Shown one piece after another: positions 1 through 64,000 of a DNA stretch of 64,000 nucleotides. The DNA is taken from the NCBI GenBank assembly GCA_951406725.2, contig OX597816.1, positions 121,768,001-121,832,000 on the forward strand, in the 5' to 3' direction. How positions within the stretch are numbered: position 1 is the first letter of the stretch; the number at the start of each line of letters is the position of its first letter. Below the pieces are notes generated by a model, which worked only from the letters and a program-made list of their open reading frames with translations, was not told the DNA's origin and made no database searches. The DNA comes from Octopus vulgaris (lineage: Eukaryota). The position numbers were made by a program, and so were the translations under genes.

Positions 1-230
1 AAAATATCTCCTTCTGTGTGTGTGAGTGTATATCTATATACTGCCAAACAAACATGATTAATTTAACTCAAGATACTTTTTGGAGTCCCATTCTGATTAC
101 TTTCTTAAATACTTTCTTGTAAACTGTTTTTAACATTTTCTTAATATCACAAAGAATGTATATCTGTATTTTAATACTTTTGTGATAACCAGTACTTTAC
201 ACAACAAAGCTCATACAAAGCTTTACATCT

Positions 231-296
231 TTAGGGTTAGGGTTAAGGTTTTAGGGTTATGGTTAGGGTTTTAGGGTTAGAGTTTTAGGGTAGAGT
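231..296 (+). repeat. Degenerate interstitial telomere-like (TTAGGG)n tract
   Basis: ttagggttagggttaaggttttagggttatggttagggttttagggttagagttttagggtagag; about 10 imperfect units. Confidence 0.8.
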
Positions 297-1979
297 TATG
301 GAAAGAAGTGAAAAATGGAGAAATTTGAGGGGGGGGCAAAAAAGTTCTTTCCGAAAATAGTAGCTGAAAAACAGGAAGAGAAAACTAAAAGCAATAGAAA
401 TGCACGAATGATTATGGTGGTCATGAAGTAAACATGCTTCAGATACACTTGTTTATTCATACAAACGTAATTGAGATGAAATATGTCATAAATAACAGTG
501 ACAAACAAAATATACACCACCGGAAGTTGTTGACAAACAACAGCAGTAATTTTATTAAGCTGAATGCACGTCATTGATTGGTTGAAATTACCGAAATACG
601 ACAACTTTAACACAAAATGACTTTGAAAATAGAAACTTTTCTCAACAACACTAAGAGTAAAAGATGTTTTATATGACACATTCTATCAGTGTCCGAAGTT
701 TGAAAATGTTTAGTTGCAAAAAATTAATTTCTCGATCTGCCATTGAAAGGGAAAAGATCCATATATATTATATATATAACACACCTGTAATGATTATCAG
801 AAGCAGTTGTAAATCAAATTTACTACAATAAAGCAATATATAATGACCAAGGGTGATGAACTATATCATTGGACCCTGCCACAAGATTACGTGGATTTTT
901 GTTAGCCTGGTGAATGAACAGAGCTTATAAAGTATTTTGCCCTGATTGATAATCCCCCTTTACCTCTGTCCTGTTTTGTCCGTAATCTCCAGGACCATTG
1001 AAATGACTTCCTCAATATAACATGGAATATCCTTGACAGAGCCTCTCTTTATGCACATACTCTACCAGCCTACAGTTTCCATCAGTAGGAAAGCTGGCAT
1101 AATCTGTTGTCACTAGAGCTGTACTCTATTAATAAACTTAAAATCATTGGCTCCCACTAACCTGGATATAACACTTTAGACCTACTTGACCCATACACAA
1201 TGTCAATATATATTAGAGATTACTGTCACACAAATATATAACTCCATCAAATTGGTTATCTCCCCTTTTAGTCACTGCTATTGCTGAAATACTACACCCT
1301 TCAGAATGCAGATTGTCTGTTCTATCATGTGAAGCATTTAATGCAAGAACTGATACTACTAGGATAAGTAAGACAACAATGTGGCCTGAACTGACCAATG
1401 GAGGTTTAAATACTCACACCCAGAAACCATTTTAAATTCCTTTAATTCTGATACTAAATATCTGATGATGTAGACATTTTCTATGCTAATGAAACTTTAT
1501 GTGGAGCTGTATCAAACTGTTATTAAATACATGTAACTCTGCACTATTAATTGCCAAGTAAAAATAATACATTGATGATGATAATCTGAGGAATTCTAAA
1601 AAAGTAGATCTATAGCCAAAGCTATTCCAACCATAGCCATTCTCCCTGTTATCGGATGGATTCTCTAGAATTACATTATCCTATCTGCCTTGTTGGGATG
1701 ATTTGTGATTTGAGGGAGATTTGGCTACTATTTTAAGAGGTTCCTTCATTGTTTCACTTTGCTAATAGTATTTGTAAGTGCTGTTGGTAGCGTAATTCTG
1801 TATATTATATCTTTTTACTTATTGAAGCAAACTTTCTCAGTGACTTAGTAAATATTTTTAAAAAATTAATTCATAAATTTATCATCGTTTTTTTGTGGAA
1901 ACTTACTGATGCTTTATATATATGTATATTTAATAAGCTTTTTGCTGTTATTTCTAGTTCTTGATGTTTTTCTTTTCAG

Positions 1980-2195
1980 CTTCCGGGAGATGTGGCTCAG
2001 TATCAACTGAGACCTCTACAAAATGCCAGTATCTGTATTGTAATTAGTGGCAAAGCTGAGGGAACCACAAGGTCGCTTGCTAACCCTCTGAAACTTCAAC
2101 CAGGTTCTGTGTTTTTCATGTCTGCCAATGAAATTGTGACTTTAAAACTTGAAGTAGGTAGTATGCTCTTGTTCCGAGCTCATCCCAACCTATAA
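1980..2195 (+). CDS. MPI: Mannose-6-phosphate isomerase, final coding exon
   Basis: Polypyrimidine tract and AG at 1978-1979, then LPGDVAQYQLRPLQNASICIVISGKAEG...LKLQPGSVFFMSANEIVTLKLEVGSMLLFRAHPNL*, matching the C-terminal cupin pattern of type I PMI (SI....G...L..G.V.F..AN....L......L.FRA). Confidence 0.88.
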   Translation, partial: LPGDVAQYQLRPLQNASICIVISGKAEGTTRSLANPLKLQPGSVFFMSANEIVTLKLEVGSMLLFRAHPNL

Positions 2196-5100
2196 GTTGG
2201 TTATCTCTTGGAGCAGCGGGTTGGCTTATTTAGTAGGTCAGTGTTTATTATGATCTCCCAGCCACCCACTACTCGCCTTCTAAATGGTTAACTCCAAATA
2301 TTAGTAGCTGTTAGAAGGATTGTAAATTTGTGAGGAGCAACTTGAAGAAAATGTTGTATTGAGCTTAACAGCTAATTAGACCACAAAACCCTCTTCTTAG
2401 CTCCTTATTGGTAACTATGTTTTGGTAACCGTGTGTATTGAAGTTGCTCACTACATTGGAAAGTTTCAACTTCATCTTTCACTTGTTCTCTCCCTCTCTT
2501 TCATATACATACACAAAAACACATGCACCAAACATATAAACTTTACTATATAATTTTTTGATAATATCCATTCATTTCAAGAATGTTCTCACTAGTTATT
2601 GTCAATCAATATTAAGAGGAATTCACATTGAGGTTTTGCTTTCTATGTAACTTAGTTTTGATGGGATTTTTTTTCAAATTGGTATTTTCAATAGATTTTC
2701 ATAGATTGTCATAATTTTTTTTTTAAATTTCTTTTCAAGCTAAGAAAAAGTATGCTTTCAAGTTGTCTGTAATGGTTTTGCATCCACGGTAAAGCATTCT
2801 ACATCTTCTGTATATCTCTGCTTATTTGGAAGCTGATTTCTGTTACAAGTGTTTTCTAATCACCAGACCTATTGAATTTTCATCATTGTCATTCAAAGAT
2901 TTTCAGTTCTTTAGTATTAAGAAGTTTAAATCCAAATTTGTTATTAATTTTCATGAATTCTTTTTTATTTTTATTTATTGAAATTAATCAAACAAAATTC
3001 AAATGTGAATCTCAAAAATTAATATTTAGTATAATTATTGGAACTCGTCTATATCAAATTTTGTGCTTTGTTAGATATATTTATAATTTCATGTGAACTT
3101 TCTACTGCACCAGTTAACCTTACTTTATATTCATTTTTAAATTAAAAGAGTAACTGTTTGCCAGCTCAACTAGACATATTTCTTGGACATCTCAGTACAA
3201 CAGCTGGTACCTGATATCTTGAGAAAATTTACACATGAAATTTAGTCTTAAGTTTAGGGTTTTATTTCTACTTGCTTTCATATTTTGCTGGCATATATAT
3301 GTTAATTATATCGTCAGAATATTTTCTTCTAAAATATACCTGCCTGTTTCAAATGGGCTGAGGAGTATGCTCTGAGCCATTCAGTACTGCTCTCTCTCTC
3401 TTATATATCGAAATGGACACTATAGAATAGTTTAATTGTTCATCAGATGGATTCTGGAATATTTGAATAGGATTTCGTACATGTTGCGCTGAAATATTAA
3501 ATTTTATTTCATTCAGTGTGATTTGCATTTCAAGTTCATTTTGCAAATTAATATTTTATTGTTCCAGTTACTTTGTTTCATTCACACAGACAGACACACA
3601 CACACATACAGAAACATTTCAAAAAGTTACCATTAGTAGACTAAACTTAATGAATACTACTCTATAGTTGTGTGTGGAAAAATAAGATAATATACCTGCA
3701 AGAATGTTTTGAACATTTTTTTCTACCAGAATTTATTTTTTCACAGACATTTTTGTATTCTTGTTGTTAGGTTTATAATGATTGACAGAAAAAGTCAAAA
3801 ACTATTTTATTTTTAGTTTTTGTGTCTATTTTTTGAGAGCTATTAATTTCGTATTCTAGCTAATTTCTTATGTTGTTATTCCTCCGGAATGCTGCTTTTT
3901 CTGCCACTTCTATGAAGTTACTATTGTGAGAATATGTTAAAGTTTTGAAAAGAGAGGTTTAAAAATATTAAAAAAAAAACGCTTTGGAAAATGTTGATGT
4001 GCTATGTTGAACTTTCCAGTTGAATGATAATCCTTTATACACTAAGGAAATTATATCCTATTTTAGCTGGCTTTCAATTTGTTGACAGTGACTAAGGCTT
4101 TGATTAAGTTCAATTTTAGATTGCAGTCATCTCTGAATGTTTTGTTAATTTTGAACAAGTCTTTTATTACTTGACTTCTGTCAACTAAGTGTAACTCTCT
4201 TCAGAACATTTAATACTTTTTCTCTTCTTCCTGCTGCCTCCTTGTCCATGTCATCATTAATCCAAGTGCTGACAGGCACTTCCTTTTCTCCACTTCACTT
4301 TCAGTTGAGTGGAATTGGTAGAATTGTATATTTGGATTTAAACAAAATGATTAAAAGGTAAGCTGTAGCACTTTAAAAAAAAATCCAATCTTTTGGTCTG
4401 TTCATCTATTTTTCTGTCAAATGGATGTTTCTCTCAAGCAAAATGTTGAATGAAATAGCTATGTAGCTAGTGTTTATGATTCTTCTGTGGTGAAACAATA
4501 AATATTTGGATTGAAATATAAACAAACATCTCTCTGTTCAACTAATTCAATGTTTTTTACCAATGTTCTCCAAAAATTTTTTTTTTTTCAAATCTTTGAC
4601 ATGAAAATATTTGCTCTTGAAATAGTATAACACTTTCAACTAGGGTATCACTTAAAATGATAATTATAGAAGATAAGCCAAATTAAAATCATTTAAATAT
4701 TTATTGATGTAAAAAGAATTGTTCTTTGTCTTTAACATATTGATTATATTTGATATTTATTTTAAAGATATCTGTTGTAACTTGTAGACATGTCAAGTTG
4801 TTGTACTGAATAGCAGTGAAAGGAACGCAAGTTGTGAAGATTAAAAGTTTGTTAAAATGTACTTCTCTTTGTACAATTTCAACTTATTCTTCCATTTAAA
4901 GGAACTTTTGACATTCACATTAGACACAATTTGATAAAGAATTGAATCTAAGGAAAATGGAAACAAAATTAAGTTACTACAGGATGAGTCCATTACTAGA
5001 TTGAATAGACTTCATTTTAACAAGTTTTAGTCCATGCTGCCATCAGTGAGCCTCCAGTCTAGCACTTTTTCACCTACCTGACTTTTAGGTTAAATTTTTA

Positions 5101-8100
5101 GACCCATCCACCTTGGATTTGACTTCACTATAACTTTCCATATCTGTCTTTCCCCAGATACTTCCAATTGTATCTCATTACTTTTTCTCTCAGTAGGTGT
5201 CATTCAGTTTCATATTACTTGCAGTATCTTCTCACACTTCAGCCAAATCCTTTAATGCCCTTTTACCATCTCGGTTCACTTGTGCTTGGCCTTTCACTCA
5301 ACCCAAACATAAATACATTTTTCTTTCTTATCTAACTTTACTCTATAAAACAAGTGTAAACACTAACTTATTACTCTATTTTATTTATCTGAAAGTAGAG
5401 TTGCTAGAATAAGAACTGGCTGGAGAAAGTTTAGAGAACTTTTACCTCTGTTGGCAACAAAAGGCATCTCTCTCTGAGTGAAAAGCAGATTGTATGATGC
5501 CTACGTATGAACAGCAATGCTACAGGATTGAGAAACCGAGGCTTTAAGTGCAGAGGACCCATGAAAACTAGAAAAAAAATGAAACCAGCAACTTCTGATG
5601 ATAAAGAGAATTAAAGATTGAGCTTCTGTTGGATGTCTTTCCTGTTAGCAAGCAACTACTTTATAGTGTAAACTGGGTGCATTTCATTGTCTGACTAATA
5701 CAGAAAAGTGACTTGTAGCTAAATGAAAATCTACACTTAAGTTTTTTCATTTGACCATGAGCTCAATTTGCTTTGAATTGTCTATATATATTAAGAACAA
5801 GCTTAAAACCCCCACTCAGTCTATATACACAAGTCACCAATATCTGTATTGCCATGGCAATCTTAAGATAGTCATATCTGTATCCTAGTACAGCCCTTTT
5901 AGAGCCAGAGCAGAATGCAATGTTCATTAATTGCTGACTATCTGTAAAGCAAAAGTATGAACAACATAACGATACTGCTGACATCTGGTATAATGCCACT
6001 ACCACACACAAATCCTGGACTTTATAATAAATGAAAAAGGAAGAGCAAATCCCTCTGCAACCACTATTCCATAGTTTCTTTTACTTCTCTGAACTAAGTG
6101 CCAGCACTTACACCAAAATCATCTAACTCACCTTATTCATACTGTCTCTTAAACCAACAGTAAATGTCACAAGCATGGCCCCTTCCAACTAAATTTTACC
6201 AAACAAAAAAAAAAAAAAAACTTTTAGAATGTATTCAGAAGACAGACCTATTGTCTAGTGTTTTGTTTATTCCACTGTAGACCACCTCAAAGCATTCTTT
6301 GAATTCAAGCTTTAGGTCAATCAAAATCCAGTGGAAAAATTCTGAAAGCCCCCATTAGAACAATATGAACAGAGGCAGTGGCAAGAAGACACATTTGAAT
6401 TGTATACCAGAATTTCTATTCTGATAGAGGTTGAGCATACTGGTAACAGCATAAAATTGAGCTGTACTGGTTTTTCATAATTCTTTCTAGGATCCATCTT
6501 CAGTACATGACAAGATATTTTTTACTCCATGTGATTACTTTCTCTTATTACATTTAGTTGAAATTCACTACATTCTGGTGTCCTAACTAAGGTACATAAC
6601 TCTACAAAAGAGTGAAACCTGTTAGCAGTAAAAATAAGTATAAACATGGAAAAAAAACAAACTAAAATGATGTTTGTCTCCAAGTGTGGAGTCTATCTTT
6701 TAAATAATTTTGCTTGAATCCTTACAATGTCAGAACACCATAAATTTGTAAAGAATGAGAAGCAGAGTAATTAATCCATGCCTGGTACTTATTTACCTTA
6801 CATCATTCAGGATAAAGTATCAAAACAAAATTTCAGTTCAGAACAGAAACAAAAGTAAACAGTAAAACATTGTATAACCCTCTTATTTGTGTCTTACACA
6901 TTGGCTTCTTCCATAGGCACAAGGTTACACTTTTATGTAGTTTAAGGGGAGGGGAATAAAATGTTAAACATCATCAGGATTTCAACACACAATGTAACTA
7001 TACAAGGTAATACCACCCCACCCTTGGTTTTCTTCTGTACATGTAAAACATGCTCTTTGCTCATAATTTTCAGTTGATAGTTATGCTTGACAAATACATT
7101 GATATACTTATTTCATAGACTCAAAATATCACTTAAAACTTTCTTTGGAATGTTTAAATCCTCTTTCACTCAAATGCTTCAAACTCCTTTTAACTGAATG
7201 GCATTCAGTTTAGTTGATACATTACAGTCGTTGCCCTTTCCCCAGAGTTTCCCAATAAGGGAAAAAGGAACACTCTTGAGTTGTTTCTGTAGGAAGCAAT
7301 ACTGTAAGTATAATGGGTTCTTCTTCAGACCTGGTCCAAATACATGCAACAGAGTGAATTCTGTAAAAGGCACTCAAGAGCCAGGTGGTGGGGTTAAACC
7401 AAGCAAACGATTTAAGTACATTTATATTATATTGATTGAAATGGATTGTTTTTAAATGTAAACACTTGTAATCAATATTTGGGTTGAATTAACAATCTAT
7501 GCTTCAACAATTTAAAGTGAAGTACCAATGATTTAAGTGTCAACCAAAAGCACTGACAAGCATTTTGTCAAACGTTGAGTAAGATACATGAATTAAGACT
7601 GGTTTTATGTGTCTAATCTATCCTATAAAATTTTCAAACAAACATATAGAAACTCATAGATCAAGTTTGATTAATTATACCAATTAGAACATTCCTTGTG
7701 AATGTAGTCTTTATTTTATATAAGCAAGAAGCTTTACGTAATGTTTTGAAAATAACTTTTGGAAATTTACAAGACAGGAAATCTTGTAGAAAGAACGATC
7801 TGGTTGCAAAAACGTTATATTAAAGAAAAATATTGCAAGGTAATTTATTATAATATACAATCCTAAACTTGAAAAACAAAATAATTTACAAAGAATATTA
7901 GAGGATAAAGTTGTTTAAAAAATAGTTATTTTGGACAATAAAGATCTCTTCTTGCATGTACAATTAAACTAACATTTGGTTTAGTGTAAAGTATATACCT
8001 CATACATACACACACACACACACGCGCACACACACACATTTCATATACATGTAAATTTCAAATGTAGTCCCACCCCCATGATTTTCTGATTAATATATCG

Positions 8101-8818
8101 CAACAAATAACTATAGTCAGAATTCAGATAATGTCTTAACAGAAAGGAAGCAAAGTGTGAGATTGAATATACTTTTGTAAAGTTTGGACATGTCTGTTGT
8201 TTTAACACAGATATTTTTAATAGGAAGAAAGTAATTATTCTGCCTCATTAAGAATGTGTAAGGTTTTTTTTTAAACATTTTTCTGAAACACAGGAAAAGT
8301 AGGCTGAAATTAACTAACAAATTATATAAAAGAAAATGGTATTTTGTATCAGCACTTTTTTCCTTTCTACTTACTAAATGTGTAGCGAGAACTGGAGAGA
8401 GGGGGCAATGTTTTGAGAATACATGTGGAGGTGTGTGGAAAAGTGTGATCATGATGTCCTTTATTTTTAAATTGATTCTGAGGAGGGAAGGGATAGAAAA
8501 AAAAATTGATACTGTATGTATCAATACTTGATATCAGACAGGAGAATGCAAGTCATTATTCTTTAGAGCCTCTTTTGGCAACAAGAATTTCGAATGGTGC
8601 AATTTGTGGTATTTAATCTCAAAAGATTTCAGTCTCTCTGGCAAGGTTGCCTCAAACCAGGTGAGGATCACAAGAAATATTTTGATTTAAGTATTTAATT
8701 TCTGTTGGAGATTTTGAGTTATCATGTACTGGTTGTTCAACTAACCCAGTGAGAAGACCAGAGAAATATGAAATGTAAGGTAACCATAAAGTCCATTTTA
8801 AATCTGTGGCAACTGTTT

Positions 8819-8848
8819 TCAATGTAGTACACTACTTACATCCCACAT
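8819..8848 (-). CDS. WDFY2: WDFY2 final coding exon (MWDVSSVLH*)
   Basis: AG acceptor at 8850-8849, phase 0, completes the last WD repeat (..LIK|MWD), TGA at 8821-8819. Confidence 0.9.
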   Translation of the reverse strand: MWDVSSVLH

Positions 8849-9647
8849 CTGGAAAATAAATAAAGAATAAAGACCATAAAAATCAATGAAAATGTTACAT
8901 GTGTACATTCAACAGCTATATTATTTTGTTGTGTGTTTTTATGAATACATTTCCCATATATTCTGTACAAGATGTATATTTAGAAATGTATTTGTATTGG
9001 ATTGATTAACACTAATAAAGAAAAAGGGAGGTGGGTGTTTTATAATTGGCATCATTCTTGATGTTATGCTAGACTTATTTAAAATAAACTCATATTTAGA
9101 CATGATTAACACATGATATTTACAGGCCAACAAGGGAACCGATATACACCAACTCAATCTGCTAAGAATAGTAGTCAAACCTCTCATTACACTTTACTGT
9201 TGTACTAAAAAGAAATGAGATAATGTACATCTAAACATAGTGATGATATTCATAGTTGGAATACATTCGACCATCATGAAATATTTAATGTAATCTGATT
9301 GGCTAGTTTGCCATCTAAGTTAAATGTAGTATTATAGAGAGAAAACTCTCAGGGGCAAAGCAGAAAGAATCGAGACTGTACAAGCTATAAGGTTTTTAGT
9401 TCTCTGCTGCAAGGAAGAAAGTGAAGTTTGGTTGAATTTGCCCCTGATGAAAGAAGAAATGAAGTTGCATGGTAGAAAGAGGAAGGATGTTGACAGGTAA
9501 AGAAAGATGAGTGAGATGTAAGCATACAGATTCTAAGCATAGTTTGTTGCATGGGTGAAGGACAGCAGGGGATGCAAATACACATCAACAAGTGAAGGCT
9601 GTACTTGTGAGTGGTGATATTTTGTGTATGGGTGTGGATGTAAGCAG

Positions 9648-10518
9648 CTAAAGAAGAATTGAGTTCAAGTCATGAAGAAGTATCATGCCAAGGCAGAAAA
9701 TAAGATCCATTTCACCTTATAGTTGGGAGTAGAGAACTATGGTGAAAGACAATACTGGAGAAGGAAAGGTACAGAAAAGTGTCGTTAGGCAAACTGAAAT
9801 AGTGAACCCTATGTGATCAAGTGCTGTGGCATCAGATGTCTAGCAAGAACCCTTTAAACTGATCCAAATAACCTTTGACCAGTGTCACCTATATACATCT
9901 GGCTGCATAGCTGACATTTTATGTAATAAATGTGTCTAGTGGGACAGATGAAATAGTGATGCATAATGAAGGACAAATGCAGCATAGGGTCTGGGTTGAG
10001 TGTGCTGGGATGTGGAAGAATGATCGATCACTAAGTTATGAAGATTGTGGGTGTGTCAACAGGAAGGGGAATAGTGGGGTCAGACAAGGAGATGGAGATA
10101 CAGTAGGAAAATGCAGGAGAGGTAATGTGGCAAGATGGTAGGGAGGTAAAAAAGATGCAGTTGGTGATGGGGAAAATAAGCAATGAGGGCAGAGGTGCAG
10201 TTGACATCATAGTTGAGGAAGTAGATAGTGTTTATCATTTGGAGCTAACACACATGAAGTAGTGGACTATATGCTGATACTGAATCTCAGAATCAAGGCC
10301 ATAGATACGGAGGTGAAAGAATTGTGAGAGGGGGATGGCAGATTTTGTGTGAGTGGGTTGAGGTAACATTGAGAAATAGAAATAGAAAATAATGGGTTTG
10401 TAAAAGATACGGCTAATGGATATAGAAATGTCCAAGAAGTTTGTAGATGTGAAAAGAGATGACAAAGGTGATGTAGAAGATGTGCTGATACAGTCATCAA
10501 TGTAACGATCGCATAACG
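9648..10518 (-). mobile_element. Decayed Penelope-like element (RT C-terminal half plus GIY-YIG endonuclease) in the last WDFY2 intron
   Basis: Minus-strand fragments RYIDD (about 10490-10507), FLDISISI..IFYKP, HTKSAIPLSQF, HIYYIKCQLCSQMYIGDTGQRL and EMDLIFCLG...DLN*; frameshifted. Confidence 0.85.
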
Positions 10519-10731
10519 CTAGGATGAATAGTTCAGTGAATTGCGTGATGATTTGGATTTCAAATTACAAGCTGACAGTTGTTGCCCATCTTGATTCTCA
10601 AGGTCCCCTAGATCACACAGATTTTTCATGAAAGCCAACCTCAGACTAAAACAACAACAAAATATCTGCAAATCACAGAAAACAAACTGAAATGAAACAA
10701 CTATGGAAGTAGTTTCTATTTTATTGCATAC

Positions 10732-10840
10732 CTTAATAAGTCTGTCTTTACCAACTGTGAGGAGTCTTTTGCGTGTTGCATCAAGATGCATGTATACAAT
10801 ACTATGCTTGGCATCATGAAATGTTGCAAGAGGAGCTCTT
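10732..10840 (-). CDS. WDFY2: WDFY2 coding exon ([36 protein letters not shown])
   Basis: AG/GT bounded, 109 nt, in frame with neighbouring exons. Confidence 0.95.
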
Positions 10841-11239
10841 CTGCAATTAAAATTAAAAAATTGGCCTTTTTAAAAAGGAGAACAAAAATAGCCATTTGGA
10901 TTAAATCTATTTTGTCAGCTAGATGGGTTTTTTAAAACTATTTTTCAAAAGTGTAAAAATTACCTGTGTGCTTCAACATGCTCAAGATTTTGGACAGGCT
11001 AAGTAAAATAACTACAACTCTGTTATACTGGAGTTGGCTAACAAATCTTATTCTTGTGATGAAAGCAACATGGGAAAATTGGTATTAAAAAGATTAAAAC
11101 CATTGATAACAAGACTTACGCTACTATTTTACATTCTTTACTATGGTAATGTCTGCAATACAGCATATTGCTTTTGCATTAATGTTTTCAAATACACCCA
11201 TGAGTTGGAAGAATCTTCTCCAGTACAGAATCTTGCTCT

Positions 11240-11715
11240 TGTTTTCCTTTATCATCTTCATGAGGGTGAGATTCCTGAGATCATTTTTCACCACTTCATC
11301 CTCTGTAGGTTCCATACACTTGAATCACTTTGTACTCTTTAACCCAATTGTCATTCTCCATAGACATCCCAAGTCTGTGTGCCAGTGCAGTCGCCTTCTC
11401 CCTTACACACTATAGCTGATTCTTATATCTAGTTTGCCTCGAGTGCATTTGCTCCCCAAAGTTGATGCACACTAATGTTTACATATCCAACTGAATATGT
11501 TCACCTCATGTCTTTCTTCACATATTCTCCACATTCAGGGCCCATGTTTCTTTACCATTCAATATCATACTTTGTACACAAGCATGATATAGTCTACCTT
11601 TCACTGAGAGAGAAGGAATTCCTTTGTTGCCAGCCTCTTTACTCTGTTCTTACTCTGGCTGTGTACTGTAACATCCACCATTTCTAATTAGTTCAAAATG
11701 ACTAGATCTGACTTC
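11240..11715 (-). mobile_element. Highly decayed RTE-type LINE fragment; further pieces probably at about 12350-12640
   Basis: Resembles the RTE fragment at 20870-21415 (RRL.W.G..RM-type motif near 11360-11400). Confidence 0.45.
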
Positions 11716-11782
11716 TCACACCTATTCTACAATGTCATTCATAAAACATACAATAACATCATCAAAATTTCAAAGCAATGAA

Positions 11783-12170
11783 TATGAGGTGGTATCAAAA
11801 GCTTCCCAGACAAGTTCTGTAGCATACCAGCAGATGGCAGCACATGGTTGCGTGCATAAGGACCTTCATGAAGCAGTGTGCTGGGTGACATTGCTGTGCT
11901 TACTTCACAAGTTTTGAAATTTATGTTCTTGTGATCACATGTATGCTATAGTCTGCAAATTTGTCACAGACAGGAATAAAGAGCCAATGTAAAATTCTGC
12001 ATTAAACTTGGGAAGTCTGCTACAGAGACATTGAGCATGCCTTAGCAAGTGTACGGTGATGAGGCAATGGGTCGTACGCAATGTTTTGAGTGGTACAGGT
12101 ATTTCAAAAGTAGAAAATCCCTGGAAGATGATGAGCAATCTGGAAGACCTGCCATGGGCATCACCTCTGG
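11783..12170 (+). mobile_element. Mariner transposon 5' fragment
   Basis: TA followed by TIR-like tgaggtggtatcaaaagcttcc; HTH peptide YGDEAMGRTQCFEWYRYFKS.KSLEDDEQSGRP. Confidence 0.85.
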
Positions 12171-12914
12171 AATTGTAGTGTTGTGCATTTTAAACATTAT
12201 TGATCCAGGAACCTTTTGGTATAACCTCATAAATAAGCATTACATTTGACAAAAGTAACCTGAAGGCTAAATGGTTATTGACCATTTTAACCAGATAGCC
12301 ACCATATAGTGGTTCCTATATTTGGTGCACTTGAATTATTCCCTTTCTATTCCATGTATTCTCTTAATTCAATGAATTTTCATAGAAACATTTCCATGCC
12401 TCTTATCAGCATTGGAGAGGTTTAAGCACATTGCCATCATTATGTACATACATTTTGCCACTAGCATCCTGTTCATATAGACACACTCCTTTGCAATCCA
12501 GGACATGGCATGCTTCCAATCCATGTCACTACCACTTGATACTGTTTCTTGCCCCTCTGCTTCCTTCCATTCTTTACTGAGCTGTCAGTGAACTTTTAAG
12601 GCTCTATCTACTGTACAAGTATACCCCATATGTCACCTTCTACTCTATCAGGTATCATAGATCTGGTCCCCTTCAAACCACACCATACCAAACTAAAAGG
12701 AAAAAAAACTTTGGTTAAAGTAGTCTAGGTCTGAAAATTAAAAACAAATAAAAAACATGATGATCATGGCTGGAATGCTTTTGATCATTGGTCTGCTCGA
12801 TCGTTAACAGCTTAGAACTATAATTATCTCAGTGTCAGTATGTGAGACTCACTAACCTCGTTGCAATTAGACCAGTAATAAACACATCATACATTCAACA
12901 TAAAAGATAAAAGA

Positions 12915-13235
12915 CCCCCTTTGGTCATGAATGATCATGGGATTGCAGCTAGAAAATTACCCTCCGAGGCACAAGTCCGGGCAAGGTTGTATATAGAAGA
13001 CCAGCAGTTGCCCATGCATACCATCCTCCCCACTCCACACCACTGATGCTATCCAAGGAAAAGGTAAAAGTTGATACTGCTTGACACCAACTCATTTCTA
13101 CAGCTGAATGAACTGGAGCAACCTGACATAAACTGTCTTGCTCAAGAACACAACACAAAGCCCGGTCCGGGAACTGAACACACTACCTCATGATTGTGAG
13201 CCTGTCACTTTAACCACTGAGACATGTGCCTCCAT
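12915..13235 (-). mobile_element. tRNA-derived SINE with CORE-like segment
   Basis: A-box-like ctcagtggttaa, B-box-like gttcagttccc, then ttcttgagcaagaca; related copies at about 15716-15960 (+), 24060-24320 (-) and 29290-29610 (-). Confidence 0.75.
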
Positions 13236-13319
13236 ACATTCAACATACACAGCAATAAAGCTGGAATTCATAAAATAAATTAATAAGAAAGAAGGATGAA
13301 TTGCAACAGCCATACTTAC

Positions 13320-13450
13320 TCCTCATCTGTTATGCCAGAGAAACATTGATCACAAACACGTACTTCATATTCATAACCAAGTGGAGGAATAGTTGTCTTG
13401 TTACCACTACACTTGCCACACACAGCACGACCACACTTTCGGCAATGGTG
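13320..13450 (-). CDS. WDFY2: WDFY2 coding exon, FYVE domain ([15 protein letters not shown]...VRVCDQC)
   Basis: FYVE signatures HHCR.CG and RVC..C; AG/GT bounded, 131 nt. Confidence 0.97.
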
Positions 13451-14048
13451 CTGCAAGAAAATAAACAAAAAATTTATACAGAAAGAGATAATGTTAGTAG
13501 ACGTGAATTACAATCATTTTACAACTATTCCTCGTAAGCCCTTTAGTGGGCAACTGAACTGCTAGAAATAGCAGTCAAATCACCATTTTACAAAGACAAT
13601 CATATATATATATATATATATTGTCTGGAAAAATGGGATGAACATATTGAAAACTCTGTCCATAGATATGCTTGACCATAGTTCATTTGAGGCTAAATGA
13701 GATATCTCTCATCATACTTCCATTGTAAGTAATTTAATTATGCATGTCTTCATTACACATCCTTTCTGTGAGAGGTAAATGCTCTGAGGGCTGTCCTGAT
13801 TACTACTTCTCAGGCATCTTCTCAAAACGTCTGACTTCTCTCAATAGGTTCTTAAGTTTTGTATCATCCATTTACAGCACACACTCAACATTTAATTTAA
13901 CACTCAGTTTCTTTCTCTTAATCTTTTATGCTCAGTTTCACATCCATAAGATCAAAATAAGCTTATTCCTCTCCACTTGAAAACATTTCAAAATGACAAA
14001 AAAGCACAAGACCAAGGCTGCAATCAGTATCTATTGTAAAGATGCAGT

Positions 14049-14242
14049 TCACGCTCAGAATTGCTGAAGCATGGAATAAACTGCCTGTGTCAGTTGTTGA
14101 CTGCCATGACACTGCATCTTTTAAGGCCCTCATGCTTTCCGAAATCCGCCGAAACTACACCTGATTATATATACACTTTAGATGAGTTGTAGTGCACCTG
14201 AGCACTGTACACAATTATTATTATTATTATTATTATTATTAT
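14049..14242 (+). mobile_element. CR1-type LINE 3' end with (ATT)n tail
   Basis: FTLRIAEAWNKLPVSVV....ASFK...* followed by a short 3' UTR and attattatt tail. Confidence 0.8.
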
Positions 14243-15249
14243 TTAAATAGAGAATATGAATGCATGACTCTTTATTTTCAATGGATGAATGGGATATTCT
14301 TCATCTAAGTTTATACTGAAAGTTTTATAGAAAATATTACTTCGTGTGAAGTTCTGCATTCCTTCATTAGAGCACTAGAGTATTTTTCCCTATCTTGCTG
14401 ATTGGTAGTCATTTTCTCCAGTACAAAAAAAAATTATGGTCTTGTCATTTAATATTTGTCAAATATTATTACATATTGTTTATGGCCTCTTTAATGTGGC
14501 TGTCCTCTAAGAGAGGACAATACTGTCATTTAACCCCAGGAAGGTGTCATCTCCAGCTGGTTTATTCAGAGTGCCTTGCACACTCGGTATTTATTGCAAG
14601 CAGGAGATAACTCTTGCCACCCTAGCTTCAAGACCACCAGACCACATAGTTTTAATCTGTATTGGATCTCTTCGGTGATGGGTACTAGAATGGTCTATTA
14701 GAAAATCTCTGAGATAGAAGCAGTATATGGACCAAAAAGTATCTTTACTACTCTAGGAACAAGGCCTGAAGTTTTTTGGGAGGGGGCCAGCTGATTAGAT
14801 TGACCCCAGTATGCAACTGGTACTTAATTTATCAACCCAGAAAGGCTAAAAGGCAAAGTCGACCTCAGCAGAATTTGAATTCAGAGCATGAAGACAGACG
14901 AAATACTGCTAAGCATTTCGTCCAAGTGCCACAAGGGTCAACTTTGTCTTTCATTCTTTGTTTGGGGGTTGATAAAATAAGTACCAGTTGTGTACTAATG
15001 TCAATGTAATTGACTAACCACAATCTCACTCAAACCAATATTTCAGTATTAAACATCTACACCATAATTTTAACATGGAAATTCTAAGAGTATGATAATA
15101 ACAGTAGTGACAACGGTGGTTGCTGTTATAGTCAGCATTCTATATTTTTTAATTTCTATTTAAGATAAATAACATCAGAGCTGAAATCTCAGAATTATAC
15201 AACATGGTATGACACTATACAGAACACAATTGTACAAACTATAACATAC

Positions 15250-15351
15250 CTGTCTGTTACCAATTACTTTTTGCTCCCACATTTTCTGAACATTCCAAAA
15301 GAATGGTGCATCACACTTTTGACAAATATCACTTTCAGCCCAATCTGGAGT
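15250..15351 (-). CDS. WDFY2: WDFY2 coding exon ([34 protein letters not shown])
   Basis: FYVE N-terminal W..SD.C..C motif; AG/GT bounded, 102 nt. Confidence 0.97.
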
Positions 15352-16523
15352 CTACAAAACAAAACAATATAAGAAGTTTTATAATGTTTACATTACAAAG
15401 CAAAAGTGACTAAAACATGTTTCATATCATTTTAAGATTCTGCAATATATGTCTAGTTTTAGCTTTTAACATCTTAGGAAGCGTGTTGGTGCATTGTGAA
15501 GTCATGAAACCCCTTTCCACGAGCATGGTCTGAATGCTCGTGACAAAGTGAATTCCTCTAAAGGCACCCAAGGGCCAGAGGGTGTTGTTGAAGTGGGTAG
15601 CACTATGTACTTGCCACTTCTTAAATAAAAGGAGAACCTATATGCCAACATTAGGTAAATGGTGACTCAGAGTCACACAACATATGTTCATGTTCACATA
15701 CATATATGCATAAAGGGGCATGGCTTAGTGGATAGGGTGTTACAGTCACAATCTTGCGATCAGGATTTCAATTCCTAGACTGGTGGATGCATTGTATTCT
15801 TGAGCAAAACACTTCATCTGCATTGTTCTATAATCACTTTGACACCTGATGCATAGTACACAGTACACTTGTTCAAACAACATTGGTTTGATGGAGAGAG
15901 TGAGCTAATGTGCATCAGTTGTGCAGGTCGTTCATGTCATCTTTGATGGGAGAGTCCTACATACACACACTTTAGTCACCAATATATGGAGATATTGCTT
16001 TATAAAATTGTCCTAGATAGTCAAAACTATCCACACACAAAAATACATTTTCACAAATGAAATTTTCTTTCTGGAAAAAATAACAAAAGCACTTCATGTA
16101 TTGGCAATAATTGTGAAAAGAACTGGATAAGTGTCTTCAAACAGGATATTGAAGACAATTGAAGTGACATAAGGAGAAAGAAGGAGAGAGGGAGGTCACA
16201 TATAGTGTCTGGGAAATTACTGAACTAATCATAGATCCAGTATAAATAGAACTGTTATCAATTGTTAGTACCAGGTTGAATTTGAAAAAGGAACATACGT
16301 TTTTAAAATGTCACCGATATTTACAAATATATGTTCTTAGTTCAAATCCAGCCTTAAATTATGACCATACCAAATCCTATGACAGCTGACAACAATCTGA
16401 GATAAAAAGTCATCGAATTACTAGATATTATTGTACATTTACTAAAAGTAAAATTTAAGTTTGGAATATTATAATCTTCTGAAAATAAAAACAAATCAAT
16501 GCAGTAAATTAATTAATACACAC

Positions 16524-16629
16524 CTCAACTCGTTTCCCATACATATTCCAAAATGCTACCATACAATCATCACCACCAGACAGGCATTGGTTAGAAATTG
16601 GGCAGTATATTAAAGCTTGAACTTTGTCA
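16524..16629 (-). CDS. WDFY2: WDFY2 coding exon (DKVQALIYCPISNQCLSGGDDCMVAFWNMYGKRVE)
   Basis: WD repeat; AG/GT bounded, 106 nt. Confidence 0.95.
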
Positions 16630-17514
16630 CTGGAATGAAGCAGATAACATAAACATAAAGCAATTTTTTTTAACCCCATTTAAATGGAGAAATCAAATTT
16701 GCAAGTTTAGAGCAAAAAAAAAAAGATGTGGTGGGGAAAAATAGACAATGATACAATAGGTATCAATGATACAACATGAATGACACTAAGTGGAAAGTCC
16801 TGGTTTTGTCATCTCTGTTCACTACACTACTTGGGTTTTGGTGTACTCCAGTCAGTTGGTGGCCCCTTGACTCAGTATAAATTTCTATTGCATAATATGA
16901 TCTGCATCTACTCCTGTAGGTATATACAAATGTATATGGTTGGTATATTTGTAGACAACACAATTGCAGTGTATAAATATCAAAAATAATGTCCATTTCT
17001 TTGCAGAGCATAGCTTCAATCAACAGACTTCTGAATTATGAGGCCAGCACACTTCCACAGCACCACTGTGTTCAACAAAAACTTTACAAAATATATGATG
17101 TATTATTTCTTTTATTGTCTGCTCTGGGTTACATCACCCATCAAATGTTATTTATTTTTATGCATTAGACTGAGTAACTATAGTAACTACACAACGCATG
17201 CTGCAGCACTAGGATGTCAATTTATTCACCAAAAGGTGACATTTCACTCTGCCAACACTTCAAGAGTCACTTTTGACAAACCATATGCACAGATCTATGC
17301 AGTGCAAATTTTTTTTGGGTATTTCTCCATTTGGCTTTTTTCAGATCAACTAGAAACAAATCAATTACATAAATACTTCCCCAAAGCAGCATAGCAACCA
17401 AACTTGCTAGTGCTATAACAGTATTTTATCCAATAGCAGTGGCAACATTTTTAGTCAATGCCAATTATATACAGAAATGATAACTCACTAACTCACATGC
17501 CTGAATTATGTTTA

Positions 17515-17857
17515 CAGTCGTGGCCAAAAGTTAGGAACATTTTTTTAAAAATTAAAATTAAAATGCCCAAGTACAATTTGATTCAAATATAACTTTGGGC
17601 ATTTAACCCTTTAGTTAGAAGTAATACTTATTTATTCACTTTGTTTTGAATTAATCATGCATTATCTTGAAATTTTGATGAGGTATCTATTAATTTTTAG
17701 AATGATATTGTAAGCCTGGTGTAAGAGGCTAGATCTGGACAATTTGAATATAAAACTGGTAGAATATTTTGGCCAGATATGGCCAATTTAAATACTGAAG
17801 GGTCAGTATAAAAATTCTAATTTTCAGACCTATGTTCCAAATTTTTAGCCATGACTA
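17515..17857. mobile_element. Tc1/mariner-type MITE containing a nested piggyBac-type MITE (about 17607-17802)
   Basis: Imperfect 25-bp TIRs cagtcgtggccaaaagttaggaaca / tgttccaaatttttagccatgacta; inner element starts ttaa-cccttt and ends gaaggg, related to 26680-26889. Confidence 0.7.
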
Positions 17858-18044
17858 AGTTTCAAGTGAACTATTTTTTTTCCAGTTTTCTTTTTAATGC
17901 TGAAGTTTTTTTTTTCTTAAGATTTTCTGAAAACAAAACTATTGCCATTGGCTTTGTGGTGTTTCAAAAATTAGAACAAGGAAATAAATACTTCTGAGTA
18001 AAAAATAAAAAAAAAACACTTTAGAGTATTTGGAAATAGGAATG

Positions 18045-18111
<67 letters not shown>

Positions 18112-18719
18112 CAGTAGTATGTGTAAATCATTATAGGATGCTTTCTGAAGAAAGATACTGTTGTGCTGACATCTTTGTTATTACTGCACACATAACCATT
18201 TCTGATACAAAATCCTTAATTTCACAGTTTAGTTTCAGTAGTATGTTGTTGATCTGTTAATCATTTCTGGATCCTAACATTTTTTGTTATAGCTAAGTAA
18301 AAGGAAGATGAGAGTAGTGACCAGGACCTATTTAGCAGAGTTTCCAAAACTGAAGGAAGACACAAACAAAAAAAGAAAGAAAGAAAAAAAACCCTAATGA
18401 AAGTCTGGTCCAAATGCTTGTAATATAGTGAAAGGAACCCCTCAAACCAGTTGATGGTGTTACACCAGTTGACAGGTTAAGTTTAGAACTACAGAACTGA
18501 TAAAGTCCACCTAATGAACTTTTACAGTTTCTGTCTACCAAATTTAATTTACAAGACTTCTCTCATAACACCTCAAGTCACTTGCACAAAGTGTTGTATA
18601 GTTGGACTGAATGCAGAACATCAAGGCAAAGCAAACCTTTTAATCATATGGCCGTGTCTATAATCAGTAACAATACACATTTATAACAAAGATAGTGGAT
18701 GTAGAAAATTTAAACTTAC

Positions 18720-18846
18720 TGATGTCCTTGCAATTCAAAAGCAGTTCCCCTTCGGCCACCTATATCCCACACAATGATGGATTGGTCAAAACTACCAGAG
18801 AAGAGTAATTTTCTAGAGGAATCCCAACTCAGGCTACGTACACTTC
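18720..18846 (-). CDS. WDFY2: WDFY2 coding exon ([41 protein letters not shown])
   Basis: WD repeat; AG/GT bounded, 127 nt. Confidence 0.97.
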
Positions 18847-19271
18847 CTGTTGACATTTGGAAAGAAAGGTTAAAAATAAAACCATGATTAAATAAAACTT
18901 TTTTTTTTGTTGAAAATAGGGAATAATATTCAGCATCTTATTGTGAACATTATCATCTGAAATCAATCTACTTTATCAAAAGATATCACATGACAAAGTT
19001 TTTTTTTGAGAGTTATAAGTGAGACTGACTGAAGAGGAAAGAAAGCTTTCCTATCTGCCTTCCTTTTTCTGTCAAGGGCTTATATGCCCCTCTATTAGAC
19101 TATTTTCCTTAGTCATTGCGCAGTGATTGCCATAAGCTTGAAGAGCATCTGCTCGAAAAGTTAAACCATCATTCTTTCCTTTCCTGAGCGTCTGCTAATA
19201 CATTACATGCACCACATCCTTGCATTTTTCTTTTTGTGTTTGTTCATTTTTGGATTTACAATATATATATT

Positions 19272-20433
19272 TTAGGTTGTTTCACGTGAAATGTCGTATT
19301 TAAAAGGTAACAATAAAATGTTTCAGAAGTGTTAGAGAACTAATTTATTTAATCAAAGTATGTTTACCCAACATTTTTCTATGTCATATATTCCATCTTC
19401 AAAAAAAAAAAAAAAAAAATCATCTTTTGCTGTGATAAACTGTCCGAACACTTCAATTATCTCTTCTCTATTTAAGAATGTTTTATTGCTTATGAAAAGC
19501 TCTAAATGCTTAAATAAGTATTGATCAGTAAGAGAGATGTTAGGGAATAGGGAGGATGTTGCAAAATCTCATAATTCAGGCTTTGCAACTTTTGGACCAT
19601 AGCTTGAGGAGTGTGAGGACACGCATTGTCTTGGAGCAAAATTGGGCCATCTCTATTCACTAGTCTGGGTGGCTTCTTTTTCAAATTCTCATGCATACAA
19701 TCAATATGATGTTGCGGTTATTTTTTTCTTTGTTGCAAAAATGAATAACTCCCTTCGCAGACCACCATACAATGACCAATAACTTTTTAGGGTGCAATGG
19801 TGGGTCTGGGTAGTGTTTAGGTGACTCTCCTGTTCTCTAGCTGTTGTCAAAGAACATTCATTTCTCATCACAAGTAATGATCTGATGCAAAAATGGTCTT
19901 TTTCCAGTTGAGAAAGCAATAAGGAGCACACTTCGAGACATCTAGTTCAGTGGATATGGAGCAAAACATATCTGTTTTCTTGACTCTTACAGGTGTCCAA
20001 AAACAGTTGTGCAAGATGTTTGGAGTTTTGTTGAAAGTTTTTGAACCTTTGTTCAACCAAAGCATTTAATCCATCATGCCACATAACTGATTTTGGCCTA
20101 CCTTGGTTTATTTTCAAGGCTATCATCTCCTGAATGAGAGTTTTGGAACCATCTCTGAGTAGTTCTGATGTCAACAAAACCATTACCCAAGGCCCACTTG
20201 ATATTCCGTAGAGCTTCTGCAGCAGAGTGACCCAGTTTGTACTCATACAAGAAAATCATTCATAGCTTGCTTGTTATCATTTTCATAAGGTCTATGGGTT
20301 GGGTATGAATTTTGTATACCAATATTGTTGAGAAAGAAAAAGAGTCAAGATTAAATGCAAGGTATACTTAACTGAGTGTTTTTAAATGACTGAAATAAAT
20401 TAAAAATGCAACATTTCATGTGAAAGAACCTTG
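19272..20433 (-). mobile_element. Near full-length decayed mariner transposon
   Basis: About 28-bp imperfect TIRs (aggttgtttcacgtgaaatgtcgtattt / aaatgcaacatttcatgtgaaagaacct) flanked by TA runs; motifs ITCDEK, LQDNACPH, HPPYS; many stops and frameshifts. Confidence 0.92.
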
Positions 20434-20435
20434 AG

Positions 20436-20460
<25 letters not shown>

Positions 20461-20466
<6 letters not shown>

Positions 20467-21415
20467 CATTTAGCATCTGCTTTCCATGTTGGCATGGGTT
20501 AGACAGTTTGACTGAAACTGGTAAGCTGGTGGGCTGGACAAGGTTCCATTCTAATCTGGCATGGTTTTTACACCTGGATGCCATTCCTAATGCCAACTAC
20601 TCCAAGAATGTAATGGGTGCTTTTTACATGATACTGGCATCAGCCATGACTACGGTTTTACTTGGTTTGACAGGTCTTCTCAAGCACAGCCTATCACCAA
20701 AGGTCTCAGTCACTTACCATTGCCTCCATGAGGCCTAATATTTGAAGGATGCCAGTTACATGATACTGGCACCAGCCACAACCATGATTTCACTTGGCTC
20801 CATAGGTCTTCTCAAGCACAGCATAATGCCAAAGGTTTTGGTCACTTGTCATTGCCTCTGTGAAGCTCAACATTTGAAGATCATGCTTCACCACCTTGTC
20901 CCATGTCTTCCTGATTCTACCACTTCAACAGGTTCCCTCCACAGTTAGAGATTGGCACTTCTTTACACAGCTGCTCTCGTCCATATGCATCACATAACCA
21001 TACCAACACAGTTGTCTCTCTTGCACACTGCATCTAATGCCTTTTATGCACAACTTTTCTTTCAAGGTGCTTACACTCTGTCGTACATGCACAGACATTG
21101 CACATCCAGCAAAGCATACTAGCTTAATTTCTTTCAAGCCTTTACATGTCCTCTACAGTCACAGCCCATGTTTCACTGTCGGGTAGCATGGCTGTTCGCA
21201 CACAAACATCATACAATCTGCCTTTCACTCTGAGCAAGAGGCCCTTCGTTACCAACAGAGGTAGGAGCTCTCTGAACTTTGCCCAACCTATTGTTATTCT
21301 AGCAGCTATGCTCTTGGAGCATCCACCTCCGCTACTGGCTTGGTCACCTAGATAATAGAAGCTATTAATTACTTCTAGCTTTCACCCCTGACTTTTGATG
21401 GAGTCTATTTTCTGT
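20461..21415 (-). mobile_element. RTE-clade LINE 3' fragment with 3' UTR and (GAT)n tail
   Basis: CSVQERQLCWYGYVMHMDESSCVKKCQSLTVEGTC; 3' UTR carries an imperfect duplication of about 120 bp; tail shared with the repeat at 28825-29030. Confidence 0.8.
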
Positions 21416-21681
21416 ACATATATGTTCAAAAGAAGTTTAAGTTAGAACTTTATTGTAAGCTTTATTCATTTGTTACTTATACTCCATTGCAAAGTAACAC
21501 ATGCCACATCAAAATATTGCTGCTCTCTAGCAACGTAGCATGCATCCTACCTTGAGAAACGCCTGTTTAGATAATGTTTACAAACTATAAAATTTAGCTC
21601 AATAAACAGATGGTAATTACTAAAAGGAAGACAGGCAGAAGTAAATGAGAGAGTGAGTGAGTTAGAGAGATGATTACTCAC

Positions 21682-21794
21682 CTGAATGTCCCTTGAAAGT
21701 AGTAATTAAATCAAAACAGTTGTTTTTAACTTTTAACACAGATATGTGTCCAGAATAATCTCCAACAAAGGCATATTTTGATTGCTCATCAAAT
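21682..21794 (-). CDS. WDFY2: WDFY2 coding exon (FDEQSKYAFVGDYSGHISVLKVKNNCFDLITTFKGHS)
   Basis: 113 nt; U12-type acceptor upstream and GTGAGT donor downstream. Confidence 0.95.
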
Positions 21795-24731
21795 CTTAAC
21801 AATGGTTAAGAAAAATAAATTAGTTATCACAACAGGAATATTTTATTCTCATTATGAATAGCAAATGAACTGAAAGGTCAAAGATTATCTCAAAAGCTTT
21901 TATTCAAAGCTTGGTTAAAGGATAATGTTAGAATGTAATTTAAGTCAGATAACGAGAAACAATATATGTTTGTGTGTAGATGCAAATGTGGAGAAAAGTT
22001 AGAAAGCGGGGTGTAGGGATAAACATTAACTGTATATATATATATATCAGTATATTGGCAGGATGAAAGGGCAACAGAGAGAGAAATCAAAGAGATGGAG
22101 AAAGAGGCAATGATATTAAAATACAAAAGAGAAGGAATAAGAAGCCTAAATGATACTACAAATAAATGAAATGATGAAGTAGATACACTACAAAAGAAAC
22201 ATCCATTATTTAATGGTTTAGTCATGAGAAACAGGACTAGAATCATGGTCTTTGCTTGACTGTTGAGACTGTTGAAACTGATGCAGTTGGTTTTTGACTT
22301 GAATATATCTGTAAAGTGACAGTAATGTGAGGGAAAAGGAATTCCAGATGGTTGATACTCTGTGTTGGTAATGATCATGTGACGGAAGGAAAGGATGCAA
22401 AAGATTAATACAGGGCCTTTGGGTGTAATGGAGATAAGAGACAAGTATGGTGATAACTTGGCGAAAGTCATAAGCAAACAGATATATCTGAGGAACAAAG
22501 ATCATTGTAGTAGAAAAAGCAAAGTAAGAAGATGGCATGTCATTGGGCTAGACACCTAGCAGAACTGGCTCTATGGAAGTCACACTAGTGGTCACCAAAG
22601 AGAAAGAAATCTGAAGTGATAAATGTCTGTAGTCAAGTTTGCTTGTTCACCCAATTTGGAAAAATTAAGCCATAACCATCTCATCTTTTTCTCTGACAAA
22701 GTACATTATTCAATGTGTCCTACATAAGACAATATGGTGTGATATGAGGTTTGACAGCTATTTCTAGCAGGTTGGATGACCTTAGTCACTTCTTTGGATA
22801 TGGTAGTAAAACAGAGTGAATATTGGTGGATAATAAATTGTTTCATGGATTGCTGCAAACCACTGTGTTAATAATCTCCGAGAGAAACAATCAGCTGGGT
22901 CAATGACTTGTGGTAAGGTTTCATATCCAAAGTGGATTAGTTGAAGGATAATACAGAGGTTAACAGTTCAGTTAATACATGTTGGATTTAATAATTCTTT
23001 CTAACTAATGTTTGGTACAAGGCCAGCAATTTTGAGGGAAGGGTGAAGTCGATTACATCACCCCCAGTGCTGCACTGGTACTAATTTTAATGACCTCAAA
23101 AGGATGAGAGACAAAGTTGACCTCAGTGGTGTTTGAACTCAGAATGTACAGAGTCAGAAGAAATGCCACAACTAAGCATTTTGTCTGACATGCTAATGAT
23201 TCTGCCAGCTCACCATCTTGTTGAAGTGAATAATGAAAAAGCAAAATGATGGATGACAGGACAGAATTTTAATCACAAGTGGCTTTCTGGATGATCCTGT
23301 TTCATATGTGTACAAGTAACAGGATAGAGGTTAGTTTTGAATTAGTTGCTTTTTCTTTGGAAAGACTGGAATCTCAGTCTCAAATGGTGGTATTTTATAT
23401 CACGGGTGATGCAGAAGATAATGCATGTCTTGCAGCCTGAGTAGAGTTGGCACTACTTCTCACCCCTGCCTTTTTTTGGCCTAGTCAGAAAAGGAGAGCA
23501 GCATTCATGATCTTTATTTCACAAGACTTCTAAGAGTGGTGCAGTAAAGAATGGAAGGAATCAGGACTTATGACTTACTGCTGCAGGAAATGAAGTTATC
23601 CTCAAACTGGAGATCTCATCCCTCTGCTTATCATGAAATAGCCAAGTTATGGTATTAAACCAAGAATTATTTTAGGTCCAGCACGCAAAAACAAATACAG
23701 TTTGATGGGCTTCTATCTAGTTTCCATCTGTCCAATTCCAATCACAATTCCACTTTGAGTTGACCCAAAGTAAAGGCAGAAGATAAAGTATACACAATGG
23801 AATTAAACCCAGAGCAACAGGACTGAAAAGCAAGCTTCTGAAATATGTCTCATGCCTGCAACCATTAAGATAAAGAACTGGCCCTCAAATCTTTTGCATT
23901 CAGGTAAATGTGTTACTGATTATATCACGAAGTGCACATCATTTTTTAAAGGAATGCAACATAGTATAGTTCTGGAGATGATTAGGTGAATTGCGAATCC
24001 ATGCGATGCATATGGTGCTTATGGACAAGAGTAAAATAGCTTGTGAAAGGCATGGCTTTTAAGTTTTAAGTTTCCTTCACAAGTCACACCGACTCATAGG
24101 GGCCAGTTTCTTGGTTTCCATGGTATGTAAATTCTTCAGCTGGACAGGATGCCTGACCATCACAGGATTACTCATTTTTGCCAGTAGAGTGGACTGGAGT
24201 AATGTGAAATGAAATCTTTAGTTCAAGAACACAATGCATTGTCTGGTCCAAGAATCAAAACCACAATCTTACGAGCATGAGTCCAATACCCTAATCATAA
24301 AGCCATGCACCTCCACAGGGCATGGTTTTGCAATGTGTTGCTGTACAAGATGGGTAGTTTCAGGACACAACAGTTGTGAATCAACAGAGTGAGGTCCCAT
24401 GTAATCTTTGAAGAGTAGCCCAAGTAGCCATGGAAAATGTAGAGGAAATTGCTGGATAAATGTAAAGATAACAGAGCTTGAAAAACTTCATTTTAAAAAA
24501 AGTTTAACATTTGTAATTAAAAGACCTGAAATTTTGTAGGTCATCTAATCTAAAATTATATATATAATTTGACATCAAAGTGTATATTTATCTATGTACG
24601 TAAAAAAAATGCATACACATACATGTAGATCGAGTAAGCATGTACACACATACCTAGCAAATATGCATGCACACATTCACACACACACACACCATAAAAA
24701 TTATTTGTAAACCAGAAGTGTTAAAGGATAC
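21795..24731 (-). other. WDFY2: U12-type (minor spliceosome) GT-AG intron of WDFY2
   Basis: 5' splice site GTATCCTTT (24731-24723); branch site TTTCTTAAC (21813-21805) ending 10 nt before the exon; no polypyrimidine tract between branch site and AG. Confidence 0.92.
22240..22620 (-). mobile_element. Old CR1/L2-like LINE 3' remnant
   Basis: Frameshifted RVSTIWNSF and DIFKSKTNCI resemble the R...WN.LP....FK end of CR1/L2 ORF2. Confidence 0.45.
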
Positions 24732-24882
24732 TCAAGGCAGAGGCACCATGAAGTGGCTTGATATCCTCCTAATCGTCGACCAGTTTCTGAACAATGCCAC
24801 TGGAAGTAACGGTCCCGGCCACAGCTGAGGACCCATTCACAGCTCAATGAAAATATAATAGCATTTACTCGACCAAAATGGG
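24732..24882 (-). CDS. WDFY2: WDFY2 coding exon (HFGRVNAIIFSLSCEWVLSCGRDRYFQWHCSETGRRLGGYQATSWCLCL)
   Basis: WDFY1/2 motif EWVLS.G.D..F.WHCSE.G.RLGGY; 151 nt. Confidence 0.97.
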
Positions 24883-26060
24883 CTGCAAAAGGAGAAGTAA
24901 ATAAATGTTTGTTAGGTGAAGAAAAGAAAAAACAAAATGGTGGTATTGAAACAAATAAACAAGCAAACATGCAACACAGTCTTTACCAATGCTATTGCTG
25001 TGGTTATTGTTGTATCCATTATATTAATCATTACATGCAAACCACCAACTTTTAAAGCGGGAGTGGCTTTTCCAACATCAAGAGAATAAATTATGTCAGT
25101 AGGGTCTTCTACTCTTTCTATCACTTCAGACAGTATGAGGGTTGTGCCAGTATTTTCAAAGCCAATTCTGTGGTATGAGAGAGAATAAGATTTAAACCCA
25201 GTACTTAACTGGTACTTTACAGACCTTGCAAAGGTGAAAGGTATAATTGACATCAGTGAGGTTTGTACTCAGAGTCTAGAGAGCCAGAACAAATACCACT
25301 AAGTATTCTAAAACTCAGATTTTTTTGGCCTGCCTCATTATATAACATATCACTATATTTAACCATCAATTATTATCAATGTGGTCACTTAAATTGATAG
25401 AAATAGTAGCTAAATCTTGTTTAAATCACAGCTCACAATCTTATAAGATGGGGGAAGGACATTAGATAATATAGTCCTAAGTATCTCTAAAAAAAAATTA
25501 GGATGGTCACTTCTGGAATGGATATACACAGGGTTGCTTGATCAGAGTTGGCTTGGAACAAACAAACAACAACCACAAAAACCATCCTCATCACCAATAT
25601 GGTTCTATGTAGGCTGGTATGGTTTTGTTATTCATCACTAGATTAATTTTGACCTATGAACATAGATACATTGGATACAGGGCTGAAAAAGATGGGATAA
25701 TAACAGGTGGAACATCTCTGATCATAAACATGCCCAAACAAAACGGGCTAAATAACAATAGATCTTATATAGAGTTACTTGGCTCCTTAATACAGCTCTC
25801 AAGCAAGGGTAATTGTAGTTAAGACACCATTATAACTAACAACATCTGTTTTAACATACAAAAATAGATTTTAAATGAAAATTATCGTACAGACACTTTA
25901 TAGATCATGATTAACCGTATCTGTTACTATTATGCAAAACTGCAAAAGCAACCTGATGAAGTTTTATGTCTAATGAAGGAATATTACATTACATTTATTA
26001 AAAGTTGGAATACCTATTAACTGTTGTCTAAAGAAAGACAGGCTTTGATTTCAAACTTAC

Positions 26061-26115
26061 CAAGATAATCCCTGACATGCGTCATCCGATTATAATCTTC
26101 AGAAATTGTAAACTC
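26061..26115 (-). CDS. WDFY2: WDFY2 coding exon (EFTISEDYNRMTHVRDYL)
   Basis: AG/GT bounded, 55 nt, SEDYN motif. Confidence 0.95.
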
Positions 26116-28109
26116 CTGGAAGAAAAAAAATACAAACATATATATATCACCATCCTATCCTAACATCCATAAGACAAGTCTTATAATTGATGTAATTTTT
26201 CTATGGTCAGACACTTTTCCTGTTACCAGCCTTCACTAGTTTCCTAGCAGGACAATATTTGCTACAGTCTTTCATATGAGAGCTGGACATAAAACAGCAG
26301 TTGTAAATAAAGACAGTCTATATGGTGACTGTTTATTCTGCATACATGCTTATGCAACACTCAATATCAAGACTAGGGGAAGATGCACGCGTGCACATGC
26401 ACACACACACACACACACACAAAGCTTTGTATAGTTCCTACTGACAATTTTACTCACAAAGCCTTGAGGTGACCATTACTATAATCACCTTAGGGCAGGT
26501 GCCTCTAGAAATAGACATCTACCCTCAGTGCCATGTTAGGAGGAAGCTGAAATCACATGGTTGTGAAGTAAACTGCTTAACCTCGTGTGTGTGTTACAAT
26601 AATAATAATCAAAATACGGTACAAGGCTGGTAGAAATTGGGATGAGATGGTGGGTGGAACAATGGGTTAGTTGATTAATCCATTAGCATTTAAACTAGTC
26701 CAGAAATTCTTGATTTATGTTTAAACTGGCCAGATCCAGGTTTTCACACCTATCCAATCATGTCATTCTAAAATTAAACAATCATTTGATCAAAATCTTG
26801 AAGCATCAAGATAACATATAATTAATTCATAATAATGTGGATGCATTAGCATTACATTCGACAGAGCAATCTAAACATTAAAGGGTTAAATTAACATAGG
26901 TACTTGACAGGTACTGTATTTTCTTGACTTAGAGGCATAAAGGGTTAAGTTGACATTGTGACAGAATTTGAACCCAGAACAAATTTGAAGCCAGAATAAA
27001 TATTGACCTCAAATTTTGGTATAATGCAATTACATCGACCCCAGAGTTCAGCAGGTACTATTTTATTGACCCCAGAAGGATGACAAGCAAAGTCGTCCTT
27101 GGTGGAATTTGAACTCAGAATGTAAAGACAGACAAAATGCTGCTAAGCATTTTTCCTGGTGTGCTAACAATTCTGTCAGCTCACTGCCAAAGAGCCAGAA
27201 TAAATATTCCAAGGCATTTTGTTTGGTACCCTAATGATTTTACTAATTCACTGCAATAGCAGTAGTAGTAGTAAATTCTGAAATCGTTAATAATGCCACA
27301 AATTTTGAAGACAAGATATAGTCAAAGAATTCAGTGCTTGACTGGAATGTATTTTACTGACCTCATTGAAAGGATGAATGTCAAAGTGGCCCTGAGAATA
27401 TAAAGGAGGCATCTAAATATCACAAGATACAAACATCAAGTTTATGGGTGAAGAAACTTGATTGTATCAAAACTAGTATTTCCCTGCTTCTCTGGTACTT
27501 ATTTTATCAAACTCAGAATGTAATGGGATGGCTAAATGCCAAAAAGTATTTTGTTCAATACTTATCTCATTGCTTTATTTTTTTTTTATATATATAAAAT
27601 TATATTTTACATAGGCACAAAACCACAAATTTTGGATGGGGAAATCGTTTATTAAATATGTTACATTATTGACCACAGACGGATGAAAAATAAAGTTGAC
27701 CTCAGCAGGACTTGAACTAAGAACATAAAGAGTCAGAATAAATATTGTGTGGCATTTTGCTTGATACTTTAACAATCCTACCAACCCACCACTTAGGCTT
27801 AATTTCAAGGGTTTACATCCTCATCTGCCCTTAAAGTCCAAACAGTATGAAGATTCATTCAAGATTCTGTCTGCAGCTTGAAGAAGCTTAGGAGACACTA
27901 GCATCAGTTACTTAAAACAACCCCCCAGTATTTGGTTGGTACTTATTTTATCAATCCTAGAAGGTTGACAGGCAAAGTAAGCTCAGAACATAAAAAGCCA
28001 GAAACAAAGAACACAAAGCATTCTGTTCAACAAACAATTCTGCCAACCCATCATTTATTAAAGGACACACATAAAAAGATCAAGAGTAAAATTTAATCCA
28101 AATTTCATC

Positions 28110-28510
28110 TCATACTCTTTTACTTGTTTCAGTCATTTGACTGCAGCCATGCTGGAGCACTGCCTTGAAGGGTTTTAGTTGTAGAAATTGATCCCAGGAC
28201 TTATTTCTTAAGCCTAGTACTTATCCTATCAGTCATCTTTGCCAAACTGCTAAGTTACAAGGATGTAAACACACCAACACTAGTTGTCAAGCATTAATTG
28301 GGGGGGAAACAAACACAAAGACACACATAGATATATACATTTATGAATGTGTGTGTATGTATATACACACACATTTATGTGTCTACCAAGGCTTTGGTCG
28401 GTCCGAGGTAATAGTAGGAAACACTTGTCCATGATGTCATACAGTGGGACTGAACCTGGAACTGTGTGGTTGGAAAGCAAGTTTCTTACCACACAGTCAT
28501 GCCTGCATCT
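28110..28510 (-). mobile_element. tRNA-derived SINE (CORE-like, second family)
   Basis: Head tgtgtggtaagaaacttgctttccaaccacacagttccaggttcagtccca; related copies at about 48215-48540 (+), 49510-49735 (-) and 57825-57990 (+). Confidence 0.7.
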
Positions 28511-31500
28511 ATGGAACTACTTAATAGAACAGAGGTCTATAAAGTGTCAGTTGCCAGGTCTTAGATGTATGATGGAAGGATGCAAACAGGCAGCTGAGTG
28601 GATAGGGGTCACAACAGTCTACAAACCCATGGATAGGAAACTTGTATTTTGCTGGTTGTACTGTAACAGGTCTATAGTTAAAACAAGTTAATTTGAAATG
28701 CTCCAGTCCAGATATTTATAAGTCATACCACAAGGTAGCACTATGAAACAAGCAGTTTGTTAGCTTCTAGAGTTAGTAAAGACTAGTGTGCAATAAATAT
28801 ATTTACTCCAGTGATTCATATGATCATCGTTTAACGTCTGCTTTCCATGCTAGCATGGGTTGGACGATGTGACTGAGGACTGGTAAACCAGATGGCTGCA
28901 CCAGGCTCCATCTTGATCTGGCAGAGTTTCTACAGCTGGATGCCCTTCCTAACGCCAACTACTCCTAGAGTGTAGTGGGTGCTTTTACGTGCCACCGGCA
29001 CAAAGGCCAGTCAGGCGGTATTGGCAATGGCCACGAAAAAATCTTTTTTTAAATTTTTATCCCAAATTTTTACAGATTTATCTGTCCACTCTGCTGGGTT
29101 GTTGGTGTAAGAAAGGCCATCCAGCAGCAAAAACCACGTCAAAAGAAATACAGAAGTCTGGTGCAGGCTTCTGTCAAACCATCCAACTTATGCCAGAATG
29201 GAAGGCAGATATTAAATGATGATGATCTCTGGGTTTGCAAGAAACAATGTGGAAAAACAAACAAAAATTACATGAATAAATAAACTGGCACATTCTGTCA
29301 GATACGACGACGAAGGTTCCAGTTGATCCCATCAATGGAAGAGCCTGCTCATGAAATTAACATGCAAGTGGCTGAGCACTCCACAGACATGTATACCCTT
29401 AACATAGTTCCCAGGGAGATTCAGTATGACACAGAATGTGATAAGGCTGTCCCTTTAAAATACAGGTACAGCTAAGTTTTGCCAGCAGAGTGGACTGGAG
29501 CAACATGAAATAAAGTGTCTTGCTCAAGGACACACCATACTGCCAGGAATTGAACTTACGTTCTTGTGATTGTGAGCTGAATAGCCTAACCACTAAGCCA
29601 TGTGCCTTCACGTAAATAAATATTAGAACAGATGAAAATTTTTGGGTGATGGGCAGCAATGGAAGTTTATGATTATTTCTTCCACCTTAAATCTATTACA
29701 TAGTACATACAGTATGTGTGTATATTATATTCTTTTATATCATTCCTGTGTCTCTTCAAGGAGTGGGCAGACAATAGGCTAATTAGTTTTTCATTGACTT
29801 AGCTGAATTTTATTGTAGAGGTTCAACACAGTTCATGATGTAAATGCAGCTAATGCACGACAATAGTAATGAGCATGATAATAATAATAATAATAATTAG
29901 AAAAATAATAATCATAATATAACTAGCATAAAAATAAATAATAGTTTGTCTCTTTTGACTACTTCATTGTTCTAACCAACATCCAAAGTATATGCAGAAA
30001 CCAGTTTGACTGGCAACAGTCATCAGTTTATGAACATGAGCAAAATATCTGATGCTATAAATAATTAATCAATAGGGAAAAAAAATAATAGGATAAAAAT
30101 ATTTGCCCTACTTTTATTTTATTTTGCTTTATTTTATTCATTTATTTTAGTTATTTATAAAATTAATCCCCACTGAACATTATGTGGTCATATGATCAAG
30201 AAATTGTTTCTCAGTCACGTGATACTAGGTTTCATTCCTCAACATGGTTCCAGTGTCTTCTACCATAGCCTTGGGTCAACTAATGTCTTGTGAGTAAAAT
30301 TAGGTCGACAAAAACTGTGCAGAAGCTTGAAGGATGAGCAGTCCCAATTCTTATGTGATAGACTTAATCTGTCACCAAATTTAATACCACCACCACCAGA
30401 GCCTTGGGTGGAGAGGATTCACTGTAAGGCAATTATTCTGAATATATTTCCAACCCGAGAATTATTTGACATTTTGATATGTTGTTTCTTAATGCAACAA
30501 TCTTTGAACTAGTAGTTCCCTTCCATTCAAGGAAGCCCTGTAATAAAATGTCATGAGTAATGCCCTTTCTCCTTTAGTTAAGCAAAAAATAACCCTAAAA
30601 TATAGCTGAGTGTGATATATAGACTGTCAGCAGGAACTTAAGAAAAAACAAAAATGAGAAACAATAGGCTTCTGCATGCAAGAACATAAATTAACTCCAT
30701 GTTTCTGGCTTCAAGTCTCAGGTTTTTAGTTTTAAATAGAATTTAGTCAGATAATGGTGTTAATGAGAAGTTGCTGGAGTAGTGGTAATTATGATATATG
30801 ACTGTGCTTCAGCCTTGATCTATCAGTAGAGATAAATTGGTCAAACGGACAATGCTGGGTTTCAGAGAAATGATTTTATTGTGTGTTGCCTCAGTTTTTC
30901 CACCTGTCAAAAATAGGTGCTAGATTATCTTGGAATGTTGCTGATGATGGATTACTGTGTTATCCAGGGAAAAAGAATTTTGTCATCCACTTGATGATAT
31001 AAAACTAGTTTTTACAACTGATCATAAAAAGGGCTATGACTAAAACAAAATTTACCAAATTTTTTCCTTTTAATTCTGGCCTTCCTTAATACAGTCAAAT
31101 GGCTGACATTGATGAGTCAACACGACAACCTGCTAGAAATAGTAATCCAACTTCCCTTAAATTGCATACCCAATAGTTAAAAAAAAAAGAACCACTGTAG
31201 ATAAGGTAGTCCCAGATACATTATGACTGATGAAAAATACATTGGATGGTTATGGCTGGAACATCTTTGATCATAGGCCTGTTTGATCAAATTAAACACC
31301 AAAAAGAATATAACAAAAGTGACATTACAAATGAACAAAATCTAAATGGAATTTTCCTCACAAGGACTAAATATTTGATGCCTGTCGCTGAGGTCAGAAA
31401 CAAAAAAAAAAACATGAAATAAAGAGAGACCAGCTGACAAGTTGATTTATATACTCAGAATGCTTTCAAACCCTCTTGAACAAATGAAAGACCAAGCGGC

Positions 31501-31565
31501 TTTCTTTCACTAATGTGAAATTGTGGTCATTAATACAGAGGGAATATTGAACAATGATACACATA

Positions 31566-31729
31566 CAAGGTGTGTTCAAAAAGCATCCAACTTTTATTTT
31601 TTCTCACTAAAACTAAATCCTTTGGATAAGAGGTGATGCCACCCTTCTTGCACACGCATGAAAATTTGTGTTGGTAGGCTGTGTCAGTTCCTGGCTGTTA
31701 CACTTAGAGTACTTCTTGAACACACCTCA
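31566..31729. mobile_element. Mariner-derived MITE / internal deletion derivative
   Basis: TA-flanked TIRs caaggtgtgttcaaaaag / cttcttgaacacacctca. Confidence 0.75.
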
Positions 31730-31901
31730 TAAATGCATACACAGATATATCTACATGCAAGTATATATATCTAGACACATGTAATTTTTAACACTTTAGT
31801 TGAGTCCAAGAAATGAATTCTTTGTGAAGTGTTAGTGTCTCCATCCCCAAACATGTCCTAATCTTTCTAAGTGCCCCACAGTCTCAATAAACACCACATT
31901 A

Positions 31902-32131
31902 ATTTCTTTATTGCCCACAAGGAGCTAAACATAGAGGGGACAAACAAGGACAGACAAAGGGATTAAGTCAATTACATCGACCCCAGTGCGTAACTCGTAC
32001 TTAATTTATCGACCCCTAAAGGATGAAAGGCAAAGTCGACCTTGGCAGAATTTGAACTCAGAACGTAACGGCAGACGAAATACCGCTAAGCATTTCGCCG
32101 GTGTGCTAACGTTTCTGTCAGCTCGCCACCT
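31902..32131 (-). mobile_element. Young tRNA-headed SINE (type A tail) with TSD
   Basis: Head ggtggcgagctgacagaaacgttagc...gagttcaaattc, central gtcgactttgcctttcatcc..gtcgataaa; TSD aataaa(c/t)accaca at 31886-31898 and 32134-32146; near-identical copies at 35239-35470 and 56590-56820. Confidence 0.9.
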
Positions 32132-34139
32132 TTAATAAATACCACACTACTAAATTAAAACCTCTACCTTTATAAAGTACATTAACACCCATCATTGCAA
32201 AACATTTTTTTCACATTTGAAACTAAAAATGAAATTAACTTAATCAATAGACTGGCAGACATGTTAGAGCATCAGAATAAATACCTCACAGTATTTCTCC
32301 CAGTTCTTTATGTTCCAAGTTCAAATACCACCAAGATCTCTTCAGAATGAATAAAATAAAGTACCAGGATTGATCTAATCAACAAACCACTTTCCCCAAA
32401 TTTCAGGCTTCATAAATTTATTTCTATGTTAAAATCAATTGTTATTAAAACGGATGAGGTCAGTGGAATCAGAGCTTCAGAATAATCTTCACATTCTCAG
32501 ATCGAATCACACTAAGGTCAACTTATTAATAAACTAAGGTGCCAATCAAGTACTAGAGTTGATTTAATCAACACAATCCCTCCCACAAAATTTCAGGCTT
32601 TGTTCCTATGATAAAAAGATTTATATTTTATTCTGGATTGGAAGAATAAATATAGTATCAGACTATACATCTTATGGTATTTCTTGCAGATCTTTGCATT
32701 CTGAATTGAAATTCCACCAATGTCAATGAAATAAAAACCCATTTCTTTTAAAATTGCTGGCCTTGTGCCAAAATCATCATCCTCATGGCAGTGGCAGCAT
32801 GAGGATTGGCAGAATCATTAGAGTCAGCCAAAATACCTTACAATGTTTTTTTTTTATATTTATGCTGAAAGTTCAAATCCTGTAAGGGTCAACTTTGCTT
32901 TTCCGCCTTCCAGAGTAAAAATAAAAAAAGAATTAAAAAAAATAAAGTACCACTCAAGACTTGGGCTCAATAGTGTTGGTTAACTTTCACCCCTTGTCAT
33001 CATCGTTGTCGTTGGTGGCGTCGGCGTCATCATCATCATTATTATAGACATCACACAGTATACAATATCGTGAGGTTGTTGACTGAAGATATTGTGTCTA
33101 CTGGGAGTCTGTACTGTTTGTCAAGTCACAATAAGGACCTCAGACAGACAGTACTTTATGCAATATGCATGCAGTTCCAAGTAATGCCAACTTTTACAAT
33201 ACACCTATATTGTAGGATATTTCTAAAGTTTTCAAATGTTTTTTCAGATTGGGTGGTATTGAACCCAATGCTCCAATGACAATAGGAATAACCTTTATGT
33301 TTAACTCTCATAGCTGCCACATCTTAGCAATTTCAATTCTCAGGTCTCCATATTCATCAACCTTTTCTCTTTCTTTCATGATATGGTGATTTCCTGACAC
33401 TGCCATGTTAATTAGTAGGCACTCTATTGTTGTTATTGTTAAGATGGTTAGCAGGCAGAATTGCTAAAACACTGGACAAAATGCTTAGCTACTTTTTGTC
33501 TGTCTCTACATATGCGTTCAAATTCCTAAGTCAACTTTGCCTTTCATCCTTCCAGGGTTGATAAGATAAGTACCAGTTGAGTACTGATGTTGATGTCATC
33601 ATCAACTAGCACCTTCCGCTGAAATTGCTGGCTTTGTTCCAAAATTTGAAACCACTATTACTATTATTAATATTAAAGGAGGTAGACTGGCAAAATTGTC
33701 AGAGCATCAGAAATAAGGTTGTATGGTATTTGTTTGGGCTCTTTACATTTTAAGTTCAAACCTTGCCGATGTCAACTTTGCCTTCAATCCATTCGGTGTC
33801 AATAAATAATTTATCAAATATTAGGATTGATGGTACTGACTAATCTTTTCTCTTCAAAACTGTTGGATTAAAGCTTGATTAGAAACAATATACCCATGCC
33901 AGCATGGGAGGTAGATGTTGATGATGATGATACAAAATAATAATAATTGTTTTAAAGTTTTGGCACAAGGCCAGCAATTTTAGGGAGAAAGGGATTGTTG
34001 ATTACAACAGCTCTTGTACCCTGCTGGTACTTATTTTATCAACTCCAAAAGGATGAAAGGCAAAGCCGACCTTGACAAGATTTGAACTCAGAATGTAAAG
34101 TGTTCGAAGAAAGGCTGCTAAGCACTTTGTCTACCAAAT

Positions 34140-34890
34140 CACTGCTTTAATAATAAAAGTATAGAATAGACAACACTACCAATAGTGACAAATGCAGAAT
34201 GTATGGTGAGAGGGGTGAAATGGTATGGCACATTGTTAGTGAATGCCCGAAATTGGCACAATGCAAATACAAAAGATGCCATGACAATGTGGCAAGAATG
34301 ATCCATTGGGAACTCTGTGGAAATCATGGTCTACAAAGAGCAAAGATGTGGTATCAGTAAATCCTAGAAGGAGTCACCAAAAATGAGAATTGCAAAATCC
34401 TATGGGATGCAATGATCCAGTGAAATCACCTGACCAGACATAAGAAACCGGACATTGTTGTAGTAAATAAAAAAGAAAGAACATGTACGATAATTGACAT
34501 AGCATGCCCTGGTGACAACAGGATCAATGTGAAAGAAGAAAAAGTAAACAACTATGACGATTTAAAGTGGGAAAGAAGAAAAAATAAACAACTATGACGA
34601 TTTAAAGTAGGAAATATGAAGGTTGTTGTCAATGAAGAGAGTAGACATGATACCAATTGTAATTGGTGCACTTGGAAGTATCAGCACTCAACTACTAATA
34701 TGGCTGAAAAAGATCATTGCAAGTGTGAAGGTAGAACATCTACAAAAATCAGCATTGCTTAGAACTGCAAGAATTCTTCGCAGGGTTCTTGAAGTATGAC
34801 AAGTAAAAGAAGTGTTACCTTAGTCTGTGTGCTGTGGACAACTGACACTTTTTATCATATCCAGCAATATAAGCTGTGAGTTTTAATACA
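34140..34890 (+). mobile_element. Dong/R4-clade non-LTR retrotransposon 3' fragment (CCHC finger plus restriction-like endonuclease)
   Basis: CRMYG...WHIVSECPKLAQ..YKRCHDNVARMIHWELC, KPDIVV, IIDIACPGD, IPIVIGALG, LQKSALLRTARILRRVL*; ends at a TAA run; 40-bp internal duplication 34531-34610. Confidence 0.88.
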
Positions 34891-34899
34891 ATAATAATA

Positions 34900-35700
34900 C
34901 TTTCTTCTATAGGCACATGGCATAAATTTTTTTAGGGAGGGAATAATTCGATCATATCGACCTCAGGGTGTAACTGGTACTTATTTTATCGACTCTGAAA
35001 GGATGAAAGGCAAAGTCGACCTCGGTGGAATTTGAACTCAGAACGTAAGGACAGACAAAATTCTGCTAAGCATTTTGCCCAGCATGCTAATAATTCTGCT
35101 AGCTTGCGACCTTAATAATAATAATCCTTTCTACTAAAGGCACAAAGCCTGAAATTTGGGAGGCGGGGTCTAGTCGATTACATTGACCCTAGAACTTTGT
35201 CTAGCATAAGCATTTTATTCAGCATGCTAACAATTCTTATTTCTTTATTGCCCACAAGGGGCTAAACATAGAGCGGACAAACAAGGATAGACAAAGGGAT
35301 TAAGTCGATTACATCGACCCCAGTGCGTAACTGGTACTTAATTTATCGACCTCAAAAGAATGAAAGGCAAAGCTGACCTCGGCGGAATTTGAACTCAGAA
35401 TGTAATGGCAGACAAAATACCGCTAAGCATTTCGCCCAGCATGCTAACGATTCTGCCAGCTCATCACCTTCTTAATAATATTTCAAATTTTTACCACAAG
35501 GGCAGCTTGGAGGAAGTAGGGAAGAGTCGATTACATCAACCCCTGTATTCAACTGATACTTATTTTATCAATCCCTAAAGGATGAAAGGTAAAGTTGACC
35601 TCGGCAGTATTTGAACTCAGAACGTAAAGACAGATGAAATACTGCTAAGCATTTTATTGAGCATGCTAACAATTCTGCCAGCTCACCACCTTAATAATAA
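34900..35700 (-). mobile_element. Cluster of four co-oriented SINE copies with different tails
   Basis: Repeated head and central domain at about 34900-35112, 35125-35237 (internally deleted), 35239-35470 and 35480-35692, mostly separated by taataa tracts. Confidence 0.85.
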
Positions 35701-36200
35701 TAGATATTATAATGGTTGTTTCTTGTTGGGCATGACATGTTTATGTATTGCTCTAGTTTGGAGGAACATACAAGGTGGATGACTTGCACAGTTGTTAAAA
35801 CCTCGGATACAATACTTTGCAGTATTTGTCCCAACACTTTACACTCCGAGTTCAAATCCTAATTTTCATCATTTTGAAGTTGATAAATGAAGTAGCAGTC
35901 AAGTACAGAGGCTGATCCTGCTTTCTACACCTCACTGTTTCTTCCTCTTTCTCACCCCACTCTCTCTCTTTCTTTCTCTCTCAAAACATTCAGACCTGGA
36001 GAGATGGGTTTCAACTGGTATAAAGCATCCAGAATGTAGCATGTGTCTTTACAGCACTCCTATGACTTCACTGCAGATAGATATATGGAGAATTATTTCT
36101 TAGAATATCGCAGATTTATTACACCCCTTGCCAGCAAAAGAATGCCTGAATAACAGGGTTTGCATAATTTAATATCAAAACTAACAACAAAAATACTCAC

Positions 36201-36274
36201 CGATATTGTTCCATTATCTAGACCAACGAATAGCCGTCGGGTTTCACCATTATAATCCATAGCAGTTGCAGCAG
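36201..36274 (-). CDS. WDFY2: WDFY2 coding exon (AATAMDYNGETRRLFVGLDNGTIS)
   Basis: ETRRL..GLDNGTIS motif; AG/GT bounded, 74 nt. Confidence 0.96.
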
Positions 36275-37526
36275 CTGAAATGTAACAAAGCAGAAATATC
36301 TGAAGTGAAGCAACATAATAGTAATAATACTGAGTGCAAGAGACAAAGAGAGGCTATTAAAATTAACATAATTGTTCATTTTATGAATAATAGCATTGTA
36401 ACTGACAAGTCTTCTATGAGCCAAGCACAGCTTCAGTGCCGTTACAATGGCAAGAGCGACAAAGGAGCATCTTTGTAATGCTGGCACAATAAATACTACA
36501 AAGTATTTTTGTTTGAAAGCACAGAGTTATCAGTCCAATGTTTACATCTTTTGTCAAAATATATTGGTAAAAGATATACTCACACAAAGGCACACATAGA
36601 CACGCCCACACTAGCCTTACTAACTTTGGAACACTTGGTTGCCACATATTTTGAAGCTGTTACAAGTGTTACAGTCTTGTTACTTGTGTGAGGAAATCTA
36701 TCTTGTCAGCAACATTGGACTTAAGGTACTTGAAGTCAGGGACCCTGAATTGAGTTGTGTGCCATCACTGAACAAATTAGCAAGTGGTTTCCATCTTCAA
36801 TGGCAGTCATGTATTCACACTGCTTTGCAGTCTTCTCTATGGAGCCATGGATTATGAAAAAAGCTTTAGGATTGTCTTGAGAGTACAAACACTAAGCTTC
36901 CAGTGAGGACCCAAAACACCTTGACATGAGCACATGTCAAAGAGAAGATTTATGGACACATTCCACCTATCCCTATTATTGGTAGGCTTTGATGGCCATT
37001 ACTAGTGTGCTCAACACCAAACCATACCAAGTGCTGTATTTTGTTAACTTTTACACTCTAATAAAAGAAAAGAACCACTCAACTGCATTGATGTTATTGG
37101 CACAGACTCACAAGAAACTGAGGGTCCATTAAAACTAATTGGGGAGAGAGATTCCTGTTGTGGAATAAAGAAATACATCTTCATTGTGACTACTTGAAGA
37201 ATATGCATGCATGCATGCACATAAAATTGTTGTCCTGCACATCAGTAAAGCATTTCACTTCCAGCTAAGTAGTTCCATTATGGACTGCAGTGGTTACCAT
37301 TATTTTTTATTGTAATATTTTGTCAGACCACTATTACAGTTTGTATTGGATAGGCTTTTTTATTCAAATTCTCTGAATTCAGGTGCTCTACAAGGTCCAG
37401 TTATGTCTCCCAAATGCAGTAATGATCTAATGACTGCTACTTGCATGCATGCACACACACACAAACACACACAAAGTAAATAATACTACCAGGTACTGCT
37501 CCATAATCCTCCACACACAAAATGAT

Positions 37527-37780
37527 ATTGTGACAGGGAGCTCCTCTATAAAGCACACATCCACAGAGAGCTCCTCTGTACAGCATATATTGTGACACAA
37601 AGCTCTTCTATACAGCAGGTGTTGTGATAGAGAGCACATCTGTATAGCATGCATGATGACCTCTATACAGCATATATAATGACAGAAAGCTCATCTATAC
37701 ATGTATTCTGATAGAAAGCTGCTTTATATAGCACAATCTTGTGCTCAAGAGCTCTAAACAAATGCTGCGAGAGAGCTCTA
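37527..37780 (+). repeat. Degenerate minisatellite, unit about 31 bp
   Basis: About 7-8 diverged copies of ttgtgacagagagctcctctatacagcatata. Confidence 0.75.
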
Positions 37781-39159
37781 AACCTCATGAGCAACACAAA
37801 GTTCTGACAATAAACTGCAAATGACATTGTGACAATAGTCGATCAAAAGTTTCCAAATGATTAGTGTTAAGTAGAGCCTGAAGGCAGGAAGCTTTTCAAA
37901 GGAATATGAAAACACCTCTGCCAAATGTTACATTCACTTTAGCAATCATGTGTTCAGATATATAATCTATTAATTTTAAGTAAACAGTGGAAAAAAGTCA
38001 ATCAACTTAGTCTACCATCTGATGCTAATCAGTTAAAGTATGGCAGATGTAAATTTTATCCTTGATATATTAATAGGTTTGTACTGAAGCCAAGTCTTAA
38101 TATGCAGTTAGTTGATCTGGCTTTGATAGACTTACATATATCTATCACATAGCTTCTTTGATAAAAATATGTAGTCCCAGTTGTTATTTAACCTCAGGTT
38201 GGCTCTGACAGAGAAAACCCACATCCAAAGGTAGTTCCAGTTATGATAATCTAAGTTTTTATTTTTTGAAATTTGCTTGCAAGCATTCCCCATGTTACAG
38301 CCACCTCAGGTTGCGTGATTTTATGGAAATTGTAAGGCATGACCATTAATTTTGGGATATGGTCCATAATTTTGCTCTTACGGAAACTTGTATTGCATAG
38401 TTTTAAATTATTAACAATTTAAAACTACACTTTCTTCTTAGCTCAATGGCCACTTGCATTTTAGTTAAGATCAAAGTACATATTTAACAATTTGAAAAAT
38501 TATCATCACATCACACACACATATGTATATATAATGTACTTAATGTGATTGTGTGTGTGTGTGTGTGTGTGTTTCTATCATCATCATGAGCAGAAAGACC
38601 AACAGCAACAGTAATATGAAGACAAGCAAATCCATTTCAAATAAAAACATATAAAGTGGTATCCTAGCATATTTAAAAGTTGAATGAAATATGTCATCTT
38701 AGGTCTATGAAGACTGACTTGAGTCTAAACAGCCACAGCAATAAAGTTAGTAAGAACAGTATAACACCAACAACACCTGCCCACCGTCACTAATATCTAA
38801 ACCAATGCAACCCAGATTATCACCACTATCAACCCACCAACTTTTGAATCCAACTGTCAACAGATATCAGCATGTATGCTAACACATGCTTGCATGACTG
38901 TGTGTCTGAAGTCAGAAATGCAAGAGGTGAACTATGTATAAAATCTGGTGAACTGTAAGCTATCATCATGTAGTATTTTCTCTTCCTCAGTCATTCCTTT
39001 TTATCTCATTTTCACTATTACATTGATAGAAATAAGACAATTTTCTGCTCCTACAAATCAGATTTTTCCTGGGTCAATGTCTTTTACTACATATTTGTTG
39101 TGGATGATTAATCGCTGCTGCTGTTGAATTCACCTTCAATTCAAACAACCCTGAAGGCA

Positions 39160-41345
39160 GTAATGTGTATAGGAACCACAAAATGGTTACACTGGATATT
39201 AAACTTGATGATTTAAAAAGACTTTATGCAGAAGTGAAACTAAGTTATATTGTCAGAACATGAAATCTTGCATCAGGAACAAAATGTGACAACAGAAAAA
39301 ATTATGTCAAGTGCTCAAGAAGCTACTCTGCTGACTGTCCAGACCATATTTTCCCATTGATCCAATATAATGCTTAAAATGGAATGATTTTTGAGTGTAT
39401 GTATCAAGGATCAGAATTGACGTAATGTGCCAATAATCATGATGGTAATTCAAAAAAAGAGCCAAAAGTTTATGTGATGATTTGCAGAAAAAGGAAAGTG
39501 AAACTTCAAATGAAGGAACCCTTTTTGAAAAGTAAAGTCTTGTTTGAAAGGTTTAAGAAGTGCATGAATTTGCACAACATAAAAATGATTGGTGAAACTT
39601 TAATCAGTGATACAGAGGACTGCTACTAATTATCCTAAACAGTTGAAGAAAATGATTGCTGCAGGGGATTACATACCAAAGCAAGTATACAATGTTGATG
39701 AAACTGCACTTTTCTGGAAGTGCATGCCTGCTAGAACCTTTATTTCTTGATAACAACAATCATTTAAAGCAGCCAGAAATCATCTGTCACTTCTTTCAGG
39801 AGGAAATGCCACAAGTGATATGAAATTAAAGCCCCTACATGTGCATCACTCCAAAAATTCTAAGGCTTTCAAGGGTTACACAAAGTTTAACTTCTGATTT
39901 TGTGTTCAAATAAGAAGGCATGGATGACTGAGAGCCTTTTCAAAGAGTGGTTTACACAAAAGTGTACAGTGCAATAGAAAGGTACAGTGCCAGACACAAT
40001 ATTTCCAACAGAACATTGCTTCTTTTAGACAATGCACCAAGCCACCCATCAACCTTAGATGACCTTTCTGATAATGTAAGAATAGAATATATCCTAAAGA
40101 ATACAACTTTGCTCTAGTGTGATATCTAACTTTAAGAGATATTGCATGAGAGGAAGTTGTAAAACAACTTATGAAAGCAATTGACTAGGAGGATAAACCT
40201 ACAGTTAGAGATTTCTGGAAGAAATTCAGCATAATGGATGTTGTGTATAATGTAGCTGAATCATGAGTTGAAGTGAAACCTTCAACTTTGAATAGTGCTT
40301 GGAAAAGTATATGGCCAGACTGTATTTATGACACTACAAGTTTTCTTCCAACAGAGAATGTCTGCATCAAATTTGGAAAGAAATTGTGACACTTGCAAAG
40401 GATGTAGGATATGAAGAAGTCAAAGAGGATGATGTAGTTGAGTTGCTAGTATCCCAGAGAGGAAGTTTATCTAACAAGAAGCTGATGCTGTTAGAAAAAG
40501 AAAAAGCTGAGAATACAGTGGAGACAGCAGAAGTTCCACCTAGACCACTTAAATTGGCTACAAAAATTATTGGTAAAAGGTTGATACTAATAGAGGGAGG
40601 TCTGCAGGTTTTTACTAATAATGATTCTAATCATGAACATTATAAAAATTACAAGTGGAGTTTACAATGAGCTTAGTTCCTGTATAAAGAGATGATGCAT
40701 CATAAACAGTAAACAACTTTGGATAAGTTTTTCACCCTTCAAGGTGATGCTGGTGATAATGAATTATAAGACAGTAAATATTTATCTCAAATTTTGACAG
40801 AAGGCCAGCAAGTTCAGAGGAGTGATAAGTCAATTATATCAACCCCCATACTCAACTGGTACTATTTTGATCAACCATGAAAGGCAAAATCAACATTGGC
40901 AGAATTTGAACTAAGAACATGAAGACAAGCATTTTGACCAGTGTGCTAATGATTCTGCCAGCTTACTGCCTAATGAATTATAAGAAAGTAAATATTGTCC
41001 TGTATCTTCCCAGTAATTCCACCATTCCACCACCACCACCCCTCACACAGTACTCTTACAATATAATGATTTTTATTAATTCCCTAATGTATTCCTCTTG
41101 AAATGTCTTTTGTGTTTTTATGTCTCTATATTGTACCAAGTATGTTTAGAAATTGTTATTTTCATGTATAAAGATAATAGGATTGCTTGTTATTTGTTGT
41201 TTTTGTTTTGGAGGGGGTATTCTTTGAAAAAGTCCATAGGAACATAATCTCACTTGATAATATGAAAATCAATAGAAAAATTCCACATTTCAGAAGTTCA
41301 CATTACAGCCAGATTTTCAGGAACAACTTAATATGGATTCCTGTA
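39160..41345 (+). mobile_element. Decayed Tigger/pogo transposon (TIGD1-like transposase)
   Basis: VYNVDETALFWKCMPARTFIS, GGNATSDMKLKP, SNKKAWMT, LDNAPSHP and C-terminal TTLDKFF (PIP-box-like, about 40713-40735); SINE inserted at about 40795-40970; right boundary tentative. Confidence 0.88.
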
Positions 41346-41599
41346 TATCCCACACTACATCACCCATTGTATTCTTTCTAAGACAGTAGTCCTAATTGCT
41401 TTAGCAAAAATATAATTCGCAACCCAACTATAAAAGCTGATTTACATGTACACTAGTTTCCAGCTTATTATAGCAAGCCTAGGTATTGATTTGTTTTTCT
41501 TTTAAATGGTCTATCAGTAACACAAGGACAAAGTAACAACTTTTTATGACTGTATAATGAGTATATTACCATTAGAAGTAATAGGTTAACTGTCAGGTT

Positions 41600-43300
41600 A
41601 AGTTGGTTCCATTCAAATCTCTGGGATGACATTAAGAGTAAAGTGATCAATATCACCCAGGAGTGAGCTGAGAGAAAGCTATTCCTGAAGGTTGGGCAGA
41701 GCTGACAAACATCTGCATCGTGTCCATCATATAGTACTCTCTGAGCCCATCACAGCTTGCTCTTGTTTTTGCCTGTTCAGATTGAAGCATCTTTTATTTC
41801 ACTGCTTGTAAAAAGAGCAAATTCTAATGGCCAGGAACACCATCTGCTACAAACACCATTGCAGACATCTCAATGGAATGCAGCAGGATGGTAGAATTTA
41901 GCTTCTGCTTATTTTGTTGAGGATGTTTGGGAGCACAATCAACGTCATAAATGGGAGGGAGCTTAAGGATGGTTGGGTTGAGAGGTCTGAGATCACCTAT
42001 GTATGCTCTCAAAAAATTTAACAGCTTTAGTGGAAAGTCAGTTGAGTGCCAGAGAAAAGGTAAAATATAGGAAATAAGACAGACCATGCTACACTGCATT
42101 ACTATAGCAAAGGCAATGCACTTCAGAAGACTGACCATGTTGTTAGCAAGAAGAGACTCAATAGATCACAGTGTGGTAGCTGCTCCATTAAGCAAGTTAC
42201 TCAGAATGGCACATCAAACTGTATGCAAGTGATCCTTTTTATCTTGATCTCTCCAAATAAGGTGAGCAAGGCAGTACCAAAATGCCATCCCAGAATGGCA
42301 ATTCTATCAGCATCTTGAGGTTGTGACACTTTTGGAAACTAACTCAGATCCAGCTACGGTTTCTTCTTGGAGGCATTCAGCCATTATCAATTGGAGGTAG
42401 CCTGGCATCATGCTCTTTTATCAAGTGAATATGCAAACCATTACTCTGACTCCATGATTCCTATTGTATTGGATGGAACAGCTATAACCAAACGATGTTG
42501 CTGGCATTACTGTCGGTCAGCTGGAGCATCAGCATTGAATGGCATAGACTATGTTGAAACACTGACAACTTGGAGCCTTACATATGTAGATGCACTAGTA
42601 GTATACAACTAACATATTTCATGATGGCTTAATCACAGCTCACATACCCTGTCAGTGGGTGAACAATACAGCACTTTGTGAATTCTACTTTGCATTGAGA
42701 GGAAGAACCCCAACATTGATGGATCAAAAAGTAATATAACTGTGCAAGCTTGGTTACTACAAGCCAGATATCACTGTAGTAAATTTTCTGATATTCTCTA
42801 GGCAGATACACAGATCACTGTTCAGAAAAGATCAATGAGCACAGAAGGCTCAGTGTGCACCATAGCTGATGCAAGGACATGCTGATCCTGCAGTGCTAGG
42901 TCAGGCAAAGAACAGAACTAGGCATCTAACATCTGGTATGTTGTCAGATGCACACAAATATCAACAAGTCAGGTAACGTGACCAGTATAACTTGGATATC
43001 AGTTTTTATAGAGAGGACTAATAATGATGTACTCAACAAAATTTTGTGTCAACAAGAATCAATAGATTGGTTTGTTTTAAAAGACTTTCAACTTGGAGAC
43101 TAGATAACTTTCAGAAATCCCAGCCAGGCAGTGCTATCAGAATTTTTGAGTGGAGATCTTGCCAATACAAAATAAACTCAATGGAGTACAGGAATGTTGT
43201 TAGCTAGGCCACTCTCAGCTGCATGCAAAATGACAAAACGATTTTACAAGCACTCATTTGCAAAGTTACGTAGAACAACTGTTATCACATGTTCAATGGG
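41600..43300 (-). mobile_element. Very old LINE remnant (APE plus RT, possibly CR1/L2-like)
   Basis: Higher GC block; minus-strand traces GISESYL, LIDLF and WSQSNGL; no long ORF. Confidence 0.35.
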
Positions 43301-45857
43301 TCTGGCAATTGGCTGAGTCCATCAGAAAAACTGCGCTGTCACCTACCTTTAGTTGGGAATGGAAGTCAACTTTTCTTTGTCTGATGGCTATGATTAAAGA
43401 GGTTGTATAGTGGATATAACTGACAAGACATAGAAGAGATACTTTCCTTGTCAACCAAGTCCTTACTGATATTAAGTTTAACTTGGACAGGAAGGTGGGG
43501 GCAGAGAAGGCAGTGTTACCTTCTAGAAAATTTATTAAAAGTTAGGTGAAAGTGGTAAGCATGATTTGAATGAGTGAGCCTACAACTGGAAAAGAACTTG
43601 GTAGTCAGGATAATGCTATAATTGTGGTGTTCCTTGAATGACCAAAGGTAGTAGGGCCTCCACATAGGACATTATCATATGTTTGTTTTGTGTTTTTTTT
43701 TATATCTTTTACTTCTTTCAGAATTAGACTGCAACTATGCTGTGACACTGCCTTATAGAATTTTAGTTGAATGAATCAACACCCCCAGTCTTTTTTTTTT
43801 TTTTCAAAGCCTAGTACTTATTCTTGCTGCCTCTTTTATTGAATTGCTAAGTGACAGGGACAGAAACACACAACACCAGTTAAATGGTGATGGAGGGCAA
43901 ACACATTCAGTTTCTAAATAGTAATCTGTTCCATTAATCATCATGGTTGTGGTAATAATAAAGACATTATTATCTGTCAGAGAAAGACATAGGAATGAAT
44001 ACAAAACACTTCAAAGTAGGTACTTTAGAATTGTTAGGGTTGATAAAGTAAATTGCAAACTAGCTATCAAACTTACTGTTTAATCTCCAAAGTCTTATTT
44101 CATTAGGCCAACAAAACTATTCCTTTATGCCTGCTTAATGCAAAATGCTTTCACTCTTTCACTCACAAACACATATATAGGCACAATTTATGATTTAGTC
44201 CAAAGTTGTATCTGCATGTTTAGTATTAAATTGTGAGTTAAATCAGCAACATTGTGCGGGTATGTTTTAAGCTATAGAATAATAATTCTTCTCCAATGCA
44301 TCTTACACATAAACACTGCAACTTGCTCATATTTCATAAATTTTAATGAAAAAGAACTAGGTAAAATAAACAGGTGAGTGGACAATTCTAAAGTGGCTTG
44401 AAACTATACAAGCAATATATTTGTGGGGGGTGGGGGGGGTAGACAGACAGATACACAGATAGAAAGGTAATTTTACAACTGCATTTTGATGCTGGCATAT
44501 AGCATGGATTGGATGGTTTGAGAAGGACCCAATAAGTCAGAGGTCCAAGATGTTCTCCACTATCTCTGTTTTTGCATCATTTCTATAGCTGGATACCATT
44601 CTTAACACGAACCACTTTACAGAGTGTACTGGGTGCTTTTGTTAATGGCACTAGGACGGGGGAGATGGCCTTGTGACTTGTAAATTAAACACACATATAA
44701 ACACCCACTGACACACACTAAGAACTTATTGCTTTACACATGAATACAAAATCACTTCAGAATTTTTTCTTGAAAATTTAAATATACATGCAAATCATGA
44801 TATCTATAATTTCTCAAGAATTTGTGTCAGTCCCAAATCTGAATCCAAGAACACACCAAGTTTTATATCTCAAAACAAAGAAAGATTTACAACTGTTTTA
44901 TTATAAATATATATAATGTTTAATTGTAGACTATATGCAGAAAATATATCATCTAATTCTGCCCCTAATTAATTGGACTATTACTCTCGCCTGATTCAGG
45001 AATTTGATGCCTTTGTAATTATTTCTACCTCAGGCATCTTTTTTACTATTGTAACAATTGACCTTAAAGCTGTCATTGGATGTATCACCTTCCTGTACAA
45101 CTTGATTAAACTATGTGAGTGGCTAGGCCATATTCTACTCTACCAGATATTTTACACATCCCACTGGTGATTTTTGATGGATCAAGAGCTTTCTGGTCTT
45201 CGTATCCTTAATTGCTTTATTTACTATACTGCTGTCAACTAACAAAGCTGGTTCTTCTATTGGGTCCACATTAGGAAGACACTCTCTCATGCATTCACTA
45301 CATGTAGTACCCTTTCAAGGTAGCACTTCCATGCTACCTCCTTTTCAGACTTACTAAGTGCAAGTGTACCGTAATCCATCAGCACACACTCCTCACCCAC
45401 ATCTCAATTCTCTTCGGTATACTATATAGCACACACACACACTTACAAATACTACATATACCATATCATTGACCCACTAAAAGAGCTTCTACAGTGTCAA
45501 ATAACTGAGCATAGCAATCAACTATCCAACAATAAATGTTTTGAATTTTAAAATGAGAGTCCACATTAAGTCTGAAATGTCTAGACAACATGAACCACAT
45601 TAAAAATAAAACCTATCCAATGCTTTGTCCAGTTATTTCTTTGTCATAAGTTTACTAAAATAAAGCTGACCAGACATATTGTATGTTTAGCTAGTCTTCT
45701 AACAGAGACCACCACCAGTGTATTTAGCATGTAATGTGTCCTAAGCACCAAGGGGCTTTTATATTGCTGATGCTTAACTGCTTTTTCATGACAGTGTGGA
45801 TTGAGAGAATATTCTCCAAAACAAGATGCCAGTTTATTGCAGCTAACACTACCAGAT

Positions 45858-46122
45858 TACATTATTATTTACATTATTTACAATTGACGGATATTTGTCC
45901 TCATATTGTTTGTTGTTAACACAACATTTTGGCTGATATGCCCTCCAGCCTTCATCAGGTGTCTTGGGGAAATTTTGAACCTGGGTTTTCATTCCTAAGG
46001 TATTTTTCGATGTTATTATTATTATTATTATTATCAATTATTATTTTTATTCAGGTCACTGCCTGGAATCGAACTCGGAATCTTGGGGTTAGTAGCCCAT
46101 GCTCTTAACCACTACGCCATAC
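45858..46122 (-). mobile_element. tRNA-derived SINE carrying a hammerhead-like motif in its 3' part
   Basis: Head TGGCGTAGTGG (A box) and GAGTTCGATTCC (B box), (TAA)n spacer, then hammerhead fold at 45963-45918. Confidence 0.85.
45918..45963 (-). ncRNA. Minimal type I hammerhead ribozyme motif, mutated
   Basis: GACAC CUGAUGA A GGCUG-gagggcauau-CAGCC AAAA UG UU GUGUU; stems I and II pair; GAAA CG is replaced by AAAA UG, consistent with two CpG transitions. Confidence 0.75.
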
Positions 46123-46489
46123 CTAACTGAGAGACAAACAAAGGTAATTTTGAACAAAATTTTCTCCTCAGAAACACAAGAAAATCACCATCAGATTTGA
46201 ACACATGATCAAAGAGCAATAGTCCTATACTTTATCCCATTCAGCCAATTCACTTTACTGCTTGGAATGGCACTACAGAGCAGTAACAACAATGAAGTTG
46301 CTGGTTTCAAGAGTGTATACAAAAAAAATTGATTGTGTTAGCAAAAACTCTCAATAATGACTTCTCAATTTGTAGCCAGTGACATATAACTAGTTGATCA
46401 ATTAATCATATCACAGCTGAGAACATGACTGGCTTTAGCCAAACAAATAATTACAAGCAAACAGAAGAAAGAAAAAATGTGTAACTTAC

Positions 46490-46557
46490 AGGGCATAGAA
46501 TGGCATACACTCGGCCAATACTGTCCAGTGTCTCGCTTCAACCATATTCTCACAGTC
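46490..46557 (-). CDS. WDFY2: WDFY2 coding exon 2 ([22 protein letters not shown])
   Basis: WLKRD.GQYWPS motif; AG/GT bounded, 68 nt; the 11 exons total 1066 nt and join into one open frame. Confidence 0.97.
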
Positions 46558-47589
46558 CTGATGAAATAGGTAAAATAGAGTTAATAGAAAGAAAAGAAGG
46601 GATATAGAAAAGGAGAGAGTAGAGAGACAGAGAATGAAGGAGTAAAGAACAATAAACATACAAATAAAAGAGAGACAAACAAGCTGGAGTAAAGGAGGAA
46701 GATATTGAGACAGTTTGTTTTGCTTACTGTAATAAATTCTGAAAGTGAGAAGTTGCCTATGTTTAATTTCAAATTTGTTCCCATTTAAACTGTAAAATAT
46801 GCTGTTGTTGTTGACCATAGTTTATATAAATAGAGCTCCACCTGAACTGAGAAAAATAGTAGTTATATGGTTACACAACTTGCCAGAAACAGCAACAATC
46901 AAATCTCACTAAAATTATATCTGACCACCTTGAAAAATATAGGGGAGAGAGACACTGGATAATATAACCTATGAAATAGATGGAATAGTCTTCACTCAAA
47001 TGTCTTTCATCATAGGCCTGCTCATCTAAGGTTAAGCATCAACAACAGTATGGTTATACACTAACATTTCATGATTTATCTAAAATTCTTTTCACCTAAC
47101 TTTTGACAATTAAAAAAAATGTTATTTTGTTCAAAGAGAAGTAGCCAAGTCCTATCTCTTGCAGACCTATCAGAGTGGTGGTATTAAGGCAGTTCATTTT
47201 AGTACCCATACTACAATGGAGAAAGCAGTTTATTAGTTAGTAACTTTTACTAAAAGAAAGCAATCATTAAGGGTTAGACTGTCTGGAAAATCTTTATAAA
47301 TTCCACTTTTAATATATTCTTGTCAAAATGTGGATTTTGCAACTTCTTCTATCACTGAATATTTCAAATATATGCTTCAATCACAAATGTTATTCAATGA
47401 GTCATATCATTTTACTGCGGGGCAGTACTTTGTAACATTTGTTTATATATCTGGAAATAAATGTCGCCTAATATTTTCAACACTACTTTCTACAAATTAT
47501 AAGTTTAATTCAGCATCAACCAAATCTTTTCATATTTGTTGGGTGTTGTTGAAGAAATAGAAAACTGAATAATGAAATTGGCTTTAATT

Positions 47590-48722
47590 TACTTATGTCA
47601 ACTGGACATTTTGTCTTCATAACTTTCAGGACAGTAGATATTTTTTAGTGAAAATTTCTACAAAAACTTTTCAGATGTCATAGATTACATCAAAATTTAA
47701 TGTGAAATCTAAATGAGGAGGAGATATTTAATCCATGCATCTCAAATTTATTTTCCTCATACATTTTGATGATTTCATAACAATTATGTTGAAAAAAAAA
47801 TTACTTTTGAGAACTATTCCACCCTTTCCTGAAAATTCTATGAAAGAAATCTTTGTAGAAAGCAGTGTACAATATGAACATTAATTATTGAATACATATT
47901 TCTTTCAGTATTTTACTGCAATCTTAATTTCTCTCTCTTAAACAGTCTGGAAGGTGGTCTATCCCCTACATGGTTGTTTAGTATGGCTAGAAATAGAAGG
48001 GATCACATGTCTCAAAAATAATCTTTATTTTCAACATAACTGTAATTAAATCATCGAAACATTGAGGAAATAAGTTGATATGTGTGAGATATCCACCTTC
48101 CCCAATTATTTTTTTCCACACTAAATTCCTATATAATTATTATCTAAACCATCAAAAAGTTATTTGTAGAAAATTTCACTAAAAAAATTCCCACAAATTC
48201 CAATATAATAGGCACAGGTGTAGCTGTGCAGTAAGAAATTTGATTCTCAACCACATGGTTCCAGATTCAGTCCCACTACGTGACACCTTGGACAAACAAA
48301 AGCCTTGTTAGGGGATTTGGCAGACGGATGCTGAAAGAGGCCAGTCATGTGTGTGTCCCCACCACCACCACCACCACCACCACTTGACAAGTGTTGGTTT
48401 GTTTATGTTCCCATAACTCAGCAGATCAGCTTAGGAGATCAAAAAGATAAGTACCAGGCTTATTTGGGCTGATTTGTTCAACTAAAAATTCTAGGCAGTA
48501 CCCCTAGGATAACCAGTCTACTAATTGACACTAGTGAAAGATAATCATAATCTACCTCATCTGAAGTGTATTTGTAGAAACTTTCATTAATAAATATCCA
48601 TTTTTCAAAAAGTTATGAAGAAGGAAATTTAGTAGGGCACATTTCTGTAGTTATGCCCTAATTTTACTGGTCAAGTAAGTTATTAAACAAAAAAAGAGGA
48701 TTCAAAAGATAATTGGACATAA
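47590..48722. mobile_element. Foldback-like DNA element with long imperfect inverted repeats, interrupted by a SINE
   Basis: About 47640-47812 is the diverged reverse complement of about 48010-48187 (tttagtgaaaatttctacaaa / tttgtagaaaatttcactaaa); further match at 48570-48620. Confidence 0.6.
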
Positions 48723-50084
48723 CAATCAGAAAAATTACACAAACTAAGAATCAAATGTGTAAATTTGATTTAGTAACTAGCAGAAAACTGCCCAGAGAGC
48801 TGTCTTTCTGCTAGTTTTGTAAACTAATTGCTGCTAGTTTTGTCCTGAGAGGAAATGGTGTCACATACAGTTTCAGAAGTGAAACTCAGTAAAGAAACAG
48901 ATGGAATGTGCATTGACTCACTACTTCAGTGGAGTAATGCAATAGCTATGGTAGAAGAAACAGAGGATATAGTAATGCACCATCCCAGATTTGTATGTAA
49001 TATTACACTATGATTTTGAAAAGAGAAGCCTTAGATCTTAAGGAAGGAATTAAGGACAAGTTTAAAAATACATTTGTGGCTGACACGAAGGCTAATAGTT
49101 GCAGATACTGTGAAGTTTTTTGTTTTTTTTTAGTTATGCATCGTTCATGAGTTGAAAGATGGTCATGGTGTTTCCTTGAGTATTTAACAAAGAGGAGAAC
49201 AGAAATATGATGTTAAATGGTCTACCAAGACATCTTAGAAATATTATCTTCCTTGAAATAGGCTAAAAGCTAATACCAAATCTGTGTGGAAAGTTCAGGT
49301 CCTCTGAAGTTGGTGAAATTGATGTAAGAAGGTCGGCTGAAAAGTTCATAGGCTGCATAAGATACTTTTATGGAATGTGACTAAATGAGGTTTACTTTTT
49401 AAAATAGTCCCCCTTGTAGTCCACACACTTCTCCTACTGGTTATGCCATGCTTGGATCCTATTGGTGAAGGAACTTTCATCCTGTCACTCAAAAATGTCA
49501 TCAGCACTGTTACAGGGACGTAAACACACCAACACTGGTCACCAAGCAGTGATGGGGGACAAACATAGACACAACACACACAAAGTGCTTCTTTCAGTTT
49601 CTCTCAACTAAATCCACTCATAAGGCTTTGGTCGGCCTGAGGCTATAGTAGAAGACACTTGCCCAAAGTGCCACACAGTAGGACTGAACCCAGAACCATG
49701 TAGTTGGGAAGCAAGTTTGTTATCACATAGCCACAGAAGAAAGAACTTACAAGTAAGAGAAGGTTTCAATAAAGAAATTAATTGTAAGAAACAGGAACTA
49801 CAACTTATTTAATACAAAGTCAGTCCTGATTTGTCAAATGTATCACATGAACCAGTTTCTCTCTTCCTTTTCTTTTTCTCCCTAAAGACAACACAACGTA
49901 TCAAGAACTACATTATCCAATGTATTTTTCCATTTTTGAAACAGCACATTGAAATTTTAGGAAGATTTGGTATCTATTTCTAGCAAAACTTATAGATTTC
50001 CTTCTTTAGTTCATAGGACCAACAGTACATGAAGAACATTTTAAAGACTAGTATGTTATTCTGCATTCATTCTGTTATACAAGA

Positions 50085-51195
50085 CATAAGACAAAGCTAA
50101 GGAAAATGCTACAGACACAGTAAAAACAGAGAAAGTGGTTCTTCTACCCACTTATTTGGGAAGAAGGACTTCAAGAATTAGGGTGGAGGGAATTCCACTG
50201 GAAATTGACGTGGCTTGGATCTTGGCAGCTGTTCTTCTGGGAAGTGAGGAAGAAGTAGCTGTCCTCCAAGCCACAAAGAAGGAAGGCTCGGTTTGGAAAG
50301 GAAAAACAATGGATCTGATTGTACAGGCTGCAGTAGAGACACTCGAAAATTTAGTGGAGATAGTATCAGAGATATGGTGCTGAAAGTGTGGGTGGAGGGC
50401 AGGACTCCTCCCTGCTTTAAATGTGGCCCAAAAGGCCACATTAGAGCACACTGCCCTCTGCAAATGCAGGCCCTGGAAAGGATGGACAAGAGGCTGGAAA
50501 AGAAGCAAGAGGAGGAAAAGGAAAGAAAGGAAGAATGGAAAATTGCAGAAGGAAGGCAGAAAAAAGGAGAAACGAACAGTGTTATGTGGAACCCCACCTC
50601 ACCATTACTCTCTGAGACCCCCCTCCCCTACAGATACCGAACCCACCCATCCCCTCCTATACAATCCAAAAAGAAATAAGAAATGCAATCACAACAAAGT
50701 ACAAAGTATTCCCTTCCCCGTGAAGTAAATTATGTTTGTATACTGACAGACAACGAGAATAAGGAACTAATTTGGAAAGTAACAGGTTGGAAGACAGCAA
50801 AAATGGTTTATACAGAAGGATATAATAACACAATAAGGTGGCACATGTGTGTGCTGCTTTCAGAAAAGCAGATAGGAGAGGTGAAAAATTACAAAAAAAG
50901 TTTTAAGTTTTGGAAGATCAATACGGACATTAAAAGGATACCGGACAACATAAGGTATGAGAAACTATTGGTGAAATTTGGTGTTGATGTGGTAAAAAGA
51001 CTTCCAAGGAAGTAAGTGATGCTGCTTGAGGTGGGGAAAGCAGCACATTTCCATTTTCTCAATCTCGTTATTCATTCATACTATCATATTTATAACTTTA
51101 TTTGAATTTTATTTTAATTATTTTGTGTTATATGTCCCCACATGTGTTTGTGTTGTCCCCTCTTTGTTAGGCCCCTTGTGGGAAATAAAGAAATA
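50085..51195 (+). mobile_element. ORF1-only (gag-like CCHC) retroposon, 5'-truncated copy 1
   Basis: VVLLPTYLGRRTSRIRVEGIP, VWVEGRTPPCFKCGPKGHIRAHCP, stop at 51015, about 180-nt 3' UTR ending gccccttgtgggaaataaagaaa; no RT. Confidence 0.75.
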
Positions 51196-51199
51196 ATGG

Positions 51200-52892
51200 T
51201 TTCTTCAATGTTTGTATATTTATACTTTGCTTTTTGTACTGGTGTTTTATTCTTTTGAACATGTTGTGCTGCTTTGCAGCAGTTTGTTTGTGGTTTGTTT
51301 GTGCTTTCTCTTCTCGTGAAAGGAGAGGTAGCTTAGTAAAAACATATCTGTAGAAGATTATAGCTTCTCAGACATATTGTCGCTGGAAGAGGAATTGTTG
51401 GAGGCGGTTTGGTAGATGGACAATCAATTGAAGAAGGGGAAGAGGAATTTTGCCAATGTGGCAAAATGCCAGGAGAAGGAAATGGATATCGGAAAATTTG
51501 GAAGGTATAAAGATTTAGTAAGTTGGGATGGTTTTGAGGTGAAGCTGTCCCCCACCACAAGTGACACATAATAACAATAAGGAAACAATAATGTACTGAA
51601 TCTTTTCAATAAGTAAAGGAAAAATTGACATTGTGACTACGGACCAGGTGGAAAAGGCTATGAGACCGATATGGAGCGATATTGTGTACCTCGCAAGAGG
51701 TTTGATGTTTGGAGTAGTGGTGGTGAGGTCCAAGGACATAGCAACAGCAAGGAAACAAGAAGCGACATCCATCAAGAGTGAAGAAGTGGTGTTTCTGCCC
51801 ACTTACCGAGGATTAAGAGCAACAAGAATCAGTGTAGAAGGAATTCCGCCAGCGAGACAGATGTGGCCCGGGTAGCAAACACTGTCTTTCTTGGAAACAA
51901 GGACAACATAGTGGTTATCCAGGCCAGAAAAAAGGAAAGCATGATATGGAAGGGACAAACACTGAACCTGATTGTTCAAGGATCAACCAAGACTCTGGAA
52001 AATATCAGAGTCAATAATTATGGATGATGTGATAATGACGGTCCAGGTGGAGGGCAGAGTCCCCAGCTGCTTTAAATGTGACCCAAAGGACCACATTAGA
52101 GTGGATTGCCCTTCATAGACCAAAAAAGCAGAGGAGAAGTGACTGAAGAATATGGAGGAGCAAAAGGAAGAGAGGTTGGAGAGTTCCAGAAAAGAGGACG
52201 GAGTAGTAGCAATGGAGGACAAGTGGGAAAAAGTCACTGAAAGAAAGAGAAAGCAAGTGTTTTGAACTCTAAACCTCAACCCACACCCTCTCAGACCCAC
52301 CCTCCCCCACAGACACGAAGCCTACTCATTCCTCTCCGACACAAAAACAAAAGAAAAAGAAAACAAGTACACACAAAACCCCTCAAACTCCCTCCAGCCA
52401 GACAGAAAAGAAAAAATGTATTGTAATAATGTATGATGATTCAAATGAGGAATTATGTAAGGAGGTAATGACATGGGAAGAGTGTAAAAAATGGAAACAG
52501 AGGGGTATGACAATGTTAAGAGGTGGAACCAATGTGTGGTATCCACAGAGGAATAAAAGGTGAGGTTGACAAGGCATGAAAGTGGATATGATTGGTGGGA
52601 TGTGGAACTTGATTGGAACAAACTACCAGACCTTTTAACATATGAAAAATTGTTGGAAAAGCATGGTGTAGACATTTTTGAAGGTTCAAGGTATAAGAGA
52701 TGTTAGAAGGCAGAAATGGAGTTGCTCAGAGGTGGGGCTGAGTAGTTTCATTGCATTTTCTCATTTTCATTATCATCATGTTCTCATATGTTGATTTGAT
52801 TTTTTGACCTTTTCTTTCTCTTTTTGTTTTGTGTCCCCATATGTTATGTATTGTCCCGGCTGTGTTAGCCCCTTATGTGCAATAAAGAAACA
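51200..52892 (+). mobile_element. ORF1-only (gag-like CCHC) retroposon, copy 2
   Basis: VVFLPTYRGLRATRISVEGIPP, VQVEGRVPSCFKCDPKDHIRVDCP, same 3' UTR ending gccccttatgtgcaataaagaaa; no RT. Confidence 0.75.
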
Positions 52893-52959
52893 ATGGTTTC
52901 TTTCAAGGTTTGAAGAGAAGTCTTTAACTTAGTTTTTAATGAAATGACGATATAGAAAA

Positions 52960-55280
52960 CAAATGAAAACAAGAGTATTTTGTCTTTGGACGAATCCGAT
53001 ACTGATATTAGTGAATATTCGTTGGACGAGGAGGATATTGAGAACAAAAGTGATAAAAATGGTATGACAACATTGTCAAAGACTACAACACCAATTACTA
53101 TTCCTGATTTTACAGAAAACACTGGTCCACAACACAATTTACCTCTTGATGCTCAACCATTGGACTACTTATTTTTATTTTTACCAGAAAGTTTTTTTTG
53201 AAAATGTTATGGAGGAAACAAACAACTATGCACAATGTATAATTTCTATTCATGGAAGAAACAATCCACTATGTCAGCCAATTTATACTGTGTAAATGAG
53301 AGCGTTTTTCACAATATTACGTTTGGTGTTAAACAGCTTCCTCAACCGTGGAACTACTGGAGTCCTGATAGATATCTCAAGTATAAGACAAGGTATTCGA
53401 AAATATCTCAGTATTTACATTTAATTGATTCTGTTAATGCCCCCAGCAAAAATGACCCACACTACAATCCCTTGTACAAAGTATGTCCTGTAATTGATTT
53501 ACTCCTTAATAGTTATAAAACTGTGTATGTACCTGAGAAAAATCTCAGTGTAGATGAAGCCATGATAGTCTATAAGGGCAGAGTACATTTTTGGCAGTAC
53601 ATGCCTGCCAAAGCCACTAAACGAGGGATCAAGGTATGGGAGGTTTGTGAATCAGACACTGGATATTGCATAAACTTTGATGTTTACACAGGTAAAAAAT
53701 ATAATGGGAACAGACCATATGGATTGGGACATGATGTAGTACGGTCTCTTACTGAACCATTTCACCATCAGCACTGACACTGCTAGTTTGAATGTTATTT
53801 TTTCTTCACTGGCTTTGGCAGAAAATCTTGCCCATGTAAGTACTTACATGTGCAGTACTGTTATGGGCAGCTGTAAAGGTTTACCCCGTGAAATGAAAAC
53901 AAAATTTATAAAAAAGAGGGGTCATTTTACAAATGCAAAAGGAAAATTTATTAGTTACTGCTTTCAAACACAAAAGACAGATTTTATTTCTGTCTACTAA
54001 TGAACAACTTGGTATTGGTGCTGAGGAGAAATCCCTAGTGAATAGTTATAACAAATATATGGGTGGGGTTAATAAATCTGACCAATATTGAGCACATTAC
54101 CCTGTTGGTCAACCTGGGAAGAAATCATGGAGGTATATTTTATAGTTTTTTTAGTTAATTTAATTACAGTTAATTCATATATTGTATATGTAAAAAGCCA
54201 CAAGGTACCTCCACCACCAAAGGACTATGACCATTTGAAATTTCGGTTGACATTGATTCCCAGTTATGTGAGGGCTTTTCTTCTAGAAAGCACACAACTG
54301 GGAGAAAAGCAAAATTAACTGAAGTGTGTGTCAAGGAGAAAATATTGACTTTTATAAAGTCAAAAAGATAAATGGTAAAGAAACAGTTTGGAGACTGTGT
54401 TCGCTGCTAAAAAGAAAAACTGCAAAAGGGTATCAGATCAAGACTTCGTATATGTGTTTCTTTTGCAAAGTGCTTTTGTGTAAAAGGTGCTTGGGCAGTT
54501 TCATGACAGAAATATGTCATAACTATATTATTTTATCATATATTCCTTTTCATTTTATTATAAATATGTGAAAGTGAGAAATACATAATAATTTTCAATA
54601 TGTTACACACCTGTATTCACCTTTATCTCACCTGTTAATGAGCTTTTTTTATTAGATGCATTCTGTTATGTAATTGAATTCATTAAATTGTATAAGAGTA
54701 CATAGCCAATGGTGTATTGACTAGTAAAAGAGTTTTGTACTTCATTTTCAATGAAATACAGAGAAAGAATAAAATCTTGTACCAGTTACACCTGTATTTT
54801 AATTAATTCAAATTTAAAAAAAGCTCATTAACAGGTGAGACAAAGGTGGATACAGGTGTGTAACATACTGAAAATTAATATGTATTTCTCACTTACACAT
54901 ATTATCTTGAAAAATGTAAAATTGTTTCCATTATATTTTTTAAATGTGTAAACATCAAATAATTTTAGTAACAAATGAAACAGGTAAGATATATTAAGAA
55001 TATGAATTTTAGTATTTATTCCTAATATTGTTTTTACACCTGTAAATTAAATTTACCTGCCCATAGAAGTCAAATTTAATTAGAAAGATCAGCTAAAATT
55101 ATGTAACTATAAACCACTGGCATATAAGTACCCATTTACAAAATTTCAAATCTGTATGTAGAAAATTAACAAGTTACAAGCAAATATTGTGGAAACCCCA
55201 CTTAAACCTGAATAAATCAAACTTAATGTGAACAGATAAGCCTTACATTTGACAAATTCATCTGAACACTAAAGGGTTAA
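52960..55280 (+). mobile_element. Decayed piggyBac transposon (PGBD4-like transposase) with right end
   Basis: Acidic N-terminus, LSVDEAMIVYKGR...QYMPAK.TKRGIKVW, YNKYMGGV.K.DQ, C-terminal Cys-rich domain; ends aaaggg-TTAA at 55271-55280; left TIR not found. Confidence 0.92.
54563..54903. repeat. 88-bp inverted repeat inside the piggyBac 3' region
   Basis: 54563-54650 versus 54816-54903, 5 mismatches, 165-bp spacer. Confidence 0.92.
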
Positions 55281-56589
55281 AGCTTCTGTAGACTCCTGTT
55301 TTACAGCTTTGTAAATCAAATCAAAGAAGAACAAAGTATTTTGCTGAGGACCACATTGAAATGCTAGTGATGCATTTGAATTGAGGATCCATGAGAAGAC
55401 AGCCCCAAAACTAAGCAGTTTTGAACTGTTGCCTCTATCAGTGGAAATCTAGATATAACAGTATTTTACTAGGCAAAATACCAATCAGTCACTTGTTGAA
55501 AATCTGATTTTTTTTAAAAATGTAAACAAGTTAGAAAGAGAAGTTACTCATCAGACTAGAAGTAATATTGATTATGCTTAATGTACGGAGGTCATGCTCT
55601 GTATCTATCTTAATTAATTGGTCTGGATGGCTTTAACGTTATTGAGCCATTGCAGCAATGTTAAGTCATAAGATAACATCAGAGAGAGAGTGAGACAGAT
55701 TATCATTAATATTATCAAACATTCACAAATGGCATACAGATGAGATAGAGCCCCCACAACTGAACTTAGGCACAAATTTCACCGATTTGTTTTCTTTCGT
55801 AATCAATAAATCACATTTAATCTGTTGAAATAATTAACCATAGAAATGCTTCTTTGCCAAGAATAATTATTGCTTCTTAAATACTAAAATACACATTTTC
55901 AAAATGATACTGAGTTTAAAGGAAGCCCTGTGTAGCACTGTCTGTTGTTGATTCAATCAAGTTTCCTCTTGAGAGTAAAGGAGTATATGTTACTCATTAT
56001 CATATACTAACTTAACTGTAATAACCTTGATAGTTTAGATGATGATGATGATGAGAAATTTCTAATATAGAGGTAAGGCCACATATTTGGAGAGATGTGT
56101 ATAGTTAGTTAAATTAATCCAATGTGCTGGACTGGTACTTATTTCATCAATGACAGAAAAATGAAAAGCAAAGCTGATCTTAATGAGATTCAGATTCCAA
56201 ATATCCTTATTCATCTCTCCATATAGAAGATAACTATGACATCACTATTGGATTGGTTGGGGAGTGATTACAAATCAATATGTAGGCAGCCCAAAACATT
56301 CTCAGTATCCTCAACTCATTTACTCCTAGCTTGCTTAGAAGTTACACTGCAATATGAGGTTGTGCTAGATAAATATCTCAAAAGTAAGATTCTCCCAGGA
56401 TTCTGGATTGACCTTGAAGTCTTTTAGGGATACCTCAAGAATACTCTACACACCAAGTGAATGTTTCCTCACTTACCAAAAACAAAAAGAGTTTCCGCAG
56501 TTCTGGCATTGTGGTCAGGCAGTGCATGCTTCATGATTGAGAAACCTGTGTTTGAGATGTTGTCCTGCCAATTAATGTACAGCATTCTA

Positions 56590-56820
56590 ATTTCTTTATT
56601 GCCCACAAGGGGCTAAACATAGAGGGGACAAACACGGACAGACAAAGGGATTTAGTTGATTACATAGACCCCAGTGCGTAACTGGTACTTAATTTATCAA
56701 CCCCAAAAGGATGAAAGGCAAAGTCGACCTTGGCGGAATTTGAACTTAGAATGTAACGGTAGACGAAATACCGCTAAGCATTTCGCACAGCCTGCTAATG
56801 TTTCTGCCAGCTCACAGTCT
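56590..56820 (-). mobile_element. tRNA-headed SINE (type A tail) with 15-bp TSD
   Basis: TSD aatgtacagcattct at 56574-56588 and 56828-56842. Confidence 0.9.
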
Positions 56821-57547
56821 TTCACAGAATGTACAGCATTCTGTGAAAGCAGTTCAGTTGGAATCTTAAGCTCATTCTGTCTAATACAGCTGAATTTACC
56901 AAACCATTACTCTCCATAACAATCATTTTCATCCCAGCACTGAGAGTTTATATTTTTTAGAGCATGGAGTCAATAAGGACTATCTTCTCTTTAAAGAATG
57001 ATCAAAGATATTTTATAAATATGCTTTCTTTCATTTTCCCTTTCACTGTCACAAATATAGGTAAGAGTATCAATGTCACTCATGGAGGAAATTGCTTTTT
57101 TATGAAATTATAACAGCCAAGCTGACAACAAGGTGAAAGATATCTACAGAAGTTCAAATTGTCGACTACAAGTTTCTTTCTCCATGTAAAGAGCAGACTG
57201 TATGAGGCAAAGATTGTTTATCTTAAACAGCTCAATGTTATATGATCACATAACATGAATAAAAACAGAAAATTTTTTTAAAAATGAGGAGCAGCAAACT
57301 GAGTTTGCTGCAGAATAATTGACAAGAATAGCTGAGTACAAGTGAATTGCAAAAGTAGTTAATGCATATATGACAAAGCAGACAATTATGCTAGTAGGGA
57401 TATATAACACAAATGGACAAGTACTAATGAGAGTAGGGGGATAAATAAATAAAATATTAAGTATTTTAAGGAAACAGTTGAAGCTATGTTAACCTTAGCA
57501 AAAGTGGATCATGAGAATTTTGGGAGAAGAACTAAGATCATTATTAA

Positions 57548-57768
57548 CCCTTTCGTTACCGTATTTATTTTGAGATGCTTTGTTTTTCTCTCAATTATTT
57601 TAAATATAACAAAGAATTTAGTAAAATAACTTAGCTATCATTAAGCTAGTGTTAGGAATATAAATTGCAACTAATGTTTGGTGGTATATTTTGATGCAAA
57701 ACTTATGAAAACAAGACATTTGTACTACAGAGCCAGAGCCAGTTTTGGCCGGGTTAGTAACGAAAGGG
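57548..57768. mobile_element. piggyBac-type MITE
   Basis: TTAA-ccctttcgttac ... gtaacgaaaggg-TTAA; perfect 12-bp TIR and TTAA duplication. Confidence 0.9.
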
Positions 57769-58108
57769 TTAAGAATATTTGATGTCAGAGATGACAATAT
57801 GCATGCTTTGAAAACCTATCATATGGGCATGACTGTATGATAAGGAGCTTGCTTCCCAACCTCATGATTCTGGATTCAGTCTGTGTGGCACCTTGAGCAA
57901 GTGCCTTCTACTATAGACCAGGCCAACCAAAGCCTTGTGAGTGGATTTGGTAGACAGAAACTGAAAGAAGTCCATGGTCGGTGTGTGTGTTCCTTATGCA
58001 TTCAGAAACTGAGTTGCCAATTTTGGCATATGGGGTATCTAAAAATTCAATAATCTTTCTGCTACCAAATAAACTTTATTTTCGTTTACATATTTTCTAT
58101 GTTTTCTC

Positions 58109-58462
58109 AACAACCTGCTATAGTTACTTGAAAGACACTGCTCTACATCGACCAGGTTTCATTAGAAAGTGAAAATAGTTTCACACTTTCAATTTGAACC
58201 AAAATTACGTGACGATGTGTGAATAATGAAAGTAATGTTTCTCTGAATTAGTTACATCCGTACTATAATAATCAAAAACAACCTGCTATACTTACTTGAA
58301 AGACACTGCACTACAACAGACAAGTTTCATTAGAAAGTGAAAATAGTTTCACATTTTCAATTTGAACCAAAATTACTAAGTTTCGCATTACAAGAGTGAC
58401 GATGTGTGAATAATGAAAGTAATGTTTCTCTGAATTAGTTACATCCGTACTGTAATAAACAA
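58109..58462 (+). repeat. Tandem duplication of about 168 bp; second copy has a 19-bp insertion
   Basis: acaacctgctata...gttacatccgtact.taataa repeated at about 58110 and 58278. Confidence 0.85.
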
Positions 58463-60296
58463 AGCTGCTTTAACATCTATCTATATACACAAAAGCTACC
58501 AAATAAACTGTTTTTGGCACAACACATTTTTAATGCTAAAAGAGGTCGGGTCGCACAATTTTGAGGTCACTTTCAGGCAATATTTTGATTTGCTTCTAAT
58601 GTTTCACTTTCATCCGATGTTTCACACATGTATTGAATTCTACTCTGACAAACATTATGAAAATGTACATGTAAATATTGTATTAAAATAAACCAAAACC
58701 AAAAAACTTTCATTAAAAGACATCCATTTCTCTAGGTGTTATGAGGAAATAGTCACTCACTCATACATACAAAACAGATGTATGCATATATATTTATGTA
58801 CATGTATATGAAAGATAATGTGTGTGTGTGTGTGTGAGATAGATCAGGAGAGAGAGAGAGAGCAAGCGAGTGCCACTTACACATACATGCAAAAAGATAA
58901 AATACATACAACACAAACTTTCACTCTCTCTATCTCTCTCTCACACACACATCCATCCATTTCATATACACGTACATACATCTTTCACTTTCTGACCTCA
59001 CTTCAAAGCAAATGCTGCCTTTTCACTTCCTCCTCTCTTCAAATCATAAAGAAAGAAAAATTTTTTTACAGAAATTAACGAACAGTAATATGATCTCATA
59101 TAATCGGGATAAAAACTCTACTGCTTCAAATGAAAGAATGCCATAAAATAACTTCTTTTGGCATACACACACACACTAGGTAAAACTTTTGTATGAATTA
59201 TGTTATTTCTTGCTGTGTGCACATGCAAAATTACAGCTCAAATCCAATTAAAATAACCTTTATCCATTCTGTAATTTGTGTTTGTGATGAGCATATTTAA
59301 AAACCTGATCTTTAATATAAACTTAAAAGGAAGTTTTCCCAGAAATCCTGTCCATTACCTGTTGTTTCTAGCATGTCCGAGGTGACATTTGTGCCCCACC
59401 ACTTATTTTTTTCCTGAATTTCTTCCAATTCCTGTTTTCTATACAAGAAATTAGGATTTCACTCGAACAACACGTTCTCAATATTTAAATTTTCTCCTTC
59501 TCTTCCCCAATATCTTCATTTTTTTTTTTCCAAATTTTTTTTCTTGGTAATCCACAGAAAGTATAAATCTTTGAGAATATTCTTCTTCCTTTCTTCTTAA
59601 AAGAAACACTAAAATCTCTTTTCTAAACATCAACCCATCACCTCACCACTTTCAGAAAGCTACAAACTACCACTGTTTCACTTTAATCTATCTGGAAATT
59701 GGGGAAGTTTCTTCAGAAATAATGTTTACCTGTTGTTTCTAACATGCCGGATTTACTGGTGGTGGTCTGGTATTTCAGAACAATTCTACGCATGTGTGAA
59801 ACATCAGATGAAAGTGAAACATTGGGAGGTTTTAGCTTTTTGAAAGCAGGTGATGGGTGGGCAGTGTGGGGGAAGGGGCATTAAGTAATTTCCCAGATTC
59901 GTAATCTCTGTATTTTTCTAGGTCGTTAAAAAAGAATTCGAAAAATGTTACAAATTAAGAAATTTCGATAGGGACAGGGGAAAATTAAAATTTAAAAAAT
60001 GTGATTTCTGGGCAAAATTGTATTAACCCCCTTTTATACGATGAAACAATACATAGTTTGTGATCCTTCTTAAGAACAGAAAGCACTTTCATGCAAACCC
60101 ATGCAAATAGTACCCTTGCCCAATTCACTTTTAAACAAACAATAACTTCCATTACACCAGTAATCCAGTTCACTATATATCAGCTGTGCTGATTCTGCCC
60201 ATAAGAAAGGAACAAATAATAAAATGTGGCTGTAGGTCATAACATCTGGCCAATGCTGGGATGCATCACTAGTATGTATGTATGTATGTATCTCTA

Positions 60297-60360
<64 letters not shown>

Positions 60361-60379
60361 GAAATATGTTACCAAAAGA

Positions 60380-61290
60380 AAATAGAAACTACACGTAGAA
60401 ATGTAAGGGGAAAGTAAGAAGAAAAATAATCGAAAATGCACATTGGAAATCAAAAAAAGTAAAGGCTTTTTATGAAAAGTAACGAAAGATATATACAAGT
60501 AGATGAACCGAGGTAGGAATAAAAGTAATTACAGTCATTATTGTGAATTGTTAAAGAGATTCAAAAGCATACCGGTTTCGTAAAATTACTGATCACTGCT
60601 TTGAATGCACACCGATTAGCAAACGTTGTCGGGTCTACTAGTCTCTGAGTAAAAAGATTATGTGTAAGGGACGTAAGTAGTTCTTGATTTGGGGCAATTA
60701 GGGTAGATATAGATCTGTAATGTGAATGGTGTATGGGATGTATGGGGATTAGTGGTATTAATTGAAAGGTTAGTAGTGTTCTGTATTAAGCTATGTGTTC
60801 ATATTCAGTTGTGGAAGATATTTATTGATGAAAGTTGCCTCTTTATTCATTCTTTGTTGTACAGAGGTGTTCTGTGAACATTGATAGAAGGGGAAAATTA
60901 GGAAATTAGGATTAAGGCTCCTAGCACACCTTTCTATGTGTTCACTGACCTGTATCTGTCTGTAATGTAGGTGACAGATTTCTTCTTTGTAGAGAGTGGT
61001 TCTTCAAGGGAATGATATTCCTATTTGGCCAATATAATGATTACTACACCCTACGCATGTAATGGCAAAGATTAGATTTTCTGAAGCACTAGTGAAATTT
61101 GATATAATCTAAAATATTTCACCTTGTTTAAATCACAGGTGATCTAAATGACTAAGATTAGATTTTCTGAAGCACTAGTGAAATTTGATATAATCTTAAA
61201 TATTTCACCTTGTTTAAATCACAGGTGATCTAAATGACTAAGTATGCTGGGTAAGTGTTGTAACGGATTACCAGGGCTTCAAGTTTAAAG
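60380..61290 (-). mobile_element. Penelope-like element 3' fragment: GIY-YIG domain plus 3' UTR/pLTR
   Basis: ASENLIFAITCVGCSNHYIGQIG...YRQIQVSEHIERCA...FLIFPFYQC....RMNKEATFINKYLPQLN, stop at 60793-60791; 86-bp tandem duplication 61068-61239. Confidence 0.88.
60559..60606 (-). ncRNA. Minimal type I hammerhead ribozyme, G3-C8 core variant
   Basis: AUUCAAAGCA GUGAUCA GUA-auuu-UAC GAAA CCGG UA UGCUUUUGAAU; lies about 185 nt downstream of the PLE stop codon. Confidence 0.82.
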
Positions 61291-61425
61291 TCAAGACAGG
61301 AGTTATGGAACCATTTTAGATTTCCAATATAGCAGATATATAATTGTTAAAGAGGACAACAAATGTTAAGGCAAGTCAAAAATCTCAAGTGATATACATT
61401 ATTATTATTATTGGAAAAATTCAAA

Positions 61426-61481
61426 GTCTTACAGCTGTTTCTGGGATATCCCAGAGTATGGAATATTCTGTCATTAGAGAC
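61426..61481 (-). ncRNA. Minimal type I hammerhead ribozyme motif, mutated, in a probable second PLE terminal fragment
   Basis: GUCU CUAAUGA CAGAAUAUUCC-auacucu-GGGAUAUCCCA GAAA CAGCUG UA AGAC; palindromic stem III; G5 changed to A. Confidence 0.78.
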
Positions 61482-63287
61482 AAATAGGGAAAATGAGAAG
61501 AGTATAGATTAATGAAATGACAACATAAAGGACAGAAAAAAAGGAATGTGATGAAGAAAGAGAAAAAAGAAGCATAAAAGTTCACAGTTCAACTATCTAA
61601 TCATGTAGATGTTAGTCCATAAGTCCTTAGGTGCAATCCTGCATAAATCCGTGTAGGTTATAGTCATAATAGTGTAAATATCTAGAAGTGGATGCGAACG
61701 TACACACACACGTGTATAGGTATGTTTGTTTGTGTCCCCACAACTACCACTTGACAATTGGTGTTGCTTTGTGTCCCTGTAACTAATAGGTTCAGCAAAA
61801 GAGATCAGGGATTACAAAAAATAAATAAATAAAATTACATAATGATAATAATAATAAGTAAAGAGGCCGAGTCATTCAACTTAAATCCTTCAAGGTGGTA
61901 CCCCAGCATGGCCACAGCCCAATGACTGAAATGAGTAGAAGATAAAAGATAATCTATGAAGTAGATAAATACAAATGGCAATGATGATAAAATAGAGAGC
62001 GGAAAATTAAAAGTAGTTGAAATACCATCCAACAAAAGTAATTAACACATTTGAAAATTACTGCAATTATGCAGGTCAGGGTAATTTGATTACGTACATG
62101 CATATATGTGAGTAGTGACATATATGAGAGGAAGACATAACCAGTGAGCCAAACACATAAAACAACATTGTTTAATAATTTAGTGACCTCCACTGTTAAT
62201 TTAAAATTGTGTGACATAATTTTACAAATACCATTTAAGGACAATGAAGATATACAAGCTGATGATGATGATGATAATGATGAAAGTAAAAATAATGAAT
62301 TTATTTGCCTGCTGGACAGAAAGGTAAAAGACATTACAAACAGATATATGAGACTATATAAAGTATAGAGTGTGCTATGAATAACAATAAGATAGACAAC
62401 TATATGAGTCACCTTGTTCTTCCACCAACACCACCTCTAATGATGTCATTGATAAGTAAAGTGATTCTAATGTCAAAACAACTGGTCAGCTGTCATCTTG
62501 AAAATAATATGCTGATCAACAGTCTTATTAAATGTTTTGTTTAGTAAGCAGGACATTGAGATTAGGCTTAAACCACTCACTGCCATTCAATCAAGTCATG
62601 AAGCAGATAAAATACAACCAATTGTTAAACTCCAACAATGTATTAACATATGACTAACTGTGAAGTAGATAAAAATATGTAATATGGGAAATAGCTACTT
62701 CCTGAAATATTAATCTCATTGAAATATTCCAAAAAGTTTATAAGTTTTTTTTTTTTGTTGTTTTTTTTGCTTTTTCTTGTGAGTATGCACTGAATTGTTA
62801 AAAATTGTAGGCCATAGTTTTAGGCATCTGACAGTGTTAACTGTGAATGAGACTGACAACTAATATTAAGCATAACTCAACACTAGTAACAAATGCTTGA
62901 AATGATCCATCCTCCCAGCTCCAGAAATGTCTGGGTTGAAAACCTTTGACAATAGATCTGCTTGGCCATGGGCTTCAACAACAACTATTCAAATTAATAT
63001 TACACTGTTGTTCAACTTGTTAAAGATAGCACCCAAATCACCCTCAAATAACACCCTACTGTATTAAAAAAGAGAAAAGACATGAGGAATAATATATCTC
63101 CAGATAAACAGAACAGAAGCACAATCACTGTTTCATATCAAGGAAATAATCATGTACTTCAAGTTCTTGTTTGGGATACCATACAATTAAAACCCTCACA
63201 GTTGTTCTCTTCACAGCCTTTAAACACCTCAGTTATGATCAACTACTACCCTCAACAAAGCTTACCAAAAGCCATCAGAAGGGTACA

Positions 63288-63650
63288 ATTTCCACGTCAG
63301 GAGGGTATGTTTTGATTGTCGTTAGTTTGTCCATCTATGTGCAAAATAACTCAGAAAGTTGTGAACGGTATTCAATGAAACTTGCAGGAAAAGTTGGTAA
63401 TGACACAAGGAACTGATGATGAAATTTTGGTAGTGATCCAGGAATTTTTATGGATTCTTGAAGGATTTTTCATTTGTTATATTTACTTTACATGAAGTAT
63501 TGTTACGTACTTTGATTATCTCCCTTGAAAACACTTCAGCTCCATGTAACCTATGGTGGTGTTGCTGTTTCCAAAGTTTATTTTTGTTTCTCTATTAGTA
63601 ATTTTACTTGCGTATCTATCTTAAAATGAGCTGCTTGGCAGAGGTCTGCA
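63288..63650 (+). mobile_element. Helentron-associated (HINE/DINE-like) non-autonomous element, tentative
   Basis: 5' ccacgtcaggagggtatgtttt...aaaataactcagaaagtt...aatgaaactt and 3' cttggcagaggtctgc resemble HINE subterminal repeats. Confidence 0.5.
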
Positions 63651-64000
63651 GAGGATGACATGACAAGCCTTGACTATTGGGATCGACTCAAAAAGCTCAG
63701 GCTTTGCTCCCTCCACTGCCGCTGTGAGCTCTATTTCATCTGTATGATGTGGAAAATATTCCATCAACATTGCTCATCTTTAAAATTTGTCCAAGGCTTG
63801 GGCCCCGTGCCATCTGTCCACTATAGAAATGTTCATGTCATATCACAACACTATGACAGAACTATTTCACCTCAATTGGCCCTGTTCTCTTCAACATCGT
63901 GCCAGACACACATAAGGGAGGAAAGTGACTTCACAGCATTCAAACGATCCCTAGATGATTACCCCCAACAAATACCAGATAAACCATCCACACTCAGATA
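63651..64000 (+). mobile_element. CR1/L2-group LINE ORF2 C-terminal fragment
   Basis: LDYWDRLKKLRLCSLH.R.E.Y....MWKI ... FTSIGPVLFNIVP ... FKRSLDDY..QIPDKP. Confidence 0.8.

Follow-up and report, generated by a model that had tools for sequence, protein, structure and literature searches.

A short hairpin with a CUUGU consensus loop closes the 3′ tails of one SINE family and of two ORF1-only non-LTR elements in the 64,000-nt stretch of the Octopus vulgaris genome analysed here (the window, to which all positions refer). Its stem sequence differs between tail types while pairing is kept. It was probably inherited from a LINE lineage of the stringent type, possibly Tx1-like, for which it would serve as the 3′ cis-recognition element.

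Hairpin-bearing tails of one SINE family

A single head and core defines the SINE family, with 31 profile matches (E≤0.1) on both strands of the 64-kb window. The copies are interspersed, multi-copy and non-coding, and at 190–240 bp they lie below the 1 kb limit of tRNA-derived SINEs. Target site duplications (TSDs) of 26, 16 and 15 bp were found in 3 of 13 copies tested, the others being ambiguous within ATT-rich chains; variable TSD length is likewise a feature of tRNA-derived SINEs. A- and B-box-like motifs were read by eye against the consensus. ARAGORN reported 0 genes, an Rfam search of 31.8–36 kb returned nothing below E 1, and scans for stray copies in bacterial and archaeal genomes gave 0 matches. 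Short exact core and tail motifs were absent from the published supplementary files searched (superfamilies CORE, Deu/Nin, V, Ceph, Meta/MESC, alpha and beta considered). No description of this SINE's tail or partner came up in the literature searched; the Repbase and Dfam consensus sets, outside this search, may include the family. In O. vulgaris, SINEs account for 11.6% of the genome, and of 900 families with recent activity 893 have no classification (PMC13282606).

The first-pass annotation had listed five hairpins in three tail types, and all five 13-mers were confirmed in position and strand, each ending a copy of the common head and core. They comprise type B (UGGC-CUUGU-GCCA; 32758–32770, plus strand, in the core-deleted SINE copy 32634–32775, and 33961–33973, minus strand, SINE about 33948–34135), type C (GCCC-CUUGU-GGGC; 35250–35262, minus strand, in a full SINE copy at about 35236–35472, and 56601–56613, minus strand, SINE about 56589–56822 with a 15-bp TSD at 56574–56588 and 56828–56842) and type D (UGCC-CUUGU-GGUA; 35492–35504, minus strand, SINE about 35480–35693). 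While B and C proved to be multi-copy types, D is a sole copy, colinear with B and different from it at 15 of 37 positions, and a fourth type, A (AGGC/GCCU, 6 copies), had been missed. Type A hairpins lie at 35138–35150 (minus strand, loop UUUGU, absent from the earlier list), 34911–34923 (minus strand, decayed, SINE about 34897–35114), 32595–32607 (plus strand, decayed), 14755–14767 (minus strand), 27613–27625 (minus strand, decayed), and 56069–56081 (minus strand, a strongly decayed hairpin position). Further type B hairpins were found at 33629–33641 (plus strand, decayed, SINE about 33440–33655), 23013–23025 (minus strand) and 40795–40807 (minus strand, SINE 40783–40970, 26-bp TSD with 25/26 identical positions at 40757–40782 and 40971–40996). 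The type C hairpin at 31913–31925 (minus strand, SINE 31902–32133) has one C-to-U change that keeps the pair as U-G, and its 16-bp TSD (31886–31901 and 32134–32149) is identical at 14/16 positions.

Out of 24 candidate regions inspected, 17 tails were kept; of the 7 dropped, one lacked a clear SINE core, one was decayed and wrongly anchored, and in five no tail could be recognised. The 17 tails align without gaps over 37 nt as CCUC-N8-stem4-CUUGU-stem4-N6-GAAA. Tails earlier called otherwise dissimilar are in fact related in layout, since types A, B and D are colinear with one another and all types share this ungapped frame, with consensus identities of 26/37 (A-B), 20/37 (A-C) and 17/37 (B-C). 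Nor is the loop invariant, as had been claimed: CUUGU is the majority in each type and exact in 9 of the 17 copies (UUUGU in 4, four other singletons). The loop is fixed at the consensus level only, not per copy, and old copies are decayed in loop (8/55 cells) and stem (11/88 cells).

That the stem changes with pairing kept was borne out. In this tail set, whose selection favours pairing, 58 of 68 stem cells pair (85.3% versus 57.1% after shuffling, with 0 of 500 shuffles as high), and slid registers reach 26–54%. Double changes affect 18 stem cells, giving the pair types UA/AU/GC, GC/CG/GU and GC/CG/GU/UG. RNAalifold, unprompted, recovered the three outer pairs of this stem, whereas the fourth, innermost one fails to form in 5 of the 17 copies. 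The A, B and C consensuses show 4 double-sided changes and 0 broken pairs, on a base of about four independent double changes in three consensuses (6, 5 and 3 copies) and a frame anchored on the motif itself; 0 of 20,000 column shuffles reached this result (39 of 20,000 for B versus C alone). Neutral simulations with independent sites, started from each of three hairpin-bearing ancestors, reached it in 0 of 200,000 runs. At the consensus level, the conserved loop and compensatory stem are those of a stringent-type LINE 3′ stem-loop.

The hairpin itself is weak, with an RNAalifold consensus energy of −1.29 kcal/mol (folding term −0.27), and it does not appear in the minimum free energy fold of several copies, among them one ORF1-only element (E2, below) and the young C copy at 35258. 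The window contains 9 four-pair CUUGU hairpins versus 4.55 expected (40 Markov resamples gave at most 8), and three of the nine are not part of a SINE tail. The count of the bare motif is within chance, and the signal is one of position and register: CCTTGTG-N9-GAAA occurs 4 times versus 0.075 expected. A longer, bulged lower stem is predicted for type C and for the other ORF1-only element (E1). A universal lower stem was not supported, as 72 of 136 lower-stem cells pair over all types and 435 of 500 shuffles reached the number of lower-stem pairs with double change. The covariance model R1, trained on the 17 tails, recovered its training copies at E<0.005 and nothing further under E 0.5.

The 3′ junctions place the hairpin at the element terminus, as in stringent-type LINEs. 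TSDs were clear in 4 of 15 elements tested (26, 20, 16 and 15 bp), and in all four, which represent three types, 11–12 nt separate the stem end from the TSD. Where TSDs are clear, the element ends carry no poly(A). The terminal short tandem repeat that follows the hairpin in L2 clade tails is absent: in the four clear cases the TSD starts 1–2 nt past GAAA, with no more than part of the final 8 nt repeated. Copies of types A and B lie mostly in ATT-rich chains, those of C and of the ORF1-only elements at AATG-like sites. A Helitron-type terminal hairpin was ruled out by the 15–26-bp TSDs, and a poly(A)-signal context was rejected, since AAUAAA follows the stem only in type C and the ORF1-only elements.

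Two ORF1-only elements and the search for a partner LINE

Two plus-strand elements end in the C-type tail. E1 (50055–51194, 5′ end approximate; hairpin 51171–51183) is a 5′-truncated, frameshifted ORF1-only non-LTR element that retains part of an RRM-like region, a CCHC knuckle, a K/E- and P-rich linker, a C-terminal domain of about 100 aa and a 3′ UTR of about 180 nt. E2 (51215–52891; hairpin 52868–52880, decayed) is a complete element of 1,677 bp without ORF2, with a 5′ UTR of about 200 nt, a decayed ORF1 that runs from position 51416 through to the C-terminal domain, and a 3′ UTR of about 190 nt. Its left TSD (51195–51214, plus strand, 20 bp) directly abuts the 3′ end of E1. The right copy (52892–52912, plus strand) matches it at 19 of 21 aligned positions and lies at the start of the coding region of a decayed piggyBac-like transposon (52913–55281, plus strand; PF13843, E 3.8e-27), which hosts both elements and has a TTAA-type 3′ end; its 5′ end was not found. 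At this one locus, E1 and E2 adjoin the same 20-mer at the piggyBac-like coding start. With ORF1, no ORF2 and flanking TSDs, E2 is an ORF1-only non-autonomous LINE that is HAL1-like in these respects. An LTR or gag-only identity was rejected, self-comparison having revealed no terminal repeat.

E1 and E2 are 62% identical over 1,139 columns. Their last 60 columns agree at 49 positions versus 60.8% elsewhere (nominal p 4.5e-4), and one further 60-column window reaches 47/60. The SINE C tail aligns with E1/E2 over 51 columns with 6 mismatches and 1 gap, and T4 runs stop 72 nt (E1) and 63 nt (E2) before the 3′ ends.

A CCHC knuckle was identified in ORF1, for which 98 relatives were found at E≤0.001. 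The AlphaFold model of one relative (P0068, pLDDT 83) has two RRM-like domains plus CCHC and matches tandem RRM proteins (Sxl, 1b7f, E 2.3e-5; La RRM, Z 8.9, rmsd 2.7, 82 aligned). A PDB sequence search gave weak zinc-knuckle matches only, and the C-terminal domain of ORF1 had no Pfam match. RRM-RRM-CCHC ORF1s also occur in the L2, CR1, Jockey and I clades (PMC4120745). Transposase domains of Helitron or IS1595 type are attached to two of the 98 relatives. The ESM Atlas gave leads only, namely RRM_1, DUF4780 and PRE_C2HC, clusters of zf-CCHC and RBD_ZCCHC3, and one unnamed cluster mostly from Mollusca.

The first-pass annotation had placed the partner LINE outside the window. This was half right: no reverse transcriptase or endonuclease family was detected in the 135 scanned of 198 frames ≥62 aa, yet E1 and E2, at 50.1–52.9 kb, are LINE derivatives with the C-type tail. 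These two derivatives supply LINE-side evidence of the kind asked for in the first pass. No ORF2-bearing carrier of the tail was found in the window frames scanned or among the 98 ORF1 relatives (0/98 with an endonuclease or reverse transcriptase family), and no LINE-side donor for types A, B or D. Word-indexed protein searches gave no match. The fragment 34157–34897, presumably Dong/R4-like from its motifs (Pfam gave nothing useful), was rejected as partner: its 3′ UTR (34797–34900) matches itself only, with no match to any tail or to the covariance model.

As to clade, an L1/Tx1-like partner is our leading candidate, at a little under even chances, given the long TSDs, the joining of both families at the same nucleotide at a piggyBac and the TSD enclosed between tandem copies. 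Second comes a partner of the CR1 group (Rex1/L2/CR1), which is somewhat unlikely. The hairpin tails may resemble Rex1/Babar 3′ ends. The proposed likeness to eel UnaL2 holds for the mechanism only; an L2-type partner is disfavoured by the 15–26-bp TSDs and the lack of a terminal microsatellite.

Proposed recognition by the partner and rival explanations

If the hairpin is the recognition element, the partner ORF2p would read the loop specifically and the stem as a shape, as shown for ZfL2-1/2, dock on the hairpin and prime reverse transcription from an AAT-like target at a set distance downstream. Differences between the stems may go back to related LINE families, or to master copies that succeeded one another, from which the SINE may have acquired them by template switching. 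The C tail would have taken only the last 45–52 nt of an E1/E2-type 3′ UTR, downstream of its final T4 run, at which Pol III would otherwise terminate. E1 and E2, like the SINE, would be non-autonomous and need ORF2p in trans. The recognition role proposed in the first pass fits the terminal position, the fixed loop with compensated stem, the constant 3′ spacing and the E1/E2 tail conservation.

The hairpin might instead have been selected for another step, such as RNA stability, 3′-end protection or packaging by the RRM-RRM-CCHC ORF1p. In these elements the tail is associated with one protein only, the RNA-binding ORF1; U-rich loops are commonly bound by RRMs, and no ORF2 was seen in the window frames or the ORF1 relatives. 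The fixed stem-to-junction distance in four TSD-defined copies of three types nevertheless points to the priming step, and the binder in ZfL2 is ORF2 (PMC4176376), so that we hold this reading to be improbable. It is also quite improbable that the A/B/D tails and the C/E1/E2 tail stem from unrelated LINEs and share the loop by coincidence or convergence. Several unrelated LINE partners for one SINE core are common in bivalves (PMC11481361), B and C consensuses agree at just 17/37 positions, CUUGU hairpins are frequent by chance (4.55 per window) and the insertion contexts differ. Against this, the loop with its closing C-G, the pyrimidine block upstream and the GAAA stand in a single ungapped register, the CCTTGTG-N9-GAAA excess is far above expectation, the A-U versus U-A change between A and B is compensatory independently of C, and no type has poly(A) or departs from the common end distance.

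Neutral inheritance from a common tail ancestor, with matched changes produced by quasi-palindrome template-switch correction or chance and no selection on structure, would accord with the few independent events, the weak folding energy and the decay of individual old copies, and the simulations treated sites as independent, without correlated mutation. We nonetheless judge it very improbable: the independent-site nulls never reached the result, 4-bp arms are short for template switching, and the higher tail conservation of E1/E2 and the fixed spacing would be left unexplained.

Relation to known systems

The UnaL2 loop is GGAUA, and the octopus tails differ from those of UnaL2 and ZfL2 in their loop, in having no terminal repeat such as TGTAA and in their TSDs of 15–26 bp. 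They resemble UnaL2/UnaSINE and ZfL2-1/ZfL2-2 in the 3′-terminal hairpin common to a SINE and a LINE-derived element (PMC1636434, PMC4176376), in the fixed loop with exchangeable stem, here deduced from sequence, and in the bulged lower stem predicted for C and E1. Fixed-loop 3′ hairpin recognition has been described in L2 elements of eel and zebrafish and in maize L1 (PMC1636434, PMC4176376, PMC3747384), and in ZfL2 a loop swap kills whereas a stem swap is tolerated (PMC4176376). That SINE/LINE 3′ ends can combine a fixed loop with an exchangeable stem is thus an established principle, and the hairpin alone is unsurprising.

The closest precedent for the covariation itself is the maize/sorghum L1 lineage ME1 with ZmSINE2/SINE2-1, where, in an L1-group context, the stem is compensated and both the loop and 4 nt of 3′ flank (CGAG there, GAAA here) are conserved (PMC3747384). 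Those are plant elements with a different loop, whereas the octopus tail is found on an ORF1-only element; unlike the octopus elements, plant LINEs of the L1 clade mostly terminate in poly(A) (PMC3747384). As a complete TSD-flanked element with ORF1 but no ORF2, E2 resembles HAL1, HeT-A and Ag-Sponge (PMC5786205), from which its RRM-RRM-CCHC ORF1 with C-terminal domain and its structured tail common to a SINE set it apart. Like E1 and E2 at their one locus, Xenopus Tx1 and crocodilian Tx1-Mar/SINEU insert into DNA transposons; Tx1 targets include a piggyBac derivative, and a TSD lies between tandem copies of SINEU-3 (PMC4494074). There, too, the SINE is mobilised by the same machinery, as would be the case here; SINEU, however, is poly(A)-tailed, and no LINE with the 3′ end of SINEU-1 was found (PMC4494074), whereas the octopus tail lacks poly(A) and is common to the SINE and the ORF1-only elements.

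It is possible, if on balance doubtful, that recognition in an animal lineage of the L1/Tx1 group is stringent and independent of poly(A), and that a single CUUGU-loop hairpin, read at a constant spacing from the site of priming, is used by several diverged LINE families, by their ORF1-only derivatives and by three or more SINE tail variants. If so, all of these should be cross-mobilisable, and the SINE would have a structured 3′ tail common to a Tx1-type element. No SINE/Tx1 pair is among the 58 pairs tabulated in PMC3747384, where Tx1 appears only outside the table, and a bivalve survey has 0 mentions of Tx1 (PMC11481361). An L1/Tx1-type partner would also provide an animal case for whether L1-group recognition was stringent ancestrally. 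The value lies in the handle, as the hairpin module and ORF1 are two direct routes to the partner LINE, and the natural stem variants around one loop offer a ready test of the loop-specificity model outside L2.

Homology and covariation of the tails

A profile of head and core matches one SINE family 31 times in the window; these repeats resemble octopus SINEs. The five CUUGU hairpins quoted in the first-pass annotation (32758-32770, +; 33961-33973, 35250-35262, 35492-35504 and 56601-56613, all -) were found with the exact sequence, coordinates and strands claimed. Four-pair CUUGU hairpins are common by chance in the window (9 observed versus 4.55 expected, 3 of the 9 outside tails), so that their location, not their count, carries the weight. 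Besides stem types B (UGGC/GCCA), C (GCCC/GGGC) and D (UGCC/GGUA), tail-seeded searches turned up an overlooked type A (AGGC/GCCU). The tails had been described as otherwise dissimilar, which does not hold in these searches, as B, D and A are colinear with one another. From 24 candidate regions examined, 17 tails were retained (6 A, 5 B, 1 D, 3 C and 2 non-SINE) and 7 discarded as unrecognisable or uncertain. The 17 align without gaps as a pyrimidine block, 8 nt, a 4-nt arm, CUUGU, a 4-nt arm, 6 nt and GAAA. Judged by sequence, tails of all types are homologous, with C carrying about 18 more nt 5' of the shared module than A and B. Of 37 positions, 15 set the single-copy D tail apart from the B consensus (p 0.003-0.03), so D probably represents a subfamily.

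Across the 17 tails, 58 of 68 stem cells are base-paired, versus 57.1% when shuffled (0/500) and 26-54% in slid registers; double-sided changes occur at three stem pairs, and the closing C-G is constant. RNAalifold recovered the three outer pairs, mainly via covariation (energy -1.29, folding term -0.27). Since the copies are related, covariation was retested at consensus level. Stem sequence indeed varies with pairing kept, as had been proposed: the A, B and C consensuses show four double changes and no broken pair, matched by 0 of 20,000 column shuffles. Neutral simulations, begun from three ancestors that already bore the hairpin, did not match this either (0 of 200,000 for each ancestor). 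These nulls presume independent sites and a motif-anchored frame. For B versus C alone, 39 of 20,000 shuffles match. The loop, previously called invariant, has CUUGU as its majority sequence in all types; just 9 of the 17 copies match it exactly. C tails and element E1 (below) can fold a bulged lower stem, which is not general across tail types. For L2-clade stem-loops, PMC1636434 ascribes a role to a bulge. Several copies have a minimum free energy fold without the hairpin.

ORF1-only carriers and insertion junctions

The C tail also ends two non-LTR elements without SINE head or core (tails at 51152-51196 and 52850-52893), E1 (about 50055-51194) and E2 (51215-52891); its best match to the E-element tail spans 51 columns with 6 mismatches and 1 gap. 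E2 comprises a 5' UTR, ORF1 N-terminus, C-terminal domain and tail, flanked by 20-bp target site duplications (TSDs). E1 and E2 are 62% identical across 1,139 columns, and likeness peaks in the final 60 columns (49/60 versus 60.8%; runner-up window 47/60).

A profile built from the decayed E1 and E2 frames retrieved 98 ORF1 relatives. The predicted structure of one (pLDDT 83) resembles tandem RRM proteins, and a CCHC knuckle comes next. Given this model match and the knuckle, the protein is a type I LINE ORF1, which PMC4120745 places in several clades. The ORF1 C-terminal domain of about 100 aa (50680-51012, +), common to the relative P0013 (E 8e-12), gave no Pfam match. No endonuclease or RT family was found on any of the 98 relatives, 2 of which are fused to Helitron or IS1595-type transposase domains. 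P0013 and P0065, another relative, are gene models joining ORF1 to Helitron Rep/PIF1 domains and IS1595/Merlin-type transposase, hinting that an element with this ORF1 often sits within DNA transposons. E2 leaves no space for ORF2 between C-terminal domain and tail; its layout marks it as an ORF1-only non-autonomous element, like those listed in PMC5786205. The earlier claim that the partner LINE is absent from the window needs qualifying: LINE-derived C-tail carriers are present, of which E2 lacks ORF2.

Four elements have TSD-defined ends, namely E2 and the SINE copies at 40783-40970 (B), 31902-32133 (C) and about 56589-56822 (C). All four end 1-2 nt past GAAA and 11-12 nt past the stem, and none has poly(A) or a microsatellite at its 3' end, so the ATT runs 3' of other copies are more likely targets than tails. 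The E2 TSD also directly adjoins the 3' end of E1; that is, two diverged families stop at the same nucleotide. This 20-mer could instead be part of the element's own end, against which the TSD-defined SINE ends speak; the E1/E2 case is one locus. Downstream of E2 lies a decayed piggyBac-like transposase. PMC4494074 describes a piggyBac derivative as target of Xenopus Tx1, and SINEU-3 tandem copies enclosing a TSD between them.

Proposed recognition by a partner LINE

The tails combine homology, a compensated stem, fixed spacing, occurrence on an ORF1-only element and conservation. We consider it probable that the hairpin is the site bound by the partner's ORF2p, setting the priming distance, and that the SINE tails came via template switching. 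Once docked, ORF2p would recognise the loop by its sequence and the stem by its shape, as described for ZfL2 (PMC4176376), and reverse transcription would be primed a set distance away. The SINE would have acquired its tails through template switching, a route of tail gain proposed in PMC4824008, and retained just the sequence 3' of the donor's last T4 run. Another RNA role for the hairpin, or binding by ORF1p, is unlikely. Unrelated donors are distinctly improbable, set beside the gap-free alignment of all types, and neutral correlated mutation is a very improbable source of the matched stem changes.

In its presumed mode of action the tail resembles the 3' stem-loops of the stringent LINEs UnaL2 and ZfL2. 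It is not an L2-type tail, having no terminal repeat and long TSDs. As a precedent, the hairpin shared by maize L1 and SINEs comes nearest: its stem changes are compensatory, and its loop and 3' flank are conserved (PMC3747384). Tentatively, the partner may belong to the L1/Tx1 type and recognise its template independently of poly(A); if so, the finding gains in interest. A search of the openly accessible literature returned no description of this tail. The hairpin tail is a real feature of a kind already known, with stronger support than the first-pass annotation gave it.

SINE chains and neighbouring elements

Many SINE copies form chains, which occupy 27-28 kb and 32-36 kb. These run head-to-tail (27005-28052, -; 32249-32919, +; 33445-33815, +; 34897-35693, -), each added copy sitting at the previous copy's ATT-rich end. 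Following the C copy at 35236-35472 comes the A-box region (35207-35240, -) of a further copy of this SINE; the C copy thus appears to be inserted into a SINE head. Two copies at 14816-14988 stand head-to-head in opposite orientation. A perfect 13-bp inverted repeat (56819-56849) spans the 5' TSD of a C copy and suggests a template switch at its 5' junction.

A different SINE (12905-13235, -), presumably CORE-like, carries GGA-CUUGU-GCC about 60 nt upstream of its 3' end, with an identical loop and A-G replacing the closing pair; a covariance model of the tails gave no match to it. A 5'-truncated LINE 3' end (34157-34897, +), which we take to be R4/Dong-like, carries a PD-(D/E)-type endonuclease motif as well as a motif like a zinc knuckle. 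It is flanked by TAA runs, meets a type A SINE tail-to-tail and is disrupted by an internal 28-bp duplication. Located within the originally annotated interval, it was ruled out as tail donor. Two LINE ORF2 C-terminal fragments (5394-5578, +; 21128-21312, -; 74% identical) are presumably RTE-like. Exons of a WD40+FYVE gene (PF00400, PF01363), assumed to be WDFY1/2-like, occupy 10.7-25.1 kb (10700-25100, -). Imperfect long palindromes, MITE- or foldback-like, occur at 54547-54920, within the piggyBac-like element, and at 47641-48186.

Follow-up and report, generated by a model that had tools for sequence, protein, structure and literature searches.

The two decayed retroposons described here lie head-to-tail in a 64,000-nt window (the whole stretch of Octopus vulgaris DNA that was analysed). 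With a probability of roughly 0.55, they represent a HAL1-like octopus family that encodes only ORF1, borrows its reverse transcriptase (RT) from a LINE, likely of Tx1 type, through a 3' tail shared with a SINE, and is associated with a 20-mer that is a target-site duplication (TSD) at the start of a piggyBac transposase. Evidence for the ORF1-only family comes from this one locus; a LINE, an ORF1-only parasite and a SINE would form a three-part system using one tail; the reading of the 20-mer as a TSD at a likely piggyBac start codon goes beyond the first-pass annotation. ORF1-only LINE parasites have been described from few clades (L1, Jockey and CR1), and their keeping of ORF1 calls for an explanation. 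A cephalopod family combining a type I ORF1, a SINE-shared tail and selection on ORF1 would thus permit a direct test of the cis action of ORF1p on passenger RNA. It would also give a lead to the LINE on which one SINE subfamily in octopus depends, SINEs being reported to make up 11.6% of the O. vulgaris genome (PMC13282606), and insertion at a transposase start codon, if true, would be a further instance of a transposable element that has another as its target.

Anatomy of the locus

The window consists of eukaryotic DNA that is rich in AT and dense in repeats. Within it, BLASTN and global alignment place two elements, E1 and then E2, head-to-tail on the + strand, together with the following features.

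50075..51194, + strand: E1, ORF1-only retroposon copy without its 5' part; left boundary approximate (homology to E2 and Octopus relatives from ~50075-50100), tail end at 51194
50090..51015, + strand: E1 ORF1 relic, with RRM-type domain (predicted), CCHC knuckle (~50410-50457), K/E- and Pro-rich linker and C-terminal domain (50713-51012)
51016..51194, + strand: E1 3' UTR, 179 nt, the last ~50 nt common to the SINE
51195..51214, + strand: first copy of the 20-mer, likely the 5' TSD of E2
51215..52891, + strand: E2, apparently full-length ORF1-only copy of 1677 nt between the two 20-mers, with short T/G-rich leader, ORF1 relic and 3' UTR
51374..52706, + strand: E2 ORF1 relic, start at or before 51374, stop at 52704-52706, several frameshifts and stops
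52707..52891, + strand: E2 3' UTR, 185 nt, with the SINE-shared tail
52892..52912, + strand: second copy of the 20-mer, 21 nt, containing ATG 52893, whose frame is that of the piggyBac transposase relic
52892..55280, + strand: piggyBac-type DNA transposon relic that hosts the insertions; its transposase relic begins at 52893, and its right end at 55208-55276 is followed by TTAA
31901..32130, - strand: SINE copy ending in the shared tail ('type A'); TSD of 16 nt, 14/16 identical
35238..35470, - strand: SINE copy ending in the shared tail, the 3' partner in a SINE dimer
56589..56815, - strand: SINE copy with the shared tail; perfect 15-nt TSD

Positions 50133-50457 of E1 match 51784-52112 of E2 (68%, E 2e-20), the 3' regions 51049-51214 and 52751-52912 match at 76%, and the elements are collinear between these two BLASTN blocks in the global alignment. 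Both carry a knuckle motif (VWVEGRTPPCFKCGPKGHIRAHCP and VQVEGRVPSCFKCDPKDHIRVDCP), and the first-pass description of two diverged head-to-tail elements is borne out by these results. Both are dead, decayed copies, E1 lacking its 5' part and E2 being apparently whole. The E1 ORF is broken by one frameshift (near 50370) and one stop (at 50677) ahead of its terminal stop at 51013-51015, and the E2 ORF by several of each.

ORF2 is absent between ORF1 and the 3' end in both copies (2/2), the distance from stop to tail end being 179 and 185 nt, and a six-frame Pfam scan of 49000-53500 gave the knuckle only, with neither RT nor endonuclease; the same type of scan was empty for positions 1-12000. The first-pass annotation had the ORF running straight into a short UTR with no RT. 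The missing RT and the short UTR stand, but the ORF does not stop at the knuckle: in both elements it continues for ~185 codons more, taking in a conserved C-terminal domain before the stops at 51013 and 52704. Neither tail is followed by poly(A). Assignment to an LTR-element Gag was rejected, as terminal direct repeats are absent and the predicted fold is of RRM type.

The ORF1-type protein and the divergence of the two copies

The domain preceding the knuckle, modelled on the relative P0011 at a pLDDT of ~90, has a predicted beta-alpha-beta-beta-alpha-beta topology of the ferredoxin/RRM type. Its structural matches were ACT, ribosomal S6 and RRM domains (Z 7-9; best Z 8.9; RRM rows Z 7.1-7.7), and the predicted fold is a common one that by itself says nothing of function. 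The two knuckles scored 17.0 and 16.6 bits against Pfam zf-CCHC, below the cut-off of 20.8. Atlas neighbours of the relative P0008 were CCHC clusters with PRE_C2HC, with RBD_ZCCHC3_2nd plus zf-CCHC, or with DUF4283, their scores of 0.85-0.91 being leads only. A predicted RRM directly before a CCHC knuckle supports a type I ORF1 layout for the E1/E2 protein, and with the Atlas leads to LINE-ORF1-type clusters, the ORF1-type identity first proposed for it is upheld.

The C-terminal domain, of ~95 residues, shares one ORF with the knuckle in E1 and E2, and with the RRM/CCHC part in the relative P0004 (E 8e-12) and probably in P0008. Its model, built on 7 sequences with a pLDDT of 71, is likewise beta-alpha-beta-beta-alpha-beta, and its best structural match (VIA) reached Z 4.8, among ferredoxin-like folds; a ferredoxin-like fold class is therefore suggested by the model, with no family assigned. 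The domain had no Pfam match, no Atlas match and no Foldseek match at E<=0.001. Comparison with the C-terminus of the P0011/P0026 subfamily, a part that was modelled poorly, gave E 0.18, a value that does not establish homology, and a search of PDB sequences with the family profile returned zinc knuckles plus one weak low-complexity row. At the other end of the protein, the N-terminal part of E2 is 59-68% identical to O. bimaculoides A0A0L8H3A6 (60-68% over 51416-51857), with 34/58 identical residues from 51374, and, judging from its residue pattern, may hold a first RRM.

The representatives search gave 18 matches, of which 8 were retained as similar beyond the knuckle and 10 knuckle-only or multi-knuckle rows were left out; a second listing of relatives had 9 rows (7 Octopus gene models, 1 unnamed fragment and 1 weak knuckle-only row), P0027 being left out of these for its 7% coverage. 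All 8 named relatives, out of 15 family proteins, are Octopus gene models, among them A0A0L8H3A6, A0A0L8G4Z0, A0A0L8H4Y9, A0A0L8ICC9, A0A0L8G1L3 and XP_029640472.1. No RT or endonuclease domain was found in the 15 family proteins scanned, which is weak evidence on the missing ORF2, since an ORF2 would give a protein of its own. Longer or fused forms of the family, also weak evidence, numbered none among 239 candidates and one among 1772 (P0002, 331 aa, no RT).

Over 190 aligned codons, E1 and E2 share 92 identical residues (48% amino-acid identity), and identity by codon position is 0.60/0.76/0.47. The corresponding pS of 0.70, pN of 0.31 and dN/dS of 0.20 (Fisher p 2e-14) are to be read with pN lowered, as the blocks were chosen via protein similarity, and with dS near saturation. 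The C-terminal blocks are likewise constrained. Purifying selection thus acted at the codon level between the E1 and E2 lineages. E1 is nearer to P0005 (60/98) and P0011 (67/115) than to E2 (61/116), while 8 of the 11 inner branches in the tree of relatives are open, the placement of E1 and E2 included. The UTRs, identical in 130/193 columns, are kept far better than the synonymous sites, and the proximal UTR is alike from just after the stops (82/133 columns, 62%; mean 49.5 and maximum 58 in 300 shuffles). This homology from just past both stops makes the ORF1-to-UTR junction older than the split of E1 and E2.

The simplest reading of these data, and one that we consider quite probable, is that the junction formed once, long ago, and that the two lineages then propagated separately as an ORF1-only family. 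The pair could in principle have come from local duplication of a single insertion followed by decay, as its tandem position and the downstream 20-mer common to both would suggest. With pS at 0.70 against a pN of 0.31, E1 closer to two other family proteins than to its neighbour and the flanks past the 20-mers unrelated, such a duplication is practically out of the question; indeed, the amino-acid identity of 48% and near-saturated synonymous sites indicate that the copies do not derive from one local event, which the first-pass annotation had named as a refuting case. A distinctly unlikely history is that E1 and E2 come from two ordinary LINE families with both ORFs, as stray copies that lost an internal part or ended too early, and not from a self-propagating ORF1-only family. 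The dN/dS ratio is blind to whether selection preceded or followed the loss of ORF2, so that the constraint could date from autonomous ancestors, and many full-length L1-Tx1 families are reported in O. vulgaris. However, the same ORF1-stop-to-UTR junction would then have to arise independently in two near-saturated lineages, E2 is only 1677 nt long and bounded by the repeated 20-mer, and a SINE ends at the same tail, which marks that tail as a genuine 3' end.

The shared tail and the insertion site

The tail pattern has five matches in the window (E1, E2 and three SINEs), where 100 shuffles put the expectation at 0.00. In the final ~50 nt, E1 agrees with each of the three SINEs at 41/50 positions and E2 at 38/50 (76-82% over 50 columns), and to one another the two elements are identical at 38/49. 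The first-pass annotation, whose label 'type A' for the SINE tail we keep, was thus right in regarding the tail of the elements as essentially that of the SINE. As E1 and E2 are alike along the whole UTR, the tail belongs to the elements and is not a scrap of SINE; as only 3 of the 16 BLAST hits to the SINE body in the window carry it, one SINE subfamily is likely to have acquired it. Two of the three SINEs have TSDs of 15-16 nt (15/15 and 14/16 alike) that start no more than 1 nt from this tail end, while the third has a 31-nt duplication instead. One SINE copy is part of a head-to-tail dimer; the site that it occupies has homology to the head of that SINE.

The tail folds weakly (consensus -6 kcal/mol, 0/11 pairs compensated, from 5 sequences only). 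Across the window, the UTR profile found only E1, E2 and the three SINEs, and no autonomous element with this tail. The SINE head was not called as a tRNA or other RNA by ARAGORN or Rfam. Scans of bacterial genomes for stray DNA of octopus origin gave 0 loci by the tail pattern in one case and 269 pattern matches, none of them confirmed, in another.

The 20-mers at 51195-51214 and 52892-52912 are two edits apart (19/21 alike, the copy behind E1 being one base shorter), a similarity score that was reached by 1 of 1000 shuffles. Extension of the similarity beyond them was rejected, since 138, 330 and 443 of 1000 shuffles equalled the downstream stretches. In identity the two copies resemble the TSDs of the SINEs and exceed the adjoining E1 and E2 tails, and with their position this fits a TSD of E2, so that a TSD is likely the best reading of the 20-mer. 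A third copy upstream of E1 was not found, the best match in 48500-50120 being 5 edits away against a background of 5-7; E2 is flanked by 20/21-nt repeats, while for E1 no TSD was found. The 20-mer follows both elements (2/2) and none of the SINE copies (0/3).

The second 20-mer adjoins a transposase relic with a Pfam DDE_Tnp_1_7 match (E 3.8e-27) that also matches the structures of piggyBat (E 1e-13) and piggyBac (E 1e-9). A single reading frame of 294 codons, interrupted by three stops but by no frameshift, links ATG 52893 with an acidic stretch and the DDE relic, and judging from this frame the ATG is likely the start codon of the piggyBac transposase ORF; by chance, one ATG in three would fall in frame. 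A MITE-end profile matched the right end of the transposon, with its TTAA, at 55208-55280. The left end was not found in the window, so that an extra deletion must be assumed. The likely layout of the locus is therefore E1-TSD-E2-TSD-piggyBac, in which two different subfamilies would have inserted at one nucleotide, an outcome that random insertion would hardly give. The first-pass annotation had suggested the shared 20-mer as a specific target that explains the tandem arrangement. Its part in E2's insertion fits, and it can now be tied to the likely piggyBac start; the general target is less well served, with none of the three SINEs there and no copy upstream of E1. We accordingly hold sequence-specific targeting of the start-codon site as tentative, at a shade under even odds.

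Two other accounts of the 20-mer were weighed. It is possible, though rather unlikely, that the ORF1-only family has no specific target: E1 would have landed at the piggyBac ATG by chance, and E2 flush against it by pairing and priming of its RNA tail on the homologous A-rich tail of E1, the 20-mer still being the TSD of E2. None of the three SINEs with this tail sits at a 20-mer site, the E1 and E2 tails are 38/49 alike, one copy in the SINE dimer occupies sequence with homology to its head, and relatives are found in gene models of Helitron and Gypsy type and not in piggyBac. On the other hand, Tx1-type elements often favour DNA-transposon targets (PMC4494074), and as the preference of SINEU retroposons is weak in some families, untargeted SINEs are compatible with targeting. 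A cleavage site usually lies about 25 nt after AATAAA, and the 20-mer ends 25 nt past that signal. It could thus belong to the element itself, as the part of its 3' end that runs from AATAAA to the polyadenylation site, with no TSD involved and the piggyBac frame coincidental, and the lack of a third 20-mer upstream of E1 agrees with this. We regard this as very unlikely, as poly(A) follows neither copy, the SINEs stop at the tail before reaching the 20-mer, the 20-mers are more alike (19/21) than the tails that they adjoin (38/49), and the second copy is in frame with the transposase relic.

Proposed mechanism and comparison with known systems

Under the reading that we prefer, that of an ORF1-only family dependent on a partner LINE, the element would make its own ORF1p, comprising the predicted RRM-type domain, the CCHC knuckle and the further beta-alpha-beta-beta-alpha-beta domain, and we propose that ORF1 stays under selection because this protein coats the RNA of its own element. 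The ORF2p of the partner LINE would recognise the ~50-nt tail, which one SINE subfamily would have taken over. Insertion would proceed by target-primed reverse transcription, the partner endonuclease favouring the piggyBac ATG site, and another copy inserted next to the earlier one would produce the E1-TSD-E2-TSD-piggyBac order. The SINE, using this tail too, would show little target preference. The 5' part of E1, the upstream TSD and the left end of piggyBac may have been lost afterwards, through a deletion or through a truncation that took the target with it. A broader version, which we consider unlikely, is an old and diversified octopus radiation of ORF1-only elements with a selected ORF1, an extra RRM-like domain that engages the partner LINE, one tail in common with LINE and SINE, and insertion at the piggyBac start codon; if true, it would comprise subfamilies down to ~30-40% identity that stack in arrays and disable piggyBac.

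E1 and E2 are not HAL1 elements in the strict sense, for which a poly(A) tail is a criterion. HAL1 is mammalian and derives from the L1 clade, whereas E1 and E2 are octopus elements with a type I ORF1, an extra C-terminal domain, a SINE-shared tail and no poly(A). The ORF1s of the L1 clade are mostly described as of the Transposase_22 type (PMC5203782); Pfam scans of the elements and the family proteins gave no Transposase_22 match, with CCHC present instead. E1 and E2 do resemble HAL1 (half-L1), HeT-A (Jockey-derived) and Ag-Sponge (CR1-derived) in coding for an ORF1-type protein only, these being reported as non-autonomous LINE derivatives with ORF1p only that have kept their 5' and 3' parts (PMC5786205, PMC5753468). 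Type I ORF1 (RRM plus CCHC) has been described in I, Jockey, R1, Tad1, plant L1, L2 and CR1 (PMC4120745), and an RRM before the CCHC fits Tx1 (PMC5203782). Being common to several LINE clades, this layout is not diagnostic of Tx1, a clade defined by RT phylogeny; a Tx1-type affinity of E1/E2 and their putative partner is likely.

The insertion site is reminiscent of the Xenopus Tx1 elements, which insert in the piggyBac-type Tx1D, and of the crocodilian Tx1-Mar with SINEU, where tandem SINEU-3 copies in Mariner-N4 sandwich one TSD and the preference of SINEU families ranges from weak (13-23%) in some to strict (90%) in others (PMC4494074). As in those systems, a retroposon would sit in a DNA transposon, tandem insertions would sandwich one TSD, and SINEs would use the same machinery with weaker preference. 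Tx1 elements, in contrast, have an ORF2 and target non-autonomous transposons, whereas E1 and E2 are ORF1-only, at one locus, and their site is a likely transposase ATG; and the SINEU-1 tail is reported to match no known LINE. In having a SINE tail in common with a longer retroposon, the octopus elements are like the stringent SINE/LINE pairs (eel UnaL2; the bivalve CR1 and L2 partners) (PMC3747384, PMC4824008), and they differ from them in that the tail partner lacks RT and that no conserved stem-loop is supported.

Candidate partner LINEs exist in the O. vulgaris genome, for which 80 L1-Tx1 families are reported, 13 of them recently active, with 421 insertions over 2.29 Mb (~5.4 kb each) (PMC13282606). 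The associated consensus library (Zenodo) may hold the present element under another label. The literature searched, including the accessible text of PMC4758252, PMC9115989, PMC4824008, PMC11203168, PMC3747384 and PMC8967140 and leaving repeat databases (Repbase, Dfam) outside its scope, contained neither an ORF1-only cephalopod retroposon nor a partner for this SINE tail.

The Octopus gene models related to E1 and E2 belong to the same ORF1-type family (~30-68% identical by segment, compared as proteins only, apart from their DNA context) but are annotated as uncharacterised or CCHC-domain proteins and not as retroposons; several such 'CCHC-domain' models look like pieces of an E1/E2-type retroposon. 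The ORF of P0004 lies within a Helitron gene model, and that of P0023, named K02A2.6-like, stands beside a Ty3/Gypsy-type gag. The O. bimaculoides model P0011 has an N-terminal half of the E type, while its C-terminal half is almost the same as in another subfamily, and these joined halves may represent another tandem pair or a recombinant.

SINE copies and their tails

In the window, the SINE head and body yielded 16 matches, lying between 14794 and 56813, and across these matches the same head and body bears differing 3' tails. The tail of the ORF1-only elements is present in only three of the 16, and these three copies are 88-90% alike. Two SINE units are joined in a dimer:

35207-35702 (-), head-to-tail SINE dimer, with the other tail first and then the shared tail

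A 31-nt duplication (30/31) of SINE-head sequence lies on both sides of this dimer, which suggests that the dimer arose via homology-guided insertion into another SINE head.

Composite gene models among the related proteins

Among the proteins related to the ORF1 of the two tandem elements (E1 and E2), the Octopus bimaculoides gene model P0011 (A0A0L8G4Z0) is chimeric: its N-terminal half is of the E1/E2 type, while its C-terminal half is nearly identical to the P0022/P0026 subfamily. This chimera may be a tandem pair or a recombinant. In two further gene models, an ORF of this family is fused with a Helitron Rep/PIF1 protein (P0004) or with a Ty3/Gypsy-type gag region (P0023).

The piggyBac-type relic and MITE-like copies

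52892-55280 (+), piggyBac-type transposase relic
26671-26889 (+), 17594-17811 (-) and 12085-12277 (+), MITE-like copies with the right end of the relic
57544-57772, small element with inverted ends flanked by TTAA

The left end of the relic is missing in the window. Because its right end is common to the three MITE-like copies, the relic may be their autonomous relative. The element at 57544-57772 is a second piggyBac-like MITE type. The 3' region of the relic also contains an 89-nt inverted repeat (54563-54651 / 54815-54903, 94%), with no ORF of note between its arms; adjoining it, at 54923-54959, is an inverted 37-nt copy of transposase sequence 53676-53712.

Other features

~10733-10841 (-), host exon candidate, with AG and GT at its bounds
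63630-63998 (+), open stretch of 123 codons

The first of these, likely a host exon, may resemble WDFY1/2-type WD40 proteins; Pfam and PDB searches returned no match. The open stretch, which may resemble the C-terminus of a CR1/L2-type ORF2, had no match in a Pfam search and shows no link to the shared tail. The window also holds a eukaryotic large-subunit rRNA fragment at 42607-42814 (-) (112.5 bits) and a short, degenerate TTAGGG-type array at 230-297.

Follow-up and report, generated by a model that had tools for sequence, protein, structure and literature searches.

Anatomy and Detection of the Motif

The minus strand of the window (the whole analyzed stretch of octopus DNA, 64,000 nucleotides long) carries a hammerhead-like motif with G at core position 3 and C at core position 8, and the question raised by this locus is whether such an exchange represents a natural compensatory change in a Penelope-like element or a mark of decay. 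The preliminary description favored the former, and every element that it listed for the motif is present:

60559..60606, minus strand: minimal type I hammerhead motif with a flipped G3-C8 core pair (based on sequence, family copies and structure scan)
60597..60606, minus strand: 5' arm of stem I (sequence; its pairs covary across sister families)
60590..60596, minus strand: core strand G3-U4-G5-A6-U7-C8-A9, with G3 at 60596 and C8 at 60591
60580..60589, minus strand: stem II, 3 bp from G10.1-C11.1, with a 4-nt loop (sequence and sister families)
60576..60579, minus strand: core strand G12-A13-A14-A15.1 (GAAA; sequence)
60571..60576, minus strand: self-complementary ACCGGU, predicted to form a 6-bp stem III between two copies
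60570..60572, minus strand: GUA triplet with A17 at 60570; predicted cut 3' of A17, between 60570 and 60569
60559..60569, minus strand: 3' arm of stem I with one bulged U

The helices form a three-way junction of the type I order, in which stem I comprises 10 bp and one bulged U (arms of 10 and 11 nt), stem II comprises 3 bp, and stem III exists only as a 6-bp helix of a dimer. The literal core CUGANGA (C3, G8) is absent, G3 and C8 being present instead; the motif does have a Watson–Crick 3–8 pair, which is the structural rule behind the core letters. U4, G5, A6, A9, G12, A13, A14, A15.1-U16.1 and the NUH triplet are all in place and represent the majority state in the copies picked by homology. 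The prediction of a cut 3' of A17 is based on the NUH rule for the cleavage triplet (PMC8495972).

According to the preliminary description, standard searches would overlook such a motif, and a structure search tolerating G3-C8 was proposed instead. An Rfam scan of the motif indeed returned no hammerhead match, even at E ≤ 10, and a structure scan permitting any letters at positions 3 and 8 identified a single site across all 64 kb, and 100 locally shuffled versions of the window yielded none. The lone monomer folds weakly and not as a hammerhead (MFE = −6.4 kcal/mol, z = −0.53), and the predicted energy of the hammerhead shape is −20.5 kcal/mol for the dimer versus −0.1 kcal/mol for the monomer. 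The best co-fold of the dimer (−22.3 kcal/mol) retains stems I and III and re-pairs stem II, being 1.8 kcal/mol better than the hammerhead dimer. When loop–loop contacts were checked, stem I was found to have one bulge or mismatch, and loop II differed between families. The motif likely works like a minimal hammerhead of the dimer type.

The Insertion and the Host Gene

The motif is part of a truncated element located in an intron of a host gene:

60320..61218, minus strand: 5'-truncated Penelope-like (Neptune-like) insertion, consisting of an endonuclease remnant and a 3' repeat
60791..61066, minus strand: broken GIY-YIG endonuclease remnant with an open piece at 60791–61003 (70 aa)
60315..60357, no strand assigned: (TA)n microsatellite at the 3' end of the element
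46545..64000, minus strand: first coding intron of a WD40-FYVE (WDFY1/2-like) host gene, continuing ~26 kb past the window

The insertion has diverged from its own subfamily by 6.2%, and its 5' end contains a tandem duplication of ~88 nt within 61066–61243 (minus strand), in which 61147–61218 repeats the start. The motif had been described as lying just downstream of a GIY-YIG ORF; this is correct as to position, since it lies ~190 nt 3' of the endonuclease's stop codon, but the ORF is a broken remnant whose open 70-aa piece had no match in Pfam. Translations of longer family copies contain a reverse transcriptase (RT), a CxxC linker and then a C-terminal GIY-YIG endonuclease with CCHH, and in an intact 784-aa ORF of a sister family, RVT_1 scored 34.1 bits (cut-off 29.6) and GIY-YIG scored 22.4 bits, just under the cut-off of 22.6. 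The CX2-5CxxC linker and the endonuclease CCHH, both of the Neptune type, are visible in the family translations, and the element is called Neptune-like on the basis of these motifs rather than of a tree with named Neptune references. A 784-codon open RT–endonuclease frame lies at L263:961–3312 (plus strand) in a young U3-A8 family, with an inverted copy of the repeat at its 5' side.

The terminal repeats of the family are found in truncated copies and in head-to-head inverted pairs starting at stem I, and the four long F1 copies checked had no visible 5' repeat on the same strand. Loci L092, L106, L008, L009 and L010 are inverted pairs of the terminal repeat. Since many truncated copies begin within ~15 nt of stem I, the 5' boundary of the repeat is placed just before the motif.

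Exons of the WDFY type are found at 10.7–46.6 kb of the minus strand, and the first coding exon is located ~26.6 kb beyond the window end, so the expectation that the motif is sense to a WDFY gene with exon 1 outside the window proved correct. The first coding intron is ~44 kb long, as estimated from the exons in the window and L379:6603. The gene is presumably of the WDFY type, a name based on its WD40-FYVE motifs. Sense orientation within this intron, together with the lack of differences from the subfamily inside the motif (0/48) compared with 41/665 outside it, might suggest that the copy at 60559–60606 was co-opted to cut or regulate the host pre-mRNA. Such co-option is extremely improbable: a copy is likelier to be noticed when intact, which most likely explains the 0/48; neither the window nor the 30 kb that follow it yielded a second sense motif with which a dimer could form; and the hammerhead fold of the monomer is predicted to be unstable. 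Cutting of the host pre-mRNA is thus unlikely, and the copy is regarded as a lone, neutrally ageing relic.

State of Positions 3 and 8 in the Family

The homology search yielded 1,187 candidates, 40 of which were scored; among the 30 best loci, A3-U8 was found in 22, G3-C8 in five (including the copy under study) and other combinations in three. When core positions 3–9 and half of stem II were left open, 81 family copies were listed and tallied by hand, comprising 57 with A3-U8, 19 with G3-C8, two with G-U and one each with A-C, A-G and U-C, i.e., a Watson–Crick pair was present in 76 copies and C3-G8 in none. In a set of 102 distinct copies, which was deliberately enriched for rarer subfamilies, A-U was present in 59, G-C in 34 and other combinations in nine, again with no C3-G8. 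Consequently, the possibility raised earlier that G3-C8 is fixed in the family had to be abandoned, because this pair marks the older subfamilies and the majority carry A3-U8, a second flipped pair. Nor is G3-C8 private to the copy under study, as seen from its frequency of 19/81. Neither of the sequence patterns that the preliminary description had named as arguments against its own reading was observed: C3-G8 was absent from both sets (0/81 and 0/102), and the two positions change together.

The divergence of G3-C8 copies was 5.6–5.7% versus 3.6–4.3% for A3-U8 copies, and CpGs at −35, −24 and −13 are retained by the former and gone from the latter. The DNA tree, constructed from 30 long homology-trimmed rows (1,691 columns, with columns 3 and 8 excluded), had the form of a ladder of G3-C8 sister families, then G3-C8 subfamilies and then one A3-U8 clade (87/92, not starred), whose branch of 0.003 corresponds to about five other changes in 1,691 columns (1.7 kb). 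The chance of so few changes hitting both sides of the pair was ~1 × 10−5 to 3 × 10−4, and ≤4 × 10−3 for any of 14 pairs, values that were computed after the fact for a single G-C to A-U event and depend on the assumptions made. In contigs of four public runs (organisms B to E), A3 accounted for 81–90% and U8 for 77–89% of the depth, which indicates that the family is common to related organisms.

In 27 copies found by homology, per-copy decay was 2.7% in the core, 2.9% in the rest of the motif, and 3.9% and 1.9% in the flanks, so raised conservation of the core was not seen in these genomic copies. Because the core decays as fast as its surroundings in the copies, selection would have acted on the source elements only. 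The preliminary argument for selection rather than decay can thus be kept for the source elements, but not for the copy at 60559–60606 itself.

Genome-Wide Census of Core Pairs

The census was based on exact pattern matches with stem III ACCGGU and the other core letters fixed, and reverse patterns served as controls. The pyrimidine-3/purine-8 order was found 5,816 times (control 7), mostly as UUGAAAA among the 100 matches listed, and the purine-3/pyrimidine-8 order ~1,400 times (148 + 1,236 + 19; controls 0, 6 and 7). The latter included 117 G3-C8 motifs (control 2), and most of the others among the matches listed were A3-U8. Purine–purine (111, control 9) and pyrimidine–pyrimidine combinations (53, control 9) together numbered 164; they look like single decays of recognizable families, and no purine–purine or pyrimidine–pyrimidine family was present among the matches listed (100 of the 111 and all 53, respectively). 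The textbook C3-G8 core with ACCGGU occurred 111 times (control 1), nearly all of those listed belonging to one ~360-bp tandem repeat. With other 4-nt stem III centers, flipped cores did not exceed background (85 versus 293 in the control), and the pyrimidine–purine order was found 2,666 times (control 145). U3-A8 was the dominant hammerhead core genome-wide among the matches listed for the two pyrimidine–purine searches (5,816 and 2,666).

Several other groups of motifs were observed in the course of the census. Tandem ~360-bp repeats with a hammerhead in each unit (L217–L223 at C1:20.00 Mb and L279–L282 at C1:8.13 Mb) carry either CUGACGA/ACCGGU or UUGAAAA/ACGCGU, often in head-to-head blocks, and look like non-LTR retrozymes. 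Beside U3-A8 relatives, there is also a family seen repeatedly with the wobble U3-G8 (UUGACGA, stem III ACUAGU; L284, L285 and others), possibly a fixed intermediate between C-G and U-A. Near-identical G3-C8 copies of family F3 are clustered on C17 at 67–69 Mb and 79 Mb, probably carried by segmental duplications, and A3-U8 copies at C10:2.4–2.9 Mb are clustered much like them.

The flipped motifs form about seven families, and an endonuclease was located upstream in some sampled copies of F1, F2, F3, F4, F5 and F6; none was seen upstream of the two F7 copies. Stem I covaries among the families (2.1-1.1 as A-U/C-G, 2.2-1.2 as C-G/U-A, 2.3-1.3 as G-C/U-A/A-U); F2 and some copies of subfamily "a" have a mismatch in this stem, C-A or C-C. 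Stem II is weak in some families, being reduced to G10.1-C11.1 followed by a C-A mismatch in F3/F4 and to 2 bp in subfamily "e". Position N17, which was left open in the pattern, is A or C and hardly ever G across the flipped families.

As the patterns fix the other core letters, copies were also picked by upstream homology alone, with the motif excluded from the query (20 of the best 40 copies in each of three families, top-scoring and non-self; only one of the duplicated C17 copies was used for F3). These sets contained A-U in 19/20, G-C in 14/20 (G3 in 20/20) and A-U in 18/20 copies, the third including one row without the rest of the motif, and C-G was found in 0/60. The 3–8 pair was Watson–Crick in 51 of these 60 copies of other families, U4, G5, A6 and A9 were the majority letters in all three families, and the rest of the core was unchanged across families with a DNA identity of 70–86%.

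Phylogenetic Analysis and Independent Flips

The protein tree included five metagenome- or bin-derived outgroups, four with C3-G8 and one with U3-A8; a distance filter was applied, and the endonuclease upstream of L141 is that of a neighboring element. A U3-A8 family was basal in the host clade (100/100), and it was followed by three clades of unresolved order, namely, U3-A8, A3-U8, and G3-C8 with nested A3-U8. The protein trees do not separate subfamilies, and the support of 67/43 neither shows nor rejects a single origin of the two flipped clades. Considered together, the protein trees and the DNA tree require that positions 3 and 8 both changed on three or more occasions within the host clade, with a Watson–Crick pair as the outcome every time. 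Since the basal host families carry U3-A8, a direct swap from C3-G8 to G3-C8 is improbable, and the route to G3-C8 probably did not lead directly from C3-G8.

Flipped pairs were also found outside the host clade. In one metagenome contig, an A3-U8 motif lies behind a Penelope-like ORF (L331:1969–1999), and in another, a G3-C8 motif lies just ahead of an open 810-codon frame (L338:117–150); these are unrelated Penelope-like elements (protein identity 28–30%) with stems II of 6–7 bp. Under a looser filter, the sense matches in 91 outside loci comprised 17 C-G, three U-A, one A-U and one G-C, repeat copies being counted, and 60 shuffles of these loci gave no flipped matches. Animal-type Penelope elements were observed in contigs filed under bacterial bins (e.g., L366–L370), several from shellfish symbionts, and are likely host contamination.

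It might be supposed that the motif died early and that the letters at positions 3 and 8 drifted in a few master lineages, their complementarity being a coincidence amplified by copy number. The copies are not independent, few events took place at the level of lineages, the transitions G to A and C to U are frequent, and the decay of the genomic copies reported above is neutral, all of which would fit such drift. It is nevertheless very unlikely and already largely refuted, because the joint changes of positions 3 and 8 within the host clade, three or more in number, all end in Watson–Crick pairs, one flip needing two transversions; the listed census matches include no family with two purines or two pyrimidines; the rest of the core is constant between families as divergent as noted above; and L331 and L338 represent two further independent flips.

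Proposed Mechanism and Significance

The anatomy of the motif, its position behind an endonuclease gene, the family counts, the joint change of positions 3 and 8, and the covarying stem I were observed directly. The reading that we consider probable is a minimal hammerhead of a Penelope-like terminal repeat with a flipped 3–8 pair, G-C in older and A-U in younger families, whose source RNA was likely cut after GUA when two repeats were paired. Because positions 3 and 8 change together between families, the ~1,400 flipped motifs are likely working or once-working RNAs, predicted to cut themselves, that standard searches miss. The occurrence of the pair in all four Watson–Crick forms points to selection on source elements for an active fold, probably as dimers. 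Selection on transposing source elements would have kept the pair Watson–Crick because the active fold depends on the pairing and on the 2'-OH of residue 8 and not on which bases are present. In a tandem transcript, two repeat copies would be joined by the 6-bp ACCGGU stem III and by exchanged stem I arms, and the paired dimer would be cut after N17. Such cutting would be slow, may require the element's own protein, and would release unit-length element RNA from read-through transcripts. Przybilski and Hammann reportedly found in 2007 that any Watson–Crick pair is tolerated in one natural hammerhead, whereas the pyrimidine–purine order is preferred in another.

Positions 3 and 8 pair in the catalytically active conformation of the hammerhead (PMC3884650), the 2'-OH of residue 8 acts as the acid in cleavage (PMC6155905), and weak cutting of dimers has been shown for other minimal Penelope hammerheads (PMC4209133). 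The preliminary description also stated a partial rescue by the G3-C8 double swap, which agrees with the published data on engineered C3G/G8C, including that of the anole Penelope hammerhead (PMC11167929; PMC9901934; also PMC8495972). Rescue was limited to the G-C swap in one deep mutational scan, where other changes at 3–8, including A-U, stayed low (PMC9901934); the anole hammerhead was cut only when the element protein was present, mutating it left insertion in vitro unimpaired, and read ends were absent from the cut site (PMC11167929). These data, along with stems II of only 1–2 bp in several flipped families, would suit the rather unlikely alternative that the hammerhead fold with its 3–8 pair was kept to serve the RT–endonuclease protein as a binding or folding element, self-cleavage being marginal or lost in flipped lineages. 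However, the pair is part of the active conformation cited above, U4, G5, A6 and A9 prevail in the three homology-picked families, N17 is hardly ever G, and natural hammerheads with single-pair stems II exist (PMC3088659).

A further proposal is that A3 was favored because A3-U4-G5 (or G3-U4-G5) is a start codon, position 8 following to keep the fold. The flip does create AUG or GUG at positions 3–5, and the ORF of the anole element begins inside its own hammerhead (PMC11167929). Yet for every flipped family, most copies have frames from position 3 that close after ~4–18 codons, and the first ORF of a complete outgroup element has its first methionine >100 nt downstream of the motif, making this proposal highly improbable. 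A start-codon role of position 3 was rejected, as only short frames were opened.

The flipped motifs offer natural, phylogenetically ordered support for a flipped 3–8 tertiary pair, which is otherwise known to us only from laboratory mutants, and they show that elements could continue to transpose with either C or U as the general-acid residue. The search rule widens to any Watson–Crick 3–8 pair, which gives ~1,400 extra motifs here with one stem III alone, and the four pairs, available as matched natural sets within a single scaffold, could be used for testing whether Penelope hammerheads must cut. A broader view, which we hold only tentatively and with some doubt, takes the 3–8 pair of natural hammerheads to be fully interchangeable: one lineage would have passed from C-G to U-A, then to A-U and G-C, and then to A-U again across thousands of sites, and unrelated Penelope lineages would have flipped independently. 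Interchangeability combined with independent flips would make active purine-3/pyrimidine-8 ribozymes a widespread class invisible to CUGANGA/UUGANAA searches, and conservation of the pair would testify, at the level of lineages, to the importance of self-cleavage for Penelope transposition. In that case, some elements scored as ribozyme-less may carry flipped hammerheads.

Comparison with Known Systems

Minimal type I hammerheads of metazoan Penelope-like elements were reportedly treated by Lunse et al. in 2017. Such motifs have been described in the pseudo-LTRs of these elements (Cervera and De la Pena 2014, PMC4209133), and the octopus motif resembles them in its location in a terminal repeat downstream of an ORF with RT and GIY-YIG, a mini stem III that is palindromic, the G10.1-C11.1 pair, an apparent lack of a recognizable loop–loop contact, dispersed copies that are truncated or inverted, and a predicted requirement for a dimer. 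Unlike them, it has a purine at position 3 and a pyrimidine at position 8: the 56 representative motifs in Fig. S3 of that article comprise 53 C3-G8, two U3-A8 and one U3-G8, with no purine at position 3. Stem II is also shorter, with 1–3 bp in the flipped octopus families versus 5–8 bp in most of those motifs.

Hammerheads in Penelope repeats and natural U3-A8 pairs have thus been published already (PMC4209133; PMC3088659; PMC6765202), the latter by Perreault et al. 2011 (PMC3088659) and for Schistosoma Cercyon elements (PMC4209133). U3-A8, too, represents compensation within this tertiary pair in nature, but it keeps the pyrimidine–purine order, whereas the octopus forms invert it, and both inverted pairs are present. 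In the literature searched, the supplements of which may list such variants, only engineered mutants and natural U3-A8 were reported, and neither natural G3-C8 nor natural A3-U8; the accessible text of PMC10085705, PMC7229834, PMC2920678 and a 2026 preprint mentions no natural flipped pair.

The element resembles the Neptune clade (Craig et al. 2021, PMC8557442) in its RT, CX2-5CxxC linker, C-terminal GIY-YIG with CCHH, and insertion adjacent to a microsatellite; in that study, the core strings cuganga/gaaa were searched, relaxed descriptors having added no motifs. The G3-C8 pair is identical to that of engineered C3G/G8C in the anole PAc element (PMC11167929) and elsewhere (PMC9901934; PMC8495972), but those are laboratory mutants, whereas here entire transposed families carry the flipped pair, A3-U8 more commonly than G3-C8.
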